A stretch of 62,938 bases of DNA, from positions 1 through 62,938 of IMG/VR virus record IMGVR_UViG_3300050130_000093, one strand, 5' to 3'. Both the position numbers and the translations under genes were made by a program. The notes beneath the pieces were generated by a model, which was given only the letters and a program-made list of their open reading frames with translations, did no database searches and was not told the DNA's origin. Positions 1 through 62,938 of the stretch are shown in pieces; positions within the stretch are counted from its first letter, which is position 1; every line of letters starts with the position of its first letter. Origin of the DNA: a virus (lineage: Duplodnaviria; Caudoviricetes).

Positions 1-65
1 ATAGAAAAGTCCCCGCGCCGATGACACGGCCGGGGACACGGCGACACCTAACAAGGAGGTGCAGC

Positions 66-632
66 ATGGCGAAGGGTACCTGCTCGATCGACGGTTGCGC
101 GAAGCCAGCGCGCGGCGGCCATCTTTTGTGTTCTATGCACGCGTGGCGCCTACGAGTCCACGGCGATGCGCTCTACGAGCCCCATCGGTTCACCATCGAG
201 GAGCGGCTCTGGGCGAAGGTCGACAAGAACGGGCCCGTGCCAATTGCTCGTCCCGAGCTCGGCCCGTGCTGGATCTTCGGCGGTCTTTCGGCGATCAACG
301 AAAGCTACGGCCGAATCAGCCGTGGGGGCAAGAACGGAGGGGTGCGTCTTGTTCATCGCCTCGCGTACGAACTTCTCGTTGGGCCGATCCCCGACGACCG
401 CCAGATCGACCACCTATGTCGCGTCCGACGCTGCGTCAACCCGACTCACATGGAGCCGGTCACGCAGCGCGTCAACCTACTTCGTGGTATTGGCGTCGTG
501 GCGATCAACGCGCGCAAGACGCACTGCATCTACGGTCACGCGTTCACGTCCATCAACACGTACATCACCAAGACGGGCGCCCGTCACTGCCGGTCGTGCG
601 GCCGTCGACGCGACAGGCAACGTCGGCGATGA
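66..632 (+). CDS. HNH homing endonuclease with N-terminal CxxxxC motif
   Basis: AGGAGG RBS before ATG 66; motifs GPCWI, VHRLAYE, DHLCRVRRCVNPTH, KTHCIYGH. Confidence 0.9.
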   Translation: MAKGTCSIDGCAKPARGGHLLCSMHAWRLRVHGDALYEPHRFTIEERLWAKVDKNGPVPIARPELGPCWIFGGLSAINESYGRISRGGKNGGVRLVHRLAYELLVGPIPDDRQIDHLCRVRRCVNPTHMEPVTQRVNLLRGIGVVAINARKTHCIYGHAFTSINTYITKTGARHCRSCGRRRDRQRRR

Positions 633-1816
633 CCGACCTACTGGATCACCTTGACCTGCGGCACCTTCCGCCGCTGGAACCCATCGAGCTGCCGCCCAGA
701 CTTTCCCAGACGCTCATCAAGAACTATGAGCGATGCCAACGCAGCGGATACCTGTACGTCAAGCACCACGGCGGCCTTCCGGGTGTTCCCCTTGATCGTG
801 GCTCCGCGATGCATCTAGCGATCGCGGAATGCTTGAAAACGATGCTCGCGCAGAACGAGCCGCGCATCCCGCCCGACGTGGCAAAGACGATCCTCGAGGA
901 AGTCCTCGACCAGCACCCCGAGTGGACGATCCCGCTCGGCGAGCTCGACGCGCTCCGCCAACTGCTGTACCACTGGTCGATGGGATTCACGATCAACCCG
1001 GAGTCGGTCGTCGCAGTCGAGCGCAAGTTCGTGCTCGACCTTGAAGGACGCACGCTCTCCGGGATCCTCGACTACGCCGAGATCAACGGCCAGGTCGCGC
1101 TGATCAGGGACTGGAAGTCCACGTTTGCGCTGCCCGACGAAGCCGAGGCCAAGGCCAGTTTCCAGGGCAAGTTCTACAGCGTGCTGCTCATGTTCGGCAA
1201 CCCCGTCAACGACGACGGCTCGCTCGACCCGTGCCTCGGGGACCGCCTCACGTGGGTCGACGTTAGGGAGGCGTTCCCTCGATACTTGCGTGACGGCGAG
1301 ATCCCCACGCGCCCGACTGAAGGGGGCCTTACCCGCCTGGAGGTTGAGGAGGCGCGTCGCGACATCGCCCGGAAGGTGCGGCAGTTCGCCCAGTCCGCCA
1401 CGACCGGGGAGTGGCCGGCGATGCACGGCTCGCATTGCTCCGAGTGCGCCGCCGAGTCCGAATGCCCGCTGCCCCGGACGCTCCGCAACTTCGCCGGCGC
1501 GATCAACACGCTCGACGAAGCGCAGGAGGCCGCGATGTGGGTGGAGAAATGGCAGCCACGGATCACCGCGACACGCAAAGAGTTGAAGCTGTGGGCGAAG
1601 CAGCACGGGCCGTTCAGGTTCGGTCGTGACCGTGAGATGGCGTTCGTGGCGCAGACCGCGACGACAACAGACTGGGAGCAGCTTGAACGGGCGATCGAGG
1701 ACGCCCGCAGCTACGGCGTACCGTTCAGCGCTGACGACCATCGCAAGCGGCGGGTGAGCACACGGTTCGTCGCACGTACCATCGGACGCCCCGAAGATTC
1801 CGACAAGGAGGAGTGA
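629..1816 (+). CDS. PD-(D/E)XK exonuclease, RecB/Cas4/AddB-like
   Basis: ATGA overlap with the HNH gene; motifs LSQT..YERC, GSAMH, VE, GILD, IRDWKS; C-terminal CSEC..C suggests an Fe-S staple. Confidence 0.85.
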   Translation: MTDLLDHLDLRHLPPLEPIELPPRLSQTLIKNYERCQRSGYLYVKHHGGLPGVPLDRGSAMHLAIAECLKTMLAQNEPRIPPDVAKTILEEVLDQHPEWTIPLGELDALRQLLYHWSMGFTINPESVVAVERKFVLDLEGRTLSGILDYAEINGQVALIRDWKSTFALPDEAEAKASFQGKFYSVLLMFGNPVNDDGSLDPCLGDRLTWVDVREAFPRYLRDGEIPTRPTEGGLTRLEVEEARRDIARKVRQFAQSATTGEWPAMHGSHCSECAAESECPLPRTLRNFAGAINTLDEAQEAAMWVEKWQPRITATRKELKLWAKQHGPFRFGRDREMAFVAQTATTTDWEQLERAIEDARSYGVPFSADDHRKRRVSTRFVARTIGRPEDSDKEE

Positions 1817-2037
1817 TGACGCAACCAAGCAGTTCCCTGCTCGAGCTCTGCATTCGCATCGAGGACGTCCGCAACCGGCTAGATGACCTCCATCTCCACG
1901 GGATGGGGGGGATCAGCGCCGACGTGAGCGAACCGCTCTACGCCGGGATCGTTCAGATTGACCACGCGCTCCGCTGCCTCAAGGGCCACATCGGCGAGGC
2001 GACCTTCAAAGAGCACAGGCACGCCAATGCTTCCTGA
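1813..2037 (+). CDS. hypothetical protein
   Basis: AGGAGGA RBS; coupled to the upstream stop. Confidence 0.6.
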   Translation: MMTQPSSSLLELCIRIEDVRNRLDDLHLHGMGGISADVSEPLYAGIVQIDHALRCLKGHIGEATFKEHRHANAS

Positions 2038-2155
2038 TCAAAGCAACCCAACCGTCTGCGGCAAGTGCGGTGGTGTCGCCGTCATCACGTCCGTCATTCG
2101 GGCGGTCGGTGTGATCGAGTGCTCGACGTGCAAAGGAACCGGAGCGACACCATGA
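2027..2155 (+). CDS. small zinc-finger protein
   Basis: CGKCGG...CSTCKGTG; overlaps both neighbours. Confidence 0.5.
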   Translation: MLPDQSNPTVCGKCGGVAVITSVIRAVGVIECSTCKGTGATP

Positions 2156-2415
2156 GCCGTCACCCACTAGACCGCCGTCGCGGCGACTACGGCTACAACA
2201 TCCGCGCGGTCTGCCGGTGCGGCCACACGGCGTATTGGCACGGCCAGCCTGGAGGCGCCCCGGACGGGTCGGGTGAGTGCGACCACTGCCCGTGTGCTCG
2301 GTTTGCCGAGGCGGCGCAGGGCATCCCGCTCGATGCGTTCGGCCCGGTGGCTGTGCGCGGCCTCGGTGATCAGCAGGACGGTCTAGCGACAGCCGAGACG
2401 GAGGAGTATCGCTAA
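2152..2415 (+). CDS. hypothetical Cys/His-rich protein
   Basis: ATGA coupling; CRCGH...CDHCPC. Confidence 0.55.
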   Translation: MSRHPLDRRRGDYGYNIRAVCRCGHTAYWHGQPGGAPDGSGECDHCPCARFAEAAQGIPLDAFGPVAVRGLGDQQDGLATAETEEYR

Positions 2416-2699
2416 TGGGGCAAAACGAACGTGCAGAACTGGCACCGAAAGCGGCAGAGACGCTGATCACGCTGCCATTGAGAGCCGTGGACTGGCGTGC
2501 CGAGGACGCTATTGAGCGTGACCCGCTGGGCGCGTTGGACGCTCTCGATAGGGCGTGGTTCGAGTACTGGCACGCTGCCGTGGCTGGGCTAATGAACACT
2601 GACGGGAAGCGCCAAGCACTGTGGGCGCTACGCGACGAAATGGGACTGCGACATTTAAGCCGACTGCTCGACCAGGAGAAGGGTCCTGATGGGGTCTAG
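2415..2699 (+). CDS. hypothetical protein
   Basis: GGAGGAG RBS; TAATG coupling. Confidence 0.6.
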   Translation: MGQNERAELAPKAAETLITLPLRAVDWRAEDAIERDPLGALDALDRAWFEYWHAAVAGLMNTDGKRQALWALRDEMGLRHLSRLLDQEKGPDGV

Positions 2700-2886
2700 C
2701 GCGGGCGGAGATTGGCCGCTCACCGAGCACGAGCACACTCTGATCTTGGCTGCGAGCACACAGGTCTGGACGGGCGAGCTTCGCGCTGCCCTTGCGATGG
2801 CGGTGGAGTATCGCGGCTTCAAAGTGAGCCCATACGACTCGCCCGGCGATCTCGCGGACCTCCTTGAGCAGGTGGGGCGGCGATGA
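2689..2886 (+). CDS. hypothetical protein
   Basis: Fits operon packing; stop overlaps the next ATG. Confidence 0.5.
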   Translation: MGSSAGGDWPLTEHEHTLILAASTQVWTGELRAALAMAVEYRGFKVSPYDSPGDLADLLEQVGRR

Positions 2887-3425
2887 CCTACCGGACCATC
2901 GTCGTCGACCCGCCGTGGCGCGTACATCAGCCGCCCGAGTGGAACTACGGCGAGCCTGGCGGCAAGCCAAATCGGCCGGTGCCCTACCCGACGATGACGC
3001 TCGCAGAGATCGCGTGCCTACCCGTCGGCGATATGGCTGCAACCGATTCCCACCTCTACGTGTGGACAATCAACCGCTACATCGAGCAGACCTACAACAT
3101 CGCACGACTGTGGGGATTCAAGCCGTCGACCTTGTTGACGTGGTGCAAGCCACGGAAGGGACTGGGCGTCGGTGGCGCTTACGCGCTTACGACAGAGTTC
3201 ATCCTGTTCAGCCGGCGCGGAAAGGGCGCATTTGAGCGCCGCTGGGACACGTCCTGGTTCGAGTGGCCGCGCGGTGCCCACAGCGCGAAACCCGAGGCAT
3301 TCCTAGACATCGTGGAGCAGGTTTCGCCCGGCCCCTATGTCGAGTTGTTCGCTCGGCGTGCGCGGTTCGGCTGGGACTACTGGGGCGACGAGAGCCTAGG
3401 CACGGCCGAATTGGGGGTCGCATGA
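2883..3425 (+). CDS. MT-A70 family N6-adenine DNA methyltransferase
   Basis: TIVVDPPW catalytic motif; YPTM, LYVWT, WGF, TEFIL, HSAKP, ELFAR. Confidence 0.92.
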   Translation: MTYRTIVVDPPWRVHQPPEWNYGEPGGKPNRPVPYPTMTLAEIACLPVGDMAATDSHLYVWTINRYIEQTYNIARLWGFKPSTLLTWCKPRKGLGVGGAYALTTEFILFSRRGKGAFERRWDTSWFEWPRGAHSAKPEAFLDIVEQVSPGPYVELFARRARFGWDYWGDESLGTAELGVA

Positions 3426-3465
3426 CACTGCCGCTATCGGGTGTTCCTGGCAGTCCCGACATCCG

Positions 3466-3849
3466 ATGACGATGGAACGTAAGCCGCTGCGTCGGCGGTC
3501 GATCGACGGCCCCAGAACTCCGCACATCCAGTTTCGCGCCAAGACACCGGCCAAGATGTTCCGCTGCTACTGCGGGTGCGGCCGGCGAGCCTCTACATTC
3601 CACCATTGGATACCGGTCCGCAAGCTCCGCGAACACGTCCGGGCAATGCGCCTTCCGCTCGACGACGCGCGCAAGGAGCTCTCCCGGCTGGTCCACGATG
3701 AGCGTGGCATGAGTCCGTACGCGCTCACCTGTCACCTTGCGCGGGAGAACCACCATCCACCGTTTCAGCGCATCGAGATCCCCGACGAGACGTGGAACTT
3801 CGCAGAGGAACTCGGGCTGGTCTGGCTGCTCCAGCGTCTCTACCCCTAG
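3466..3849 (+). CDS. hypothetical protein, possible degenerate HNH/Zn-binding
   Basis: CYCGC...HH...CH..H pattern. Confidence 0.5.
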   Translation: MTMERKPLRRRSIDGPRTPHIQFRAKTPAKMFRCYCGCGRRASTFHHWIPVRKLREHVRAMRLPLDDARKELSRLVHDERGMSPYALTCHLARENHHPPFQRIEIPDETWNFAEELGLVWLLQRLYP

Positions 3850-3895
3850 TTTTCCGAAAGAGTCCGTCCGGGCAGCGTGGGAAGTTTCCGCGTAT

Positions 3896-4348
3896 ATGAC
3901 CGGCTGGACGAACCCGAGATACCGTCGCGAGCAGACCGTCTCGCCGATCCAGTCAGCAACCGGCGGCGGCGCAAGCCCATACCGGCTCGGCTACGCCTTC
4001 GAGATCTCGTGCAAGGGCATCCTCGAACGTCGCGACTGGCTCGTCATCCGCTCGCCCGCGTCGAAGAGCAAGGTCGACCTGTTCGCGATCCACGCGCTCT
4101 ACCGGCCGATGCTGGTGCAGGCCAAGCGCACCGGGATGATCGGCTCCGCCGAGTGGAACGAACTGTGGGAGATCGCCGAACGACACAACTGCCTGGCGGT
4201 CATCACCTACCGGGAAACGCCGAAGACGATCGCGTGGATGCGTTTGGACGGTCCGCGCGAGCCACGCCGCCCCGGACGACCTTGGACCCGCATAGACCCC
4301 CGCGACTGCCAGCCCGTCGCGGTCCAGACAGAGCTGCTTGCGGCATGA
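3896..4348 (+). CDS. Holliday junction resolvase, Hjc-like PD-(D/E)XK
   Basis: GYAFE...VIRSPAS..VDLFAI...LVQAK. Confidence 0.75.
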   Translation: MTGWTNPRYRREQTVSPIQSATGGGASPYRLGYAFEISCKGILERRDWLVIRSPASKSKVDLFAIHALYRPMLVQAKRTGMIGSAEWNELWEIAERHNCLAVITYRETPKTIAWMRLDGPREPRRPGRPWTRIDPRDCQPVAVQTELLAA

Positions 4349-4506
4349 GCACCTGCCGACACCGACGCTGCCGCTACCAAAACGGGCTGTACCAAGGCTA
4401 CTGCGGGAAGCACTGGATCATCCGCGAGTTTCCCGGCCTGCGCGCCGGTTTGCGCACCCGCATTGCGCTGTGGATCGCCCCATGGCTCGAACGGTTGGCA
4501 CCATGA
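4345..4506 (+). CDS. hypothetical protein
   Basis: ATGA coupling at both ends. Confidence 0.45.
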   Translation: MSTCRHRRCRYQNGLYQGYCGKHWIIREFPGLRAGLRTRIALWIAPWLERLAP

Positions 4507-4697
4507 TCGACGACACGTTCACGATCACCGTCGAACACGAACTCGCCGCCGGAGGCCTACCACAACGCGCTCACCACCAGGCACACAGCCCCGGCGGACT
4601 CGTCGCGATCATCGCTGCGGTCATCGAACAGCCCGGCTTCCGCAGCCTCACCGTCGATGTCGAAGCCGACGAGCAGGAACTGGCGATCGCCGCGTGA
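4503..4697 (+). CDS. hypothetical protein
   Basis: Coupled overlaps with both neighbours. Confidence 0.5.
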   Translation: MIDDTFTITVEHELAAGGLPQRAHHQAHSPGGLVAIIAAVIEQPGFRSLTVDVEADEQELAIAA

Positions 4698-5638
4698 TGT
4701 TCACCGAAGCCGAGACGGCCACCAAGATTCGACAGCTCGCCGAAGCGAACGGCACCACGCACCCGGTCACTGTTCGTCACGTCGATCCGGCGACGCTTCG
4801 ACCGGCGACGGACACGCAAGCAGGGATCCCTGCGTCAGTGAGCCCAACCAAGCCGCTCTCGGCTGGGACCTTCTCGCCGATTCATACACGGACACCCGAG
4901 CACAAGCAGGCTGTCGCCAACCGCGAGAAGATCGTCACCTACCTCGACAGCCGCCAAGGCGAAGGCGTCCGGCTCGGCGAGATCGTCGAAGCGACCGGCG
5001 TCAACACGCACGCCTCCAAGGCCGTGCTTGCGGACCTCCACGAGAGCGGCCTGATCCGCCGCTACGGTGAACGCGCCGGCACACGCTACAGCCGCCCGCA
5101 CGCCGGCGCTGACCCCGATGTCCGGATCCGCGAACCGACCAGGAGCCGGCCGACCGCAACGATCGAGACCGACGAACGCACGCTCAAGCTCATCGTCGGC
5201 CAGCCTGGCATCCGTCACACCGCCATCATGGACGCCACCGACTGGAACAAGTCCACCGTCAGCCACGCGTGCGAGCGGCTACTCGCCGCCGGGAAGGTCC
5301 AGCGCGTCGAGGGCTGCTACTACCCGGCCGGCTACGAGGTCCCGACGGTCGTGCCCGCGCGCGTGAACCGGCCCAAGGAACGGATCGTTGCTTCGTCGCC
5401 TGTCGGGTCCCCCCAGTGGATGCGCGAACAGCTTGCCGCCGTCGCCCCAAGTCCGCCGACACCCAAGGAAGCGCCGCCATCCCCATCGGGCGTGTTGGAG
5501 ATGTTCGAGCGGCTCATCGTCAGCGAAAGGCGGCTCGCACGCGCGCTCGAGACGCTTCGGTGGGTCTCACTTGCCGCCGCCTTCCCCGACCTTGACGCCG
5601 ACGCGATCTACGACCTCATCGACGACGTGCTCACATGA
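4697..5638 (+). CDS. DNA-binding protein with two winged-helix domains
   Basis: LGEIVEATGV..VLADLHESGLIRRYG and HTAIMDATDWNKSTVSHACERLLAAGKV. Confidence 0.65.
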   Translation: MFTEAETATKIRQLAEANGTTHPVTVRHVDPATLRPATDTQAGIPASVSPTKPLSAGTFSPIHTRTPEHKQAVANREKIVTYLDSRQGEGVRLGEIVEATGVNTHASKAVLADLHESGLIRRYGERAGTRYSRPHAGADPDVRIREPTRSRPTATIETDERTLKLIVGQPGIRHTAIMDATDWNKSTVSHACERLLAAGKVQRVEGCYYPAGYEVPTVVPARVNRPKERIVASSPVGSPQWMREQLAAVAPSPPTPKEAPPSPSGVLEMFERLIVSERRLARALETLRWVSLAAAFPDLDADAIYDLIDDVLT

Positions 5639-5874
5639 GCCCGCTTGACGACGAGGCGTTCGACAAGCTCATGCGCACCAACCACGAGCCGCGCCCCGAA
5701 CCCGAGATCGACACACCGCCCATCCCGCACACCGCGATGATGGACACGGCCCTCGAACGACTCGAAGCACGCGGCGCCCAGGTCGTCGGCGTCAGCTACG
5801 GACTGCCGATCGTCCGCTTCCCGTCCGGCAGGCGCATGACTCTCACGACGCTCGGCGCGCTGATCCCGCTTTGA
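5635..5874 (+). CDS. hypothetical protein
   Basis: ATGA coupling. Confidence 0.55.
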   Translation: MSPLDDEAFDKLMRTNHEPRPEPEIDTPPIPHTAMMDTALERLEARGAQVVGVSYGLPIVRFPSGRRMTLTTLGALIPL

Positions 5875-6197
5875 GCCACATGGGACGTTCCGCGCCGTTC
5901 TCTGCCACGCCACAGCCCCAGGACGCCCCAGCGCCCGCCACACAGCTCGTAGGGCTCCTACGCGCCGCACGCGCGGCCGGAGCACCATTCGGCCAGGCAT
6001 GGCGTCAAGCGCTGCCGCAGCTCACTTGGCATCACTATCCGACGACCGCCGCGCAGGAGAAGCGAGCGATTGTCTGGGCCAAGCCGTTCTTCGAGCACGC
6101 CTACTGCTATCCAGAGGCGCGTCCGAAGTGGCTACAAGCGATCCTGTCGGCTACGCAGACGAGCGACGCCGATGATCAGACGTCGTTCGCCGCTTAA
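5871..6197 (+). CDS. hypothetical protein
   Basis: Last ORF before the hairpin. Confidence 0.5.
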   Translation: MSHMGRSAPFSATPQPQDAPAPATQLVGLLRAARAAGAPFGQAWRQALPQLTWHHYPTTAAQEKRAIVWAKPFFEHAYCYPEARPKWLQAILSATQTSDADDQTSFAA

Positions 6198-6203
6198 CGA
6201 CTA

Positions 6204-6230
6204 ATCCCCCAGCCACTAGGACTGGGGGAT
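6204..6230. terminator. hairpin between convergent transcription units
   Basis: ATCCCCCAG...CTGGGGGAT 9-bp stem. Confidence 0.55.
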
Positions 6231-6297
6231 CGGTCTGGATGTCACCTCGGGCGCCCATGGAGCTGGGCTATGTGCCGGTCAGGCTATCACGAATGCG

Positions 6298-6621
6298 TCA
6301 GCCGGCGATGACGAGACCACCCGACGCGGCGGGACCAGCGATGATCGTGACCGCGACCGCTGCCGGATCCGCGATCGGCGTGCTCGTCAGCGTGTCGGTC
6401 CCCAGCCCGGTCACCGAGATGTTGGCAGTGCCGAGCGCTACCGGGGTTACCGTCGCGACGAGGGGATCCGTCCCGGCACTGACCGTCGCTACCGTCGGGG
6501 TGTCTGAACTGAACACCGTTGCCGCGTCCGTGGGTGCCGTTGCCGGGTCGCCCTTGTCATCCGTGTAGGCAAGCGTTGCGGTGCCGTCCGTTGCGTCGAT
6601 GCTGAGGGTTGCTCCTGCCAT
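6298..6621 (-). CDS. Ig-like (Big) domain protein; an in-frame upstream start at 6783 is possible
   Basis: AAGGAG RBS; motif FSSDTPTVATV...VTPVALGTANISV. Confidence 0.65.
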   Translation of the reverse strand: MAGATLSIDATDGTATLAYTDDKGDPATAPTDAATVFSSDTPTVATVSAGTDPLVATVTPVALGTANISVTGLGTDTLTSTPIADPAAVAVTIIAGPAASGGLVIAG

Positions 6622-6797
6622 GTCTGCTCCTTCGATTGTGAGGGTTGCGTGTGCTGCCGGTCCGGACTCAAGGCCAGCGACCTCAAGCTCGAGGGTGCGC
6701 ACCCGGCGCGTGAGATGCCAGAGCGCGCGGCGCAGCGAGCGGATCTGCCGCCCACAGTCGTCGTCGTGACGTTCTTCGGTCATAGGTTCACACTACC

Positions 6798-7886
6798 TCA
6801 TCCGATCGGCGCCGACCAAGGCCAGTCCTGGGCTGTTAGGTGTGCCTGGACCTCCGACACATACGAGGCGTGTGCCGACGGCGACCCCGGCTCGAACCAG
6901 TCGCCGACACTGTCCCACGCATCACCCGCCGGCTGTGTCCCAACGAGCCAGTCTGACGGGCCGCCGTCATAGTAGTAGCGCAGGTAGCTCGCATACAGGT
7001 CGAGCGCGAACGCTGAGGACTCGATCCGCACATACGGGGCGCCCTGGCCGGGCAGGTTCGTGACGCCGGCCTCCCACTTGATCTGCGCAAGACTCATGCT
7101 CGTGTAGACCTGATCGCCCGTCGTCTGCTCCGCCGCCGGGTACTGCGCATACAAGGCCGGGCTGACCGACAACTCGTCACCGAGCTGGGACTGCCGCCAG
7201 TCGGACTCCTGCCGGATCTGCGCCCTGATCCAACTCGTCGGGATGCCCCACTTGTGCGACGCCCACTGAATCAGATCATCCGTCGACGGATTCGAGATCC
7301 CGTCGAGACCGTCGACGTACTGCGTCAACGGATTGAACTGCGTAGCCGAATGGAACGCCGCAAGCTCCGAAGCGGTCGGGACGTAGTCGTTCGCGGCCGT
7401 GTTCGCCGGCACAGCTTCAGTCGTCAACGTCACCTGCAGTGCGGCCTGCTGGTCGCTCATCGCGGGCTTGTATGTGCCCGGGTTGATCCACGACGTCACG
7501 TCGGTCGGCTGCGTTGGCGACAGGCCGCCGGACGACGTCGACGAGGTCGCGGTCGTTGACGTGGCCGTCGTCGACGTGGAGCTCGACGTTGTTGTCGGGC
7601 TAGTCGTCGTCGAACTCGACGTGCTCGGAGGCGGCGCCGGCGTGTAGGTCGGCGTCAGAACCGCGGTCACCTGACCAGACGGCGTATCCCACGTCACGGC
7701 TTTCGCTTGCGGGATGTGACCCGACGACCGATAGCCATTCGACGATGCGGTTATCACCACCTTCAGGGTGGACCCGTCCCCCAGCGTGTAGACGTAGCTG
7801 TGGGATGGCAGTCCTGCAGCCAATGCCCACGCCCCGAACACAGCGAGCGCTGCGGTTGCGACGAATGCGATAACAAAGCTCTTCAC
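6798..7886 (-). CDS. secreted lysozyme-like/lytic transglycosylase
   Basis: Signal peptide, Ser/Thr linker, WASHKWGI..IRAQIRQESDW...SMSLAQI. Confidence 0.7.
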   Translation of the reverse strand: MKSFVIAFVATAALAVFGAWALAAGLPSHSYVYTLGDGSTLKVVITASSNGYRSSGHIPQAKAVTWDTPSGQVTAVLTPTYTPAPPPSTSSSTTTSPTTTSSSTSTTATSTTATSSTSSGGLSPTQPTDVTSWINPGTYKPAMSDQQAALQVTLTTEAVPANTAANDYVPTASELAAFHSATQFNPLTQYVDGLDGISNPSTDDLIQWASHKWGIPTSWIRAQIRQESDWRQSQLGDELSVSPALYAQYPAAEQTTGDQVYTSMSLAQIKWEAGVTNLPGQGAPYVRIESSAFALDLYASYLRYYYDGGPSDWLVGTQPAGDAWDSVGDWFEPGSPSAHASYVSEVQAHLTAQDWPWSAPIG

Positions 7887-7897
7887 GGTTCCTCCTC

Positions 7898-8380
7898 TTA
7901 GGGTCCGCCACAGGCGGGTATCGAGTTCGGCCAGGCCCCCGGATCACGGGCCGACCAGTAATTGAAAGCCCGCACTTGAAGCGTCGGCGCCGCGGCAGCC
8001 GGGTCAGACGGACCCGAGACGCCCATCATCGCAAGCACACTCGCCCACGTCGAGGGCACCCACTGGAACGCCCCGTAGAACCCGTTGCCGGTGTCCTCCG
8101 TCCAAGTGTTGCCCGACTCGTGAAAGCCGACGCACTGATCGAACGGCGTGTAGCCTGGTATACCAGCGGCGGCCGTGTGCGCCTGCGGTTCATGCCTACG
8201 CCAGATCCGGCACGCATGACCGTCCGTCGGATGCCGCCTACACAACCGGCGGTTCAGAGCAATCGTGCAAGCCCGGTCCGGGCCACAGCGTCGAACGGCG
8301 GCATGGTGCGAATGAGCATCGCTGCGCGGGCCAGCCAACAAGCCCAACGTGAGCGCGACGAGTGTGAATGTGAGGCGTAT
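7898..8380 (-). CDS. secreted resuscitation-promoting-factor (Rpf)-like transglycosylase
   Basis: C..HESGNTW..DTGNGFYGAFQW..STW...Q...GAWP...C matches the Rpf domain consensus; the signal peptide begins at ATA 8380. Confidence 0.85.
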   Translation of the reverse strand: MRLTFTLVALTLGLLAGPRSDAHSHHAAVRRCGPDRACTIALNRRLCRRHPTDGHACRIWRRHEPQAHTAAAGIPGYTPFDQCVGFHESGNTWTEDTGNGFYGAFQWVPSTWASVLAMMGVSGPSDPAAAAPTLQVRAFNYWSARDPGAWPNSIPACGGP

Positions 8381-8478
8381 CCCATTAGACCTCCAACTCG
8401 ATTTGGTCGCCCTCTAGCGACCCGTACGATGCTGCGATCGTCTAGCCGTGACCGACGGCTGCACCGGAAGCGTAGCGC

Positions 8479-8516
8479 AAAAAACCGCGGCCACCCATGT
8501 TTCAGGATGGCCGCGG
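8479..8516 (-). terminator. intrinsic terminator after the lysis genes
   Basis: CCGCGGCCA...TGGCCGCGG stem followed by TTTTTT on the minus strand. Confidence 0.8.
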
Positions 8517-8550
8517 CTGAGAGGAGGAGAGTCCTCGGGAGGAAGTGTAG

Positions 8551-9087
8551 CTACGCCGGGACGGTCACCGGCGCCGGCTGTGCGGCCATCAACTGGTCGC
8601 TCGCCTCATTCGCCCACGCATAGGCGACACGGACGTTGAACGCAGCGATGATCATGTCCCGCCACGCCGGGCTGTTGAACTGCATCGCCGTGTTGACCTG
8701 CTGCCACGCCGACTCGCTCCAGTTCGTCGAACCCTCCCAGCACGCGCCCGAGCGCCCGACATAGGCCTTGGTGTGAGCAATATACGCTGGCCCCGCCGGC
8801 GACGAGCCGACCGTGACCTCGACCCCGCCAGCGACGAGCTCCTTGACAATCGTGACCTGCTCCGCATCGTCCTTCATGCACGACTCGTCGACATACATGT
8901 GCGTCGGGAAGCCGGCCTTGCTCGCGTCGAGGATCGGCTGCACCAGCTCGCGCATCGTGAACGCATAGGCGAGCAGCCACGTCTCCTCCGGGTTGACGGC
9001 CCAGTGGTTGATCGCGGCCTGCTTCGCCGCAACCGCATCCTCCGGCAGCTCCCACGCGATAACGGTCAGGCCCTCGATCGTGATCAT
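8551..9087 (-). CDS. phospholipase D/nuclease superfamily protein (single HxK motif)
   Basis: LLAYAFT, AHTKAYV, GSTNWS. Confidence 0.8.
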   Translation of the reverse strand: MITIEGLTVIAWELPEDAVAAKQAAINHWAVNPEETWLLAYAFTMRELVQPILDASKAGFPTHMYVDESCMKDDAEQVTIVKELVAGGVEVTVGSSPAGPAYIAHTKAYVGRSGACWEGSTNWSESAWQQVNTAMQFNSPAWRDMIIAAFNVRVAYAWANEASDQLMAAQPAPVTVPA

Positions 9088-9965
9088 GCCGCCGCCTTCT
9101 GCTGCGCGAGCAACGTGAAGAACTCCTCGAGCTGGGATTGGTTGTACCCCTCCGCGTCCTTGCCCGTCACGCGCTTGAACTGGCCGGCGGTCACGACACC
9201 GTGCGCCTCGTCGTTCTGGTTGACATGGAACGCCTGCGTGAACGGCACGAGCCGCGTCCACGTCAACAGGCCACCCTGCGGCGCGCTCGGCTTGCCGACC
9301 ACCAGCGGACAATGACCGCCGAGCTCCGGCGACCCGGGCACATAGTCCCACGGCTTTCCCTGGCTGAACGCGTCCTCGTTCGCCTGCGTGATCACGTACC
9401 CAGGGTAGACCGCCTCGAGTAGGTAGTCGACCTCGAGCATGTGGTCCCAGTTGCCCGGCTCGATCGTCATCCACTCAAGGATCTGGTGGTTCGTCCCGGT
9501 CGTGTCGGCGAACCCGGTCTGCCACGCCTCCAGCACGCTCTGAAGGTCGGAGCCGTTGTCGTTCGCACCCGTCACCGGGTCATAGCCGGACTGCGAGCTG
9601 TACCAGCCGATCACTGTTGCGCAGGTGATCTTCGGCTGCGGCAGCCCGGTGTCGAGGGCGTCTTCGATGATCTTGTTGGCGACCGCAGCCTCCGCGCAGT
9701 CCCCGGCGCCCTGGTACGCAGCGTCGGCCTGCGGGATCGAGTTGTCGTCGCACGGCATGTTGCCGTGGCCGCCCCAGTTCTTCAGGTCGCCGCCGTGACC
9801 AAACGTCCCGGCAATCTTCACGGCCAGATTCGACGGGAGCGCACCCGACGCGACAAGACCGGGGCGAATGTCGTTCGAGTAGCTGATGCCACGATACGGC
9901 GATGCTGGCTTTTTGCCGAGGAACAGTTCCCCGAGCTCGGGATGGTGGATCGTCGGGACGGGCAT
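9084..9965 (-). CDS. putative papain-like cysteine peptidase
   Basis: GDCAEA (candidate catalytic Cys), DNG, GGHC (candidate His); lies in the lysis cassette. Confidence 0.6.
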   Translation of the reverse strand: MPVPTIHHPELGELFLGKKPASPYRGISYSNDIRPGLVASGALPSNLAVKIAGTFGHGGDLKNWGGHGNMPCDDNSIPQADAAYQGAGDCAEAAVANKIIEDALDTGLPQPKITCATVIGWYSSQSGYDPVTGANDNGSDLQSVLEAWQTGFADTTGTNHQILEWMTIEPGNWDHMLEVDYLLEAVYPGYVITQANEDAFSQGKPWDYVPGSPELGGHCPLVVGKPSAPQGGLLTWTRLVPFTQAFHVNQNDEAHGVVTAGQFKRVTGKDAEGYNQSQLEEFFTLLAQQKAAA

Positions 9966-10240
9966 CAGGAATGGACGACCGAACCGATGGCCGCACCAGA
10001 CTCAAGCGCCGAGCTGACGACCGATGCGGCGGTCTGGCGTAGGTAGATGTCGTACGCGTACACGGCGAGCGGGACAACGATCCCGGCGATGCCGACGATC
10101 ACGTTCGCGGTCGTGCCGCTGATCCACTGGAAGTTCACGATCTCGGTCACGATCGAGCCGAGCACGGACAGGATCGCCAGTGCGAGCGGCGGTACGCCGA
10201 CGCCCGGGATCACGATCGGGGATGGTGCTGGTGTAGTCAT
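9965..10240 (-). CDS. putative holin
   Basis: Two hydrophobic segments; near the endolysin. Confidence 0.6.
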   Translation of the reverse strand: MTTPAPSPIVIPGVGVPPLALAILSVLGSIVTEIVNFQWISGTTANVIVGIAGIVVPLAVYAYDIYLRQTAASVVSSALESGAAIGSVVHS

Positions 10241-10413
10241 GCGGGACCTTTCGTTTGTGTGTCGATCCGCTTCAACGTCTGGTGCATCGTCTCAAGCTTA
10301 CGCACGTTCACCCACGCCATGACCGCGCTAGAGAGCGACCCGATCAGGGCGGCGACGGAGCTGATCGCCGCGACGGCCGCAAGCATCCAGACCGGCAGCG
10401 CGGTCGCGAGCAT
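10237..10413 (-). CDS. small membrane protein (58 aa, not in the ORF track)
   Basis: MLATALPVWMLAAVAAISSVAALIGSL...; ATGA coupling. Confidence 0.6.
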   Translation of the reverse strand: MLATALPVWMLAAVAAISSVAALIGSLSSAVMAWVNVRKLETMHQTLKRIDTQTKGPA

Positions 10414-10416
10414 GGG

Positions 10417-10503
10417 TTACTGCCCGCTGGTCAGGCCGAGCCCGAAGCCCAGCAGGCCCATCCCGGCCGAGAAGACCACGATACAGACGATCGCGAGAAT
10501 CAC
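10417..10503 (-). CDS. 28-aa membrane peptide
   Basis: GTG start overlapping the endolysin stop; MILAIVCIVVFSAGMGLLGFGLGLTSGQ. Confidence 0.45.
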   Translation of the reverse strand: MILAIVCIVVFSAGMGLLGFGLGLTSGQ

Positions 10504-11135
10504 GGCTTCGCCAGCTTCCACCCACCGAGACGCTCCATGAACACGTACGCCTCATCGTTGAGTTGCTTCGTCAGGGCGCCGGGATGGCCGCGAATGGTCG
10601 GCCACTCCTTGACGAACGTGTCGCCCTGCCCCTTCTGCGCCGCGGTCAGCGTCGGATACTTCGGCGGAGGCGGAGGCTTCGGCGCGAAGAAGTCATCGAG
10701 GCACGCGCTCATATCGTACGCCGACCCGTTCTGCTCGCACTGGATCGCGTCATACCCGGACGGCACGATTGCCGGCTGCCCCCAGTGCGCGACCCACGCC
10801 CGCCACGCGGCGTGCGGAATGTTCGCGGCACGCACGACGGCCAGTAGCTCCGGCATGAACGTGGCGATGCTTGCGTAGCCGCCCGGCCGATACACGCCGC
10901 GCGCGACCTGCCGAGCATGCCACGCCGGGAAGTCCTGCGGCTTCGCGTCGCCACTCTCGCAGTCCAGAATGTCGCCGTCGATGGCTGGGTGCGTCGCGAT
11001 CAGGAGATGATGCGCGTGCGGGAACCGTGCAACGAGCTGCTCGTAGTTGCCGCCCGCGCCGTAGCCCGCCACGGCCTGCGGGTTCGCCGGGATGCCGCTC
11101 CCGTCGTTGTCACAGTCATACATGAGCAGTGTCAT
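10500..11135 (-). CDS. endolysin, GH25-like glycoside hydrolase
   Basis: MYD, VAGY, LDCESGD, GYAS, WVAHW, AIQ, YDMS; adjacent to membrane genes. Confidence 0.7.
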   Translation of the reverse strand: MTLLMYDCDNDGSGIPANPQAVAGYGAGGNYEQLVARFPHAHHLLIATHPAIDGDILDCESGDAKPQDFPAWHARQVARGVYRPGGYASIATFMPELLAVVRAANIPHAAWRAWVAHWGQPAIVPSGYDAIQCEQNGSAYDMSACLDDFFAPKPPPPPKYPTLTAAQKGQGDTFVKEWPTIRGHPGALTKQLNDEAYVFMERLGGWKLAKP

Positions 11136-11545
11136 CGCAGCCTCACCCTCCAGATCGCAAGTTTCACGGCCACACGGTCAGCGTACTCGACCGCTGGCGT
11201 CCCCAAACCACAGTAGTCGTACAGCGCGCCCCAAAGCGAGCCCGGATGACGCCGCAACACCGCCGTCAGAAACGGGAAGTCCACCGGGACGCTGATGTCC
11301 TCGACGACCGCGCACACCACCGCCGGCTCGAGACCGAACGCGACACCCTCACGCACAAGCTCCCACCCAGCGTCGCCGAGCCAGTCCTTGACGACCGCGC
11401 GTAGCTGCCGGCGCTGCGGACTCAGCGTGAACCGTGCGGGCCGTGCCGCCAGATGCCCCGCCTCGGTGCGCGCCTCGATCTGGATGAAGCGCGACACGTT
11501 CGGCGGCGGCGGCCAATCCGGACGGTTCAACGCGATCGCTCTCAT
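11132..11545 (-). CDS. hypothetical protein
   Basis: Coupled to the endolysin gene. Confidence 0.55.
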   Translation of the reverse strand: MRAIALNRPDWPPPPNVSRFIQIEARTEAGHLAARPARFTLSPQRRQLRAVVKDWLGDAGWELVREGVAFGLEPAVVCAVVEDISVPVDFPFLTAVLRRHPGSLWGALYDYCGLGTPAVEYADRVAVKLAIWRVRLR

Positions 11546-11566
11546 GCGCCCAGCGTAGCGCCCAGG

Positions 11567-12031
11567 TCAACGCAAGACGACGATGACCGTCTGAAACTCA
11601 AGGGCCGACGTGGCGCCCGACACGTTCTTCAGCCGCACATAGGTCATGGACTGCGACGTTGTCGAGGGCGGGCCGCTCACCGGCACGCAGTACGGCTTGA
11701 TGCTGATCACGGCCGGCACCAAGCTCCACGTGCCGCCAAGATTCGCTCCCTGGAGCGTCCCGTTGATCTCGACGTCGAACGTCGTCGCGCCGGTGTTCGT
11801 CGCCACCGTCACGGTCGCCGACACGATGACGTCGGCCGGCTGCAGCGCGATACGCGAGTAGGGAGTGAACGACCCGACGGCCACAGACGCCGACACAAAC
11901 GCGTCAGTCAAAGGGATGTGCTGCCCCTGATACGACCTCGCGGCCCGCAGACTCTTGCTGATCTGCGTGTTCACCGCGAAGTCCGGGTGCACTGGCCTTG
12001 ATCGAAAGCCGATCGCAGTTGAAGCTGGCAT
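11567..12031 (-). CDS. putative tail structural protein
   Basis: GGAGG RBS; beta-rich composition. Confidence 0.6.
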   Translation of the reverse strand: MPASTAIGFRSRPVHPDFAVNTQISKSLRAARSYQGQHIPLTDAFVSASVAVGSFTPYSRIALQPADVIVSATVTVATNTGATTFDVEINGTLQGANLGGTWSLVPAVISIKPYCVPVSGPPSTTSQSMTYVRLKNVSGATSALEFQTVIVVLR

Positions 12032-12118
12032 CGAATATCCTCCGTCTCGAAGAGTGTGCCCTCGCGACGACGCGACGTCCGAGGGCGTGACCGGTCCCTA
12101 CTGCTGGGAGGTTCCGAT

Positions 12119-12709
12119 ATGGCGAAGCGTACATGCTCGATCGAGGGGTGCGGCGGGGCCGTGTGCGGTTGGGGCTTGTGCAGTAGGCACTACGCACGTT
12201 GGCGGCGTCACGGCGATCCGCTGTATGTCCGCTACCCCATACATCTCTCCAAAGATCCCGTCGAGCGGTTCTGGTCGAAGGTCGATAAGGATGGCCCGGT
12301 GCCAGACTACGCGCCGCACCTTGGCCCATGCTGGATTTGGCTAGCCGGAACTACCAAGGGGTATGGCGTCTTCAAGATGCCTGACCGTCAGCGCCCGGCG
12401 CACCGCATCGCCTACGAACTGGTGGTCGCGCCTGTCCCGGCGGAGCTCGATCTTGACCATCTCTGCCGAGTGCGACGCTGCGTGAATCCGGCGCACGTTG
12501 AGCCCGCGACGCGGCAGGTCAATCTACTGCGGGGCGTCGGCCACCCGGCCGTCAACGCGGCGAAGACCCACTGCCCAAAGGGACACCCGTTCGATGACGC
12601 CAACACCTACCACTGGGAGGGTCATCGCCAATGTCGCGCGTGCCGCTTTGCGGCCGACAAGCGCTATCGGGACCGACTGCGCGAACGATCGCTAGAAAAA
12701 TCTTTGTGA
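12119..12709 (+). CDS. HNH homing endonuclease (paralog of 66..632)
   Basis: GGGAGG RBS; GPCWIW, AHRIAYE, DHLCRVRRCVNPAH, KTHCPKGH. Confidence 0.9.
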   Translation: MAKRTCSIEGCGGAVCGWGLCSRHYARWRRHGDPLYVRYPIHLSKDPVERFWSKVDKDGPVPDYAPHLGPCWIWLAGTTKGYGVFKMPDRQRPAHRIAYELVVAPVPAELDLDHLCRVRRCVNPAHVEPATRQVNLLRGVGHPAVNAAKTHCPKGHPFDDANTYHWEGHRQCRACRFAADKRYRDRLRERSLEKSL

Positions 12710-12745
12710 CGATGTGCTATACCCGTCTCGACCAAGGAGGTCATC

Positions 12746-12907
12746 ATGCCCAAGCAGCCAGACAACGCGCTCCTGCGCGCCAGCCGCAAGCTCGACGCCG
12801 CATCGAAGGGCACCGGACAGCTCGGCTCGACGCTGCTCGCCCTCGCGTTCCTCGTCATCCTCGCCGTCATCCTCGTCCCGATCGGCCTCAAGGCGCTCGG
12901 CATCTAG
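12746..12907 (+). CDS. 53-aa single-pass membrane protein (moron-like)
   Basis: AAGGAGG RBS; MPKQPDNA...LLALAFLVILAVILVPIGLKALGI. Confidence 0.65.
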   Translation: MPKQPDNALLRASRKLDAASKGTGQLGSTLLALAFLVILAVILVPIGLKALGI

Positions 12908-15318
12908 TGCTTCTTCGTCTTCGAGCGGTTCGATAGCGCGTTCGCGTTGCTGCCCGGCGTGTTGAGCAGATTCTCCGGCACATTCGCCGGCGTCATCGTG
13001 GAGCTCACACGGCCGGTCGGCCCGAACGTGCGCGTCACCTGAGTCATCTGCCGCGGCGTATCGTCCTCCACGCCGATGTCCGGCAGCCACATGCGCACCC
13101 CATCACCCGGCCGGAAGTGGAACTCGCTCAGATTGCCGGTCACCGGGAACGTGTCAGCCAGACGGTCCGTCGCGCGCGGATCGCCCGTCAGGTTCTCCCA
13201 CGGCGTCTCCTGCAACGCCAACTGCGCCGACGCCCGTGCGTTCAACAGCTCCTGGTAGCTGACGTCCGACGCGTCGATCCAGCCCTGCAAGTCGAACAGG
13301 TTCGCGGCGATGTTGGCGAGCGCGAACACCTGCGACTGCAGCTGCGAGCCCTGCCCGTCACTGATCCCGGCACCGATCGCATAGACGCTCGACCACTGGT
13401 CGGTCGCGTCCGACACGTTGCTGTAGTTGATGATCGGCGACACACCGTCGGAGAGATCCGCCTGGATCAACTCGTCGGTGTCGTGGCCCTCACGAACCCG
13501 TGGACACAGGTTGCCCGGGAACAGGCCGGACTCGAGCTGCTGCGGCTCGCACGCGAACTGGTAGCCGAACGCGTTGGCAGTCTGCTGGTACATGTCGAAG
13601 TAGCTGACGCCCTGGTAGCGCTGGTCGATACAGCCGAGCGGCGAAAGGGACGTCGACGGGACCGGGATCGTGTAGTTCGGGATCGTCGCGCCGCCCGGGT
13701 CGGTCCACGTGAAGCCCGACGCGTTGAAGTAGAGCCCCGGCCCGTGCGTCCCCGTCCCGTTGGCGTACTCGATGATGATCGGATACCAGCCGCTCTCACT
13801 CACCCCGGAACCGTTCGCGAGCGCCGCGGCGTTGACCGTGAACGTCTGCGACCACGACGTCGTGAGCGTCCACTGATCGACGAGCTGCGTGCCGAACTGG
13901 GTCTTGCCGATCCACACACGAACACCGTTGGTGCCAACCCAGCCGCCGTCGGTGACCTGCATGTTGACGTTGCCCTGCGCGAGCGGCAGCCAGACCGCCC
14001 CGAAGAACTTGGCTGACCAGTTCGTCGCCGCGAACCCGGACGTGACGTGCGCCCCGGGGTACTCGCTCGTGTCGAGGATCGGCTCGATCACGTCGTACGG
14101 CGTAGGCTGACCGGACGCCGGATTGTCCTTGCCTGGCGTCAGCACCGTGTTCAGATACGCCGCGCCGCTCAAGCCGCCCGACGCAACATCGTTGTAGTAG
14201 CGGGCGTGCAGGCCGCCCGTCGGATAGGTCGCCGCGGTGCCGGGCAGCACGTAGTCGCCCTGGTCCGATCCGGCCATCAGGAACGGCTGCCACTGCTCGA
14301 ACACGAAGTCGGTGACCAGCACCGACGCGACGCTGGGCCCGATGCTGTTCGCGCACAGGAGCGCCACATACGGGACGGCAGGCCCCGACGGAGCGGGCTG
14401 ATACCCGATGAGCTGCCCGTTGACGTACGCGCGGATCCACTGGCCGTCGCACTCCACGACGACCGCAACGGGCCCCGTGAAGGCCACCACCGGGATCGTC
14501 GTCCCGACGCTGGTCCAACTGCTGTAGCCCATCGCGGCCAGCGGGGACGACGACGGGCCCGTCACGTTCACCGTCCCGCCCGGATAGAGGCCCATCGTGA
14601 AGGCGAACTGGTTGGAAGGCACGTTGTCGAGCGACACCGTGGCCGACATCGACCACTTGGTTTGCGCCGACGTGATCGCCGACGGTGAGCCGCCCAGGAC
14701 TTCCGCCGTGTCGCCGTTGCCGTTCGTGATCGTCAGCGTCAGGCCGGTGGGCCCGATCGAGTAGCTGCCGCCTGACGTGTGGTCGAAGGTCCAGATACCC
14801 GCGAGCGACGCCTCCTGGAAGGTGTCGACGAGCACCGGCACCGGCACCTCGGACGCGTGACTCATCACGTCCCGTGGCGCCTGCAGGCACTGCCAGTCGC
14901 GCTCGTACGCGCTCTTCAGGCACCAGAAGCCGTCGTGGCCGCCGATCGTGATCTTCTGGTAGTCGCTCGTGATCGACTCCACGCAGCCGTTGAACTCCAG
15001 ATAGCCGGCGCGCTTGATCTCAACCCAGTCGCCTTTGCCGGCGTTGCTGAACCGTGCGAGCCACGCCACACCGTCCGACGCCGGCTTGTTCGGCACCTGG
15101 ATCTGCCACGTCCCCGCATCACCCAACCGGGCCGTCCATGTGCCGTTCACGAGGTCCGGGCTGGCGAGCAACTCGCTGATCGGCAACTCCTCGAACGATG
15201 TGGACTGCCCCAGCACGGTCACGGTGGACGCGTTCGGGAGTGCCGCCGCATAACCGGTGCCGACCCTGATGTGACGGAGACTGTAGAGCTGCGGGTCGAG
15301 CTTCAGGATCTCAGGCAC
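12904..15318 (-). CDS. minor tail protein with PA14-like domain
   Basis: Second gene after the tape measure; GLHARYYND..WSAKFFG..NGVRVWIG..LVDQW..WYPIIIEY. Confidence 0.8.
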   Translation of the reverse strand: MPEILKLDPQLYSLRHIRVGTGYAAALPNASTVTVLGQSTSFEELPISELLASPDLVNGTWTARLGDAGTWQIQVPNKPASDGVAWLARFSNAGKGDWVEIKRAGYLEFNGCVESITSDYQKITIGGHDGFWCLKSAYERDWQCLQAPRDVMSHASEVPVPVLVDTFQEASLAGIWTFDHTSGGSYSIGPTGLTLTITNGNGDTAEVLGGSPSAITSAQTKWSMSATVSLDNVPSNQFAFTMGLYPGGTVNVTGPSSSPLAAMGYSSWTSVGTTIPVVAFTGPVAVVVECDGQWIRAYVNGQLIGYQPAPSGPAVPYVALLCANSIGPSVASVLVTDFVFEQWQPFLMAGSDQGDYVLPGTAATYPTGGLHARYYNDVASGGLSGAAYLNTVLTPGKDNPASGQPTPYDVIEPILDTSEYPGAHVTSGFAATNWSAKFFGAVWLPLAQGNVNMQVTDGGWVGTNGVRVWIGKTQFGTQLVDQWTLTTSWSQTFTVNAAALANGSGVSESGWYPIIIEYANGTGTHGPGLYFNASGFTWTDPGGATIPNYTIPVPSTSLSPLGCIDQRYQGVSYFDMYQQTANAFGYQFACEPQQLESGLFPGNLCPRVREGHDTDELIQADLSDGVSPIINYSNVSDATDQWSSVYAIGAGISDGQGSQLQSQVFALANIAANLFDLQGWIDASDVSYQELLNARASAQLALQETPWENLTGDPRATDRLADTFPVTGNLSEFHFRPGDGVRMWLPDIGVEDDTPRQMTQVTRTFGPTGRVSSTMTPANVPENLLNTPGSNANALSNRSKTKKH

Positions 15319-17287
15319 GCGACACGATCCCGCCGATCACCTGGCTGTTGTAGAGCGCCGACTGGCCCAGATCCTGCGTGCCCGCCGGGGCGTATCCGCG
15401 GGAGTTTGCGGAGCGCAGGTAGGCTTCGATACGGTCCACGTAGATCGTGCCGGAGCCGGTGCTGATCCATGCCCGTATCGCCAGCGTACCCGACGAGTTG
15501 ATGTCGCCCAAGTCGAGCCACACATACGACGTCGACGTTGTGGTCGTCGCCGACCCCAAGGTGAGGCCGGTGGCCGCCAGCACGCTGCCGGTGCCCGCGC
15601 TGACGCGCACCCGCGCGAACACCCGGAACACTCCGGCCGCCGTGTCCGGCCAGCCTGTTTGGGTCACATGGGTCGCTTGCGACGTCCGCGTCGCCGTCGC
15701 CGCGTAGGCGCCGGATGCCGTCGCGTCCGCCGTGCTCGACGTGCCGGAGGCGAGCGTCATGTTCTCACACTCCATGACCTGGTGTGCAAACACCGGCGAG
15801 AACCCGAGGTGCGCCGACACGTAGCCCGTGGACTGGCTCTGAATCATCAACGTGTTGCGGTTAGAACCGTAGGCGTTGGTGTTGGCGGAGAGCCAACCGG
15901 CGGTGCTGCCCACCAGCACCGCGACGCTGATCTGCCCGCCGGCCGCCAGACCGCCCGACCCAGGCGCGGCGGAGCGCAGGAACCCGGCCCCGTTGTCCGA
16001 GGAGTTAGCGTTGAAGAGGGTGACACCGGAGAACAGTCCCGTGTGGCCCGTGCCAAGCGCCGTTGAATCATTTACGCCCGCGCCGCCCACCAAGCAGAAC
16101 GCACTGTCGTCAGCGTCTACCGCGGCTGGCGTGATCACGATGCTGGCTCCATCCTGGTTTCCGGGCGACAGGAGCGCCGGGTACACCTCGAACCTTGGAC
16201 CCGACCAGCCGCGCTGCAGTGTGATGAAGATGATCTCGCGCGACGTCGCATCGCCGGCGGCGGTCATCACGCACTTCATCACGGCCCGCTCCGGCGTGTA
16301 CTCCTCAAGCCCGGCGCTCTGCAAGACGCTCTCCGGATATTGGGTGACACCGTAGCCACCGCGGAGGATCCAAACCTTGCACTGCTCCACCCAAGCGCTA
16401 CCCGACCATGTGTCGATCCGCCATCCTGGCGTGTTCGTCGCGTCATAGCGCACTCGGCACTGGCCGTTCTCCAGCACCGGCGTGTCCGGGTTCGCCGTCT
16501 CCGACGTCGGCCAATACCACGGCCAGTCCGGACCCCACACCTGCTGCCAGTTCGCCTCCGTCGTCGACGTGTTCGCGCCCAACCGGTCATAGGCGATCAC
16601 GCCGCCGTTGAACTGGTTGGTCTCCGGCTGCTCGTAGCTGCAGACCGTCAGGTTCGCCTGGCCTGTGATCACGACCGGGGCGGTCCCGTCGAAGCCGGTG
16701 CTCAGCGCGTTCCCGGTGACCGCCGCGTAGCTCGAGCTGTTGACGATGTCGACGACGCCCGGCGGAAGATACGTGACCGCCAACGGCGTCAGCGCGGAGA
16801 AGTCGGTGGAGTAGACGCGCTGCAGATAGTCGCGCGCGTTTGTGCCCCCCAGGTAGGACAGCATCATGATCTGCGCCGCCCGACGGTGCGTCCGCCGAGC
16901 ACCCGCCTTGCGCCACACCACGTTCATCACCTGGAACCAGCCCGTCGCCAAACCGGCCTGCCCCTGCCCGTCCGTGAGCTGCCCCATGTCCGGCACGTAC
17001 CAGCCGCTCTGCTCCGGATCGGCCACCCACACCATGTAGAGCCCGGCCAGCTTGTACGGGCTGTTGTTCAGCAGCGAGCGCAACTGGCGACGGACCGTCA
17101 GGTTCTGCGCCAACGTGGACAGCACACCACCCGCGTTCGGGCCGTACGTCGGGATCGAGATCGCGTGACGCAACGCCTGCCGCGGCGCCGGCACCGGCGT
17201 GCCGCCGAAGTCCGCGACCGGATCGCCGAGCTGCTCAAAGAACTGGATCGGATCGTCCAGCGCCAGACCTTCAATCGTCAAGCCCAT
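15311..17287 (-). CDS. minor tail protein (distal-tail position)
   Basis: Directly follows the tape measure; Gly/Thr/Ser-rich beta composition. Confidence 0.75.
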   Translation of the reverse strand: MGLTIEGLALDDPIQFFEQLGDPVADFGGTPVPAPRQALRHAISIPTYGPNAGGVLSTLAQNLTVRRQLRSLLNNSPYKLAGLYMVWVADPEQSGWYVPDMGQLTDGQGQAGLATGWFQVMNVVWRKAGARRTHRRAAQIMMLSYLGGTNARDYLQRVYSTDFSALTPLAVTYLPPGVVDIVNSSSYAAVTGNALSTGFDGTAPVVITGQANLTVCSYEQPETNQFNGGVIAYDRLGANTSTTEANWQQVWGPDWPWYWPTSETANPDTPVLENGQCRVRYDATNTPGWRIDTWSGSAWVEQCKVWILRGGYGVTQYPESVLQSAGLEEYTPERAVMKCVMTAAGDATSREIIFITLQRGWSGPRFEVYPALLSPGNQDGASIVITPAAVDADDSAFCLVGGAGVNDSTALGTGHTGLFSGVTLFNANSSDNGAGFLRSAAPGSGGLAAGGQISVAVLVGSTAGWLSANTNAYGSNRNTLMIQSQSTGYVSAHLGFSPVFAHQVMECENMTLASGTSSTADATASGAYAATATRTSQATHVTQTGWPDTAAGVFRVFARVRVSAGTGSVLAATGLTLGSATTTTSTSYVWLDLGDINSSGTLAIRAWISTGSGTIYVDRIEAYLRSANSRGYAPAGTQDLGQSALYNSQVIGGIVSRA

Positions 17288-20200
17288 TTACATCCCCACC
17301 CCGATGTGTGTCGTGTCGGTGCTCGACGGTGTCGTGCCCGCAAGATAGGTCATCCCCGAAGTGTCGCCCGGAACCGTGAACGAAACCTGGCCGCCGAACG
17401 TTGAGACGACCGCCGAGTTCTGGATCGTCGCGCCGGTCAACGTGTTCGTCGCCGTCGTCTGCGTGGTGATCGCCGCGATCAGCCCCGCCAGCGTGGAGAG
17501 CAGATTGTCGACGCTCGAAACGGCCGTCAGCGTGTCCGACGGGCTCAACTGGCCATTGACGCCGGAGAGCGCCGTGAAGTCGCTGCCGAGCGCGCTGTTG
17601 TTGCCGCCGAACAGGTTCGCCCACTGCCCGTACTGGCCCTGCGAGATGCCGCCCGGGGTGCTCATCGCGCTGACGATCGGCCCGAGCAGACTCCCGAGAC
17701 CGCTGCCCGCATTCCCCGCGCCGACGAGCGACGACTCCTGCCCGTACTGGCCCTGAATGAACGTCTGAAGATCAGCGTTGGCCTGCGCGATCTGCGGCCC
17801 CGTCAGACCTCCCTGCTGACTCGACAGCGCCTGCAACGCCGTCATGCTCGTCCCAGCCCCAGTCGCGAGACTATCCGCGGCGGTGACGAGCGTCCCCGTG
17901 TTCGACGACGCAGTCTCAAGGCCCTGCTCGATCGTCTGGAAGCTCGTCACGAACGCCGTGTACACGGCCTGCTGGTACGCCTCCTGCAACCCAGCGACAT
18001 CGACGTTGGCGGACAGCAGCGCATTGCTGACGGTCTGGATGTCGGTCTTCGTCGAATCGATCAGCGCGTCGTTGCGCTTCTTCAACGGCAGCTTCATCTG
18101 CGCGGTCAGGATCGACTGGTCCTGCGTCCCCTCCTTCGTCAACTGCGCCATGTAGGTGCCGTAGGCGCTGATCTGCGCCTGCAGGTACTGCGGGTCGGTC
18201 TGGGAGGTCAGCAGCGGCTGCGGTGCCGCAGTGACCTTCGCGAAGCTGATCGCGCCCTTCTTCGTGACCGTCGCCTTCGCGGTCGGCGACAGCCCGAGCT
18301 GCTGATCGCTAATCGACAACTGCTCCTGCAGGTTGATGTTCGACAGGTTCGCCTGGAAGTTCGTCGTCACGTCCTTGCCGTACTGGGCGATCACCGACTG
18401 CGTGTCCTTCGTCAGCGACGTCACTAGGGCCGTGTCGTTCTTCGCGCGCGCGGCCGAGATCAGCGACTTCAACGTACCGATCGCGGTCTGATCAGCGCCG
18501 GCGGCACCGTAGCCGGAGTTCGCCTGCACCGCCGAGACGACGTTCGCGCCGGCGGTCTTGATCACCGACTCGTAGTCCTTCAGGATCGAGTTGATCAGCG
18601 CCTGGTTGCCGTTCGTGCGCGCGTCCGACAGCTGCGACGTCAGCGACTTCATCCCGGCCGAAGTCGACATCTGGCCGGTCGAGACCTGCGCCACCGTCGA
18701 GGCACCCTGCGCCTTCGCGGCACGGATGACCTCTGTCCCGAGGCCTGCCATCGAGATCGCGGTCCCGCTCGTCAGGTTCGTCTGGTCGGTCGTCAGCGCC
18801 GTCGCCGATGTTGGCATCCCGATCGTGCCGCCCTGGTTCAACGCGTTCGACGGCGAGTCCCACGCGGCCTGCAGCGCCTTGTACGCCGCCGCGGTCATCA
18901 TCTGGACGGTGCCGGTCTGCCAGTTGAAATGGCTCGACACGGCCGCCGGCTTCGCGGGGTTCTCGGCCGGGATCGTCGGCTTGCCGCCACCGCCCGTCGT
19001 CTTGGAGGGCTTGTAGATGTTCGTCTCGCCGCCGACGCTACTCGGCGGGGTCGTCTTAATGCCCGGAGCCGCCACACCGAACTGGGGAGAGCTGGCCCAC
19101 GGCGTGCTCGTGTCGTTGCCGAAAGCGTTGGGCCCGAGATTGTGTACGGCCTGCTCGACCGCGGCCACGTTCCCGGTCTTCAGCGCCGCAATAACGCCCG
19201 GCCCGTACGTCTGGAAGTAGGCGAGCTCCCCTTGGATGCCAGCCGTCGGCGAGCCATAGTTCTCGGCCGGGGTGCCGTCGAACTTGCCCGTGCCCACGAG
19301 CGGTCCACTGACATTCAGCGGATTGTAGGCGGCCTGCGTGCCGAACGGTCCCTCGTGTGTTTGGAAGTCTTCAAGCGCAGTAACGGCGCCCGTGCTCGAC
19401 TTGACGCCCATGGCCGCGAGCAGGGCGTTGGCCCACGCAGCCGACGACGCGAACGAGTGCCGCTTGACCCCCTTGACCGCTGGGGTCGGCGACGTGTTGA
19501 ACACATTCCCGCTCAAGTTGCCCGACGTGACCGGGTTGACGGTCACGTTGACCGCGATCTGCGTCTTGATCTGGTCGAGCGCTTGGTTGATCTGCGACAC
19601 GCCGTACTTCACCGACAGCGTCCCGTCGGCCATCTCCGACGTGATCTTCGACACCATCGACTCGAACGCCGAACCAAGATTCGACTTGGCCTGCGGGAAC
19701 TGCATCAGCGCCGCGATCGCCGCGCTCCCCTTCTGCACCGACACCTGACCGTCAGCCATCTTCGTGCCGATCGACTGGACCAGGGTCGCGAAGTCCGTTG
19801 CCACGTTCGTCTGGGTCAGCGACGCTTTGCCGGACAGCTCGTCGAACGCGACCGTCACCGGAGCCGTCGCCGCCGCCAGCTTCTGCAGATCCGCGAGCTG
19901 CGTCCCGCCCACCAGGCCGGTCCCCTTGAACTTCAGGATCGCGTCGTGCAGCGCCTCCATTTTCGTCGGGTCCGGCGCCGCAGACAGCTGCTGGAAGTCC
20001 TTGACGAGCTGCTGGATCGCTTGGCTCGGACTCGAGCCGCCGGACAAGCTCTGCGCCGCCCCAAACAGAGCGCCCACCCCAGCCCCAGCCAGCGTCCCCA
20101 CGCCCGGGATGATCGAACCGATGCCCGCACCGTACGCGGCATCCGTGCCGACCGACGACACGACCTTCCCGGTGCCGCCGCCGATTATGCTGCCGACCAT

Positions 20201-22411
20201 CTGCGCAGCCATCGACCCGCCGATCGCGATCATGCCGCCCTTCATCGCGCTGCCGATCACACCCGGCAACGCACCCTTCAACGACGCAACCAGACCGACA
20301 CCAACGGCCGACTCCTCCGCAGCAGGTAGCAGGCTCGCCGCCGCGCCAGCCGAAGCCACCGACGACGTCTCGGCGGTCGCGGCGCTCACGCCCGCCGGCA
20401 GGATCACACCGCCAGCAGTCCGCGTCTCCCCCGCAATGCCGCCCTCAGCCGCCACGGTCTCAGCCTCAGCCGTATCCGCCGCGGCGCCACCGACGATCCC
20501 GCCAGCCATCTGTACCGCAATCGGGTTCGTGATCGACCCCGGCATCGCCGGACCACGGACCCCGTACATCATCCCGGCCAGACTCGAACTACTACCGGCC
20601 GCCACACCACCGACCTCGCTCGCCGCGCCACCGCCGCCGCCGAGCGCCCGGCCACCCAGACCGCTCAGCAGCGACCCGATCCGCAGGAGCTTCGACGTGA
20701 TGAGCAGCAGCGGCCCGACCACGATGCCGATCCCCACCAGCGCGCTGACCGCATCCTTCACCGGACCCGGCATGTTCGAGAACGCCTTCGCGATGCCCTC
20801 AACGCCGCTCGTGATGTCGTGCAGCACCGGCAGCGCGATCGGCCCGAGATCCTCGCCGATCGCCACACCGGCCGCCTCAATCCCGGCCTTCAGGTGCTGC
20901 AACTGGCCCGACTGCGTCTTGTCCCACGCCTGAACCGACTGGTTCAACTGGTCAACCGCAGTCTTGCCAACCGGGATCGTCTTGTACAGCCCCGCCAGCT
21001 CCGGAATGTTCTGCAGCAACGGCAGGGCACCCTGCGCCCCGCGCGCGCCACCGAAGATGTTCAGGATCGACTGGGACTGCATCACCTTCGAGCCCGAGCC
21101 GCTCGTGATCATCTCGTAGTACTTCGCCATGTCCGCCGTGTACGTCGTGCCAGCCGTCCCGGCCTTGCGCAGCGACTCGGCGTACTGGTCGATCGCGGCC
21201 TGCTGCTGCTTCAGCGTCAGCGTCTGCCCCGGCGGGAACGTGTCGTTGAGATGGCTCTTCAGATCCCGCAGCGCGACGAGCAGCCCGTCCGGCTTCGTCA
21301 TGTCCTGCGCGAGCTGCGTCTGGCTCAACCCGATCGAGCCGAGCGCCCCGATCGCCGTCGCTGACGGCCGCTCGAGCTCGGTGAACGCGAACCGCAAAGC
21401 AGTCGTAGCCTGCGACGCAGCGAGCCCGTGGGAGGTCAACACGTCGACCGCCGCACCAACGTCCGGCAGCGTCAGGCCGATCGACTTGGCGACCGGCACG
21501 ATCTTGCCGAGGTTCGTGACCAAGTCCTGGAGGTGCAGGTTGCCGTGACCGACGATCGCGACCAGGTCAGCCATCGCCCCGGTCGCCCCACCGGCGATCG
21601 TCGGGAAGTTCTTCAACGTCGTCGACAGCGCGTTGCCGACGTCGTCGAGGTTCGCGCCGCTGATGTTCGCGCCCTCAGCCGCCGCCTTCACCACGTCAAG
21701 CGCCTTGCCTGCCGGGATCCCGACCGACGCGATGTGGTACAGCGCCAGCGCCAGCGCGTCAGGTGTCTGCGCCAGCGACGGCGACAGCTTCACGACCGCC
21801 GTGGAAAGCTGATCGACCGCCTTCTGCGAGTACCCAGCCTGCGTGTGCAGCTGCTCCATCAGCCCGGAGAACTTCGACGACGCGTACAGGCTCGCCCCAC
21901 CAACGGCCAGCAGCGGCACGCTCAACGCCGTCAGCGCCGACCCCCACTGCTTCGTGTTGCTCGACGCCGTGCTCAGCTTCCCCGACAGATCCGTCAGGAC
22001 GTTCGAGTGGCCCTTCGACGCATCCGAGGCAACCTTCGAGCTCGCGCCCAACGTCCCATGGGAACGCGAAAGCGCCCCGGCCGAAGCCAGGGCGCCAATC
22101 TGTGACTCATCGAGCTTCGCGGTCCCCGCCGCCGCCGCAGTCGTCGAATCAGCAACAGCCTTCTGGGAGTCCGCGAGCTTCGTCGAAGCGGCCGCAGCAT
22201 CCGTCGCGCTCCCGGCGGCCCCCTTCTGCGCCGTCTCCAGCTTCCCGAGCGACGCGGTGGCGGCGTCCGTGGACTTTGCGACGCCCGCCATCGCGGACTG
22301 CGCTGTCTTGTCGAGCGCCAGGAACTGATCCTGCACCGCGCGCAACACGGGCGACGCCGTGTCGATCGCCTCTACGAGGTAACTGAGGATCTGCGAGCCG
22401 TCTCCGAGCAA
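17288..22411 (-). CDS. tape measure protein
   Basis: 1707 aa, Ala/Gly-rich; TP901-like core (ALYHIASVG..A..A..GA); follows the chaperone. Confidence 0.95.
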   Translation of the reverse strand: MLGDGSQILSYLVEAIDTASPVLRAVQDQFLALDKTAQSAMAGVAKSTDAATASLGKLETAQKGAAGSATDAAAASTKLADSQKAVADSTTAAAAGTAKLDESQIGALASAGALSRSHGTLGASSKVASDASKGHSNVLTDLSGKLSTASSNTKQWGSALTALSVPLLAVGGASLYASSKFSGLMEQLHTQAGYSQKAVDQLSTAVVKLSPSLAQTPDALALALYHIASVGIPAGKALDVVKAAAEGANISGANLDDVGNALSTTLKNFPTIAGGATGAMADLVAIVGHGNLHLQDLVTNLGKIVPVAKSIGLTLPDVGAAVDVLTSHGLAASQATTALRFAFTELERPSATAIGALGSIGLSQTQLAQDMTKPDGLLVALRDLKSHLNDTFPPGQTLTLKQQQAAIDQYAESLRKAGTAGTTYTADMAKYYEMITSGSGSKVMQSQSILNIFGGARGAQGALPLLQNIPELAGLYKTIPVGKTAVDQLNQSVQAWDKTQSGQLQHLKAGIEAAGVAIGEDLGPIALPVLHDITSGVEGIAKAFSNMPGPVKDAVSALVGIGIVVGPLLLITSKLLRIGSLLSGLGGRALGGGGGAASEVGGVAAGSSSSLAGMMYGVRGPAMPGSITNPIAVQMAGGIVGGAAADTAEAETVAAEGGIAGETRTAGGVILPAGVSAATAETSSVASAGAAASLLPAAEESAVGVGLVASLKGALPGVIGSAMKGGMIAIGGSMAAQMVGSIIGGGTGKVVSSVGTDAAYGAGIGSIIPGVGTLAGAGVGALFGAAQSLSGGSSPSQAIQQLVKDFQQLSAAPDPTKMEALHDAILKFKGTGLVGGTQLADLQKLAAATAPVTVAFDELSGKASLTQTNVATDFATLVQSIGTKMADGQVSVQKGSAAIAALMQFPQAKSNLGSAFESMVSKITSEMADGTLSVKYGVSQINQALDQIKTQIAVNVTVNPVTSGNLSGNVFNTSPTPAVKGVKRHSFASSAAWANALLAAMGVKSSTGAVTALEDFQTHEGPFGTQAAYNPLNVSGPLVGTGKFDGTPAENYGSPTAGIQGELAYFQTYGPGVIAALKTGNVAAVEQAVHNLGPNAFGNDTSTPWASSPQFGVAAPGIKTTPPSSVGGETNIYKPSKTTGGGGKPTIPAENPAKPAAVSSHFNWQTGTVQMMTAAAYKALQAAWDSPSNALNQGGTIGMPTSATALTTDQTNLTSGTAISMAGLGTEVIRAAKAQGASTVAQVSTGQMSTSAGMKSLTSQLSDARTNGNQALINSILKDYESVIKTAGANVVSAVQANSGYGAAGADQTAIGTLKSLISAARAKNDTALVTSLTKDTQSVIAQYGKDVTTNFQANLSNINLQEQLSISDQQLGLSPTAKATVTKKGAISFAKVTAAPQPLLTSQTDPQYLQAQISAYGTYMAQLTKEGTQDQSILTAQMKLPLKKRNDALIDSTKTDIQTVSNALLSANVDVAGLQEAYQQAVYTAFVTSFQTIEQGLETASSNTGTLVTAADSLATGAGTSMTALQALSSQQGGLTGPQIAQANADLQTFIQGQYGQESSLVGAGNAGSGLGSLLGPIVSAMSTPGGISQGQYGQWANLFGGNNSALGSDFTALSGVNGQLSPSDTLTAVSSVDNLLSTLAGLIAAITTQTTATNTLTGATIQNSAVVSTFGGQVSFTVPGDTSGMTYLAGTTPSSTDTTHIGVGM

Positions 22412-22449
22412 GGTCGGCGGCTCCTTTCCCTAGGGGGACGGCGGCGCTA

Positions 22450-23147
22450 TCAGCCGCGACGGGACTGCAACTGGCTGAGCATCTGCTGGACGCCGCTCTC
22501 CTGCGACTGCCCCTCGTGCTCGCCCTTCGCGAACGCCAAGAAAATCTCGACGTTCGCCGCGTTCATCTCGTGCAACTCGTTCTGAGTGCACTGCAGCCGG
22601 TTCATCAACTGCCAGTCCTGCCACAGCGGGACGAGCAGACTGCGCTCGTCATCCGACAGCTTCGACAGGTTTACGCCGACCGTGCCCGCGTACCGCGCGA
22701 ACTTGACGGCTTGGGTGACGAATCCCCTTTTTTTTCGTAGCTCCGCACACCGCGGCCGATCGCGTCCATCACGCACGCATCCAGCCAATCCCAAACCGGC
22801 AGACGCAGCTCGTCGAACACGTCAGCCCTCGGCTGGCCCGGCCCGAACGACCAGCCCTCCGCCAGATGCAGAAACTGCTTACGCTTGGAGTCCATCGGCG
22901 AGCCCTCACCGAGCTCCGCGTTCGTGATCGCCGTGATGTCGCGCCGCGAGATCGGGATCCGCAACGTCACCCAGACCTCCGTCGCCTCCGCCGCAGCCAT
23001 CTCGTACTTCTCGACGAACGTCGCGGTGACCCACTTCTGCTTCGCCTGACCGTTCTCGTCGACCCCGTCAGGTATCAGCCGTGACGTCGCCGGCTCCTGG
23101 TCGGAGTAGCGGTAGGTGTGCGTCTCGTGCGTCGCGAGGTAGTCCAT
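22450..23147 (-). CDS. tail assembly chaperone pair (short form 22671..23147; long form via -1 frameshift)
   Basis: Two overlapping frames between tail tube and tape measure; slippery GAA AAA AAA GGG at 22724-22736. Confidence 0.85.
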
Positions 23148-23180
23148 GAGCGAAACGCTACCGGAACCGCAAAGCGGGCG

Positions 23181-24257
23181 TCAATACTGGCCCGCCTCGT
23201 CATTTATCCAGACGCTTGAAAGCTCGTTCGAGCCCGCCAACGTGACGCTCCACTGGATGTTCTGCTGGATCACGTCCGACGCCGACTGCAACACGTAGTT
23301 GCCCATCGCCCGCGTCCCCGGGATCGTGAACGACACCGAGTACGGGATCGCCGTCGCCGGAATGTTGCTCGCCGACGTGAACGTGAACACGAAACCAGTC
23401 GTCTTCGTCCCGTTGATCCAGTCCGTGTAGACCGTCGTATCCAGGAAGTCCAGCAACGTCGTCAACGTCACCTCACGCAACGTCGGCACCAGCCGGGACG
23501 CATACAGCTTGCCGTTCGAGCTGAACACGCGCTGCACCTGATTGTTCAGCATCAGCGTCAGATCCAGCAGCTGCGTGTTCGCGAGCGACTTGTACGTCAC
23601 GGACAGCAGGCTGAAGTCGAACGGCTCGATCGTCGCGAAGTACGTCGGGTTCGCGTTCGACGGCACCCCCGGCGTCGCTGGCGTCAGCTCACGCTGACCG
23701 ATCAGAGACGCCTGCGCCGTCACGATCGACTGGTTCGTCGCCTTGATCTGGAACTGGTTGACGAGACACCCGGCCGCCTGACGGGCCAGCGTCTGCTCGC
23801 CCGGGATCACATCCGAGTCCTCCTCGAACGAGAGCGACGGCAGCTGCGCCTGCGGCGTCAGCGAATGCGTCGCCGCACCACCGCTCGAGCTGTAGTTGTC
23901 CGACCCGTTGCCGAACGCCGCAGCACACAGCCGCGACCACACATCCGGCAGCAGTTCCCCGGCCACGACGAAGTCCAGCTCGTAGCCGGTCACGACATCG
24001 ACGACCTGCGACCGTGTCGCGCGTGACTGCGCCGGCCGCGTGACCTTCTGGTTGCCGGTGAACGTCGACTTGCCCGGCACGAAAGACGTCGGCGTCACGA
24101 ACGTGCCGAACGCCGCCTCCTTGCTGAACCCAATTACGCGTTCACTTTCGATGCTCGCTCCGGCGATGGTCCGAGGCGCGTCCGGATCACGCAGGGTGGG
24201 CGTCCCGTCGCGGTCGTAACGCCGCCCCCTCGGGAGCATGATGGTGGCTGCAGACAC
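23181..24257 (-). CDS. major tail tube protein
   Basis: Position; IGFSKEAAFGT, HSLTP, LPSLSFE, GCLVNQFQI. Confidence 0.85.
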   Translation of the reverse strand: MSAATIMLPRGRRYDRDGTPTLRDPDAPRTIAGASIESERVIGFSKEAAFGTFVTPTSFVPGKSTFTGNQKVTRPAQSRATRSQVVDVVTGYELDFVVAGELLPDVWSRLCAAAFGNGSDNYSSSGGAATHSLTPQAQLPSLSFEEDSDVIPGEQTLARQAAGCLVNQFQIKATNQSIVTAQASLIGQRELTPATPGVPSNANPTYFATIEPFDFSLLSVTYKSLANTQLLDLTLMLNNQVQRVFSSNGKLYASRLVPTLREVTLTTLLDFLDTTVYTDWINGTKTTGFVFTFTSASNIPATAIPYSVSFTIPGTRAMGNYVLQSASDVIQQNIQWSVTLAGSNELSSVWINDEAGQY

Positions 24258-24260
24258 GGC

Positions 24261-24488
24261 TTACGCCTCCTTCCCGGCGTCATCGCCGGAGTCGTCGCCG
24301 GTATCGCCGGCACCCTTGGACTTGTCCTCGCGCTTCTTCGTGACCCGCTCCCACTCCGGATGTCCGGCGAACAGCCCGGACGGATCATCGATGTCGTACT
24401 CCTCGCCGACGGTGACCTCGCCGAGAAACGGGTTCGTGAACGTGCCCGAACCGATGCCCTCGGGCCCGCGATATCTGTAGCGCGGCAT
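24261..24488 (-). CDS. small virion-associated protein
   Basis: AAAGGAG RBS; lies upstream of the tail tube gene. Confidence 0.6.
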   Translation of the reverse strand: MPRYRYRGPEGIGSGTFTNPFLGEVTVGEEYDIDDPSGLFAGHPEWERVTKKREDKSKGAGDTGDDSGDDAGKEA

Positions 24489-24692
24489 GGGCCGCTCCTT
24501 TCGGTTTGTGTGAGCTGTTCTCCGCCGTTCTGCGGGGAGAGGACAGACGGTTGCGGGGGAAGGTCGGCCCTGGGGTGCCCGGAGGCTTGAGACTGGACTG
24601 GCCCTCCCTTACAACGTTGTTACGATCGGCATCATCGGCGCCTGGGGGAATCCTTCCCGTGTCAAGTGGTGCTTCTCGCCAAACACGGCAGT

Positions 24693-25274
24693 TCAGACGA
24701 TCATCAGGATTTGCGCCGCACCTGTCGCGGCGGCCCAGACCGCTACGGCCGTACCCGTGAAACTGTAGGCGCTCAGGCCGGTCGCGCTCAGGCTGACTGC
24801 GCCTACAGCGCTACCCGTGCACGCGAACGCCGCTGTGCCGGTTGCGCCCAGGCTGACCAGCCCCGCGGCCGAGCCTGTGAACGTGTACGCACCCGAACCG
24901 AACGCGGGAACGGTAACAGCACCCGGGGCTGCACCACTGAAACTGTAGACGCCTACACCGGTTGCGGGCAACGCCCAGCCGGCGACTGCACTGCCACTGA
25001 ACGAGTACGCCCCCGAGGCCGTTGCAGATACCGTAATCGACCCGGTCGCCGTACCCAGGAAAGTGAACGCACCCGCACCTGCGGCCGTGTAGACGCTGCC
25101 GACAGCTCCGTTAGCGGCACCCAGGAACGTGAACGCACCGGACGCGGTTGCGGGGAGTGTTACCGCTCCGGCCGCCGCCCCGGTGAACGAGTAGCTACCG
25201 GTGCCGGTCGCGGTGAAGGTTGACCTGGACGGAAAGAACGTTTGGAGCAGGTGGCGCGTAGTCGGCGCCGGCAT
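24693..25274 (-). CDS. repeat protein (~20-aa units A.G.G.[FY][TS]F.G.A.G)
   Basis: About 8 tandem peptide repeats visible in the translation. Confidence 0.65.
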   Translation of the reverse strand: MPAPTTRHLLQTFFPSRSTFTATGTGSYSFTGAAAGAVTLPATASGAFTFLGAANGAVGSVYTAAGAGAFTFLGTATGSITVSATASGAYSFSGSAVAGWALPATGVGVYSFSGAAPGAVTVPAFGSGAYTFTGSAAGLVSLGATGTAAFACTGSAVGAVSLSATGLSAYSFTGTAVAVWAAATGAAQILMIV

Positions 25275-25322
25275 CTCAGAACCCCGAGCGCGTCAGCCGG
25301 CGGCAGTTAGTTCCCCATGGCA

Positions 25323-25865
25323 TCAGAAACCACTTGCCGTGTTGGTGATTCCGATCAGCGGCCACGCGGTCTTGGCGAACGCCGCGAACGACGCCGGCGA
25401 CGGCAGTGGGAACGCCGAAGCCTGCATCAGCGCCCCAGGCAGCCGGCCCGTAATCGCCGTCACCGTCCCGCCGACCAGCCGGTTCGCGGTCGTGTCGCTG
25501 TGATTGAACCCAAGCAGATACGCGCCGGGCGACAGGAGAAGCGGGGTTGAAAGCGTCACGTACTGGACGGTTGAGCTGCCCGTCCCGACGGTGCTCCCCG
25601 CGGACCAGAGATTCGCGCCGCCGGGCGTGAAGATGCCGATGTCGCTGTTGCCGCCCGCAGCCGACCCGTTGACCCAGAACGCGCGCTCGACGGTGTACGT
25701 CCACGGGATGAACAGCGGAATGAAGATCGCTTGGTTCGCCGTGTCCCATGCCATGCCCGCAGGGATGACGCCCAATCCTCCGAGCATCTTCACGTCGTTC
25801 GCGCCACACCACCGCATATAGGAGTTGATGAACGGCGGTACCGCCGCGTTACGCGGATAGTCCAT
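25323..25865 (-). CDS. putative tail/decoration protein, paralog of 25865..26434
   Basis: W.TAN.A..IP, W.NG...GN.D.GI[FY], L.PG.Y.L, ASAFPLPS. Confidence 0.7.
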   Translation of the reverse strand: MDYPRNAAVPPFINSYMRWCGANDVKMLGGLGVIPAGMAWDTANQAIFIPLFIPWTYTVERAFWVNGSAAGGNSDIGIFTPGGANLWSAGSTVGTGSSTVQYVTLSTPLLLSPGAYLLGFNHSDTTANRLVGGTVTAITGRLPGALMQASAFPLPSPASFAAFAKTAWPLIGITNTASGF

Positions 25866-26434
25866 CAGAACACCGGGTTTCCAGCCAGGCAGACCGCTGG
25901 CGCGAGCGTGCTGAGCGAATTGGTTGCCGGGGTGGCATAGGTCAACGTGGAGGGAAGCGGGAACGCCGACGCCATTGAGCCCATCCCCGCGAGCCGGCCG
26001 ATTGCGCCACCCGCGTTGCTGGACAGCGCCGCTGCGCGCAACGTGCCCGTCCCGTTGTCCATAGCCACCGCCAGGTTGTACACCCCCGGGTCGAGCCACA
26101 CTGGCGTGACGGTGGGCGCCTGCGCCGCGTTCGTTCCAGACTGCGCAGTCGACCCGAGGCTTGTGATCTTCGCGAGCTCGCCCGTGTAGATGCCCACGTC
26201 AATGTTGCCGGAGACAGTCGCGCCGTTGTACCACATGAATCCCTCGACGAGGAATGCCTTGCGAACCAAGACGGGTATCCATAGTGCGGCGTTCGCGGTC
26301 GGCCACACCGTCGAAACCACGGACACCGTGCCCGTGACGAACAACGTATCGGGGATCGGCGAGCCTCCCGAAAGAAAGCCCGCGACCCCAAGCGCACACG
26401 CCGGGTCGAAAAGGTCCTCCGGCCAGTCGCCCAT
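25865..26434 (-). CDS. putative tail/decoration protein
   Basis: Same motifs as its neighbour; TGATG coupling. Confidence 0.7.
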   Translation of the reverse strand: MGDWPEDLFDPACALGVAGFLSGGSPIPDTLFVTGTVSVVSTVWPTANAALWIPVLVRKAFLVEGFMWYNGATVSGNIDVGIYTGELAKITSLGSTAQSGTNAAQAPTVTPVWLDPGVYNLAVAMDNGTGTLRAAALSSNAGGAIGRLAGMGSMASAFPLPSTLTYATPATNSLSTLAPAVCLAGNPVF

Positions 26435-26784
26435 CAGTACTGCAACACCTTATAGGGGAACGCGCGAGCGGTCCCCGCGGTCTGCTTTAGCGTGCAGGTG
26501 ATCGCACCGGTATCGGAGATGTCATTCGCGATCGGGACACTGATCTTAATCAGATCATTCGCCGCCTGCGCATCCGTGTACTGCTGAAAGTACGCGACGC
26601 GCGTGGTGCCGCCCGTCAGGATCATCTGGTAGATGCGTAGTTGCAACACGTCCCCGGCAGCCATGTTGACCGTGTCGACATGGAAGCTGAACACCCCGGC
26701 ACTGGAGGACTGGAACAGTGTGGCTTCGGTCCCGACGGTCGGCGTTTCGGTGCCGTTCGCGGCTGCGGTCGGCGACTCGGCCAT
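26434..26784 (-). CDS. putative structural protein
   Basis: Coupled gene, beta-rich. Confidence 0.65.
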   Translation of the reverse strand: MAESPTAAANGTETPTVGTEATLFQSSSAGVFSFHVDTVNMAAGDVLQLRIYQMILTGGTTRVAYFQQYTDAQAANDLIKISVPIANDISDTGAITCTLKQTAGTARAFPYKVLQY

Positions 26785-26785
26785 G

Positions 26786-27169
26786 TTAGCTCACCGCGAG
26801 TGTCACGGCACCCGACGCGAACGACACCGTAGCGCCCGCTGGGATCGACCCGGACAGCCCCGTCGTCGTGCCGCCCGCCTCGTACGTGGGGCCCGTGCTA
26901 GCAGACCAGATACCGAAGTACGGGCACCCGCTAGACTCCAACGGCATTCCCGTGAATGACTGGGCCGCATCAGTACCCGCTGAAGCCTGCGAGCCTCCGG
27001 AGGGTGTGCCGAACGTGATCGCCTGGCGTGCATATGAGCCGCCCGTGATCTCGTTCGCCCCCGTCGTGCCCGGCGAGCCGGAGTGCAGCGACAGGTAGTA
27101 GACGGTGGTCGGCACACATGGCGCCGCTGTCAACATCGCGTTTGCGTTCGCGGTGGTAAGGTCGGCCAT
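26786..27169 (-). CDS. putative tail fiber-associated protein
   Basis: YLSLHSGSPG..GANEITGGSYARQ motif typical of phage virion proteins; GGAGG RBS. Confidence 0.75.
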   Translation of the reverse strand: MADLTTANANAMLTAAPCVPTTVYYLSLHSGSPGTTGANEITGGSYARQAITFGTPSGGSQASAGTDAAQSFTGMPLESSGCPYFGIWSASTGPTYEAGGTTTGLSGSIPAGATVSFASGAVTLAVS

Positions 27170-27176
27170 GATCAGC

Positions 27177-27835
27177 CTCCGGTAAAGTAGACGACACCGC
27201 TAACGGTGCCCGAGGTTACATGCAGAAACAGCCCTGTACTGACTAGCACGACATGGTCGCACACGGGCAGGATGAAGTGTGGTACGGCCCGAACGGTCTA
27301 CTGACGAGCTAACGCTGTGAGCAGCGCATACGATGCGGTCGTCCTTGGCGACTCCGCCATCGTACTACTGGCCGTGTTCGGCAGCGTCCGGTTCGTCGCT
27401 GGCGGACAGTGCGGACAGCCTGGCTCTCGCGTTCACGGGCACATCAACCGGGTCGCTCGATCAGATCTCTGGTGGGGGTTGGCTCCGGTTCGGCCAGCGG
27501 GGCGTGCGGCGTCGAAGGCTGAGGCTGCGTTGACCGACAACGAATCCACCACAGAGGAGTAGACGCAATGGCCGCAGGCACAGTCACAACCGACCTCAAC
27601 GTCTACCGCTCCTATCCGCTCACCGCGGCACGCAAGGTGTGTTTCACCGCAGGCACCACAGACCTGGCATTGATCCCGGCCGGGCAGATCAAATACCTGC
27701 TTGGTTGGCGTATCAGTGAGACCGCCGGCGCAACCGCAGCCTGTGTGCTGCAGGACAGCGTCGAGACTATCGCGGATGTGAACGTCGACAACTTCGGGCT
27801 CATCACCCTGTTCGGCCAGGAAATGCAGGCATGTC
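27177..27835. pseudogene. scrambled/inverted structural gene fragments
   Basis: Protein pieces on both strands plus a frameshifted LamG-like start (see findings). Confidence 0.55.
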
Positions 27836-27842
27836 AGTGCTC

Positions 27843-29252
27843 CTATTGGGTCGTTTCGAGGATCAGCGTCACGGTCAGCCCGTCAGCACTCGACGGAGAC
27901 GACAGCACAATCGCGAACACGTCGCCGTCCGCCACGCTCGGAGGCGTCCCGGCCGACGTATGGGTCACCGAGCTTGTGCAACTCAATGCGCTCATGCTGC
28001 TAACCGCCGATCCGTTCTGGTTTAGCGCGACGGTCACGGTTCCTACCCGGCAGACATACCGGACGCCAATCACCTTTACCGTGACACCCGAATCAACGGA
28101 TGCGTAGAACGGCGGGATGTAGTTCGTGGCACCAGACGCGACCGCGAGCGTGCCGCTGATCGACCACGTGTAGGTGTTCGTGAAGTTTGGGAGGGCGGTT
28201 ACCACCGAAGACGGCAGAGCAGCAGCAACGTCGGAGGAGTTGAGCACGACCGCGCCCGTACGAGTGTTGAAGCTCGAGACGCCCCCGCCGCCACCCCCAC
28301 CGCCTTGGTCGTACCCGCTGACCGTATGCCAAACGCTACCGTCGGACGCCGGCGTCGCAGACATCGGGAACGTCAACGCCAGAGCCGACAAGCCGTCGAT
28401 CGTCTCGATCGGCGTCGCCGCCAGCAACGGCTGGATGCTCACCGCGTTGCCGGTCCCCCCGTCCGCGGAGCACTTGACCGTGAACTGGTAGTTCGCGAAC
28501 TGCGTGGCGTTCGGCAGGTAGACGGTGATCGGGCCAGCGGTCGTGTCGCACATGATCAGCTCGTTCGCCGAGGTGATCTGGTACGGCGAGTTCGCCGCGG
28601 TGATCGTGACCAGCGGGCCCGACGGCGCACCTGACGGCGGTGGCGTCCAGCCGTTCACGGCCTGCCAGAAGTTCGGATACTGCGCGAGCAGATAGACCGC
28701 GACCGCGACCTGCGGGTTGATCACCTGCTCCGGCACGACGTTGATCGTCTGCTGCACGCCGCCGGCGACGATCGTGACGGAGTACGGGTTCGTCGTGCCG
28801 ATGTACTGCACGAACGCCGCGGACGGTGCTGACGGGTTGAGGCCCACGTTGCCGTAGCCGAGGATGCCGACCTTCTCGTCATCGCCCAGCCGTGGAACGG
28901 CTGCGGCAACCGGCGCCGACGGCAGTTGGAGCTCTGCCTTGCGTCCCTGCGGGACGACGGGCACCCCGCCGTGCGCGTGCGGACGCGCCGCCGATACCGC
29001 CCTCGACTCATGGACGACCTCGCGCGCCACGGTCGCAGGCGCCGCGACGGACGCCTTCTTGGCCCGTGCGCGAGTCACGTTCGCTGGCCGCGACGCGGTC
29101 GCGCGGTCGGTCTTGGTCTTGGTTGCCTTCGCCGGCGCCACGCCCCGGGCATGCGGGCGTCTCGCTGACGATGCCGCCGACTCGCGGACAACTTCGACCT
29201 CGCGCGGCAACGCGGGCGCAACGTCCACAGGGATCGGCTTCGGACGCTTCAA
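27843..29252 (-). CDS. fiber-like structural protein with basic N-terminal extension
   Basis: AGGAGG then TTG 29252; VSSFNTRTGAVVLNSSDV fiber motif; DTTAGPITVYLP. Confidence 0.7.
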   Translation of the reverse strand: MKRPKPIPVDVAPALPREVEVVRESAASSARRPHARGVAPAKATKTKTDRATASRPANVTRARAKKASVAAPATVAREVVHESRAVSAARPHAHGGVPVVPQGRKAELQLPSAPVAAAVPRLGDDEKVGILGYGNVGLNPSAPSAAFVQYIGTTNPYSVTIVAGGVQQTINVVPEQVINPQVAVAVYLLAQYPNFWQAVNGWTPPPSGAPSGPLVTITAANSPYQITSANELIMCDTTAGPITVYLPNATQFANYQFTVKCSADGGTGNAVSIQPLLAATPIETIDGLSALALTFPMSATPASDGSVWHTVSGYDQGGGGGGGGVSSFNTRTGAVVLNSSDVAAALPSSVVTALPNFTNTYTWSISGTLAVASGATNYIPPFYASVDSGVTVKVIGVRYVCRVGTVTVALNQNGSAVSSMSALSCTSSVTHTSAGTPPSVADGDVFAIVLSSPSSADGLTVTLILETTQ

Positions 29253-29328
29253 CGCAACGCCTCCTTTGGCAGCTACAGGCCGTTCCCCGCCGTTCTGAAC
29301 GGAGGGACCAACGCAATTGAGGAAAGGG

Positions 29329-29895
29329 TCAGTCAGACCGCGGCTGGCGTCTCTGCGCCTGCACGGTGATCCGCAGACCCCGGTACATCGCACCCTGCAC
29401 GTTCAACAGAACCGGACGCCACTCGCCGACCCGTGTCGTCGCGGCGGACCCCGCGATCACGATGTTCTCGCGCATCACGATCTTGACCTGCTCCACAAGC
29501 TGAATCGTCAGCCGCCACGACGGCTGCTCTTTGTACGGCGGCACCGACCCGAGCTGCGCCGGATTCACCGGACTGTTCGCCGGCGGGTTCGCCTGCACCG
29601 GGTTCTCGTAAGCGTGCTTCGCGAACGCGATCGTCAACGCCACCGTATCCTGCCAGTCATCCAGACCGCCCACACCGCCGGTCGACAGACCGCCCCGGCC
29701 ACCATTCGCGGTCATCCACGGGATCTGCGAGTTCAGCAAGCTCACGTACCCGAACGGCACCGCGGTCGGCGTCCCCATCCCGACGTCGCCGAGGATCCAC
29801 TGCACGCCGCTCGTGGCCGGACTCGACGCAAGCAGGTACGCGAGGACGTCGAGCATCTCCTCCGACGTGTACGTGCCGGACAGCTTCAACGCCAT
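29329..29895 (-). CDS. putative tail terminator
   Basis: Position after the morphogenesis gene; size. Confidence 0.55.
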   Translation of the reverse strand: MALKLSGTYTSEEMLDVLAYLLASSPATSGVQWILGDVGMGTPTAVPFGYVSLLNSQIPWMTANGGRGGLSTGGVGGLDDWQDTVALTIAFAKHAYENPVQANPPANSPVNPAQLGSVPPYKEQPSWRLTIQLVEQVKIVMRENIVIAGSAATTRVGEWRPVLLNVQGAMYRGLRITVQAQRRQPRSD

Positions 29896-29896
29896 C

Positions 29897-30397
29897 TCAG
29901 ACCCCTCGCAGCGCCGTCATCAGGATCTCACCGATCTCGACCACGAGCTCTTCCGGCGGCGGCCAGATCGGACGCGGCGGGATATGCCACTTGCCGCGTC
30001 CCGGGAACGCCCCACCGTCACCGGCGCCCTGCGAGAGCACCTGCGGGATCTGGTAGCCGTCCTCCTCCCAGTTGATCGCGAGCACGACCGCATGATCGGT
30101 CGGCAGCACCATCGAGGAGTACGGCCCCGTCGGGGACGTCGCTGACTCGTAAAGGTCGCCCATCTCAAACAGCACACGATCCGGCTGCACCGCACCGCCA
30201 GCCGTCTTGCGTGCGACCGTCGAGTCCGCGAGCGGCGCCCACTGGCCATTGCCGCGCGAGTCGAACCGCTCGCGTGTCGCCGCATACACGACCTCCGCGG
30301 CAGCCTCAAGCTGCGGGCGCATGTCGCGCAACGCCGCGATCCGCCGGTCCAAGCCAAGCTGGATCTGCGTGAAGCCCATCGACGTGACCTTGATCAT
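29897..30397 (-). CDS. virion morphogenesis protein (Mu gpG/tail completion-like)
   Basis: RF...G..WAPLADST..RK, L...G.L..S, IPPRP. Confidence 0.75.
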   Translation of the reverse strand: MIKVTSMGFTQIQLGLDRRIAALRDMRPQLEAAAEVVYAATRERFDSRGNGQWAPLADSTVARKTAGGAVQPDRVLFEMGDLYESATSPTGPYSSMVLPTDHAVVLAINWEEDGYQIPQVLSQGAGDGGAFPGRGKWHIPPRPIWPPPEELVVEIGEILMTALRGV

Positions 30398-30729
30398 TCG
30401 CGCTCCGTCACGTAGTAGGACACCTGCCGGAAGCCGGTCCTGAAATCACGCTTGCCGTTCACGACGTAGCGGTAGACCTGCGCCTGCCCGGCCGTGTTGA
30501 CGTAGCTGCCGTAGCGCACCTCGTCCTCACGCAGAAGCGTCAGCCAGCGCGGCGCCCACAACACATGCGTGGCCTCAAGCGCGTACGCCTGCCGCTGGTC
30601 AAGGTCGCTGACCGGCACGACCTCGAACGCGAGGTCCGGCATGATCAGCGCGTAGCTGGAGCCAAGCTGCGACGGCGACGCCTGCACGACGCGCCACAGC
30701 TGCCCGCGACGGGTCAGCACTACCGACAT
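30394..30729 (-). CDS. putative head closure protein
   Basis: ATHVLW..LLREDEV..YRYVVNG; position. Confidence 0.55.
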   Translation of the reverse strand: MSVVLTRRGQLWRVVQASPSQLGSSYALIMPDLAFEVVPVSDLDQRQAYALEATHVLWAPRWLTLLREDEVRYGSYVNTAGQAQVYRYVVNGKRDFRTGFRQVSYYVTERE

Positions 30730-30753
30730 GAGGTGTACCGTACAATGGGAATC

Positions 30754-31431
30754 ATGGACGCTCACCGCTTCTGGTCGAAGGTGCGTATTGGCGGTCCCGA
30801 CGAGTGTTGGCCGTGGACCGGCGCCAACGACGGCAGGCACGGATACGGCCGCGTCCGGCGATCGTCAGGCCGCGGATGTGTCGCGGCTCATCGCATGGCT
30901 TGGGAACTTACGAACGGCCCGATCCCGGAAGACACGAGCACCTATCACGGCGTCTGCGTCCTGCATCGTTGCGACAACCCGCCGTGCTGCAACCCCACGC
31001 ACCTGTATCTCGGCGGACCCAGCGAAAACGCGCAGGACGCCGTCGATCGCGGCAGACTCGTCGCGCCACACGGCGAAACTCATTGGTGGGCGACACTCAA
31101 CGAGGCCCAGGTGCTTGAGGTTCGACGCCGCTACGCAGCTGGCGAGAACCAGTACGTTCTTGCCGAAGCCTTTGGTGTGCAACAGCCAGCCATCTCGCGC
31201 ATCGTGCGCGGGGAGCGCTGGACCCGGAGCGGCGGCGTGCGCATCGCTGGGCGCCGTCGTCCAGCCCGCGGAGAACAAAGCTCGCTCGCCAAGCTCACCG
31301 AAGCCCAAGTGCGACAGATTCGATCACGTGCCGCCTCTGGCGAGACCGGCAGGGCTCTCGCTGCCGAGTTCGGGATCACGCAGGGCGCGGCGTCAAAGAT
31401 TATCCGTCGCGCTACTTGGGCTCACGTCTGA
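30754..31431 (+). CDS. HNH endonuclease with two C-terminal HTH repeats
   Basis: CWPWTG, AHRMAW, VLHRCDNPPCCNPTHL..G...N; [AK]L.EAQV..R repeats. Confidence 0.9.
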   Translation: MDAHRFWSKVRIGGPDECWPWTGANDGRHGYGRVRRSSGRGCVAAHRMAWELTNGPIPEDTSTYHGVCVLHRCDNPPCCNPTHLYLGGPSENAQDAVDRGRLVAPHGETHWWATLNEAQVLEVRRRYAAGENQYVLAEAFGVQQPAISRIVRGERWTRSGGVRIAGRRRPARGEQSSLAKLTEAQVRQIRSRAASGETGRALAAEFGITQGAASKIIRRATWAHV

Positions 31432-31906
31432 CGGCCACTGCGGTGAGACCATCGCCCGCATGCGATGACTCCACACTCACGGCTTGTAGCCCAGCGCGCT
31501 CAAGCACCGTAGCGAAGGTGGAGCGGGTGAAAAACGCGAAGTGCGCGTTGCCCTCATAGTCCTGCGAGCCGGCGAGCAGCTCCACCGTCGAATCCCAGTC
31601 GCGCACTCCTGCGTGGTAGTTGGCGACCTGGCCCAGCACGTCCGGGACCACTATCTCAAGGCGCCCGTCATCCGCAAGGACACGGCCCCACTCACGAAGC
31701 ACCGCCGTGGTCTCGTGCCAAGGGAAGTGTTCGAGCAGGTTGCTCGCGAACACCACGTCGAAGCTGTGATTCGGGTACGGCAGCTTGCGCGCGTCACCCA
31801 GGACGTAAGAACATCCCGTTCGTCCCGACCAGTCGATCGCGTCGAACTGCTCGAAGTCGGTGCGCTGCGGATGCGGGCCGCCGCCAATCTCCAAACCCCG
31901 GCTCAC
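31412..31906 (-). CDS. class I SAM-dependent methyltransferase
   Basis: LEIGGG, GDARKLPY...FDVV..LLEH..RVL...G...VP. Confidence 0.85.
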   Translation of the reverse strand: MSRGLEIGGGPHPQRTDFEQFDAIDWSGRTGCSYVLGDARKLPYPNHSFDVVFASNLLEHFPWHETTAVLREWGRVLADDGRLEIVVPDVLGQVANYHAGVRDWDSTVELLAGSQDYEGNAHFAFFTRSTFATVLERAGLQAVSVESSHAGDGLTAVAVRREPK

Positions 31907-32805
31907 GCGAGCGCCTCACGGTAGCGCTGCACATGCAAATCCACGACACGCTCAACCGACGCGAAGCCCATCAGTGGCGAGTCGGCAAGCAGGTTCCGCA
32001 GCGTGCGCTCCAACTCATCCTCGTCACGCACCTTCCACAAGTTGCCGGTGCTCTCCAACTCAGCAAACCAAGACGTGTCGTTCACGACGACCGGACGGCG
32101 TGTCGCTATCGCTGTGCGCGCCGCCTGCGACGACCCGGCCATCCCGTTCTCATCGTAGAACAGCACGATCGCATCGGCGCCCCTCAGCCAGTCGTGCAGC
32201 TCACGCCACGGCTTCCACGCCTGACCGCCCAACGCCTGCTCCGACGTCGCGAAGCTCTCGAACACCCAGCCGTTGCGGTCGCAGATCGGGGCGATCACGT
32301 CCTCGCGCGTGCGGCCCAAACCGAACGTCCTGACGATCGCCGGCAACTTGCGGATCGGGAACGGGATGACCTCCGGGCTGCCGGGCCCAACACCGGCGCG
32401 GTGCGTGAACGCGTGAGTGAAGTCGTAGTGGCGCAGCGACGGCGGATTACAGGAATCGTGGTAGGTCACGAACACGGGACCGTCGAAGCGTGCCATCAGC
32501 TCGTGCAGCCGATCGAGCTGGAAAAGCACATTCTCGAATTGGACGTGGATCAGGTCCAGGCCGAGGTCGAGGATCGTCTCCACGTCGAGCGCCCGGTGGC
32601 CGTAGCGGTTCCAGAGCTCCACGTCGAAGCACCGCACCACGTCGAGCTCGACATCGTCCTCTCCGGTCTCGCGCTCGTCGTAGTTGCGCGACCCGAGCAC
32701 GACCAGCTCGACGTCGTCACGTGCCGCGAATCCCTCGGCAAGCGTCCGGCTCATCTGCGCGATCCCGCACTGCGTCGTCCAGCTCGTGAGCAGCCCGACT
32801 CGCAT
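31903..32805 (-). CDS. glycosyltransferase, GT-B/GT4-like
   Basis: CGIAQ, DLIHVQF, VTYHD, TFG, ADAIVLFY, SSQA, RPVVV. Confidence 0.8.
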   Translation of the reverse strand: MRVGLLTSWTTQCGIAQMSRTLAEGFAARDDVELVVLGSRNYDERETGEDDVELDVVRCFDVELWNRYGHRALDVETILDLGLDLIHVQFENVLFQLDRLHELMARFDGPVFVTYHDSCNPPSLRHYDFTHAFTHRAGVGPGSPEVIPFPIRKLPAIVRTFGLGRTREDVIAPICDRNGWVFESFATSEQALGGQAWKPWRELHDWLRGADAIVLFYDENGMAGSSQAARTAIATRRPVVVNDTSWFAELESTGNLWKVRDEDELERTLRNLLADSPLMGFASVERVVDLHVQRYREALA

Positions 32806-33417
32806 CTAGACCAGCGCGAACTTGTCGGTCTCCGCGCGCGTTCCCCACTTCTTCTCGTACGCGTCGAGATCGGCCACGCAGTCGGCTTGGAACTCATCGC
32901 GGATGTCCTGACGGCCCATCGTCGCCGACAACTCATGGATCAGCGGTGTCGGGATCGCCACACGCCGCGCCGGGATCCGCGCATTGACCAGCCGCTTCGC
33001 CAGGTCGATGTCGGAGCACCACAGCGAGAACCGCGAGTCGTACGGGCCGTGTGCGCGCGCCCACTCCGCATCGAACACGACGCACCAGCCGACGATGCAC
33101 TGAAGGCCGTCCGTGCTCGACTGGTCCGGGAAGACGACCGGCGACCACGCGCTGACTGCCGCGAGCAACGGGTCAAGCCACCCCGCCGTCACCTCAACGT
33201 CATCGTTGAGTCCGACGAGGTACTTGCCGGCGCCGGCCATCAGCGCCCGGTTCATCCGCAACGTGTAGTCCCGCACCCGGCTCCCCGACTCGACGATCAC
33301 GACCTCGTAGTCGATGTGCGACGTGTGCTCGTACAGCGACCTGAGCAACGTGCGCAGACGGTCGTGGCCGTCGAGCGACACCACGCAGATCGAGACGAGC
33401 GGCGGATCGTGCGTCAT
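32806..33417 (-). CDS. glycosyltransferase family 2
   Basis: VSICVV, EVVIVESGS, N.A, YLVGLNDD, D.DL. Confidence 0.85.
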   Translation of the reverse strand: MTHDPPLVSICVVSLDGHDRLRTLLRSLYEHTSHIDYEVVIVESGSRVRDYTLRMNRALMAGAGKYLVGLNDDVEVTAGWLDPLLAAVSAWSPVVFPDQSSTDGLQCIVGWCVVFDAEWARAHGPYDSRFSLWCSDIDLAKRLVNARIPARRVAIPTPLIHELSATMGRQDIRDEFQADCVADLDAYEKKWGTRAETDKFALV

Positions 33418-34763
33418 ACCGGCGGCTCCCGGGTGCCCCACTTCGTGAAGTAGTAGTCGGCGTTCGCGCGAGCGTCCGCGTCGGTGTCGCGCTTGCTGCG
33501 CGTCCCCATTCCGACGTGATAGACCAGCGACCGCGGCGTCGTCACCACGCGCCAGCCAGCGTTGATCAGGCGACGGTTCATGTCCCAGTCCTCGTATCCG
33601 CCGATCCCGAGGTAGCCCTCGTCGAAGAGCCCGATCTCGTCGAGCGCGAGACGCCGGATCAGGTAGCACTGCTCGTGGCCATCGATCATCGTCGCTGGCA
33701 GCGGGTCGCGCGTGTTCGCCGAGCACACCTTGCCGACCTTCGGCCAGCACCGCAGCTCGGTCAGCAGACCGTTCAGCCACTCCGGGTCATCGAAAAGCAT
33801 GTCTGGATGGATCCAGCCGATGTAGTCGAAGCTGCGCTCACGGAAGTGGGAGAAGCCCTCGTTCAGCGACTCACACAGCGACTGCTCGTCGCCGTTGTAG
33901 CAGAACCACAACTCGGCATGATCGCCGACCGTCTCATGGAACGTGTTGAGCGCCTCGCCGCGGACCGGCGGATCGTCGTGGTGCAGGATCATCACAAACC
34001 CGACCGTCGGCGGATCCCACGGCCGCTCCCCAGCAAGCTCATGCGGACAGAACGGCACATCCTTGAGCGCCTCAGCCGCGACCTCGGGCCACTCCATCTC
34101 CAGCCGCCTCGCCACGCTCACGCGGTCGCTGATGATCGTGTCCGGGTTCTGGCCGTCGTAGTGGCGGAAGTCACCGACGAGGTCCGCGTAGAACTTCCAG
34201 CGGTCGAACACCGCGCGCTGCCCGCGAATGTAGCTCGCGTGGAACCAGCGGTACGGCGCGACGACCGGATTGGTGCGCGTCGTCAGCAGCGTCTCGTGCA
34301 CCTTGCCGATCCACTGCGTGCCGGCGCCCAGCTTGTAGATCACCTCACGCGGAAAGACCGCCTGAACCGCGTCCTGGTAGACCACGAAGTGCATGAACTC
34401 GGCCGTGATCGAGTCGGCGCCCTGGGCTAGAAGCTCGTGGACGATGCCCGCGAACTCCGGGGCGTGGATGTCGTCGGCGTCGAGCCAGAGCACGAACGGG
34501 TGCGAGTTGGTGTGGTCGATCATCGCGAGCGCCTGGTTGCGCGCCTCCGCGAAGCTGAAACCGTCCGGCCCCTGCTTGTACTCGGCGTAGCGCAGCTTGC
34601 TCGACGGCACCGTCGCGAACACCTTCTCGCGGTTCTCGCGGCCACCCGGCGTGTCCGGATGCGTGTTGACACACGCCACCGAGTCAACCCACGACACAGA
34701 CTCCAGGGCGGCTTCAAGGAAGGGCTCGCAGAACTGACCGACGAGTAGCTGCGCGGTGATCAT
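33414..34763 (-). CDS. two-domain glycosyltransferase family 2
   Basis: FAEARN..WLDADD..VHE; second domain N.G..WIHPD..GLFDE..EDWD. Confidence 0.85.
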   Translation of the reverse strand: MITAQLLVGQFCEPFLEAALESVSWVDSVACVNTHPDTPGGRENREKVFATVPSSKLRYAEYKQGPDGFSFAEARNQALAMIDHTNSHPFVLWLDADDIHAPEFAGIVHELLAQGADSITAEFMHFVVYQDAVQAVFPREVIYKLGAGTQWIGKVHETLLTTRTNPVVAPYRWFHASYIRGQRAVFDRWKFYADLVGDFRHYDGQNPDTIISDRVSVARRLEMEWPEVAAEALKDVPFCPHELAGERPWDPPTVGFVMILHHDDPPVRGEALNTFHETVGDHAELWFCYNGDEQSLCESLNEGFSHFRERSFDYIGWIHPDMLFDDPEWLNGLLTELRCWPKVGKVCSANTRDPLPATMIDGHEQCYLIRRLALDEIGLFDEGYLGIGGYEDWDMNRRLINAGWRVVTTPRSLVYHVGMGTRSKRDTDADARANADYYFTKWGTREPPV

Positions 34764-35002
34764 CGACCCGGCCGCTCATCCGTCACGCCCAACATCACCG
34801 GCGGCGTCCCTTCGCCCCAGACCATCAGCTCGATGTTGTCGCCAGCCGCGATCGCCGCACGCTCCTTCTTCGACGGCTCCCACACCGAACGGACGATCGG
34901 CTTGCCGTTCTCCTCAAGCTGCTCGCACCAAAGATCGCTATCTTCAGTGCCTCCCGGCAGCCGGAACACGAAGTTGCTCGACGGTGTCCTACGCGGCTTC
35001 AC
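34760..35002 (-). CDS. hypothetical phage protein
   Basis: GTG start coupled to the GT stop; SVWEPS..ERAAIAAG. Confidence 0.6.
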   Translation of the reverse strand: MKPRRTPSSNFVFRLPGGTEDSDLWCEQLEENGKPIVRSVWEPSKKERAAIAAGDNIELMVWGEGTPPVMLGVTDERPGR

Positions 35003-36087
35003 TTCGACGCCTTCTCCCACAGCTCGCTGATCGCCGCCAACCACTTGCTCGCACATCGCGGCCACGACCAACGATCCATTGCGATCGCCGCACGCGTGCC
35101 CATCGCGCCGTTGGCAGTCCGGTCGCTCGCGGCCTTGCGCATCGCAGCCCGCAGCTCGCTGACGGAAGGAACACAAAAGCTGCCGATCGGCTGTCTGCCC
35201 GCGACGCCGGCGCTGTAGCTCGAGCACTCCAACGGCGCCGGCTCAAGCCCGTCGATCCCCGTCACGTAGCAGTGATCCGGATCCGCGAGCTCGTGCAGTC
35301 CGCCCCAGTCCGTCAAGATCACCGGCGTCCCGCAGGCCATTGCTTCCCGTGGCGTGAGCCCCGACGCCTCGCCGCGGCTGCATGCGATGAAGCAGTCCGC
35401 GTCCCGGTAGGTCTGGCGCATCTGATCGCGCGTGTAGTCCTGGTCGATCACGCTGATCCGCGGATCGTCAACCGACTCACCGCCGGTGTCCAAGTGGCCG
35501 TTGCGGGTCTTCAACCACAGCCGGACCGGCTCGTCACGATCGAACTCCTCACGGAACGCGCGGATCGCGTACTCGACGCCCTTGCGGTAGTGCAGCAGCC
35601 CGGCCATCAGGAACCAGAACTCGGCGCCGTAGCCCTTCTCGCGCTCCGGCGTGTAGAAGGCGGTGTCGACGCCGAGCGGCGCCACCTTGATCGGCACCTT
35701 CACGCCGCCCCGCTCGAACGCGTCGGCGCAGTGCTGCGACGGCACGATCAGCCCGTCCGTCGCGTTGCACGGCCCGACCCAGAACGGCGGGATCGCGTCG
35801 GTCTCGAACATCGTCATGCCGACCGTCACCTTCGAGCGGAACTCCGGCCTGGTGAACGCGAACGGCAGGAAGTAGACGACGCTCAACGGCCGCTCCGCGA
35901 CCTCGCTGGTGGGCTTCTGCAAGGCGAGGAACTCGGGGCTTGAGTGCTCGGGCTGGTTCCAGTCGTGCACGACGAATGCGACGTCGGCGCCAAGGTCACG
36001 GGCGGCGAGCACAAGCTGCTCCGCCGAGTGGCCGTATCCGTCAGCGCCAGCGAGCGGGCCGACGAGCGTGAACGGCGGAAGCCTCAC
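34999..36087 (-). CDS. glycosyltransferase family 4
   Basis: GYG, TMFET, VPS, RKG, E..GL..REAMACGTPVI. Confidence 0.9.
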   Translation of the reverse strand: MRLPPFTLVGPLAGADGYGHSAEQLVLAARDLGADVAFVVHDWNQPEHSSPEFLALQKPTSEVAERPLSVVYFLPFAFTRPEFRSKVTVGMTMFETDAIPPFWVGPCNATDGLIVPSQHCADAFERGGVKVPIKVAPLGVDTAFYTPEREKGYGAEFWFLMAGLLHYRKGVEYAIRAFREEFDRDEPVRLWLKTRNGHLDTGGESVDDPRISVIDQDYTRDQMRQTYRDADCFIACSRGEASGLTPREAMACGTPVILTDWGGLHELADPDHCYVTGIDGLEPAPLECSSYSAGVAGRQPIGSFCVPSVSELRAAMRKAASDRTANGAMGTRAAIAMDRWSWPRCASKWLAAISELWEKASK

Positions 36088-36821
36088 TCGACCATCCCCA
36101 TCGTCCCGAGCATCTCCGGCTCCATCACGTGCGGCGCGTACAGCCCCGTCAGCCACGCCGTCTTGAAGCCGTGAAAGTCCAGCGACTGCGCGAAGCCGGC
36201 ATCCTCGCCCGTCTCGTGGTACGCGTACGCGCAGTCCTCGGCGACCCAGCGCGGCATCATCACCGCCGCCATCGGAATGTCCACCTCAAGCACGCCGCCG
36301 TTCTCGTGCTCCACCTGCTCGAAGGTCGCGCGCTCCCACGCCCTCGTCTCCGAGCGATCGTAGGTGCGCCAGAACCCGGCGTTGTAGCAGCGCGACTCCG
36401 GACCCAGCTTGTGCAGGTAGGTCAACGGCGACGCGACCGGCAGGTAGTGCAGAGCGTCCAGCAGTTGCTCGATCGACGTCGGGTCGGTCAGGAACACGTC
36501 GGTGTCGAGCGAGAAGAACACGTCGGCGTCCATGCGCAGCGCGTGGCGCAGCAGCGTGTTGCGGTGCTTGGCGAGCTGCGTGAACGCGAGCGCCCGGTCC
36601 TCATTGCGGCGGCCGCGCGGGATGAACGGCTCCGCCGCGAACTCGATGTACACCTCCGCCTCCTGCTGCTTGCGCTCAAGGAGATCGAGCGTTCCGTCGG
36701 CGCTCTCGCTGTAGACGAACGCGAACGCGTCGGGCTTCACCGTCTGACGCTCCAAGCAGTCCAGCCACTTCGGGAGCGCCCAAGCCCTCTCGGCCACCGG
36801 CGCTCCGACCACGAGCCTCAC
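36084..36821 (-). CDS. glycosyltransferase, GT-A fold
   Basis: LA..RN, FSLDTD, GED. Confidence 0.8.
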   Translation of the reverse strand: MRLVVGAPVAERAWALPKWLDCLERQTVKPDAFAFVYSESADGTLDLLERKQQEAEVYIEFAAEPFIPRGRRNEDRALAFTQLAKHRNTLLRHALRMDADVFFSLDTDVFLTDPTSIEQLLDALHYLPVASPLTYLHKLGPESRCYNAGFWRTYDRSETRAWERATFEQVEHENGGVLEVDIPMAAVMMPRWVAEDCAYAYHETGEDAGFAQSLDFHGFKTAWLTGLYAPHVMEPEMLGTMGMVE

Positions 36822-37297
36822 TGCGCCGCGAGAACGAAGCCAGCGCCGTTGCAGCCCGCGCACGGCTCGCCGGGCTTCTCGGGCGTCTCGCCGCGCCCGT
36901 TGCACGTCGCGCAAAGCTCGCGGTCGACCTCGACGGGCTCGCCCATCATCTCGGCGATCTGCTCGTCCGACGGTGAGTCCTGCTCGTCTACGGGCACCCC
37001 AGCTTCAAGCTTGTCGAGCATCGCCAGCACGCTCGTCGCGAACCGCCGCAGCGACGGCAGATCCCAAGGCACCGAAACCTCCTCGGTGGGTGGCAACGGC
37101 GCGGGCGGATACTGCAGCACCATCTCCAAGCCGTTGTTGATCGCCGGCTCGAACAGGATGTTCACGTGCGGATAGCGCCTGCGCGGCGCGGACCTGCGCG
37201 GCTGCGCCGGCTGCGCCGCCATCGCTGCGGCAATCTCGTCCGGACGCGGCATCCGCGGCCCACCCGAGTTCCTGCTCATGCCACGTCCACTACCCAT
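36818..37297 (-). CDS. hypothetical protein with DnaJ-type Zn finger (start uncertain)
   Basis: CATCNGRG...CAGCNGAG. Confidence 0.55.
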   Translation of the reverse strand: MGSGRGMSRNSGGPRMPRPDEIAAAMAAQPAQPRRSAPRRRYPHVNILFEPAINNGLEMVLQYPPAPLPPTEEVSVPWDLPSLRRFATSVLAMLDKLEAGVPVDEQDSPSDEQIAEMMGEPVEVDRELCATCNGRGETPEKPGEPCAGCNGAGFVLAAQ

Positions 37298-37325
37298 GCC
37301 GCGAACGCTACAGCCGCCGCAAAGC

Positions 37326-37520
37326 TCACTTGCGATCCAGCGTGATCTGGAACGCCACGACCAGCCGCATCGCCTGCGCATCCGTGAATCCGGCGGCCGT
37401 CAAGCACGCGTAGTAGCGGCGGAACACGATCGCCCGATTCTGAAACTCGCCGACCTGCGCCGCGATGATCTCCTCGGAACTCTGGATCGGCTCCTCCGCC
37501 GGACGGTCGTCCTCATCCAT
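37326..37520 (-). CDS. hypothetical protein
   Basis: TGATG coupling; AAGFTDAQAM motif. Confidence 0.55.
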   Translation of the reverse strand: MDEDDRPAEEPIQSSEEIIAAQVGEFQNRAIVFRRYYACLTAAGFTDAQAMRLVVAFQITLDRK

Positions 37521-38239
37521 CAGCGCTGCGGCGTCCAGTCCCGTGCGCCCACACCCGACACGCTCACGTTCGTCGGGTCCAGCTTCTCCGGGCCGCGCGA
37601 CCAGTAATCCGACCGCTGCTGGCACGCCTTCGCCTCAAGCTGCGTCGCCTCCGCCAGATACGCCTTCGTCAACGCCCCAAGGTCGATGTCCGCGTCGCCG
37701 CCCTTCACCGCCCCCAACGTCATCAGACGTGCGAGCGCCCGCAACGCGATCGACGACGCGTAGCTGATCAGCGCCGGATTCAAGCCGTCAGGGACGTTCG
37801 TGACCGACTGGTACTCGCGCAGCCACTGGCGCGACTGATCGACGAACGTGTCGATGTCCGGATCGTTGAAGAACTGCCAGCCGTAGCTGATCTTCAGCGA
37901 CGCGACCGGAGCGACCGGCAGCACGAAGTTGCCGTTCTGATCCACATCCTGCACGGGCGCTGTCGGCGTCCACGCATCGACGTAGGCCACCAGCGTGCCC
38001 GGGATCGCGTTGACCGTGACGTACTGCTCGAGCGGCACGTTCTGAAAGCGAAGCTGAAACCGGGTCTGCGCCGGCGTCGCCTGCTGCACGATCTGGTCGG
38101 AGAGATCCTCGAGACGGACGATCTCGAACGGCACCGGCGTCGCGTCGAGCTCCGGCACGCCGTCACGGATCTGCTTGCGCACCTGGTAGCGCGCGGTCTG
38201 AACGGTCGGGTTCTGGCTGCCCGGCGACCAGACGGTCAC
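37520..38239 (-). CDS. head-tail adaptor/connector-like protein
   Basis: VRKQIRD..FND.DI..F; position downstream of the capsid gene. Confidence 0.6.
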   Translation of the reverse strand: MTVWSPGSQNPTVQTARYQVRKQIRDGVPELDATPVPFEIVRLEDLSDQIVQQATPAQTRFQLRFQNVPLEQYVTVNAIPGTLVAYVDAWTPTAPVQDVDQNGNFVLPVAPVASLKISYGWQFFNDPDIDTFVDQSRQWLREYQSVTNVPDGLNPALISYASSIALRALARLMTLGAVKGGDADIDLGALTKAYLAEATQLEAKACQQRSDYWSRGPEKLDPTNVSVSGVGARDWTPQR

Positions 38240-38241
38240 GG

Positions 38242-38409
38242 CTACTCCCTACCGGCCAACGCAAGACACTGCGGACACACGTCCGGACCGTCCGACGGCG
38301 TGCCAGCAGGCAGCACGTTCGATCCAGTCGCGCCGCACAGCGCCTTCAGTTTCGTGTTGCCGACCACGTTGTCTCGGTCGTCCACGACCACGTCGGCGAG
38401 ATGGCGCAT
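38242..38409 (-). CDS. small Cys-containing protein
   Basis: ALCG...VCPQC; AAAGGA RBS. Confidence 0.5.
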   Translation of the reverse strand: MRHLADVVVDDRDNVVGNTKLKALCGATGSNVLPAGTPSDGPDVCPQCLALAGRE

Positions 38410-38411
38410 CC

Positions 38412-38774
38412 CTAGTCCTTTCGCACCGGTGGCCGCGGCGCCGCGTCCGCATCCACGGTCCCCGCAAACGCGGCAACGTCGAACGCGTCCTTCACGACCA
38501 CGTACCGCCAGCCACGCCCGGCGCACCACGCAGCCTTCGCCTCACGCTCATACGGCTCGCCGGCCTCGCGCTCCAAGTCGACCGCGACCTTCGGGTCGGC
38601 CATGAAATAGAACCGCGACACACGCAACCGCAGCGGGTAGCCGACCGCGTTCTGCGACAACCCCAGCGTGTGGTGGTGGCTGAACGCGTCCGACCCGATC
38701 GCCGTGCTCAACACGTCCTGGCCCGCATACCGTGGACCCGGCTCCAGCAGTTCGTCAAGATCAGGCTGAATCAT
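38412..38774 (-). CDS. hypothetical protein, possible nuclease-fold remnant
   Basis: KVAVD...K.AWC..RGWRYVVV. Confidence 0.5.
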   Translation of the reverse strand: MIQPDLDELLEPGPRYAGQDVLSTAIGSDAFSHHHTLGLSQNAVGYPLRLRVSRFYFMADPKVAVDLEREAGEPYEREAKAAWCAGRGWRYVVVKDAFDVAAFAGTVDADAAPRPPVRKD

Positions 38775-38776
38775 GT

Positions 38777-39157
38777 TCACGGCGTTATTCTCCCCGTTCC
38801 GAGCGGTGCGACCTTCCCGTAATCCTGGCCCTGATGGTCGGGTGACGCGCGCAGTTTGCTGATCGCCCCACGGTACTTGACGAGCAAAGCGTTCAACGCA
38901 CCGTGCTGCGCGGCGCTGATGTTGCCAGCCGTCAGGTCCGTAAGGATCTGACGCACGATGTCGTTCTCCAAGTTGCTCGACCCGGTCATGTGCTGCTCTT
39001 TCAACACCGCATACAGGTCGCGGGCATCCGTCAACGTCTGGGCGTCCGTAAACGACACCGACCGGCCATCCGGCAGTTGGTAGCTGCCCTCCCGCAAACG
39101 CCGAATCGCGTCTGCGGGCAGCCGGATTGCCGACTTGATCTGGGTCTCGCTGAGCAT
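38777..39157 (-). CDS. hypothetical protein
   Basis: GGAG RBS; typical codon usage. Confidence 0.6.
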   Translation of the reverse strand: MLSETQIKSAIRLPADAIRRLREGSYQLPDGRSVSFTDAQTLTDARDLYAVLKEQHMTGSSNLENDIVRQILTDLTAGNISAAQHGALNALLVKYRGAISKLRASPDHQGQDYGKVAPLGTGRITP

Positions 39158-39245
39158 CCAGGGTCTCCGTTCTTTGCGCGGGCGCGCGTCGCATCTCAGG
39201 TTTACGGCGCGCGCCCCACACAGACGGCCTCGACAGGCCGACGCC

Positions 39246-40115
39246 TTAATCTTTGTCCATCTCGCTGAACGGCATGTGCTCGCGCCGCCAGCGCACCACG
39301 CACTCGTGCGCCTCGTCCTCCGTCGGGAACCGCAACTGCACCGTCCACGGCATCTCACCGTACTGCTTGTTGAAGGTCACGCCACGGTACTGCGAACTAC
39401 GCGTCCGCTCGCCATCTTTGTTCCGGCGAAGTTGAAGCTTGTGCCGATTCTGGCCGTTCTCCGCCACGGTGACCAAGCGCAGATTCGCCTTCCGGTTGTC
39501 AAGCGAGTCGCCGTTGATGTGATCCACCACGAGGGGGTTCGTATGATCAACCGCCATCACTTCGCGGTGCATCTGGACCATGCGGTAGCCGCCGTCGGGC
39601 TGAGGATCGCGGCGCACAGCCGTCACGCCGCCCTTCTTGTTGATCGGACTCCACGCAAACGGCAGCAGCCGCTCGTAATCCTCAGCATCAACCCGCGCCC
39701 AGAAGATTTGGGAGGGTGGCCCGCTTCGCCGCGGCCGGTTGCCTCCCACCATGATGCACGGGCCGTCGGGCTTCGCGGTTGACTGGGTAATCGGCGGCGC
39801 GGGTGGATTCTTCGGTTCGTAGATCCGCAGATTCGCCCGACGGTTATCGAGCCGGTTGCCGTTGATGTGCTCAACCGTCCGGTGATCGTCCTGCTGCAGC
39901 CCAAGGATCTCGCGGTGCATCGTGATTGTGCGCCTACGGCCAGCGAGATCGACACCGCGAATCGCAATGGGCACCTTCCGCGCCCCCGACTGCCCGATCG
40001 ACCAGTTGTAGCGGTCCAGATCCTCCCAGTCCTGCGCGTCTACGAGCACCTGCGCGGTGGGCGTGTTGTTTTGGTGGCCACCGATCGTGAGCCAGCGACA
40101 GATAGGTGTTGACAT
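39246..40115 (-). CDS. tandem HNH endonuclease with AP2-like C-terminus
   Basis: Two copies of MHRE..[ED]HING..LDNR.ANLR; SSQYRGV. Confidence 0.9.
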   Translation of the reverse strand: MSTPICRWLTIGGHQNNTPTAQVLVDAQDWEDLDRYNWSIGQSGARKVPIAIRGVDLAGRRRTITMHREILGLQQDDHRTVEHINGNRLDNRRANLRIYEPKNPPAPPITQSTAKPDGPCIMVGGNRPRRSGPPSQIFWARVDAEDYERLLPFAWSPINKKGGVTAVRRDPQPDGGYRMVQMHREVMAVDHTNPLVVDHINGDSLDNRKANLRLVTVAENGQNRHKLQLRRNKDGERTRSSQYRGVTFNKQYGEMPWTVQLRFPTEDEAHECVVRWRREHMPFSEMDKD

Positions 40116-40169
40116 GCCGGGAAGTTTACCAGCCCTTCCCGGCATGTGCAAACCTGCCGCTGCCGTTAA

Positions 40170-41294
40170 TCAGTTAAGCCTGTACGAAAACCTTCCATCC
40201 AGAACCGCGACATTAAACCTGCGCCTGACGCGATACCGGTACTGGTCAACCTCGAACGCCGTGCCGCCCGTCGGAGCCTCCTGCATGATCTCCAACGCGT
40301 CACGGTCCTGGAACACCGTCGCCTTCCCGGCCTGCAGCAGAAACACCGCGCCATGCGACCCGTCCAACCCCGGACCCGTCAGGCCCGGTCCGCCCTGCGT
40401 GCTCGTCGCACCCGGGAGGAAACGGCTGATCTTCGGCGCGTACTCGCCCTGCAACGGGTTGACGGTCATCGTCCACCCAGTCCCACCGGACGATGCGGTC
40501 CCGGCATTCTGGCCCGATGAACCCGGCACCGACGGCTGCAGCGTGCTGTTCAGCAGCTTCAGCACGTTGAACTTGTCCGCCGGCGAAACCAGAACGGTGT
40601 CTGGCATCACCAGCAGGAAGTTGCCGAGCGGGTCGAGCATGTTCTGCAATGCGATGTCCGCCGCCTCGAGCCCCGGCTGCGACAACTGCCCCGGCGAAGC
40701 CGGCTGGTTGCCGATCGTCGTCGAATACGCCGACGCACCCGTAATCGGATCCTTCGCGTTGATGATCGCGCTCATCACGTTGAGCTCCTCGACGTACCTC
40801 ATCATCTCGCCGAGATTCCCCGCCCTTTGCGCGATCTGGCCGGTCTGGTCGTCGTCGAACAACTCGCGCTCGAACGTGATCATCCGGCCGAACTTGCGGT
40901 TGCGCACATGCACGTCAATACCGAGGATCCGGCTGTCAGGGAACGGGTCCGACGGCAGCATCTCGAGCGGCAGCTCGCTGTTGTACAGCGGGGCGTACAG
41001 CTCCTCAGCCTTCGTCGAGCTGACGCTCGTGACGAGATCCTGGTAGACGGTCGGGACTGCCTGGTACGCGTCGAACATGAACGTCGACACGCCGGCGCGC
41101 AGCAACTGGCCCATCGCGGAGGCTGACGTCGCCTCGCGCATCTTCACGCATGCTTCGCGCAGACCGTTGATGCTGAACGACGGGTCATACCAGTCGATGT
41201 CCGCCGGGTCGAAACCCGACGCCTTGATTGCACTTTGGCGGGCGGCCTCGCGCATCTTCTCGGTCCGCTTCGCCTGGATTTCACGGAGATGCAT
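40170..41294 (-). CDS. major capsid protein (Mu gpT-like)
   Basis: KFGRMITFERELFDDD, L..P..VLV.P, Y.YRVR; position after scaffold and decoration genes. Confidence 0.9.
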   Translation of the reverse strand: MHLREIQAKRTEKMREAARQSAIKASGFDPADIDWYDPSFSINGLREACVKMREATSASAMGQLLRAGVSTFMFDAYQAVPTVYQDLVTSVSSTKAEELYAPLYNSELPLEMLPSDPFPDSRILGIDVHVRNRKFGRMITFERELFDDDQTGQIAQRAGNLGEMMRYVEELNVMSAIINAKDPITGASAYSTTIGNQPASPGQLSQPGLEAADIALQNMLDPLGNFLLVMPDTVLVSPADKFNVLKLLNSTLQPSVPGSSGQNAGTASSGGTGWTMTVNPLQGEYAPKISRFLPGATSTQGGPGLTGPGLDGSHGAVFLLQAGKATVFQDRDALEIMQEAPTGGTAFEVDQYRYRVRRRFNVAVLDGRFSYRLN

Positions 41295-41318
41295 CTTTCT
41301 TCTCCTTATCTTGGCGGC

Positions 41319-41867
41319 CTAGAAGACGCCGATATTCGGGAACTTGGCCTCAAGCCACACTTCGACTCGCTGCCCGGTCCCGGCCAGAAGTTCAGGCGTC
41401 GGCGTACCGCCCGCCGCCCCCGACGGTGAGGTTGGTGTCGGCGTCAACACGAACCCGACACGGTTCGCTGCGGTGGCCCCAACGAGCGTCACGGTCTGCG
41501 CGGTCGCCCCGACCGTCACCGGCGTGAAGTTGTTGTAGAACTCGCCAGCAGTGCAGTACAGCCACACCGACCCGGCGCGAATCACTTTCAGGCCGGGCAG
41601 GTACTCGCTCGACGCGTTTGACGGCTCAGCCGGGTAGATGTTCGGATCATTCGACCCGGCCGCCACGCCGCAGAAACCTGCGGTGTAGTACGGCGCCGTC
41701 CCGGCCACGGCAACCGACGTGCTCGCGGTGAGCGGCTTCAACGTGCCGTTCACGCCATCCCAGTAGACCAGGTCGCCCAGGTTGATGGTCTGGTCCGTCG
41801 TCACATCGACGCTGTGCGGAAACAGGCTGAAAAACGTCCGCGCACTCGGATTCTGTCCAGTAGTCAT
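41319..41867 (-). CDS. capsid decoration/cement protein
   Basis: INLGDLVYWD..F.GVA; lies between scaffold and capsid genes. Confidence 0.65.
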   Translation of the reverse strand: MTTGQNPSARTFFSLFPHSVDVTTDQTINLGDLVYWDGVNGTLKPLTASTSVAVAGTAPYYTAGFCGVAAGSNDPNIYPAEPSNASSEYLPGLKVIRAGSVWLYCTAGEFYNNFTPVTVGATAQTVTLVGATAANRVGFVLTPTPTSPSGAAGGTPTPELLAGTGQRVEVWLEAKFPNIGVF

Positions 41868-41895
41868 GCTTGCTCCTATCTGAGCCCGGGGCCGC

Positions 41896-43668
41896 CTAAG
41901 CGGCAGCCAGCTCCTTGGTCGGCACCCCGGCCTCGCGAAGCACGCTCAGACCACGCTCGCCGTCATCCGACGGCCTACGGCCCGGCACACCCTCGACGCC
42001 CTCATACGCGGCAACCGCACGCTCACGCACACGCTTCTCGCGGTCAATCGTCTGCTTCACGAACTGCTCGATCGCATCCGACTCGCGCAGCCCACGCACC
42101 TTCACCTCATCGAGGAACCACGGTGCGTCCTCCTCACCAACCTCGTTCTCCTTGAGAACCCGCAGCGTGTCCCACGTCGCCGCCGTCTCCTGGTTCAGAC
42201 GCTGCGACTCGCGGAGCTGCTCACGCAACTGCTCGTTGTCCTTCGCCGCCTCCACCTTCGCCGACTCACGGAGCTGCGCGATCAGCGCGGGCTGAGCTTC
42301 AGCCAGCCCATCGACCGTCAACGGTTCCGACTCGATCTCTGCGGCCGCGAGCTCGTCCAGCTCAGTGAGCGCCGCGGTCTTCTTCTCATCCGTATCGGCC
42401 TCACGCACACGCTCGGCCGCTTCACGGAGCTTCGGCTGCAGCTCGCTGAGCTTCATCCGATCCCTCTTTCTGTCGCTGGTTTCGCGAAGCGCACGACGCG
42501 TCCGCGCGCTCTCCATTAGCCGGCGCACAAACTCGCCGCCAGCCCCTGCGTTCGTAACGATGTCCCCAGACGTGGGGTGAATCTCCGACACCATCCGCCC
42601 GTAGCTCCCGTCCGGCCGGTCGCCGAAGGAGCCGGCCGACGCGCCGTACAGCGAAATGCCGCACAGTGGCTTCGGCCCACGATGCGACGCGGCAGCCTCT
42701 GCCAACGTCTGCACCCAGTCGTACCCGGCACCCTTGATCGGCACCAGGATCGCCGTGGCTGTCGCCTTCCCGTCGGACTCGGCGAACTTGACGTCGGCGT
42801 AGGTGCCGACGATCTCCTTCACGTTGCGCTCAGGCAGCGTGTCCTCCTCGTCCAGCGGCGGATGGTTCGCATACGCCTGCATCCCATCCGCGCGCTTCGA
42901 GTCGACCAGATCCTTGACCGACTCGCGGGTGTACCAGTTGTTGTCCTCCGTGTTTCCGCGCCCCTCACGGATCAGCACCACCGCGTAGCCTTCACGGCCG
43001 TCCGTGGTCTTGACGACAGACAGCGGCGTGTCCTGGCGGTCCAACGCCACGCTGGTGCCTTCGCGCAGCCGGTCGAGCTGCGAGCCGAGCGCGTCGATCT
43101 GCAACCGCAGCGACGCGTCGCCGGCGGACTCCTTCAACTGCGGGTACTTCGCATACACCGCGGCCTTGACGGTCGCCTCCTCCGGCTTGCCGCTCGAGCG
43201 GGCGAGCGCGTTGCGCGCATGGGCGATGTCCGGGATCGGGTAGCTGCCCGAGTCGGGCGCCTTGGACGGGATTGCGAAGTTGCTTTTCGGGATGCGCTTG
43301 CGCGCCGCCGTCGACAGAACCGCTTCGCGAACCGCCGTCCACCCCGCACCATCACACGTTGAGCACGGCGTCCCGTCGGCGTTCAGGCCGTTGTCGCAAT
43401 CCGGGCAGTCGTCAACCTCGACCGAGTTGCTGTCGTCCAGGCCCTCGGCGCCCTCAACCTCGGCACGGTCGGTGTCCGCAGCCATGCTGGCCTCACGGAC
43501 GTGGCCGCTGCCGTTGCAGTCCGGGCAGTCGCGGTTGCCGTCCATGATCTTGCCGGACCCGTCGCACGTCGGACACTCCTTCGTCCCGCGCTCGAGCGTG
43601 CCGGACGCGGATGCCGCCGACGCCTCGCGGAGACGGCCGAACTTGAGACCCAATGCAACCACCTCCAC
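41896..43668 (-). CDS. prohead protease/scaffold fusion
   Basis: YANHP (His), GIS (Ser), DIVT.AGAGG.F; coiled-coil C-terminus. Confidence 0.8.
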   Translation of the reverse strand: MEVVALGLKFGRLREASAASASGTLERGTKECPTCDGSGKIMDGNRDCPDCNGSGHVREASMAADTDRAEVEGAEGLDDSNSVEVDDCPDCDNGLNADGTPCSTCDGAGWTAVREAVLSTAARKRIPKSNFAIPSKAPDSGSYPIPDIAHARNALARSSGKPEEATVKAAVYAKYPQLKESAGDASLRLQIDALGSQLDRLREGTSVALDRQDTPLSVVKTTDGREGYAVVLIREGRGNTEDNNWYTRESVKDLVDSKRADGMQAYANHPPLDEEDTLPERNVKEIVGTYADVKFAESDGKATATAILVPIKGAGYDWVQTLAEAAASHRGPKPLCGISLYGASAGSFGDRPDGSYGRMVSEIHPTSGDIVTNAGAGGEFVRRLMESARTRRALRETSDRKRDRMKLSELQPKLREAAERVREADTDEKKTAALTELDELAAAEIESEPLTVDGLAEAQPALIAQLRESAKVEAAKDNEQLREQLRESQRLNQETAATWDTLRVLKENEVGEEDAPWFLDEVKVRGLRESDAIEQFVKQTIDREKRVRERAVAAYEGVEGVPGRRPSDDGERGLSVLREAGVPTKELAAA

Positions 43669-43845
43669 GGTGATCGAAGGAACAGGGAACGCGCGCTATG
43701 CTTCGGCGCGTCGGGTAAGGCGTGTCGAGCCCGTTAGACGCAGATGATTCGCTGCGATCCACGCCATGAGCCGGCGGCCTCAGTCCTTGGAGCCGCCGGT
43801 TCTGCTTCTGCCAGCCGTTCCCCGGCGTTCTGCCGAGAGGTGTGG

Positions 43846-44457
43846 CTAGCGGCGGCGGTGGCGGTCGGGCGTGTCGTCCGTGAACGTCAGATCGACGTAG
43901 CGCAGGCCACGCGCGAAGATCCCGTCGACCGTCAGAAACCTAGGGTCGACCACGTTGATGTCACAGTGCCGGTCGATCGCATGGAACAGCTCCTCGATCG
44001 CGTCAGCGATGTTGTCCTGCGACGCCCACTCCTGCACCCGTTTCATGCGCGCCAACAGCCACGCCATCTCGCGGCCACCCATCTCCGACCCGACGGTGAT
44101 GCGCTCCGACACGACCTCCAACGCCCGTGCCGACCCGACCGCCGTGCGCAGCCGCCTACGCTCCGGCGGCATCTCGATCATCACCGTCATGCCGTACGGC
44201 TTGCGCACCGTCACCAGTTGGAGGCGGCCGACATCCGACGGCTCACGGATCGCGTACTTCTCGCAGAACAAGTCGATGCCGTGCAGCAGCAGTTTCGCCG
44301 CATACGCATACGACGCCAGGCCGCCGCGTTGCGCGTCGACCCGGGCGGCCAACCTCGGCCTTGAGCGGTTCAGCTCGCCGAGCGCGTTCGCGACCTCGTA
44401 GCCGATCAGGGTGCTGCCGGCGTGCTCAGGCATCCGTGCGTCCAAGTCGTCGCTCAT
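43846..44457 (-). CDS. hypothetical protein
   Basis: Long ORF with phage-like codon usage. Confidence 0.6.
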   Translation of the reverse strand: MSDDLDARMPEHAGSTLIGYEVANALGELNRSRPRLAARVDAQRGGLASYAYAAKLLLHGIDLFCEKYAIREPSDVGRLQLVTVRKPYGMTVMIEMPPERRRLRTAVGSARALEVVSERITVGSEMGGREMAWLLARMKRVQEWASQDNIADAIEELFHAIDRHCDINVVDPRFLTVDGIFARGLRYVDLTFTDDTPDRHRRR

Positions 44458-44633
44458 GCACCGCGCGCAACGCGGTCTCTGCGACGAGCAACTGCTCTAC
44501 GGCGACCGTCAGGACGTCCTGCTGCTCGGCAACGTAGATGCGCTGCAGCCGCACGGTCTCGCGCAGCTCGCGAACGACCTTCTCCTGCTTGGTGAGATCA
44601 CGGACATCCTTCGGCTGCGCCATCACTCAGGTG

Positions 44634-45062
44634 CTACTCGTCGTCTTGGTCCGGCTGTGCAGCGAACTCGGCGGCAGCCCTAAACTCGCCGGGCTCGGGG
44701 TTCGCCGGCGCTTCGCCAGCGAGACGCAGCTCGATCGCGCGCGTCGCCAGCTTCGTCGCCAACGGCCCGATCACCATCGCCGAGTTCAAGTCGCGGTCCG
44801 CACGCTCAGCAATCTTCTTCGCCTGCGCAGCAACGGTCGCCTTATCCACATACGGCAGGCCGGCGACACCCTGCAACCCACAGATGTAGGAGGCGAGCTG
44901 CATCGTCTGATGCGTCACCCTGACGTCACAGTCGCGCAGCACCCGCTCGCAGTACAGCTCCATCGGATGCTTCCCACGCGGATGCGCCGCCGTGATCGAC
45001 TTCGCGTCCACGATGCCTTCCAGGCCGGCCGCTCCGCCGGTCTCCGCCACTGATGCCTCCAC
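44634..45062 (-). CDS. hypothetical protein
   Basis: AGGAGG RBS before GTG. Confidence 0.6.
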   Translation of the reverse strand: MEASVAETGGAAGLEGIVDAKSITAAHPRGKHPMELYCERVLRDCDVRVTHQTMQLASYICGLQGVAGLPYVDKATVAAQAKKIAERADRDLNSAMVIGPLATKLATRAIELRLAGEAPANPEPGEFRAAAEFAAQPDQDDE

Positions 45063-45110
45063 GACAGTCCTCCTAAGCTAGTTTCGTCAAAGCATCCCTG
45101 ACGCGCAAAG

Positions 45111-45461
45111 TCACGCCCAGTAGATGCACCCCTCATACGACCCGGCCGTCACGAACTGCAGGTAGATCGAGCCGCCACCGGTCAGCGCGTAGCCCTGGTC
45201 CGCAAGAAACCCAAGCGAGTCCCCACCCGCAACGAACTGGCCGCCACCGCACACCAGCCCCGCCTTCGGCCCGGTGACAACACTCCCATCCCAGATCCGG
45301 AAGTGACCGGCCGCGGCAACCGACGATGTGATCCACCAGCCCAGCAGTTCCCGGGCGTTCGAGACGACGACGCCGGAGACGTTTGCGTTGATCGGCAGCG
45401 CGTACACCTTCGACTGCGCAGCGAGCACCGCACCGAAACGGCGAGGCTTCCAAAGTCCCAT
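45111..45461 (-). CDS. small putative virion protein
   Basis: GGGAGG RBS; LLGW..F.I.DG..IYL...G. Confidence 0.6.
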   Translation of the reverse strand: MGLWKPRRFGAVLAAQSKVYALPINANVSGVVVSNARELLGWWITSSVAAAGHFRIWDGSVVTGPKAGLVCGGGQFVAGGDSLGFLADQGYALTGGGSIYLQFVTAGSYEGCIYWA

Positions 45462-45471
45462 CGGTCCTCCC

Positions 45472-46233
45472 TTAGCTGAGTAGCGCCGCATCGGGCATCA
45501 GGCCGGTCAACGCCTGCGCCCGCGTGTTCAAAATCTGATCGACGGCCGACTGCTGCGCGTCCGTGAACGGATACGACTGGTAGGCATCGGTCGAAGGCAT
45601 CGTCGCTGCCACATCAAACGAGCACCTGCAACCGACGTTGCAGTCCGTGTCGCCCGCACCTGGCGTGGTTGGCCACTCCGACAGCGGCATCGGGTCCATC
45701 GACCCCAGTGCGTCGCAGCTCTCACACACCTTGTCGTCGCCCTCATTGTCCCACTCCAACAGGTCGCCGCCAGTGTCAGCCGCCTCCGCGAAACCAGCCT
45801 GCTCGCCAGCCCATGCGGCACTCTCACCGCCAGTCAGCCGCCACGAGTTGTCTCCGGCCCACTGCGCGACCGCGGCGTTCATCGCATCGATCGGCGAACT
45901 CGCGGCAGCAATCTGCTCAGCCGTCGGTGAAAGCGTCGAAAGCTGCGCGACCATGTGGTTCACGCCGTTCAACGCTGGCGCGACAGCTATCGCACGCCGG
46001 TAGGCGTCAGCCGCGGTCGGTGCGACGTACTGCCGCAGCCTTCGTGACGCGAGCAGCGCCGCACCAGTCAGCGACGCTTCGTCACGGTCACGGTTGCTCT
46101 CAGCGTCCGGGTCGTAGGGCCGGTCGGCTGGCTGGTAGTTTTCGACGCCACGCAGCCAGCCTTGGTTGTAGGTGGCGACGATCAGCGTTTTCTGCCGGGC
46201 AGCAAACGCGTTGAGCGCCGCGGGGTGGAGCAT
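45472..46233 (-). CDS. MuF-like minor head protein
   Basis: W...D.KVCESC...PG...C..GCRC. Confidence 0.7.
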   Translation of the reverse strand: MLHPAALNAFAARQKTLIVATYNQGWLRGVENYQPADRPYDPDAESNRDRDEASLTGAALLASRRLRQYVAPTAADAYRRAIAVAPALNGVNHMVAQLSTLSPTAEQIAAASSPIDAMNAAVAQWAGDNSWRLTGGESAAWAGEQAGFAEAADTGGDLLEWDNEGDDKVCESCDALGSMDPMPLSEWPTTPGAGDTDCNVGCRCSFDVAATMPSTDAYQSYPFTDAQQSAVDQILNTRAQALTGLMPDAALLS

Positions 46234-46237
46234 CGCG

Positions 46238-47279
46238 TCAGAGGAGCTTGACGATGACGACGATCAGGATCACCACGATGAGGAATCCGACGATGCCGTA
46301 CCCCATGTCAGCCGGCCGGCCGGTTCACGGCGACGACGTAGCCGCCGGCGAGCAGGTCGACGATGAAGAACGTGAACGCGAGCACGAACCAGAACAGTGC
46401 CGGGACGTTCAGGAACTGGGTGGGTACGGCGAGGCAGACGAGCGCGATGATGCATGCCGCGAGCGCCAGCCAGATGAACAGTCTCATTTCGGGCCTTTCG
46501 ATTGGGATGCGGCGTCATGTTTGGCGTGCAACAGGTCGAGCGAAGCCTTCAACGCGTCCAGCTTGTCGGCGTGCTCCGCGTGACGTTGCTCGTGCTCGGC
46601 GAGTTTCGCGTGCAACGGTGCGATCTTCCGGTCGACGAACCGGTGCAGTCGGCGCTCGGTTGGCGGCCAGAGCAGCACTCCGAACGGTGTCACGACCTCG
46701 ACGATGATGATGCTGGCCAGGATGTTCGGCGCGATGTGCGAATTGTCGAACGGGATGAAGTCCGTGTGCAGGTGCGTGTGAAACACCACGATCTCGGCGA
46801 CGATCGCCAGGACGTAGGCGGCCGCAGCCCACTTCTGCCAAGTGGGGACCGGCTTATCTTCCATTAGCGTCTCCGGCCGAGCCGCAGCAGGCCACCCCAA
46901 TACGCCAGCACGATCAGGCCCATGAGTATCCAGCCGGCGGTCATCCGAGACGGGTGATGAGTTCCAGGAGGCCGCCCGCACCAGCAAGAGACCCGGCCAC
47001 AGCCGCACCGGCGGCGAGGATGATCTGCCAGTGCGTCCAACTGCGCGCCTCGCTCTCTTTCAACGTCTTCGCGACCGCGTCCGTGCCGACCTTCGCCTCC
47101 TTCAACTCCTCAACTTCAGTGTTGAGGATGCCAATGCTGCCGTTCTGCCTCACCACCGTGTCGGCGAGATGGTCGATCCGGCCACCAAGCCGATCCTCAA
47201 CGGCCTGCAGCTCGACGGTGTGCAGATGCGCCGCGGCCGTGATGCGTTCCGCCAACTGGGCGTTAGTGATCGGCGCCAT
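46238..47279 (-). other. cluster of five small membrane-protein genes (46238-46306, 46308-46487, 46484-46864, 46864-46944, 46941-47279)
   Basis: Abutting or coupled ORFs, each with hydrophobic helices. Confidence 0.6.
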
Positions 47280-49443
47280 TCAGCTCTCCGGGCTCGTTGT
47301 CACGGACAAGATCCTGCAGATGACGCGCCGACTGGCGCCGATACTCCTCGGCAGCCGCAAGGAACGCCGGATCGTCCGGACGTTTGCGTGTCTCACGCAG
47401 CCTGCGCACTTCGCCTGCGAGCTCGGCGAGAACACTCGCGAGCATGTCGTCTGACTGGCGGATCGCCCTGGCACCCGCCGCGCCCGCAGGATTCGCCTTC
47501 GCCGGGAAACCACCGCGCGTCGGCGGACCCGCCGGCGTCGGCGCAGGGCGCCCGGGAACAGCCGGCTGTGTCGGCTGACCAGTCAACGGCGACCCCGGAC
47601 CCGGCTGGCCGCCCCCGGGCGGAACAGCCCCAGGCAAACCAACGAGCACACCCATCGGATCGTCCTCCTGCGCCGGAACCTTCGACGGATCAAGCTTGGC
47701 CGCCTGACGGTTCGTCGCAATGATCAACGTGCGCCGCCCGGTCCCCTGCTTCGGCTTCTGCGCCGGCTCACCGGTGACCGGGTTCGACACGCCGTCCGGG
47801 TCGTCCTCCATCTCAACATCCTCAAACTCGCCGTCGATCAGCTTCTGCTCCGCGTCGAAGTCGTAGTTCGCGATCCCCATCACCACCGCCGCCCTACTCC
47901 CCGCCGTCCGCTTGCTCAAATACTGGTTGGCCTCCGCGAAGCTCAAGTTCTGCAACGTCTGGGTCGCGTCCTCCGTCGCGATCGGCGGGAACGTGATGTC
48001 GATCGTCGCATCCACAATCGACGCAGAATCCATCACCCGGTCGCCCATGTCACCGAGAACCTGGCCAATGAACGCCTGACGGTCCTGCAACCGTTTCGCC
48101 ACCGGCTCCGTCGCAACCAGCGCATTCGCCGCCGTTCCGCCACGGAAAATCTGGATCACATAGTCGACCGGCACCCCAGGCCCGGCGCACACCATGTTCG
48201 CAAGCTCAATGAACGTCGGATCGACGTTGCTCCCCGACGTCTGGCGTTCCGGCGCGACCGCCGACAGCGAAGACGCACCGGTATGCGCAAACACCGTCCC
48301 CGGCCTCGGCGGCTGACCGTTCGGGAACAGCAGGTTCCGCACCAGCGACACGTCGGCCGCGTTGCCCTCCACGACAAGATCCCACGCCACCCTGGCCTGC
48401 ATGTCCGCCATCGTCACCTTCGACGTCAGGTAGTGCCGCAACCGTTCGATCCAACTCAGCGACGGGTACAGGTCCGACCTGCCACGGCGCTCGCTCGAGC
48501 TGACATTCAGCCGGTAGTGGTCAACCGACTGCGGCAGGATCTGGCGGATCACAAACTTCGTTAGCTGACCGCTCTTCGTCGGCCCGTACGGCGACGGCGC
48601 CATCCCGGCAGGCAGCGACCCTTGCGGCGCGTAAAGCTGGTATGGCGTCTGGTACTGCTGGTGGTACGCGTACACCGTCTCGAAGTCTTCGGGGTCGGTG
48701 AGGATGTCGTAGATCGACGCCGGATCGAGCGAGCGGACCGTCAACTTCGCAGGCTGGTAGGGGAAGTAGCGCAGAAACAGCTCGCCCAGGATGCATGCGT
48801 CCCGGCAAATCTCGTCCAGCCGGCTGTCCATCCGGTTGCGCTTCCAAAACTCGTCCCACGCCTGCTGCGCCTGAACATGCGACTGGCCGTTCGTCTTCTT
48901 CCACGCCACCACCACACCCTTGCCGAGCACGAACTCCTGCTGCAACTGGACGGCCCGCCACGTCAACGGATCGTGGTTGTACGCCTCGAACGCCTTCGCG
49001 CTCATGGCGAAGTAGTCCTGCCAGTACAGCTGTCTCGTGACCGGCCCTGGCAGCAGCGGGATCCACTGCGGATTGCTGCCATACGCGCCGAGCTGGTCGT
49101 AGCCCAACGCGAAACCGTCGCCCCACGACTCACGCAGCCGCTTCGGAAACCGTGCGACACGCCTGTCGAGCGCCTCCCGTGAACGGAAAAACTGGCGTTT
49201 GCTTTCCCTGATTACCATCCGGCCGCCAGACTCCGCGGCCTTCACGAACACCAGATGCGCCTCGATCTGATCGCCGGGGCCCGGCAGCCGGTCCGGACAC
49301 TCACCGGGCCGCAAATCCAGGCTCCAGTCGCCCGGGAACAGCGGCGGCGCATCCACCCTGAACGCCGACGCATGCTGCTCATGCAGCTCACCAAGCGCCC
49401 GTGCCTGCTCCGCGTCGATATGCCCGTTGCCGTTTACGCCCAC
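47263..49443 (-). CDS. portal protein
   Basis: Follows terL; GE.F, RGRSDL motif; Pro-rich C-terminus. Confidence 0.85.
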   Translation of the reverse strand: MGVNGNGHIDAEQARALGELHEQHASAFRVDAPPLFPGDWSLDLRPGECPDRLPGPGDQIEAHLVFVKAAESGGRMVIRESKRQFFRSREALDRRVARFPKRLRESWGDGFALGYDQLGAYGSNPQWIPLLPGPVTRQLYWQDYFAMSAKAFEAYNHDPLTWRAVQLQQEFVLGKGVVVAWKKTNGQSHVQAQQAWDEFWKRNRMDSRLDEICRDACILGELFLRYFPYQPAKLTVRSLDPASIYDILTDPEDFETVYAYHQQYQTPYQLYAPQGSLPAGMAPSPYGPTKSGQLTKFVIRQILPQSVDHYRLNVSSSERRGRSDLYPSLSWIERLRHYLTSKVTMADMQARVAWDLVVEGNAADVSLVRNLLFPNGQPPRPGTVFAHTGASSLSAVAPERQTSGSNVDPTFIELANMVCAGPGVPVDYVIQIFRGGTAANALVATEPVAKRLQDRQAFIGQVLGDMGDRVMDSASIVDATIDITFPPIATEDATQTLQNLSFAEANQYLSKRTAGSRAAVVMGIANYDFDAEQKLIDGEFEDVEMEDDPDGVSNPVTGEPAQKPKQGTGRRTLIIATNRQAAKLDPSKVPAQEDDPMGVLVGLPGAVPPGGGQPGPGSPLTGQPTQPAVPGRPAPTPAGPPTRGGFPAKANPAGAAGARAIRQSDDMLASVLAELAGEVRRLRETRKRPDDPAFLAAAEEYRRQSARHLQDLVRDNEPGELNGADH

Positions 49444-50969
49444 GGAAGCACCACAGGCGCAACCGCAACCGCACCAACGCCACCCGTCGGCGGAAAGATG
49501 TTGATCAAGGCGTACCCAAGGCTGTCGAGGCTGTGATCATTGATCCCGTCCTTCTTGTAGGTGTCCTTCACGACGCCACCAACCGCGTAGCTGTCCCACT
49601 GCGCCTGCTCGAACGCCTGCGCAAGCCGCGGACACTCCGAACAGTTCACCAACAGCCGACGGTTCTCAAGCAGATACTGCATCTGGCCCACCCGGTCAGA
49701 CGGCCCGACGCGCGCGAACTTGCCGCGACGATCCACCGCCACCGGAATACCAACGTCCTCGAGGATCCGCACGTCAGGGATTGTCGTCTGCGGATCGCGC
49801 GCACCCCCCGCAGGATCAACGCCGCTGCGCACCAGCATCGTCGTCAACCCAAGCTCACCGTCGCGGCGCAGGATCTCCGCAGCAAACGTCGGCGTCGGCC
49901 GCTGCTCCAACACCAACTCCGAGAACACCACGACCACACCGCCGGGACGGACCTCCATCCAGTAGCAGACCGCCGTGTTGATCCCGAAGTCGATGCCGCG
50001 CCACACCGGGTCACGCTGCTCCGGATGGACGCCCTCCATCGTCGGCGACCGAATGTAGCCAATGTGATGCGTCGACCGGCTGAAGTAGTCCGCGAACGGC
50101 GAGTCGCCAGCCAGCTGAAACGCTTCGGCCGGCGTGCTCGGATACTCCTGGCGAAACGCCCGATCGTTGCCGAGCTCGCGGCGCTTCGCGTCATGCCACG
50201 CCGCGTCACGCTCCGGATGCGCGTCCCGCGGAAAGAACAACGGCACATACGGCGAATCGTTCGGGCCCTCCACATGGTCCGGCGACAGTTTCCCCTCACA
50301 CGCCTGCCACATCCGGTGGAACGTGTTGCCAAACCCGCGCGCCGTCGAAATCCCGAGCAGCTTGCCGCCCGGACCGATCGTCGGCGCAACCGCCGTCATC
50401 AGCGTCTCAATGTTCAGGATCTTCGAAATCTCCTGCACGATCACGAGCTGCGTCGTAAACCCAGTCCCCGCATCAGACGTCGACGGCAAGCTCATGATCC
50501 GCGACTTCATCCCAGGAAACTCAACGTTGTTCTTCGAGTCAGGCTTTGTCCGGTCCCGCCGCAGCTGCGGCGGCAGGCGGTCGTGCATCACCTTGATCCG
50601 CCGGATCTCCTCCTCAGCCTCCCGCTGGGTGTAGCTGAAGATCAGCACCGTCTGACCCGTATTGAACGTGCACAACCACAACGCATACACGTCCGCCAGC
50701 CAACTCAAACCAAGCTGCCGCGCCTTCAACACCAGCACCCGGTCGTACTTGTCGAACGCCCGCAACGCCTCAACCTGAAACGGCCACAACTGAAACCGGC
50801 GAGGCGGCCCGCCACGATCCGACTCGATCCAGCAGAACCGGCTACAAAACACAGCCGGATCCAACGCCGCCGCCTCCACAACCGCCCGCGGAACCGCACG
50901 ACCCGATTGAACGCCATCCGCCGACACCACGGCAGGCAGCCAGTCCGTCTGCGTTTGCATCGCGCTCAT
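49434..50969 (-). CDS. terL: terminase large subunit
   Basis: L.PFQ, VLKARQLGLSW, ISTA.G, RQEY, GIDFG, DH..D..GY. Confidence 0.93.
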   Translation of the reverse strand: MSAMQTQTDWLPAVVSADGVQSGRAVPRAVVEAAALDPAVFCSRFCWIESDRGGPPRRFQLWPFQVEALRAFDKYDRVLVLKARQLGLSWLADVYALWLCTFNTGQTVLIFSYTQREAEEEIRRIKVMHDRLPPQLRRDRTKPDSKNNVEFPGMKSRIMSLPSTSDAGTGFTTQLVIVQEISKILNIETLMTAVAPTIGPGGKLLGISTARGFGNTFHRMWQACEGKLSPDHVEGPNDSPYVPLFFPRDAHPERDAAWHDAKRRELGNDRAFRQEYPSTPAEAFQLAGDSPFADYFSRSTHHIGYIRSPTMEGVHPEQRDPVWRGIDFGINTAVCYWMEVRPGGVVVVFSELVLEQRPTPTFAAEILRRDGELGLTTMLVRSGVDPAGGARDPQTTIPDVRILEDVGIPVAVDRRGKFARVGPSDRVGQMQYLLENRRLLVNCSECPRLAQAFEQAQWDSYAVGGVVKDTYKKDGINDHSLDSLGYALINIFPPTGGVGAVAVAPVVLPWA

Positions 50970-51011
50970 CGGTCACATCCCTTCGTCGCACCTGCTAGGG
51001 TGCGCTACCTA

Positions 51012-51293
51012 ATGCGACAAGTCAACCTGCGTCTTGACGACGCACTCTACGAACAGATCGAAACCGCCCGAGGCGACGTGCCACGCAACAAGTGGCTCAC
51101 CCGAGCAGCCGAAGCGCAGGTCGCCATCGGATCCCGACTACACAAGGAGCTCAAACGCGATGACGACGGGCTTCTTGCGAAACGCCAGGAGGAGGAGACC
51201 GATGGAACCGAACGAGCGGTTGCTGACGTACATCAACGAAGCGCTAAACAACGGACCGTTCGTCCCCGCGGAGGAAGCCGAGAGGATCATTGA
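51012..51293 (+). CDS. ribbon-helix-helix DNA-binding protein
   Basis: MRQVNLRLDDALYEQIETARGDVPRNKWL. Confidence 0.7.
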   Translation: MRQVNLRLDDALYEQIETARGDVPRNKWLTRAAEAQVAIGSRLHKELKRDDDGLLAKRQEEETDGTERAVADVHQRSAKQRTVRPRGGSREDH

Positions 51294-51723
51294 CCGCTGG
51301 ACTACTGAAGATCCCGCGACCCTCCACGCTTGGTACAGGCAGCAGCGTGTCGCCTTCGTACGGCGAGCCCTGCAAGACGCGCTAGACAAATGCCGGCCGA
51401 CGGTCTGCAGCGGCAGCGCCAAGCGTAGGTTCATAGATGCCGCCGAGACGCCGGGACCTTCCGTACTGGTCCGCTGGCGGTGCAAGGTCGATGACGAAGG
51501 CACCCAGCTCTCGATCGGTGCAATGCACGCCAAAGACCACAACTTCGTGGCGGCGGCTCGCGGCGATCAGGCGCACGCACTGGCGATGGTCGCAGCCTTC
51601 CACCGGGCAGTCGCATCCAGAATCGCCAACAAACGCACCGACCAAGTCTTCGATGCCGAAACACTCTTGGCGCTCTACAAGAGCATCAACAGCAGCGAAC
51701 CGAAGGAACTACAAGCCGCCTGA
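51202..51723 (+). CDS. hypothetical protein co-oriented with the array and Cas7-like gene
   Basis: AGGAGGAGGAG RBS; its stop abuts the array. Confidence 0.75.
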   Translation: MEPNERLLTYINEALNNGPFVPAEEAERIIDRWTTEDPATLHAWYRQQRVAFVRRALQDALDKCRPTVCSGSAKRRFIDAAETPGPSVLVRWRCKVDDEGTQLSIGAMHAKDHNFVAAARGDQAHALAMVAAFHRAVASRIANKRTDQVFDAETLLALYKSINSSEPKELQAA

Positions 51724-51976
51724 CAACGCTACGCCGCACTCGCCATCGCTGCCCTCACGACAACGCCTCCCGCGCCTCGCCACCCCCGGCCTCGCGAAGC
51801 CACCCCGGCCCCCACGACTCCCCTCTCCGCGCCAAGCCAGCACAACCCCTACGACTCCCCTTCCCAACGCACGCCCCGCCCTCTCTTCTCGCCGCACACG
51901 ACCACGCTGCTCGCCGCGCCACAGCTCGACGACCGTACCGGACCAGCGCACCTCGGCCCAGTCCACACGACAACCC
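51720..51976. repeat. 5-nt-periodic array (NN + CNC/NCC), six units delimited by ACGAC-like markers; candidate guide RNA locus
   Basis: 40 of 41 in-phase pentamers end in C; markers at 51720, 51757, 51814, 51851, 51898, 51930, 51967. Confidence 0.85.
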
Positions 51977-51990
51977 GAAAGGACACGACG

Positions 51991-52713
51991 ATGCCCACCA
52001 GCGTCTTCGCCGCATACGAACAACAGCACTACCCCTACCGGTTCGCCGGCACGCTCCACCTCAACTCAATCGCTGGCGGCGTACCACGCGACCCCGCCGT
52101 CCTCGAAGGACACCTGAAGCGCAAGACCGCCGAACCGGATGACCTGATCCGACAGGAGATCGCAAACGTCATGGCCGAACGCGCCCTCCGGGGCGAAGCA
52201 GACGGCGACATTGCCGTCGCTATCGAAGACGCCATCGGAGAGGTTGCCGTCACGAAGGGCCTCGTCGGCTTCCGCACCGACCCGGAACACGGCCTCTGGA
52301 TCCGCAGCGCACAACTCAAAGCCTGTATTCGCGAAGCAGGAAGCATCGCCGCTGCCGCCGGCAAGATCAAGCAGGCCGGCTGGGGACTCAACTCCGCCCA
52401 GCGCGGACTCCTCAAATGGCTCGCCGAACACGTCTTCGTCGTCGACGACCGCCTCTACCTCGGCGTCACCGAACCCACCTACACCGAGCAGTCGTTCATC
52501 CACAAGATGACACCGAAGGGACCGACATCGGCGATCCAATACACCGAAGTCGTCGAAAACGCCAAACTCGACTTCACGGTCGAAACGGACTGGGAGTTCC
52601 CCGAAGCCGACTGGGCCGCGATCTGGCTGACCGCCGAACAGAACGGTCTCGGCGCGTCCCGAAAGATGGGCTACGGCACGTTCACAGTCACGAAATGGGA
52701 ACGTCTTGGCTGA
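51991..52713 (+). CDS. stand-alone Cas7/RAMP-family protein
   Basis: GAAAGGA RBS; LWIRSAQLKACIRE resembles the Cas7/Csm3 IPGSSLKG.IR motif; C-terminal Gly-rich loop GLGASRKMGYGTF. Confidence 0.8.
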   Translation: MPTSVFAAYEQQHYPYRFAGTLHLNSIAGGVPRDPAVLEGHLKRKTAEPDDLIRQEIANVMAERALRGEADGDIAVAIEDAIGEVAVTKGLVGFRTDPEHGLWIRSAQLKACIREAGSIAAAAGKIKQAGWGLNSAQRGLLKWLAEHVFVVDDRLYLGVTEPTYTEQSFIHKMTPKGPTSAIQYTEVVENAKLDFTVETDWEFPEADWAAIWLTAEQNGLGASRKMGYGTFTVTKWERLG

Positions 52714-52823
52714 CTGGCCCGTCGAACAACCCACCGAACCCTGCCGCGACTGCGGAATCAACCCCCGCATGCCAATGTGGCGCACATGCCTGACGTGCTG
52801 GAAGAAGAACAGGAGACAAGCCG

Positions 52824-53219
52824 ATGCGAACACCCCACCAGACCTACCAAGACCTCCGCCACGAACTCCACCAACTCCAACAACGCCGCTGGATCCGCCG
52901 CAACATGATGCAAACCGGCACCCATAACGACGGCACCCCAATCTACGGACCCCGACGCCCCCTCAGCCGCCGCGAACTACGCAAAGTCAAAAAAGCCGTC
53001 ATCGAAGACCTAAAACACCAGGCCCGCGCCACCCAAACCGAATACGCAATCCACCGCCGCAGCAACCCAGCAGCCCCCGAACACCCCCACGACTACTGCT
53101 ACCCCGGCCGACAAAACGCCATCGACCGAGCAAACCACCACAACAACAGCCCCCACTACGAAGGCACCGACTGGGAACCCATCCAACGCGCCCTCCCAGC
53201 CTGGCACCCCGTCAACTAA
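52824..53219 (+). CDS. hypothetical protein
   Basis: AGGAG RBS upstream. Confidence 0.55.
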   Translation: MRTPHQTYQDLRHELHQLQQRRWIRRNMMQTGTHNDGTPIYGPRRPLSRRELRKVKKAVIEDLKHQARATQTEYAIHRRSNPAAPEHPHDYCYPGRQNAIDRANHHNNSPHYEGTDWEPIQRALPAWHPVN

Positions 53220-53398
53220 CGAACACCCTTTTTTTTCTTCCCGAAAAAAACCCGGGAGAAGTCTGAGGGCCCGTGCCGCGGTTTTGCCGTCCGTGTGGGT
53301 TTGCCGGGAAGTAGCGCCGTCGGCCCTCCGCCCCGCGCCATCCCCGACTGTCCGAGCTGTGCAGCTGCCCCGCCGCGCGATCGTTCTTGGCAGTCGGC

Positions 53399-53710
53399 TT
53401 AGCTTCGACACCACGAGCACTTGCAGCCAGGCTGATGATGCTGCGCCGGCCGCGGAACCGCGCTCGCTGGTCTCACCGCTCCGGACGCACGGATCTCCTC
53501 GAGACTGGCCGGAGTCCTGGTAGCCGGACGGATAGCGGTCGATCGAGCCGGCGCAGGCTGTGAGCTCGTGACGGGCGCCGAGTGACCTAGCGCCCGCTCC
53601 ACCGCGGCAGTGATCCACGCGTTCCGAGTCAACTCGCCTCGAGCTGCGTCGACGCGCTGCAGCAGCACTAGATCGAGCCTGAACGTCACCTGAAGCTTGC
53701 TGGTCGCCAT
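53399..53710 (-). CDS. ribbon-helix-helix protein, paralog of 51012..51293
   Basis: QVTFRLD..L.RVDAARGELTRNAWI. Confidence 0.7.
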   Translation of the reverse strand: MATSKLQVTFRLDLVLLQRVDAARGELTRNAWITAAVERALGHSAPVTSSQPAPARSTAIRPATRTPASLEEIRASGAVRPASAVPRPAQHHQPGCKCSWCRS

Positions 53711-53718
53711 CACCCGCA

Positions 53719-53773
53719 AGTGATATCACCCGCGCCTAACAAAGTGGTATCACCACGACCGAGTGATATCACC
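53719..53773. promoter_or_regulatory. three palindromic operator-like boxes AGTG[AG]TATCACC
   Basis: Copies at 53719, 53743 and 53762, directly upstream of the RHH gene. Confidence 0.7.
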
Positions 53774-53785
53774 GCGTATATACGT

Positions 53786-54349
53786 CTACGCCGCTTCGCT
53801 GCCCTCCACAACCTCATCCGACCCCGCGGCCAGCAGCTTCGCCGCCATCTCAATCCTCAGCGCCGGCGGTATCTTCGCCGGCTCAACACCGCCAGTGACC
53901 TCCAGCCGATGATCGACAGCACCGAACATCTCAACCTGACGCTTGTTGCTCCAGCGATCCGGCGCACGATTCGTCAACACGAACTTGAGCGCATCAACAT
54001 CACCACGATCGATCGCCTGCTTATACAACGACGACTCGACCGCATCAACCAACGCACACTCAGCGTCAAAGCACGCCTGGCGAAACGCCCGATCACGCGC
54101 CTTCCACCGATAGAACGTCGTGGTCGTGATCCCTGCCGCATTGCACGCCGCGACGATCGAACACCGCTTCGACATCAGCAGCTCCACAGCCCGCGGCATC
54201 CACGACCGCCCAAACGCCACGACCTCACCATCGACCTCATAACCACCATAGTCACCCGCGGGCGAACCAACCACAAGCGACCCTGATCGCCCGTCATCGC
54301 CTTGTTCGTGGCCGACTGGTGTTGTGGTCGTTGTGTCTGTGGTGGCCAT
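53786..54349 (-). CDS. terS: terminase small subunit (start uncertain)
   Basis: ACNAAGI...TFYRW..D..F, VESSLY..A..GD..A.KF.L.NR..W. Confidence 0.8.
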   Translation of the reverse strand: MATTDTTTTTPVGHEQGDDGRSGSLVVGSPAGDYGGYEVDGEVVAFGRSWMPRAVELLMSKRCSIVAACNAAGITTTTFYRWKARDRAFRQACFDAECALVDAVESSLYKQAIDRGDVDALKFVLTNRAPDRWSNKRQVEMFGAVDHRLEVTGGVEPAKIPPALRIEMAAKLLAAGSDEVVEGSEAA

Positions 54350-54539
54350 CGTTTGTGGTCTCCGTGGCTGGGTTTGGTTCTGGGTGGTTCGGTGACGGTC
54401 GGTCTGGAACGACGAACGCCGCCCCTGCGGACGGCGTCGGATGTCGTTTGGCCTTGTGCTGCGGGCGATTCTGAAGAAAGGTCTAGCCGCTGCGTCAGAG
54501 GGTAGCACTTCGGAAAACGGAACGCCAGACGTGCCGCTG

Positions 54540-54767
54540 TTACGGATCCTGAACGGTTCGGCTGTCCTTGACGATTCCGTGGAGTCGTGCCCTAGACAAC
54601 CCTGTCGCGGTCGCCAACTGTTGATATGTGGCGCCTTGTTTGACGAGCTCCGCGAAATACGCGTTTCGAACGGTCCGTTTCGCTTCGTAGAGCGCGAACG
54701 CTTCGCGCTGATCGTCTTCGACGCGTTGCGCCTCGTCTAGCTGTTCTGGAGTGATCATCAGTCCCAC
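54540..54767 (-). CDS. HTH DNA-binding protein
   Basis: GATYQQLATATGLSRARLHGIV. Confidence 0.7.
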   Translation of the reverse strand: MGLMITPEQLDEAQRVEDDQREAFALYEAKRTVRNAYFAELVKQGATYQQLATATGLSRARLHGIVKDSRTVQDP

Positions 54768-54949
54768 CGCCTTACGATTGCCGCGTACTCGCGCTCAAGG
54801 ACACGGCGCGTGTCTAGGATCGCTCCGAGACTCGCGCCGGAAACGTCGAGCGTCGTTTCGAGGTGGCGCAGCTCGGCAAGTGCCCGGTCGATGTGGCCGG
54901 ACACCTCCATATCACGCCGATGGTCGCGGCTCATTTGGTCGTCTTCCAT
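54758..54949 (-). CDS. hypothetical protein
   Basis: AAAGGA RBS. Confidence 0.55.
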   Translation of the reverse strand: MEDDQMSRDHRRDMEVSGHIDRALAELRHLETTLDVSGASLGAILDTRRVLEREYAAIVRRWD

Positions 54950-54961
54950 GGTTCGTCCTTT

Positions 54962-55324
54962 CTAGTCGTTGGTTGCGCAATCCTCGAGCGACCGCAGAAA
55001 CGTGTCGGATGGTGGCGTGTAGCGGAACGGTCCGCCTGTCGAACGTGACCGTCCCTGCCGTGCTGCTTCGCGCTCAAGCGCCCGGTCGTCGATCGAGACC
55101 GCGGCGCCGGCAAGCTGGAGCGCGTGACGGATCCTCCTGCGCTTGTGATGCAGGAAGTGCGTCAACGCGAATCCGCCGGCGATGATGTCCGCCCACATTC
55201 CCAGACGGTCTAGCGGGATCCCTGCAGGTTTGACACTGTTCAGACCGGACGCTGCGCCGGCAGTCGCTAGAGCGATCGCTGAGGCTTCGACACGGCGCAG
55301 CACGTGGATCTTCGGCAACTTCAT
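54962..55324 (-). CDS. hypothetical membrane-associated protein
   Basis: ATGA coupling; hydrophobic stretches. Confidence 0.5.
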   Translation of the reverse strand: MKLPKIHVLRRVEASAIALATAGAASGLNSVKPAGIPLDRLGMWADIIAGGFALTHFLHHKRRRIRHALQLAGAAVSIDDRALEREAARQGRSRSTGGPFRYTPPSDTFLRSLEDCATND

Positions 55325-55803
55325 CGCGGCACCGCAACGCAATCCGCATCGGCGACGTAGTACGGATCGACGGCCGCTAGAAAGTCGCCATGCCAGCGGG
55401 CGCAGCATTCCGTGACGTACTCAAGCGACACGGGGCCGCCGATCTTCGCGAGTCCAGTGCGCATCGCGGGCGAAACGACTGCGAGCGTTGACCATTCGCA
55501 GTCTTCCTCACCGATCCACACTTCTACGGCGCCGGGTGCTTCGTCGACGCGTTGATAGCGCTCGCTCGTGATGATCCTGCGGCCGATCTTCGCTACGTAG
55601 CCTGTATGACCTGTGCGGCGTGCCGCTTCGATCGTTTCGGGCCGTAGTCCGAGCTCGTCGACGATCGCGACGCATCCGCCGTGACCTGGCGTGCTGAACC
55701 AGTAGATACCGGGTGCGATCTTCGTTTGCGACTGAACCGGGCTGCCCCAAAGATCGGCGGCCATCTGTCGCGCAAGCGCGCTAGGTGTCGTTCCGTTCGT
55801 CAT
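55321..55803 (-). CDS. hypothetical protein
   Basis: APGIYWFSTPGHGG...EEDCEW; first gene after the promoter. Confidence 0.65.
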   Translation of the reverse strand: MTNGTTPSALARQMAADLWGSPVQSQTKIAPGIYWFSTPGHGGCVAIVDELGLRPETIEAARRTGHTGYVAKIGRRIITSERYQRVDEAPGAVEVWIGEEDCEWSTLAVVSPAMRTGLAKIGGPVSLEYVTECCARWHGDFLAAVDPYYVADADCVAVPR

Positions 55804-55842
55804 TGTCTGTCCTTGGTTCGTTGGTTGAGACTGCATGCTGCA

Positions 55843-55963
55843 AGCATCCTCCGCGCCGCCCGCTTTGTCAAGGGTCCGGAACGCGTCTTAACAATCCAGT
55901 GGCGCAGTCATTCATTAGAACGCGTTCGTCGCCCTTGACAAAACATCAGCCGCAGGGGATACT
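55843..55963. promoter_or_regulatory. divergent sigma70-type promoters within an imperfect inverted repeat
   Basis: TTGACA-N17-GATGCT on the minus strand and TTGACA-N17-GATACT on the plus strand. Confidence 0.7.
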
Positions 55964-56002
55964 CGCGCATATGAAGTTCAAACCCAATCCAAGGACACGC
56001 CG

Positions 56003-56179
56003 ATGACATCTCACGATCGACACCTAGAGCCCGACGACGTCTGCGAGCGCTGCGGCGCGCCGTTTCGTTTCGCACGCTGCCCGTACTGCGCCGACGAGCG
56101 AGCTGAGCGAGACGCCGACACGAAGCTGTCCGACCCGGACTTTGACCGCGTGACGCTGCGCTACCGGGACGAGCTGTGA
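56003..56179 (+). CDS. small zinc-ribbon protein
   Basis: AAGGA RBS; CERCG..CPYC. Confidence 0.55.
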   Translation: MTSHDRHLEPDDVCERCGAPFRFARCPYCADERAERDADTKLSDPDFDRVTLRYRDEL

Positions 56180-56239
56180 ATCTCCACGCCTGAGCCGTTC
56201 CGCACCGTTCTCACGGCGTCGCGCACGGACCGAAGGGCA

Positions 56240-56655
56240 GCGTTCAGCCTAGACGTCTGAAAGGTCGGACGGCGGTCCTGACGCACCCCGAAACGCTAAC
56301 GGCCTCCGGTCAGGCTGGAGTCCGACAACCACCCTGCCGCGCGTGTTGGCCGATGATGAGTCGACCGTGAGTGTCACCCGCCGTCCGAATCTAGATTCTA
56401 GACGCCAAAACCTGGGTGGATGGTACGGACGTCGCGAGAATTCGCCAACCGGCCCGGCAATTTCGGCCGCGCGACGATTCCCGGCCAACATCGCCAGAGC
56501 TCATCCCAGGATTCCCTTGGGGTGGTCCCCCTCAAGGACGGGCGTCACCGGCCGCTGGGTGAACGAAAAGCTGGGTGGACCGAATGGCTTTCTCGGCATT
56601 GCCAAAACCGGCCCAGCGCTAGCGCGTGTTTAGCGCTTAGCGCTCAGCGCTGACC
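56240..56655. ncRNA. candidate structured non-coding RNA or cis-acting element
   Basis: Long intergenic region with several complementary segments; strand and family unknown. Confidence 0.35.
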
Positions 56656-56761
56656 AAATCAGGAGATCCCCCCCTCCTTTCCCCTCACGCCCACAGTCGA
56701 TCCCACAGACGCTCAGTCGCCCGCCACACAATCACGAACACCGCCGCCTCGGCCAGTTTGG

Positions 56762-58027
56762 TCAGACAACCGCGCATCGCTTCGCCGCCTTTCTCGCCGC
56801 CTCCATCATCTCCGCCGGACTGCGCCCGACGAACTCGCCCCAACCATCATCCGGCAGACCGCAGAACACGGCCAAGCGGTCCGCCTGCTCCGCGTCCAAC
56901 ATCGAGAACTCCTCGGTCACGTCAACACGCCCGGGACGCAGTAGAGCCGTGTCGAGCGCGTCACGGTCGTTCGTGGTGAGCACCGTCACCAGGCCGTGCG
57001 GCGTCCAGACGCCATCGAGCGCGTTCAGCATCGCCGCAAGCGACGCCTTCGGTGAGTCATCGTCGCGGTCCACCGCGGCGTGGTACACGTCGGCGTCCTC
57101 GATCAACAGGATGCTGCGCGAACGGATCTGCCCCACGAGATTCATCAGGTCGGCGTCGCGCTCGAGATCGCCGAGCGGCAGGTAGTGCACCGGCAGGTCG
57201 AAGTGGTTCGCGAGCGCCCGGGCGACACTCGTCTTGCCGGTGCCTGGCGGTCCGTGGAACAGGTAGCCGCGATGCCACGGCTGCGACAACCTGGCGTAGT
57301 CAGCCTCGGACGCGATGAAGCCACCAAGGTCGTCAACGAGCCGCTCAAGCTGCCCAGCCCTCAGCACGACACTGGCGAGCGCGCGCGGCGGCAGATCATC
57401 CCGGCGCGACCAGTCACCACCCCACCGTGACGGCATCAGCAACGACGGCTGCTTCTTGGTCGCGTAGACCTGAACAGCCAGCTGTTCCAGCATCGAAACC
57501 ACGGCGTCACGGCCAGCCGGCGTCTTGGCCGTGAACTTGATCGACTCCATGAGGCGCCGCCAGTTCGGCGGTAGGTGCTCGCGGCCGCCCGGTAAGTCCT
57601 CGCGCTCAACCTGGACGTCGATCTTGTGGCCGTCGAGCGAAACCGTCTGCGTGCGACTGCCGTCGTAGCGCAAACGCACTCGTCTCGCCGGCTCCTCCGG
57701 CTCATCCACATCCCCGACCGCCAGCAGCCGGCCGAACCCGCTGTTCTCGGATGTCGTGTCGGCGATCATCGCCTTGCGTGTCTCGGCCGGGATCCGCTCA
57801 AGCACCCACTCGTGCAGTGCCGGGTAGAGCTCATCGCTGCCAGCGACGGCGATCGTGAAGTCCTCCTTCTGACGCTTTTCCGCGAGCCACTTCCACGCCG
57901 GTGCCCCGAGCTGCACCGCCGCCACAACCGCGAGCGCTCGCTGGCCGTGCTTACCACCGTAGCGCTCAACGATTGGCCACAGCGACCCAGGCGCAGCCGC
58001 CGCCTTCAACTCACCGGCCGTGTTCAC
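56762..58027 (-). CDS. AAA+ ATPase, BCS1-like
   Basis: WHRGYLFHGPPGTGKTS, LLIEDAD, LNALDGV, TTN, LLRPGRVD. Confidence 0.9.
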   Translation of the reverse strand: MNTAGELKAAAAPGSLWPIVERYGGKHGQRALAVVAAVQLGAPAWKWLAEKRQKEDFTIAVAGSDELYPALHEWVLERIPAETRKAMIADTTSENSGFGRLLAVGDVDEPEEPARRVRLRYDGSRTQTVSLDGHKIDVQVEREDLPGGREHLPPNWRRLMESIKFTAKTPAGRDAVVSMLEQLAVQVYATKKQPSLLMPSRWGGDWSRRDDLPPRALASVVLRAGQLERLVDDLGGFIASEADYARLSQPWHRGYLFHGPPGTGKTSVARALANHFDLPVHYLPLGDLERDADLMNLVGQIRSRSILLIEDADVYHAAVDRDDDSPKASLAAMLNALDGVWTPHGLVTVLTTNDRDALDTALLRPGRVDVTEEFSMLDAEQADRLAVFCGLPDDGWGEFVGRSPAEMMEAARKAAKRCAVV

Positions 58028-58785
58028 GACTTCTCCTTCAACTCGTTGCCGTCACTGCGCCGCTGACCAAGCCTGTCCCGAGCATTCTCGATCGTCCGCG
58101 GCGAACCCAAGCTCGGATCCAACGTGCTCACCACATGGCTCGCGACGCCCCGCCATCTCGCCAACCGCTGGTCACGCGCCTCCAACGTCTGCTGCTGACG
58201 CTCACTCGAAGCGGGCCGTCTCTCAGCCGTATCAACCTCATCCTCAAGCCGTTCAAGGAACTGGCCAATCACATACCGGTAGCGAGCGGCCAACGAAAGC
58301 TCCTTCGCGTCGACGGCGTCGTGACGGACGTTCAACGCCTTCGGTGGCGGGCTACTCGACGGCTTCGACCGTGTCGCGACAGCCACCGCACCAGCAGGCA
58401 CCGTCGTCAACAGCTCCGCCCGATTCAACGCCTCGTCGAGCCGCTGGCCCAACGTCATCCGCAACCGTCTCGCACGCTCCGTCGCCGCCGCCTGCTCGAG
58501 CACTTCGTCGTGACGCTCACGATTCTCGGTCGCAAGATCATCCAACTCACGGCGTTGGTCGCGCTCGAGGATCCCGGCGCTCAACCGTCGGTAGCGACGC
58601 TCCAAACGTTGCAACTCAAGTCGCGGATCGTCGGCACCAGCCAACTGCTTCTTGATGTCCGAGCGTGCCCGGTTGAGCCCGACCGCGACGGCCGTGATTC
58701 TCGCCTCGCGCTCCCAGAACAGCGAATCGTCGCCGGATGGGTCGCCGAACGCTGCGGCGAGTCGCTTCTCGATATCGTCAGCCAC
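58024..58785 (-). CDS. hypothetical coiled-coil protein (start uncertain)
   Basis: Long ORF coupled to the ATPase gene. Confidence 0.55.
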   Translation of the reverse strand: MADDIEKRLAAAFGDPSGDDSLFWEREARITAVAVGLNRARSDIKKQLAGADDPRLELQRLERRYRRLSAGILERDQRRELDDLATENRERHDEVLEQAAATERARRLRMTLGQRLDEALNRAELLTTVPAGAVAVATRSKPSSSPPPKALNVRHDAVDAKELSLAARYRYVIGQFLERLEDEVDTAERRPASSERQQQTLEARDQRLARWRGVASHVVSTLDPSLGSPRTIENARDRLGQRRSDGNELKEKS

Positions 58786-59010
58786 ACGGCTGAGTCTAGA
58801 AGCGGGTCGAAGCCCGCAGGGCCAGACCCGTGCAAACGTCTCGCCCTTCCACCAGCCGATGAATCTGCAACTCGTGGGCGCCAAGCCTATCGGCCTGCCG
58901 ACGTCTGGCAGCCGTGCGAACTTCGGTCAGGCCGAAACGCTCGCAGGCCATGATCGACCGTCCGTAGGCGACAGCGACCCGTGCCAACACCGCATCAAGC
59001 TCCCGGTCGG

Positions 59011-60172
59011 TCATGTCTCGTCGAGCACCTCCCGTACGGTGATCCACGACCCAGCCGACTCACCGCACTCAGGACAGAACGTCGCGGTCCACGGCTGCTC
59101 CCAGCCCTCTTGGTAGTTCTCCTGCACGTTGGGACGGTTGCCGACGTAGCCGCAGTCGTAGCAGGACACGACCTCAAAAACTCGTGGTTCGCGCGGTTGC
59201 GCCTGCTCAGTCATCTGCCAGGAACACCCGGAAGCGGCTGGACGTTCGCTTTGCCCCATCATCAGGCGTCGCTCGCGTCCTCCCAATTGCGCTGCCTGTG
59301 AAGGTCGCACAGGCCGTTGGCGCCCTTTTTGTGCGAGCGCGGGCGTTCGCACCAACACGACGCGCCACGGTCCCGATTCGGACGCTGGGCGTTCGACCGC
59401 TGGTTGTAGGCGCGCGTAGCGTCGGGATGATCGCGCTTGTACTGGGCGCCGGTGCCGCTCATAGCGCCTCCAACCATGCGCGCGCCTCGGCTTCGTTCTC
59501 GCGGGACACCCACGCGGCCAGCGTGATCGGGTCTTGTGGGTGATTCCACGCGCGGTTCGGCGACACCATCCACGGCTCAATGCCGGGCCTAGGGACGTGC
59601 GTGTCGTTGATCGTCCAGGTGCGCTCCTCTGAGAGCATCCCGTCGAAGTTGAGCACCACCCGCAGCAGCGGTCGTCTTATAGGTCCAGCGCTATGCCCCA
59701 CGTCAGTCATGGTCATCGCTCCATCCCATGACGTTCAGGAGCTTGCGATCAACGCGGGACTCGTCGCCGTTGTCGAGGGTCACGATCCACCAACCGGAGA
59801 ACGGCGGGTACTCGCTCGTCACGACGCCAGCCTGTCCGGCATTCGGATGATCGCCGTAGATCAGCACGCGCAGACCGATCAAATCGGCGTCTCCGTCTCT
59901 CACGCTAAGCCCCATCAGCAGTCCTCCCAGGCGGTCACGGTGCGACGCTGGACGCGGACTCGCGCATTAGGATCGTGCGAGAGGTCTGGGAGCACGCGAG
60001 CGTTTCCTTCTGGGGTCGGGTAGCCGATCAGGCGCGAGCCGCCCGTGAACTCCACGAGACGACGGAACTCGATGCCACCGTCCTGCCAAATCTCGCGCTC
60101 CCAAGCGATGCGCTCAGCCTCGCGCAGCGGCTCAAGTGCTCTGTCGTTACGCCCCATGTTCGGCTGTCTCAT
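59011..60172 (-). other. run of small overlapping hypothetical genes (59011-, 59262-, 59459-59716, 59703-59915, 59915-60172)
   Basis: Coupled short ORFs, one with CYDC/CPEC Zn ribbon. Confidence 0.5.
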
Positions 60173-60570
60173 GCGGCTTTCCTTTCAGTGTCGAGCTGTT
60201 CGTCGGTTGGTGATGGGCCGAGCTTTGCGGCCCGGACAGGACCCCTCAACTCATTCGCACGTTCCCGCGCCTCACGACGCCTATCGAACCGCTCGACGAC
60301 CGTACCGGACCAGCGCACCACAACCCAGTCGCCATCGACACGCGCCACCGTGAACGGCAACCTCGGTCGAAGACGCCGCCTGAGCCGTTCCGCAGCGTTC
60401 TGCGAGCCTCGCAGCGCACCTGGATGGTTGAGTAGCCACTGACGTTTCCGACAAGCCTGGTCGCAGTACAGACGGCTCGCAGCGGCATCGGCGGGTAGCG
60501 GCTTGCGACAGCGAACGTAGCCGCAGGTCCGCGTGGTGGTTCCGCGATGCAGCAGATCAAGCAGTCCCAT
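60169..60570 (-). CDS. Zn-finger hypothetical protein containing the array-matching sequence
   Basis: C...C..L......YC...CR; ATGA coupling to the next gene. Confidence 0.65.
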   Translation of the reverse strand: MGLLDLLHRGTTTRTCGYVRCRKPLPADAAASRLYCDQACRKRQWLLNHPGALRGSQNAAERLRRRLRPRLPFTVARVDGDWVVVRWSGTVVERFDRRREARERANELRGPVRAAKLGPSPTDEQLDTERKAA

Positions 60571-60767
60571 GGCACCGCGCACACTACACCAGCCGAACGA
60601 CAGCAACGAAGGAAGAAACGGTCGGTTGGGGGTGGTTAGGGTGTGGTTCGCGCGCGCGTGCGATGTCGCAAACGTGGGTGTGGCTGGACGGGGCTCGCGC
60701 CCGTGGGCTGGCTTTCGACATGTGCTCTCACAGCCGACTGAACGGCGGAGCATCGATGGCCCCGTCG

Positions 60768-61109
60768 CTATGTCGTGGTGCGCCGCGCTTTCCCGGTTAG
60801 GGCTTTGCGGGTGCTGCGGTTCCACGGCCGCACACACATCGGCGTGCCGGTCGCGGCAAGTTGTCGTGCTTGCGCTAGGTCGGAGCGGGCTTTCTCGCGC
60901 TCGGCGCGCAGTGTGACGCGAACGAGCGATGCGATGCCGCTGGCGTTAGCGCATCCGGGTCCGTAGCCGTTCTTGCGAGCCCTGGCTGACTTGAGATGCC
61001 CGTCGCAGCGGACGCAACGGTGGAACTCCCACTCGTCGGCGGCCCACCAGATGACATAGTTGCCAACCCACTTGGGTGCGGAGTTGCGGTCCGACACCGC
61101 TCTATGCAA
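60768..61109 (-). CDS. Zn-finger protein
   Basis: CVRC...L.......GYGPGCA. Confidence 0.55.
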   Translation of the reverse strand: MHRAVSDRNSAPKWVGNYVIWWAADEWEFHRCVRCDGHLKSARARKNGYGPGCANASGIASLVRVTLRAEREKARSDLAQARQLAATGTPMCVRPWNRSTRKALTGKARRTTT

Positions 61110-61198
61110 TCATCGAGTTGGGATTAAGCACCCGCCCAGCATACACGCTGGCCGACCGACCCGTCATTTGCCGAAAGGCTCGGCGGGTCGTTTCGGTT

Positions 61199-61720
61199 CT
61201 ACAGGTCCAGCGACTGCTGCGGAGTCTTCGGGGTCGGCTTCGCCTCGTCGGCGTCGAGCACGGCCTGAACGTGCGACGGAACGCGCGATAGGAAGTCCTC
61301 GAACCGTCCCGCGGTCGAGAAGATGCGCTCCCACTCGTCGAAATGCTTGACCCGGCCGTTGCGCTGCGTCACCGAGTAGTGGTCGAACGCGCAACCGGCG
61401 ATCGCTCCCTTACACCGCAGCTGCCCGTACTTCTTCAGGTACGGCAGCACGTCCCAGAACCTCGACGCCGTCCACTCCGCGCGCGGGTGGTTCGTCACGT
61501 CCTTCCAGTACAGGAATAGTTCGATCGCGACCGGCCACAGTTTGTGCTCCTGGGCTTCGCGTTCCTTGTCGCGCGCGAGCTCGGCGTACCTGAGCCGCCA
61601 TGTCCTGACGTCCCGGTGTGCGCCGGCCAGTTCGTCTTGAAGGTTGCGGATCGTTGCGGCGGCGTCGAGGATCTCTTCGCCGTTGCTGGTGACTACGCGT
61701 AGTAGCGGCGACTCGCTCAC
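61199..61720 (-). CDS. putative replication-initiator-related protein
   Basis: LF.YW....AI.GC..D.Y....F..WERIF...RFE.F, as in phage replisome organiser C-termini. Confidence 0.45.
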   Translation of the reverse strand: MSESPLLRVVTSNGEEILDAAATIRNLQDELAGAHRDVRTWRLRYAELARDKEREAQEHKLWPVAIELFLYWKDVTNHPRAEWTASRFWDVLPYLKKYGQLRCKGAIAGCAFDHYSVTQRNGRVKHFDEWERIFSTAGRFEDFLSRVPSHVQAVLDADEAKPTPKTPQQSLDL

Positions 61721-62218
61721 GCGACAGGCTGCCGTGACGCCAGATACCGATCACGCATCGAGTTGTGCTCCAGATCCCGACAGCCACACTCGACGATCTG
61801 CCGCTCCCCAACCCAGTCCGTTCGTGTCGCGAGCGCCGTGATCTCCACATCGAACACACGCTTTGAGACCGGCCGCTCGACCGTCACGAACACGAACCCC
61901 GCGTCGCCGCAAGCACGGCACCGGACGCGATCGTTGGTTGTCTGCGCGACGGGCTTTCCCATGATTCCCCTTCGTTTCGCGTGACGTGCAGGACAGGCGT
62001 CGGACCCTAGCACCAACCGGGCGGAGCCGCTATCCTTCCGTCCCGCGTCGGTTTCGGCCTCCCATGGCCTTCCCGCCGGCGCAGCACAGTGGCCCCTCGA
62101 GCGGGGCCACTGTCATGTCCGTAGACAACAACGCCGCCACGGCGGACCGCAACGGCGTTGTCGGGGAGGAGAGGAACAGGCCGAAGCCTGCGCTCGCAGC
62201 ATAGACGGCGATCCGGCG

Positions 62219-62578
62219 CTAGTCGGTGACGATCCGCGGCGGCGCGATCATCCTCGCCTTGTGGCGTCTTTCGCACGACACGACCTGGCTCGTCTGACGG
62301 TCGATCTCGTCGACGAACGCGATCTCGTCGATCCGCAGAACTAGCTCGACCCGGACGACCTCGCCCTTCTCGAACTGGCCGGCAACATCGACCCGTCCTC
62401 CGACGATTCGCAGCGACGCGCCGGTCGGCTTCTTCGCCGAGCTGCCCAGCGCGAAGCTGAGCTGACCGTTGCCCTGCATCACGAACTCCTGAACCTCCGG
62501 CGTCTCGTCTTCGGGAACCTCCGGATGTACTGCGCCGTTCTGCGTCTCGCTCTCCGGCGGCGCCAGCGCGGTCGCCAT
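62219..62578 (-). CDS. hypothetical protein
   Basis: AAAGGAG RBS. Confidence 0.65.
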   Translation of the reverse strand: MATALAPPESETQNGAVHPEVPEDETPEVQEFVMQGNGQLSFALGSSAKKPTGASLRIVGGRVDVAGQFEKGEVVRVELVLRIDEIAFVDEIDRQTSQVVSCERRHKARMIAPPRIVTD

Positions 62579-62938
62579 GACGCTCCTTTCGGTCGGTTTG
62601 ATCGAAGCGTACCGCTGCCCCGAAAAGAAATCTTGCGAACGTCCGCTCGACGCGCTATGTTGCCCGAGTCAGTCGAGTGGCTGGCATTCATGAAAGGGAA
62701 AGGCATGGGAAACATCGGCGATGACTACTCGGTGTCTGTAGGCGAAGCGATAGGGCGACTCGCGGTCGTTGAGGATTACGATCCCGGCGACGGTCCGAAG
62801 CCCTGTGTCCACGCGATCGTGGAGACGGCGTTCGGGATGTTGGGCGCGCATTGGAGCGTCGAGAAGGCGCGGCAACTCATGGAGGAGTGCGGTGTTGCGA
62901 CCTCCGGACCGAGTGCGTCGGCGATGGGGCACGGCCTC

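Follow-up and report, generated by a model that had tools for sequence, protein, structure and literature searches.

A gene for a RAMP-like protein lying beside a non-coding stretch of five-base periodicity in a phage genome raises the question of whether the two form an RNA-guided system and, if so, of which kind and from which strand its guides are read. The window analysed here, i.e. the whole stretch of DNA (62,938 nt), belongs to a phage and includes terminase and portal genes. A sequence-only reading of it had proposed that a lone Cas7/RAMP protein coats the RNA of a non-CRISPR pentamer array, with one subunit to each pentamer, and had likened the pair to VIPR systems; these are real and in print, being presented as a CRISPR-related system in the available text of two 2026 preprints (bioRxiv 10.64898/2026.04.26.720920 and 10.64898/2026.04.26.720927). 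Our analysis indicates that the cassette at 51007-53175 very probably represents a VIPR-family RNA-guided system of a high-GC Actinomycetota phage, as judged from 1) the homology of its protein to Vipr, 2) the anatomy and conservation of the array, 3) synteny, and 4) a presence/absence polymorphism. It is a further example of a kind already described, unusual in that its fixed letter on the gene's strand is C, not G. The cassette and its features are as follows.

51007..53175, no strand assigned: accessory cassette of 2,169 bp, including all of the RHH-like gene through most of orf131
51012..51293, plus strand: RHH-like gene of 93 aa (stop codon 51291-51293), its tail overlapping the start of the 173-aa gene
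51202..51723, plus strand: 173-aa gene, candidate vap, a conserved neighbour of vipr
51722..51986, plus strand: punctuated period-5 array of GAC-phased units, N N S c C per pentamer
51991..52713, plus strand: vipr, for a 240-aa minimal RAMP (Cas7-like) protein with profile homology to SUSP1 Vipr
52706..52927, plus strand: orf73, within the cassette, its product having a CxxC...CxxC motif; only a weak match to HNH in PHROGs (E 0.083)
52824..53219, plus strand: orf131, mostly within the cassette, overlapping orf73 in another frame

Relationship of the 240-aa protein to Vipr

The 173-aa and 240-aa ORFs were located as the sequence-only reading had described them, the latter having LWIRSAQLKACIRE at residues 102-115 and the glycine-rich loop GLGASRKMGYG at 219-229. 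Its family comprises 523 cluster representatives at E <= 1e-3. Comparison was made with the VIPR type II system of Escherichia phage SUSP1 (GenBank:KT454805.2, PDB:36pp), which consists of Vipr, vap1 and vrRNAs. Alignment by hhalign of the family profile with the SUSP1 Vipr family profile gave 94.6% (E 7.1e-8) over 128 columns, limited to residues 83-234, so that the N-terminal contacts H17 and K33 are unaligned; the match was collinear through helix-1 (GLYIEGRQvKA versus GPYIPGxNIxA) and the G-loop, and that with the single SUSP1 Vipr sequence gave 65% (E 5.9e-5). On this profile evidence the 240-aa protein is a Vipr homologue, and the likening to VIPR held. The top four matches of the family profile among PDB sequences were Csm4 G-loops (E 0.06-0.32), and the SUSP1 Vipr chain was not reached by hmmsearch of that set. 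Searches of Pfam, PHROGs and PDB sequences with the 240-aa protein alone returned nothing above threshold; sub-threshold Pfam matches among 111 family members were to Cas_Cas6_C (5), RAMPs (3) and CRISPR_Cas6 (1). The ESM Atlas model (pTM 0.68) had as neighbours only viral proteins without names.

According to the available text of the cryo-EM preprint (10.64898/2026.04.26.720927), D177, W178 and R138 of SUSP1 Vipr hold G1 and G2, and R179 contacts Y3. In the family alignment G219, G221 and G229 are nearly invariant, and R224, which aligns with R179, is invariant. The three G contacts align, by hhalign columns, with A222, S223 and T185 and are not conserved. These replacements would lower the case for the same anchor chemistry, not that for membership of the VIPR family.

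By tblastn, 21 of 29 loci have a homologue of the 173-aa gene upstream of vipr and in the same orientation, and an alignment of 16 sequences showed the conserved pattern AFHRAVAKKVG...VFTEEQY..MYRS. In addition, a database ORF (P0006) consists of the N-terminal half of a 173-aa homologue fused to Vipr. The protein matched nothing above threshold in Pfam, PHROGs and PDB sequences and had no similarity to SUSP1 vap1; as a conserved neighbour it may be an accessory (vap-like) partner of Vipr. The RHH-like ORF was weakly similar over residues 1-33 to PHROG 4738, 'transcriptional repressor' (E 0.004); an RHH-like ORF lies in the matching place in the related locus L004, and tblastn found no homologue in other loci. 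At the other end of the cassette, orf73 was not conserved among related loci, and one of orf73 and orf131 may be spurious, because they overlap in different frames.

Anatomy of the array

The gap at 51724-51990 (267 nt) carries the strongest period-5 signal in the window. The lag-5 self-identity of 51722-51990 was 0.477, versus 0.350 +/- 0.026 in 5000 dinucleotide-preserving shuffles, none of which reached the array value (z 4.94); nor did any of 2000 when the best lag from 2 to 12 was scored for each shuffle. Among 120-nt windows, 51865-51984 had the top lag-5 excess in the 62.9 kb (0.193, sd 0.041). Tandem Repeats Finder left the array uncalled because it is too degenerate. A coding reading of the gap, as a Pro-rich ORF at 51437-52117, was rejected because the period is 5, not 3.

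With the pentamer phase fixed solely by the recurring GAC punctuation, 42 pentamers were counted in six units with YAC-GAC punctuation. The units start (G of GAC) at 51722, 51759, 51816, 51853, 51900 and 51931, and are 37, 57, 37, 47, 28+3 and 38 nt long, respectively. The opening unit begins within the stop codon of the 173-aa gene, and the final handle, CACGACAACCC (51966-51976), is followed directly by the ribosome-binding site, GAAAGGA (51977-51983). Units hold 4-10 pentamers, the longest (51759-51815) having 9-10 guide pentamers, and each has a handle of about 10 nt without a hairpin and no structured 3′ tail. Position 5 of the pentamer was C in 39 of 42 (binomial P 3e-8 in a region of 53% C), position 3 was C or G in 40, and position 4 was C in 23 (55%), with positions 1 and 2 mixed and free to vary. 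The last unit fits this rule poorly, having C at position 5 in three of its five pentamers. The observation of a non-CRISPR pentamer array holds.

A partial second copy of the last unit was also noticed.

60288..60330, plus strand: 43 nt, 91% identical to 51921-51963

The 100 nt around this copy show a period-5 C signal, weaker than that of the array, and contain two CACGAC / CTCGACGAC handles. The copy overlaps a minus-strand ORF (60169-60837) for which no homologue was found except itself, and may be either coding or a solo guide. Two loose contig ends in run X2 (51924 and 51963), considered as strain variants of the array, were traced to this paralogous stretch. A lag-5 peak at 56.1 kb has only a 25-nt element in common with the 60.3-kb site and was rejected as an array.

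Conservation of the array in related loci

Related loci were found with a profile built from a six-sequence alignment, giving 33 non-duplicate homologous loci, in which array bases were called with a strict mask and units were stacked on their handles; L003, from a single-protein search, was a weak partial match and was dropped. The sequence-only reading had named the flanks of homologues as the place to look for periodic arrays, and a period-5 array with a fixed C was present within 2.5 kb of the homologue in all 33 loci. Within this distance 13,653 nt of array bases were of C type versus 2,167 nt of G type, i.e. 86% were co-oriented with the operon (fixed letter C on the gene's strand), and beyond it 1,145 nt in 71.6 kb were array-like. 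In a logo anchored on 204 handles from 24 loci, C recurs at 0.8-0.9 with a step of five bases, and each pentamer has two positions near 0.03 bit. The degenerate, C-rich triplet on the gene's strand, as first read from this phage, was thus described correctly and extends to the whole protein family. Unit length was 5n+3 nt in 124 of 215 units. The array takes up all the space between the vap stop codon and the ribosome-binding site of vipr in more than 20 loci; L012 and L016 also hold long arrays in the opposite orientation relative to vipr. Of the six prophage copies of the system, five are in Actinomycetota, and cultured carriers include Streptomyces sp. NPDC088794 and Streptacidiphilus carbonis NBRC 100919.

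It may be asked whether a RAMP-like RNA-binding protein uses or processes a C-rich leader in some other way, e.g. in translation control of its own operon or in RNA targeting. The position of the array inside the operon, directly 5′ of the vipr ribosome-binding site, would suit such a role, as would the loss of the G-recognition residues of SUSP1 Vipr, an accessory gene unrelated to vap1, and the outcome of the target searches (below), in which natural DNA targets did not exceed chance. However, two positions of near-zero information in every five bases, over 204 units and 24 loci, are unexpected for a regulatory leader, and such a leader would not grow to the 30 units seen in L028. In the available preprint text, a fixed anchor with hypervariable NN next to it is the signature of a guide. 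A leader of this sort is therefore very improbable, and the VIPR reading is retained below.

Strand of the guides

It is somewhat more likely than not that the guides come from the strand of the operon itself, in the form (S-c-C)(NN). In this view a strongly fixed pyrimidine 5′ of NN would replace the Y of GGY, with both G pockets remodelled. This base is C in 90% and T in 4% on the sense strand; on the opposite strand the Y3 position is G in 45%, A in 19%, C in 24% and T in 12%, i.e. 64% purine, although the arginine that contacts Y3 is invariant. As the array runs right up to the vap stop codon on one side and to the ribosome-binding site of vipr on the other, there is no room for an antisense promoter, and this holds in more than 20 loci. 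A promoter scan of 50800-53500 found no promoter-like sites on either strand, and terminator-like sites in the same region were at shuffle level only. The search of Rfam gave only a chance lncRNA match (E 0.13), with no Rfam family and no hammerhead match. RNA run X23, the single RNA run containing any of this region, yielded two strandless contigs, 52650-52800 and 53352-53492, both off the array.

The same VIPR system could instead take its guides from the strand opposite vipr, as (G-g-S)(NN)n with a short 3′ tail resembling GGGTAGTCGG; the arrays would then have the published 'NNNGG / NNNNG, staggered array' format, viewed from the gene's strand. In the available preprint text a fixed G occurs in every repeat formula, and a constant element 3′ of each guide would resemble the published tail; GGGTAGTCGG, which is the family handle in reverse complement, is similar to the beginning of the SUSP1 tail, GGGTAGTTAGTC, the 7-mer GGGTAGT being common to both. 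The arrays of L012 and L016 indicate that either orientation relative to vipr is possible, and a minus-strand terS-to-terL packaging operon would read through the cassette and transcribe it antisense. Against this reading stand the lack of space for an antisense promoter, the co-orientation of 86% of array bases with the operon, the purine-rich Y3 position opposite an invariant arginine, the lost G contacts D177, W178 and R138, and the promoter scan, which was empty on both strands. We consider guides from the opposite strand rather unlikely.

Returning to the sense-strand reading, it is possible, at somewhat less than an even chance, that this clade has re-coded the guide anchor. Its guides would be C-rich RNA of the operon strand, keeping only the pyrimidine beside NN and R224; the guanine pockets D177, W178 and R138 would have become A, S and T/E, and guides would be cut out of a continuous array by the 3-nt phase shift of GAC, with no structured tail to do so. 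Also in favour of the sense strand, xGC-NN is found on the gene's strand in high-GC relatives of the canonical family. If the re-coding proposal is true, the fixed triplet of VIPR can evolve, and nature has an orthogonal guide format free of G. If the guides are of the sense strand, the clade would offer an orthogonal anchor for VIPR guide engineering and would show, as a natural experiment, which contacts between protein and RNA are essential.

Proposed mechanism and target searches

The mechanism is drawn from homology with SUSP1 and not from this phage. By analogy, Vipr would polymerise along each guide unit as a filament with one protomer per five bases, burying the fixed triplet and displaying the two variable bases; these NN bases would read double-stranded DNA two at a time with one base skipped, and such reading may silence a competing phage, satellite or prophage.

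Only one window unit was long enough for a specific target search. This unit (51759-51815, 18 fixed bases with a 1-nt skip) had one exact match in IMG/VR, where about one is expected by chance on a rough estimate of collection size; the skip bases of the match fell at codon position 3, the backwards control had no matches, no family was found for the matched gene, and the five other window units did not converge on the matched contig. An L004 guide (20 bases) had one match, with skip bases at codon position 1, and an L030 guide (24 bases) had none in the collection scan. A search of 100 guides against about 330 kb of local sequence with skips of 0, 1 and 2 did no better than shuffled guides, and a skip of 3 recovered only the arrays themselves. 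Natural targets were thus not above chance in the local and collection scans.

The cassette as an accessory element between terS and terL

In DNA contigs of runs X3 (depth 151) and X2 (depth 2), 51006 is joined directly to 53176. As contigs from other runs make this junction, all 2,169 bp of the cassette form an accessory indel, located between the terminase genes terS and terL, that a near-identical phage variant lacks. Parts of vipr are also covered by low-depth X3 contigs, so that forms with and without the cassette coexist; in X3 the form without it is deeper (151 versus about 19), and in X2 the cassette is present in full.

These depths bear on a further reading, in which the protein is of VIPR type and the array of this phage is a worn or idle remnant, its units no longer guiding and the cassette leaving the population. 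The deeper cassette-less form in X3 would fit, as would an array that, at 267 nt, is one of the family's shortest (240-1360 nt in relatives), units of 4-10 pentamers with C at only 55% of position 4 and a last unit that breaks the rule, and a single searchable unit whose one match is within chance. On the other side, the three genes are intact, C is kept at position 5 in 39 of 42 pentamers, and run X2 has the complete cassette. In addition, the closest relatives, L004 and L005 (59-63% identity), have the same relaxed N-N-S-n-C format and unit lengths of 5n+2, and the common format therefore indicates a sub-clade format, not decay. A remnant is improbable.

The clean presence or absence of the cassette between terS and terL in co-occurring variants fits the view, put forward in the available text of the preprints, that VIPR modules are rapidly gained and lost in conflicts between mobile elements. 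The locus adds an uncultured Actinomycetota phage from peat/permafrost to the carriers of VIPR, and its relatives document a populous Vipr clade that is C-anchored on the gene's strand, GAC-punctuated, and has its array between a conserved accessory gene and vipr. As cultured carriers exist, the questions of strand and targets are accessible at the bench.

Comparison with known systems

With class 1 CRISPR systems (Cas7/Csm3 and Csm4) the protein shares a glycine-rich loop, GlGAxRSqGfG, with Csm4 matches from E 0.06, and, as suggested by homology, a backbone of one subunit per fixed guide step. The step is 5 nt here versus 6 nt, and all matches to the Pfam RAMP clan are sub-threshold. No PADLOC model of Cas1, Cas5, Cas6, Cas7 or Cas10 was matched at E <= 1e-5 among the 129 window ORFs of at least 140 aa, the sole cas-labelled row being a sub-domain Csa3-like match (4463-5635), and no repeat-spacer array was found in the 62.9-kb window, in agreement with the sequence-only reading. 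The locus, having neither partner cas genes nor a CRISPR array in the window, does not fit a class 1 CRISPR-Cas effector.

Period-5 arrays beside Vipr-like folds have been found by a genomic language model, with the triplets GAC, CAC, WGT and TGH (bioRxiv 10.64898/2026.10.21.760802, available text). Three of these four end in a pyrimidine beside NN, as S-c-C does on the sense strand, and TGH ends in H (A, C or T). Unlike the arrays here, the clusters are reported to repeat about 10 times; S-C-C and C-C-C are not among the examples named in that text, nor is GAC punctuation described there.

As far as their available text goes, the VIPR preprints allow 'a related consensus' and non-canonical triplets besides GGY (10.64898/2026.04.26.720920, 10.64898/2026.10.21.760802), and distinguish seven types, with the alternative repeats NNNGG, YNNNG and NNNNG and with 'staggered' arrays (fig. 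S18 of 10.64898/2026.04.26.720920). Compared by these text descriptions, the present array is like the alternative-repeat and staggered types in its degenerate anchor with one dominant fixed base, and like the staggered arrays in that units follow one another without long tails, the end of one marking the start of the next; it is unlike the alternative-repeat types in that the fixed base is C on the gene's strand.

The differences from SUSP1 VIPR are that 1) Vipr has 240 aa versus 195 aa, 2) on the gene's strand the fixed triplet reads S-c-C (G-g-S on the other) versus GGY, 3) D177, W178 and R138 are replaced, 4) units are 28-57 nt with a 3-nt GAC phase shift versus RNAs of about 100 nt with a pseudoknot tail, 5) the array is flanked by the accessory gene and vipr, and 6) the accessory protein is unrelated to vap1. 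Published vrRNAs have, in the text available, 9-16 repeats followed by an invariable structured 3′ tail (bioRxiv 10.64898/2026.04.26.720920), versus 4-10 pentamers per unit and no structured tail here. The locus therefore departs from canonical VIPR in the GGY triplet, the G1/G2 residues, and the repeat number and tail. The likenesses to SUSP1 are a lone, minimal and profile-homologous RAMP (E 7.1e-8), a two-gene core with arrays of five-base units having two variable bases each, carriage by a phage without cas genes, arrays co-oriented with the genes (the SUSP1 guides being proven sense), and block loss in relatives, a 1,114-bp deletion there (10.64898/2026.10.15.759431, available text) and the 2,169-bp indel here. 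Of the features of VIPR systems, a homologous Vipr, an adjacent five-base array with two hypervariable bases per unit, and a minimal, phage-borne locus of vipr and an accessory gene without cas genes or a CRISPR array are found here.

Genomic setting of the cassette

At 62,938 bp and about 65% G+C, the window comprises an entire virus record of IMG/VR. The cassette ORFs are situated between the small and large terminase genes, on the strand opposite to both, in the following arrangement.

47263-49443, minus strand, portal gene
49434-50969, minus strand, large terminase gene
51012-51293, plus strand, RHH-like small ORF (PHROG 4738, E 0.004)
51202-51723, plus strand, 173-aa ORF
between the 173-aa and 240-aa ORFs, periodic gap of 267 nt
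51991-52713, plus strand, 240-aa ORF (vipr)
after the 240-aa ORF, plus strand, two further small ORFs, function not assigned
53786-54508, minus strand, small terminase gene

The stretch was contained in runs from peat and permafrost metagenomes. Contigs of two DNA runs, X3 (depth 151) and X2 (depth 2), joined position 51006 directly to 53176, and other contigs of both runs covered the cassette; therefore, the cassette is an indel of 2,169 bp, present in one form of a near-identical phage and missing from another. In one permafrost run the cassette-less variant was the deeper one (depth 151 vs. about 19 for the cassette pieces), and the full cassette was present in another, peat run. The indel takes out five ORFs and the array as one block, with the last 44 nt of orf131 staying behind.

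Other products of the phage, encoded at 2883-3422 and 56762-58027, are a type II DNA methyltransferase-like protein (PADLOC MTase_II, E 1e-39) and an AAA-type ATPase (PHROG 7485, E 6e-44). A 23-nt direct repeat (CA.CAC...GTGATATCACC), with two copies 43 nt apart at 53708-53773, lies between a small RHH-like ORF (53399-53719) and the small terminase gene, and may be an operator pair.

Period-5 array

Self-identity of the gap at lag 5 was 0.477, compared with 0.350 ± 0.026 in 5,000 dinucleotide shuffles (z 4.9; 0/5,000 as high), and none of 2,000 shuffles matched this value even when free to pick the best lag from 2 to 12. The highest lag-5 excess anywhere in the window fell within this array. 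One phase does not suit the entire gap, because a recurrent YAC-GAC punctuation (the handle) resets it. GAC starts were located at 51722, 51759, 51816, 51853, 51900, 51928/51931 and 51969, the unit lengths being, in order, 37, 57, 37, 47, 28(+3) and 38 nt. When pentamers were read from each GAC (n = 42), position 5 was C in 39, position 3 was C or G in 40 and position 4 was C in 23, with mixed bases at positions 1 and 2. The first unit opens within the stop codon of the 173-aa gene, and the final handle adjoins the ribosome-binding site of the 240-aa gene.

A further period-5 C signal was noticed at 60241-60346 (core 60288-60330), 8.4 kb away from the cassette. Its core repeats the last array unit over 43 nt at 91% identity, and two handle-like motifs, CACGAC / CTCGACGAC, occur in the stretch. 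A minus-strand ORF (60169-60837), which had no homologue except itself, overlaps it. The stretch could be a solo guide, of the sort described in SUSP1 relatives, or a scar left by recombination. In addition, a 25-nt element (CGCCTGAGCCGTTCCGCA.CGTTCT) occurs twice in the window (56187-56222 and 60377-60412), each copy immediately following either the end of a gene or the second period-5 stretch; the two may share a regulatory or terminator role.

The 240-aa protein

The motifs on which the sequence-only reading had based a RAMP assignment are present in the ORF. Searched as a single sequence, the protein gave no match in Pfam, PHROGs or PDB sequences. Among 1.84 billion cluster representatives, all of which were searched, 523 were relatives (E <= 1e-3), and 111 of these were used to build a profile, A1. 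The four best PDB sequence matches of A1 were Csm4 G-loops (E 0.06-0.32), and in a Pfam scan of the 111 members singly the commonest hits, all sub-threshold, were Cas_Cas6_C (5 members) and RAMPs (3 members). A second alignment, A4, comprised 46 relatives of the 195-aa Vipr (PDB chain 36pp) of Escherichia phage SUSP1, which carries a characterised VIPR system. Profile-profile comparison of A1 with A4 gave a probability of 94.6% (E 7.1e-8, 128 columns), spanning window residues 83-234 and SUSP1 residues 47-188 and including helix-1 and the G-loop. As judged from this match over residues 83-234, the 240-aa protein is homologous to the Vipr family and is a putative RAMP.

Related loci and the accessory gene

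Related loci were gathered from 28 viral sequences, Microcystis phage Mae-JY09 and six prophage or MAG copies (Nanopelagicales, Jatrophihabitantaceae, Streptomyces, Streptacidiphilus, an Actinomycetes MAG and one Caldilineaceae). With duplicates L014, L021 and L033 left out and L034 counted, though probably a duplicate of L008, all 33 loci had, within 2.5 kb, period-5 arrays in which C is the fixed base on the gene's strand (C-type), bearing out the expectation that homologues would have adjacent arrays. C-type arrays within this distance totalled 13,653 nt and those of opposite orientation 2,167 nt, to which L012 and L016 contributed over half; farther from vipr, 1,145 nt of array bases were found in 71.6 kb.

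Stacking 204 handle occurrences from 24 loci (regex CGACNN[CG]C, whose own positions are fixed by construction) revealed C at 0.8-0.9 every fifth base over seven to eight steps, the two positions in front of it being weaker for C (about 0.55 and 0.5) and the two before those at background. The handle adds three bases (GAC), and 124 of the 215 parsed units were 5n+3 nt long. In L004 and L005, the two nearest relatives, as in the window itself, the handle is YAC-GAC, unit lengths are 5n+2 and the unit pattern is a laxer N-N-S-n-C.

A homologue of the 173-aa protein was found by tblastn upstream on the same strand in 21/29 loci, a count that includes duplicates L014 and L021. No such upstream homologue was detected in L001, L012, L016, L027, L028, L031, or in L011 and L018, which have almost no upstream DNA; in L016 a gene of similar size is placed after vipr instead. 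The family alignment, A5, had no match in Pfam, PHROG or PDB and no likeness to SUSP1 vap1.

Three other arrangements were observed. In L016 (3560-3880 and 5250-5570) and L012, where the accessory gene follows vipr, the pair is flanked by arrays of opposed orientation, G-type on its upstream side and C-type on its downstream side. The prophage copy from Caldilineaceae (L038, 3685-3730) has its accessory gene directly adjoining vipr, and a strong hairpin 3' of the vipr stop codon is followed by a C-type array. A database ORF of 353 aa (P0006) joins about 100 N-terminal residues like those of the accessory protein (hhalign E 1e-5 to A5) to a full Vipr, and may represent either a true fusion or a locus that has collapsed and lacks an array.

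Strand of the putative guide RNA

The putative guide RNA is somewhat more likely than not to be the operon's own (sense) strand. The array is tightly enclosed by the two genes, 86% of array bases share the operon's orientation, an arrangement also seen in SUSP1, and high-GC relatives of the canonical family have xGC-NN on the gene's strand. Moreover, the base 5' of NN is a pyrimidine in 94% on the operon strand, like the Y of GGY; read on the other strand, it would be 64% purine. In SUSP1 Vipr, R179 is described as stacking on Y3, with D177, W178 and R138 as G contacts (10.64898/2026.04.26.720927, accessible text); R179 aligns with the invariant R224, and D177, W178 and R138 align with A222, S223 and T185. 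The strand opposite to vipr is the somewhat less likely guide; in its favour, the repeat formulas in the accessible preprint text use G, the constant element would then become a 3' tail, and the handle, read on that strand, has GGGTAGT in common with the start of the SUSP1 tail. Both array orientations also occur in L012 and L016, and the packaging operon of the window would read the cassette antisense.

Target searches

VIPR guides are described as reading double-stranded DNA with a one-base skip (10.64898/2026.04.26.720920, 10.64898/2026.04.26.720927, accessible text); the site under this rule is identical for either RNA strand. The sole window unit long enough for a search (18 fixed bases) had one exact IMG/VR match, with about one expected by chance from a rough estimate of collection size. 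The match lay inside a minus-strand ORF, the skipped bases being third codon positions. The backwards control of this unit had no match in IMG/VR, and the other five units showed no convergence on the matched contig. A 20-base guide of L004 had one match, with the skip on codon position 1, and a 24-base guide of L030 had none. In a local search of about 330 kb, 100 guides matched no better than shuffled ones under skips of 0, 1 and 2. None of these matches is put forward as a target.

Comparison with published VIPR systems

According to the accessible text of the 2026 preprints that first described them (10.64898/2026.04.26.720920, 10.64898/2026.04.26.720927), VIPR systems consist of a minimal RAMP (Vipr) and guide RNAs of GGY/NN units, with six accessory gene families. 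The first of these recognises seven types and gives NNNGG, YNNNG and NNNNG as alternative repeats, with array forms including staggered and ribozyme-separated ones (10.64898/2026.04.26.720920). Non-canonical triplets GAC, CAC, WGT and TGH in VIPR-like arrays appear in the accessible part of another preprint (10.64898/2026.10.21.760802), and a further one, likewise accessible in part, also concerns VIPR (10.64898/2026.10.15.759431). In the SUSP1 locus (KT454805.2, genes 28474-29061 and 28031-28471), the flanking GGT-NN arrays are on the genes' strand. The window locus shares the core features of the family but differs from VIPR, as described in these texts, in its anchor, unit format and accessory gene. 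We regard it as a genuine and well-conserved VIPR-family cassette, one more member of a published kind, whose own anchor and array format are unusual within VIPR as the accessible text describes it.

Follow-up and report, generated by a model that had tools for sequence, protein, structure and literature searches.

A punctuated C-rich non-coding array with a five-nucleotide period, linked to two conserved phage genes

The stretch of DNA analyzed here (the window; all 62,938 nt of the IMG/VR record IMGVR_UViG_3300050130_000093, from a virus of the Caudoviricetes) carries a non-coding, C-rich array on the + strand at 51724-51990, which extends from the first base past the stop codon of an upstream gene to the start codon of a downstream gene. 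The upstream gene (51202-51723, + strand) encodes a 173-aa protein of unknown function and fold, designated up173, whose start at 51202 (MEPNERLL) is the one predicted from alignment with relatives. The downstream gene (51991-52713, + strand) encodes a conserved 240-aa protein, designated p240, and both genes are conserved partners of the tract. p240 has a conserved N-terminus and its own ribosome-binding site, a Shine-Dalgarno-like GAAAGGA that was read from the sequence at 51974-51980 (+ strand), 10 nt upstream of the ATG, and that has the counterparts GAAAGAG, AAGGAG and GAAAGGAA in relatives. Packaging genes lie beside this cassette in the window, a large terminase gene at 49434-50969 and an HTH/small-terminase-like gene at 53786-54508. 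An Rfam cmscan of 50000-54000 (E ≤ 1) returned no match in the tract and none at gathering score, the single sub-threshold row being Sphinx_2 (24.1 bits versus 34) at 51553-51714, outside the tract. No DNA similarity to 51000-52800 was found in 50,697 phage records. Four peat-metagenome DNA runs over 51300-52700 showed no differences, a result that is uninformative on variation or expression. A strict consensus scan detected no sigma-70 promoter in the window (50700-54000) or in the relative L059, and promoter-like hexamers seen by eye at the ends of the L059 tracts are not claimed, the strict scan being negative.

The array is 267 nt long and contains 52% C and 20% G (C 140, G 53, A 51, T 27; n = 271), with a C recurring every 5 nt. 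As shown by autocorrelation, the signal of C at lag 5 is +0.31 (z +4.7), a value reached by 0 of 5000 dinucleotide shuffles, so that the period of five described in the original prediction was upheld. The top peak of the array spectrum lies at period 2.47, the second harmonic of ~5, with a power of 6.89 compared to a mean shuffle maximum of 2.67, and was reached by 0 of 500 shuffles. When 200-nt segments of the whole 62.9 kb were compared, the 11 top lag-5 values of C all started within 51651-51901, as did six of the seven most C-rich segments of the contig. The spectrum of the window array showed no period 3, all three codon positions were equally C-rich at 51700-52000, and the mean lag-3 z in 34 relatives was −1.8, again with no period-3 signal, in agreement with the earlier claim that the stretch is not translated. 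Tandem Repeats Finder (minimum score 30) returned 0 rows for the array, as expected from the earlier view that it is no slippage microsatellite, and a repeat search over 50900-62938 found no repeat family inside the tract besides a single 43-nt pair with position 60288.

The stretch is also punctuated, as had been proposed. ACGAC occurs seven times in 51724-51990, while dinucleotide shuffles contain it 1.32 times on average and six times at most, and 0 of 5000 reach seven. Since some 5-mer reaches seven copies in 28% of 2000 shuffles, however, this count is weaker evidence than the periodicity and the relatives. The marks, all on the + strand, are located at 51757-51761 (CACGAC-A, the form that the (C)CGAC(W) mark of the family takes locally), 51814-51818 (CACGAC-T), 51851-51855 (TACGAC-T), 51898-51902 (CACGAC-C), 51929-51933 (GACGAC-C, overlapping a second CGAC at 51926), 51967-51971 (CACGACAACCC) and 51985-51989, the last of which falls between the ribosome-binding site and the ATG. 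The final CGACAACCC of the sixth mark, ahead of the ribosome-binding site, is common to the relatives L003, L004 and L013. The true spacings are 57, 37, 47, 31, 38 and 18 nt, and in pentamers phased on these marks position 5 is C in 89% of 37. The original prediction had parsed the stretch into six variable-length units separated by ACGAC, and under that parse 40 of 41 triplets are indeed CNC or NCC and 40 of 41 pentamers end in C, but the sequence rebuilt from these units breaks at 51930. Its fifth marker had been read one base too far to the right and is CGACC (the true mark is at 51929), and its first marker, at 51720, is CTGAC, which contains the TGA stop of the upstream gene. The rule that all spacings are 5n+7 gave way as well, with just three of the five true spacings within the range of that parse being 5n+2. 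Finally, the two-base strings of the units had been taken for a gapped address; however, against the remainder of the window the strings of the six units did not outperform permuted ones, and none of 18 tests, with the strings contiguous or with 1 or 3 skipped bases, fell below 0.05. The tracts of two relatives likewise had no matches elsewhere in their own records (158 kb and 58 kb). The remaining suggestion, that the CGAC marks are candidate processing sites, is plausible in view of the CGAC core conserved between phages, the mark flanks homogenised in each genome and the weak RAMP/Cas6-like matches of the adjacent gene, all described below.

Relatives in IMG/VR were found by alignment-based scans, a single-protein scan having found nothing, and tracts were present in 65 of 78 non-duplicate p240-encoding loci, with lengths of 150-1920 nt as detected. 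In 259 in-phase units (1651 pentamers, 78 loci), pentamer position 1 was C in 95.4%, with a range of 95-97% across unit sets that included a set of 104 units, while positions 2 and 3 were random at 1.98 bits each. C was found in 50% at position 4 and in 67% at position 5, the latter being a pyrimidine in 85%. A conventional tandem repeat or microsatellite was rejected on the basis of the 0 rows from Tandem Repeats Finder and the 1.98 bits at each of positions 2 and 3. The 92 tracts (53,010 nt) contain 890 CGAC[T/A] marks, up to ~55 per locus, with a conserved mark length of ~6-10 nt. Mark spacings were 3 mod 5 in 321 of 807 cases, with peaks at 38, 33, 43 and 48 nt, unit lengths step by 5 (33, 38, 43, 48 and 53 nt), units comprise 5 to 10 pentamers, and a mark shifts the register by 3 nt in the family and by 2 nt in this window. 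The CGAC core persists between phages even where identity in the neighbouring protein is down to 32-63%. Its flanking bases are homogenised genome by genome (chi-square p = 1e-34 for position −1, 2e-43 for position −2), A being found at −1 in seven of eight marks of the window and C in its nearest relatives, L003 and L004. This within-genome homogenisation of the flanks suggests that the marks may have a genome-specific reader. No paper on such an element was found in the literature searched, and the stretch represents a single example of a type of non-coding array that had not been listed before.

The lattice C stays at 95-97% while identity at the synonymous sites of these phages has fallen to 60-76%. 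Tract interiors change faster than synonymous sites and tract ends are conserved better than synonymous sites, the 5' end being conserved and leader-like between close relatives. Close relatives (p240 92-95% identical) nevertheless differ in tract length, with 829 versus 605 nt in one comparison and 975 versus 630 nt in another. Only 17 similar pairs were found among the units of at least 28 nt from the 807, so that units are almost all unique, and these few pairs together with the empty Tandem Repeats Finder output indicate that the lattice is kept by selection and not by duplication. The 43-nt piece at 51921-51963 (+ strand), which comprises mark 5 and the next unit, is 91% identical to 60288-60330 (+ strand). 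The second copy lies antisense within a gene of the − strand (60169-60573), the product of which weakly resembles DUF2188 at the copy site, and the tract piece probably derives from this second copy.

The tract is linked exclusively to the two partner genes. In five whole actinobacterial genomes (~41.7 Mb), nine of nine matches to a two-mark pattern were at p240 loci, while the reversed control pattern gave 0 matches in the same sequence; a three-mark pattern matched 17 IMG/VR stretches, and the six of these that had the lattice were all on p240-bearing contigs. BLAST clustering of the open reading frames at the 78 loci recovered p240 in 72 loci, up173 in 37 and an antisense shadow frame inside p240 in 25, with no further neighbour family in more than eight loci; families were defined here by clustering and not by gene name. 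The commonest order is up173, tract, p240 (28 of 78 loci), and in four loci up173 and p240 are adjacent with no tract detected. Elsewhere the tract lies before, between or after the two genes and in either orientation (L024, L030, L053, L059, L060 and L063). The surroundings vary as well: in L075, which stems from a prophage of Nocardiopsis tropica JCM 10877, the cassette lies among recombination and replication genes (Rad52-family, RusA), in L024 it lies beside a portal-like gene, and in PP395641, a cultured phage, about 80 bp of the linear record remain to the right of the tract. Other copies are found in prophages of cultured Nocardiopsis and Streptosporangium strains.

The C-rich strand is the sense strand of p240 in 83 of 92 tracts and is inverted in 9 of 92. 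These orientation counts rest only on p240 and up173 genes located by HMM; strand calls from GC3-filtered open reading frames were dropped, p240 itself having been called 'opposite' in some loci. Among tracts more than 200 nt from either gene, 16 were C-oriented and four G-oriented. The inverted tract of L059 is separated from p240 by an intrinsic terminator with a 15-bp stem, and that of L024 lies between co-directional genes, the portal gene and then p240. In the window, each of 200 shuffles folds better than the C strand (z +2.2), and the G strand has a z of 0. The bias is modest in 18 relatives, where the mean z was +0.63 for the C strand (14 of 18 positive) and −0.40 for the G strand.

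We also compared the two partner proteins with known families. At the thresholds used, Pfam has no family for p240 or up173, and PHROGs has none for p240 or for up173 of the window, although the unnamed phrog_4604 matched four of 17 up173 members. In public data p240 forms 951 clusters at 50% identity. Its database similarities are only to CRISPR RAMP models (Cas6, Csm4, Cmr6), and all are weak and below cut-offs: Csm4 was matched by 11 of 46 members, Cas6 by 7 of 46, Cas_Cas6_C by 5 of 46 and RAMPs by 3 of 46. In PADLOC, RAMP models were the best match in five of five p240 members and made up 17 of the 18 matches listed (best E 1e-4). The scores were 12-20 bits against cut-offs of 55-59, the matches were confined to the C-terminal 30-65 residues, and hhalign of p240 against 11 Cas6 proteins aligned 28 columns (P 0.01, probability 4%). 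RAMP proteins are built of one or two RRM/ferredoxin-like domains and carry a glycine-rich C-terminal loop, G-h-G-x5-G-h-G, that includes a basic residue. Residues 219-229 of p240 (GLGASRKMGYG) have this form and align to GLGSKNSQGFG of Cas6 proteins, and the database similarities come from this loop and the ~60 residues ahead of it. Across 46 diverse members G219 and R224 do not vary, and G221 and G229 hardly do. A sequence search of solved structures returned only noise. In the ESM Atlas the structural neighbours of the p240 model were unnamed viral clusters, and the nearest named ones were a ribonucleotide reductase small chain (0.85) and a RAMP (0.75), both below the level at which a neighbour is counted; nothing useful was returned for up173. 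Longer forms of p240 contained no extra domain with a credible match (0 of 10), and the extra N-terminal residues probably reflect start codons wrongly called within the open tract.

Our favoured reading, which we put forward tentatively and at somewhat less than even confidence, is that the tract is a single-stranded, probably RNA, protein-binding lattice read in a 5-nt register by the cassette's own proteins. Array, up173 and p240 would together form a three-part phage cassette, in which a near-invariant C, usually following a pyrimidine, recurs in 5-nt steps and leaves two bases free in between, and in which (C/A)CGAC(W) marks every 33-53 nt punctuate the lattice and shift its register. The active form would most likely be a C-rich transcript running from up173 into p240, acting as an unstructured, multivalent platform to which protein may bind with one C-pocket per protomer. 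The marks could serve as sites of nucleation, boundary or cleavage, and the reader could be the RAMP-like p240, perhaps with up173. Transcription of the tract, its action as a single strand, its binding by p240 or up173 and any cleavage would all be parts of this model. In its favour are the lattice and its punctuation, the linkage to the two genes, the genome-specific mark flanks, the sense-strand bias and weak folding of the C strand, the terminator that sets the inverted L059 tract apart from p240, the RAMP similarities of p240 and the scarcity of similar units. The nine inverted tracts count against this reading, and the inverted tract of L024 would fit a DNA-level site or a separate antisense transcript equally well. 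Further points against it are the tracts lying more than 200 nt from either gene, the low-scoring and C-terminal RAMP similarity, the 6-nt register of known RAMP backbones, the four adjacent gene pairs with no detected tract and the modest folding bias in relatives. The closest parallel in grammar is found in the TRAP-binding leaders of Bacillus trp genes, which consist of 9-11 (G/U)AG triplets with 2-3 free bases between. The tract follows the same (triplet + NN)n scheme, and its conservation climbs to the third base of the triplet (C 50%, 67% and 95%), which is the pattern expected, by analogy, from binding to a protein oligomer whose protomers each offer one pocket at a pitch of 5 nt. In contrast to these leaders, the triplet is cCC and not GAG, the arrays reach hundreds of pentamers and are punctuated, neither neighbouring protein matches Pfam at the thresholds used, and the tract is viral and found in high-GC Actinomycetota. 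Units of anywhere between 5 and 10 pentamers make a closed ring of constant size unlikely.

The cassette also resembles CRISPR loci in several respects, being a non-coding array of unique ~30-45-nt units that are split by a short conserved mark, that turn over fast between close relatives behind a conserved leader-like 5' end, and one of which copies other DNA, beside a gene (p240) similar only to RAMP proteins. However, the mark has ~6-10 nt instead of the 23-50 nt of a near-identical repeat, the 'spacers' follow the 5-nt C lattice with lengths in steps of 5 where CRISPR spacers are nearly uniform in length and unconstrained in sequence, the units of two relatives lack matches in their own genomes, and the clustering, which went by sequence similarity and not by names such as those of the adaptation genes cas1 and cas2 or of a full effector set, found no neighbour family beyond p240, up173 and the shadow frame in more than eight loci. 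In addition, known RAMP backbones bind RNA in a 6-nt register and not a 5-nt one, with no sequence preference. It is unlikely that the cassette is a CRISPR-independent RAMP-RNA system of phages, in which the array would be a fast-evolving library of guide-like or decoy RNAs for phage-host or phage-phage conflict. Under such a scheme the array would be transcribed and cut at CGAC into ~35-50-nt RNAs, which the fixed cytosines would dock on a p240 filament in a 5-nt register with up173 as partner, with both free bases of every pentamer remaining exposed; turnover would proceed unit by unit, and a unit could be taken up from other DNA, for which the 43-nt match to 60288-60330 may be an example. 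A further comparison is offered by type III toxin-antitoxin systems of the ToxIN kind, where ToxI-type arrays consist of 2-6 near-identical tandem RNA repeats together with an endoribonuclease. Like these, the cassette is small, self-contained and carried on mobile DNA, with putative RNA units of ~35-45 nt beside a gene for a protein that might cut and bind them. It differs in having up to ~55 marks per locus with units that are all different and no tandem repeats, no ToxN-type match for p240 or up173 (Pfam, PADLOC), no terminator between array and gene in the window, and a second conserved protein.

A reading of the tract at the DNA level, as an array of double- or single-stranded binding sites for up173 and/or p240 at an origin, partition, packaging or recombination site, in the manner of iteron or centromere arrays, is possible but doubtful. 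The varied placement and orientation of the tracts are typical of arrays beside genes for binding proteins, and the surroundings would suit such a site, with recombination and replication genes around the L075 cassette, packaging genes beside the cassettes of the window and of L024, and the end of the record near the tract of PP395641. A 5-bp register, however, would put successive sites on opposite faces of B-DNA, and we know of no DNA-binding array with a 5-bp step. The C strand is the sense strand in 83 of 92 tracts, the similarities of p240 are only to RNA-binding RAMPs, and since a folding bias is meaningful only for a single strand, the fact that the C strand, and not the G strand, is less foldable than shuffles also counts against a DNA site. 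Action at the RNA level by the host's own machinery, that is, a super-site at which untranslated C-rich RNA loads Rho and thereby silences or times the downstream gene or soaks up Rho, is quite unlikely. Rut sites are loosely defined and ~60-80 nt long. An E. coli study (PMC6144790) places regularly spaced 5'-YC dimers in C>G regions among the best predictors of Rho-dependent termination and accepts YC linkers of 9-13 nt. The lattice is in effect a pyrimidine and then C every 5 nt (positions 5 and 1), the strand is unstructured with C:G of ~3 to 1, so that the C>G skew, YC content and weak structure of a rut site are all present, and every third pentamer (15 nt) would fit the linker spacing of the E. 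coli study. In contrast, Rho needs no CGAC marks, quantised unit lengths or genome-specific mark flanks, and rut sites lack an exact register as well as dedicated genes beside them. The linkage of the tract is to two specific genes and not to operon boundaries in general, some tracts are inverted, and lengths of up to 1.9 kb far exceed what a rut site requires. For full-length Mycobacterium tuberculosis Rho, moreover, rut sites are reported (PMC13650167) to show neither YC enrichment nor a C>G bias, which also speaks against this reading.

It is decidedly improbable that the tract is a degenerate minisatellite without function that expands by itself in an intergenic gap where it is tolerated. 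Very large length differences between close relatives and the four loci with the gene pair and no detected tract would fit such an origin, but units are not copies of one another, one base in five stays 95-97% C beside random neighbours despite the synonymous divergence, tract ends are conserved better than synonymous sites, and the mark pattern is missing from the rest of the ~41.7 Mb of host genomes. An array of non-B-DNA structures, either G-quadruplexes on the G-rich strand (GG or GGG every 5 nt with 2-3-nt loops) or C-strand i-motifs acting on replication, transcription or recombination, is very improbable. Runs that are kept while loops are free do form the pattern of a short-loop quadruplex (C 95%, 67% and 50% at positions 1, 5 and 4); still, the CC (GG) required for even a two-layer quadruplex occurs in only about two thirds of pentamers, a run-based structure predicts no single position far more constrained than its neighbours, and the CGAC marks and two-gene linkage are left unexplained. 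Coding readings were rejected, there being no period 3 and three equally C-rich codon positions, and it is extremely improbable that the stretch encodes a Pro/Thr-rich linker joining up173 and p240 by TGA read-through or a small gene on the minus strand. The two genes do share one frame with a single TGA between them, none of the three + frames is interrupted within the tract (ORF 51437-52117), and a 116-aa − strand frame runs over 51709-52059, but a scarcity of T and G is itself expected to leave frames open, p240 starts with a conserved N-terminus behind a ribosome-binding site of its own, and a period-5 constraint is impossible from codons.

Overall, the period-5 constraint is attributable neither to codons nor to the DNA helix. 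The presence of 95-97% C at one base in five, between random neighbours and along tracts of up to 1.9 kb, points to a molecular reader whose step is 5 nt and which, as far as our searches reached, is undescribed for bacteria or their viruses. The element is common, judging from the many clusters of its partner protein, and since the cassette is found in prophages of cultured strains and in one cultured phage, it is open to study at the bench. If p240 is truly a RAMP protein, a RAMP fold together with an array of unique units would be in use outside CRISPR-Cas, which would bear on the origin of CRISPR effector modules. Even if the tract were a Rho trap or an array of DNA sites, it would represent a new regulatory device of actinophages.

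The viral contig is linear (62,938 bases, ~65% G+C, completeness rated at ~60%) and carries its structural genes on the minus strand. Between the large terminase gene (49434-50969, minus strand; PHROG 2, E 3.5e-35) and an HTH/small-terminase-like gene (53786-54508, minus strand) is a small plus-strand island holding the gene for a 173-aa protein (up173, 51202-51723), a C-lattice tract (51724-51990), the gene for a 240-aa protein (p240, 51991-52713) and two small ORFs. The tract occupies the entire gap from the TGA of up173 to the ATG of p240, and a GAAAGGA ribosome-binding site is found 5' of this ATG. Over 50000-54000, the coding strand of the island is rich in C and A, with a GC skew of -0.18 to -0.19 and an AT skew of +0.20 to +0.23, and C is ~3 times as frequent as G at the third codon positions of p240, the opposite bias to that of the window's minus-strand genes. 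Just 5' of up173, and overlapping its assumed start, a small plus-strand ORF with the start MRQVNLRLDDALYEQIE (51012-51293) presumably resembles a ribbon-helix-helix protein, judging by its motif; PADLOC returned no match for this ORF, which may be a candidate regulator of the island. Downstream of p240 there are a Cys-rich (zinc-ribbon-like) small ORF (52706-52927, plus strand) and a 131-aa ORF (52824-53219, plus strand) without relatives in the related loci, followed at the junction with the minus-strand genes by a T-run/A-run sequence (53225-53265), a possible two-way terminator.

The tract consists of 52% C and 20% G, and its 5-nt pattern is real. The lag-5 autocorrelation of C was +0.31 (z +4.7), a value that none of 5000 dinucleotide-preserving shuffles reached, and the comparison with shuffles suggested in the original prediction thus failed to reproduce the periodicity. 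Lag 10 was also elevated (z +2.2), the top spectral peak (period 2.47, the second harmonic of ~5) was reached by 0 of 500 shuffles, and when the entire contig was scanned in 200-nt steps, both the highest lag-5 C values and the most C-rich windows fell in the tract. The tract contains 7 copies of the mark ACGAC (1.3 expected), a count seen in 0 of 5000 shuffles. The spacings first proposed had to be amended, since the fifth mark had been placed one base off (true values 57, 37, 47, 31, 38 and 18) and the supposed first mark is actually CTGAC, which contains the stop codon. When the window was parsed from the true marks, pentamer position 5 was C in 89% (n=37 pentamers).

The p240 family is large and without a name, comprising 111 proteins in a word-indexed search and 951 clusters at 50% identity in an exhaustive one. 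A p240 profile located 72 viral loci and 11 genome loci (Nocardiopsis, Streptosporangium, Actinomadura, Streptomyces and other Actinomycetota). One of the genome contigs bearing the cassette was binned to a Burkholderiaceae MAG, the other ten genome matches being from Actinomycetota, and this placing may reflect a binning error or a broader host range. In 34 loci, the p240 homologue starts right after a tract, 120-1280 nt long, that is rich in C and poor in G; mean z values in these tracts are +4.4 (lag 5), +3.2 (lag 10), -4.1 (lag 2) and -1.8 (lag 3). Raw reading of the relatives' tracts showed pentamer strings with CCGACT(A/T)CCC-like marks. Using thresholds of our own (C at least 42%, G at most 24%, lag-5 at least 0.12), we pooled 92 tracts (53 kb) from 78 non-duplicate loci. 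These contain 890 CGAC[T/A] marks, whose spacings are 3 mod 5 in 321 of 807 cases, with peaks at 38, 33, 43 and 48 nt. Across 259 in-phase units, position 1 was C in 95.4% of 1651 pentamers (97% in the first 104 units), position 5 was a pyrimidine in 85%, position 4 was C in 50%, and positions 2 and 3 each had 1.98 bits. The grammar originally proposed, two free bases plus a C-rich triplet with register-shifting punctuation, is therefore a family-wide rule in the pooled tracts, of which the window holds a short copy with 7 marks, a variant mark having A for C before CGAC, and a register shift at marks of 2 versus 3 in the family.

At least one tract was detected in 65 of the 78 loci, which are excerpts of 4-11 kb, such that a locus scored without a tract may have one outside the excerpt. 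A match to the up173 profile was found beside p240 in most loci with enough sequence. The commonest order was up173-tract-p240 (28 loci); some other loci have additional tracts 5' of up173 and 3' of p240, both flanking tracts are inverted in 3 loci, and the 2 loci in which the gene order is swapped each have a direct and an inverted tract. No further neighbour gene family occurred in more than 8 loci, save for an antisense shadow frame that lies within p240 (25 loci). The wider context varied: recombination genes (Rad52-family, RusA) at locus L075, a portal-like gene and a long head-protein-like gene, named by eye from translations, at locus L024, terminase genes in the window, and a Thg1-like gene at locus L051. 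This last gene (6099-6929, plus strand), similar to the tRNA-His guanylyltransferase family (E 4.9e-25), is ~370 nt past the p240 match (5729 to 6099) of a 158-kb viral record. As far as tested, the linkage between tract and p240 is exclusive: a two-mark pattern searched for in five whole host genomes (~41.7 Mb) matched 9 times, always at p240 loci, against 0 matches of the reversed control pattern, and a three-mark pattern found 17 stretches in IMG/VR, 6 with the lattice, all on p240-bearing contigs, and 11 without it. Among cultured phages only PP395641 carries p240 (31% identity), in the order up173-sized gene, p240, tract with CCGACTACCC marks, and the tract stops ~80 bp short of the record's end. 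This record is titled Microcystis phage Mae-JY09; the locus (PP395641.1 31725-38976) is 73% G+C over 7 kb, an odd composition for a Microcystis phage, and has an actinophage-type cassette.

Close relatives, with p240 proteins 92-95% identical and four-fold sites 60-76% identical, were used to follow the evolution of the tracts. The tract ends are well conserved (first ~60 nt, last ~40 nt), while the interior aligns at just 57-61%, about the level given by the shared lattice alone, and lengths differ by 108-345 nt. Units of at least 28 nt among the 807 are nearly all unique: 13 similar pairs join units of different loci, and 4 join units of one locus. A few individual units have stayed 91-95% identical between phages in which the units beside them have been replaced, and the whole sequence of some units seems to be under selection. 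Such units occur in L037/L039/L068 and L010/L018/L020, where p240 is 73-92% identical and the neighbour units are unrelated. The bases flanking CGAC are homogenised per genome (p 1e-34 at -1, 2e-43 at -2), giving genome-specific marks such as CACGAC in the window, TTCGAC in L016, TCCGAC in L013 and CGCCGAC in L039, L068 and L053. One 43-nt stretch within the tract (51921-51963) copies the antisense strand of a gene of the same phage (60288-60330) at 91% identity, and both copies start at CGACGAC; the L051 and L013 tracts had no such matches elsewhere in their own records. In the gene with the second copy (60169-60573, minus strand), a CxxC...CxxC stretch is accompanied by a C-terminus weakly similar to DUF2188 (E 0.03), and a 36-nt segment common to 60377-60412 and 56187-56222 (83% identical) suggests paralogous small genes.

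The searches run with up173, including PADLOC, gave no informative similarity, and p240 reached no family cut-off. The recurring weak matches of p240 were all to CRISPR RAMP families: Csm4 (11 of 46 diverse members), Cas6 (7), Cas_Cas6_C (5) and RAMPs (3). In PADLOC, RAMP models (Csm4, Cmr6, type IV Cas5, Cas6) were the best match for 5 of 5 members tested and made up 17 of the 18 matches listed (best E 1e-4). These matches are confined to the last 30-65 residues, centred on GLGASRKMGYG, which aligns with the GLGSKNSQGFG loop of Actinomycetota Cas6 proteins and in which G219 and R224 are invariant; profile-profile alignment with Cas6 was limited to 28 columns (P 0.01). Judging from these sequence matches, p240 is probably, though by no means certainly, of RAMP ancestry.

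The C strand is the p240 sense strand in 83 of 92 tracts, the usual tract spans from stop codon to ribosome-binding site, and no plus-strand terminator was seen in the window; at L059, a strong terminator separates an inverted tract from p240. In the window the C strand folds worse than 200 of 200 shuffles and the G strand is average, an asymmetry seen more weakly in 18 relatives (positive for the C strand in 14 versus 7 for the G strand). Strand bias, stop-to-RBS span, the L059 terminator and folding argue for action as a single strand, which would most simply be the transcript. One fixed base per 5 nt, with a pyrimidine before it and two free bases after, is the constraint expected if the strand were coated by a polymeric protein whose protomers each have one cytosine pocket and follow one another at a pitch of 5 nt. 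The marks, with a conserved core and genome-specific flanks, resemble the sites of a sequence-specific partner, which would co-evolve with them, for which the cassette's own proteins would be the obvious candidates. We thus tentatively prefer a ribonucleoprotein (or single-strand DNA-protein) lattice with p240 and/or up173 as its reader; the nearest known parallel in grammar is the GAG-NN repeat bound by TRAP.

An array of sites acting as DNA is a rather unlikely alternative, in whose favour tract position and orientation are free and the inverted tract of L024 lies between co-directional genes. We consider a Rho-loading super-site improbable: the YC lattice suits the Rho primary site (PMC6144790), but the marks and the gene linkage speak against it, as do the M. 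tuberculosis data (PMC13650167). A functionless minisatellite is a little less probable again; TRF returned 0 rows, rejecting a tandem repeat and bearing out the view that the array is unlike a slippage microsatellite. Quadruplex or i-motif arrays are slightly less probable still. Coding sequence is barely credible and was rejected, as period 3 is absent and C-richness is equal at all three codon positions, in agreement with the early statement that this is not a codon pattern; the open frames across the tract, including one common to up173 and p240 with one TGA between, follow from a T- and G-poor stretch.

Single traits are in common with CRISPR arrays, ToxI-type arrays, TRAP leaders and rut sites. 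The tract fails a tested defining feature of each of the first three, and it has the sequence features of rut sites. The tract matched no family in an Rfam scan, and the literature searched, together with Rfam, yielded no description of such an element.
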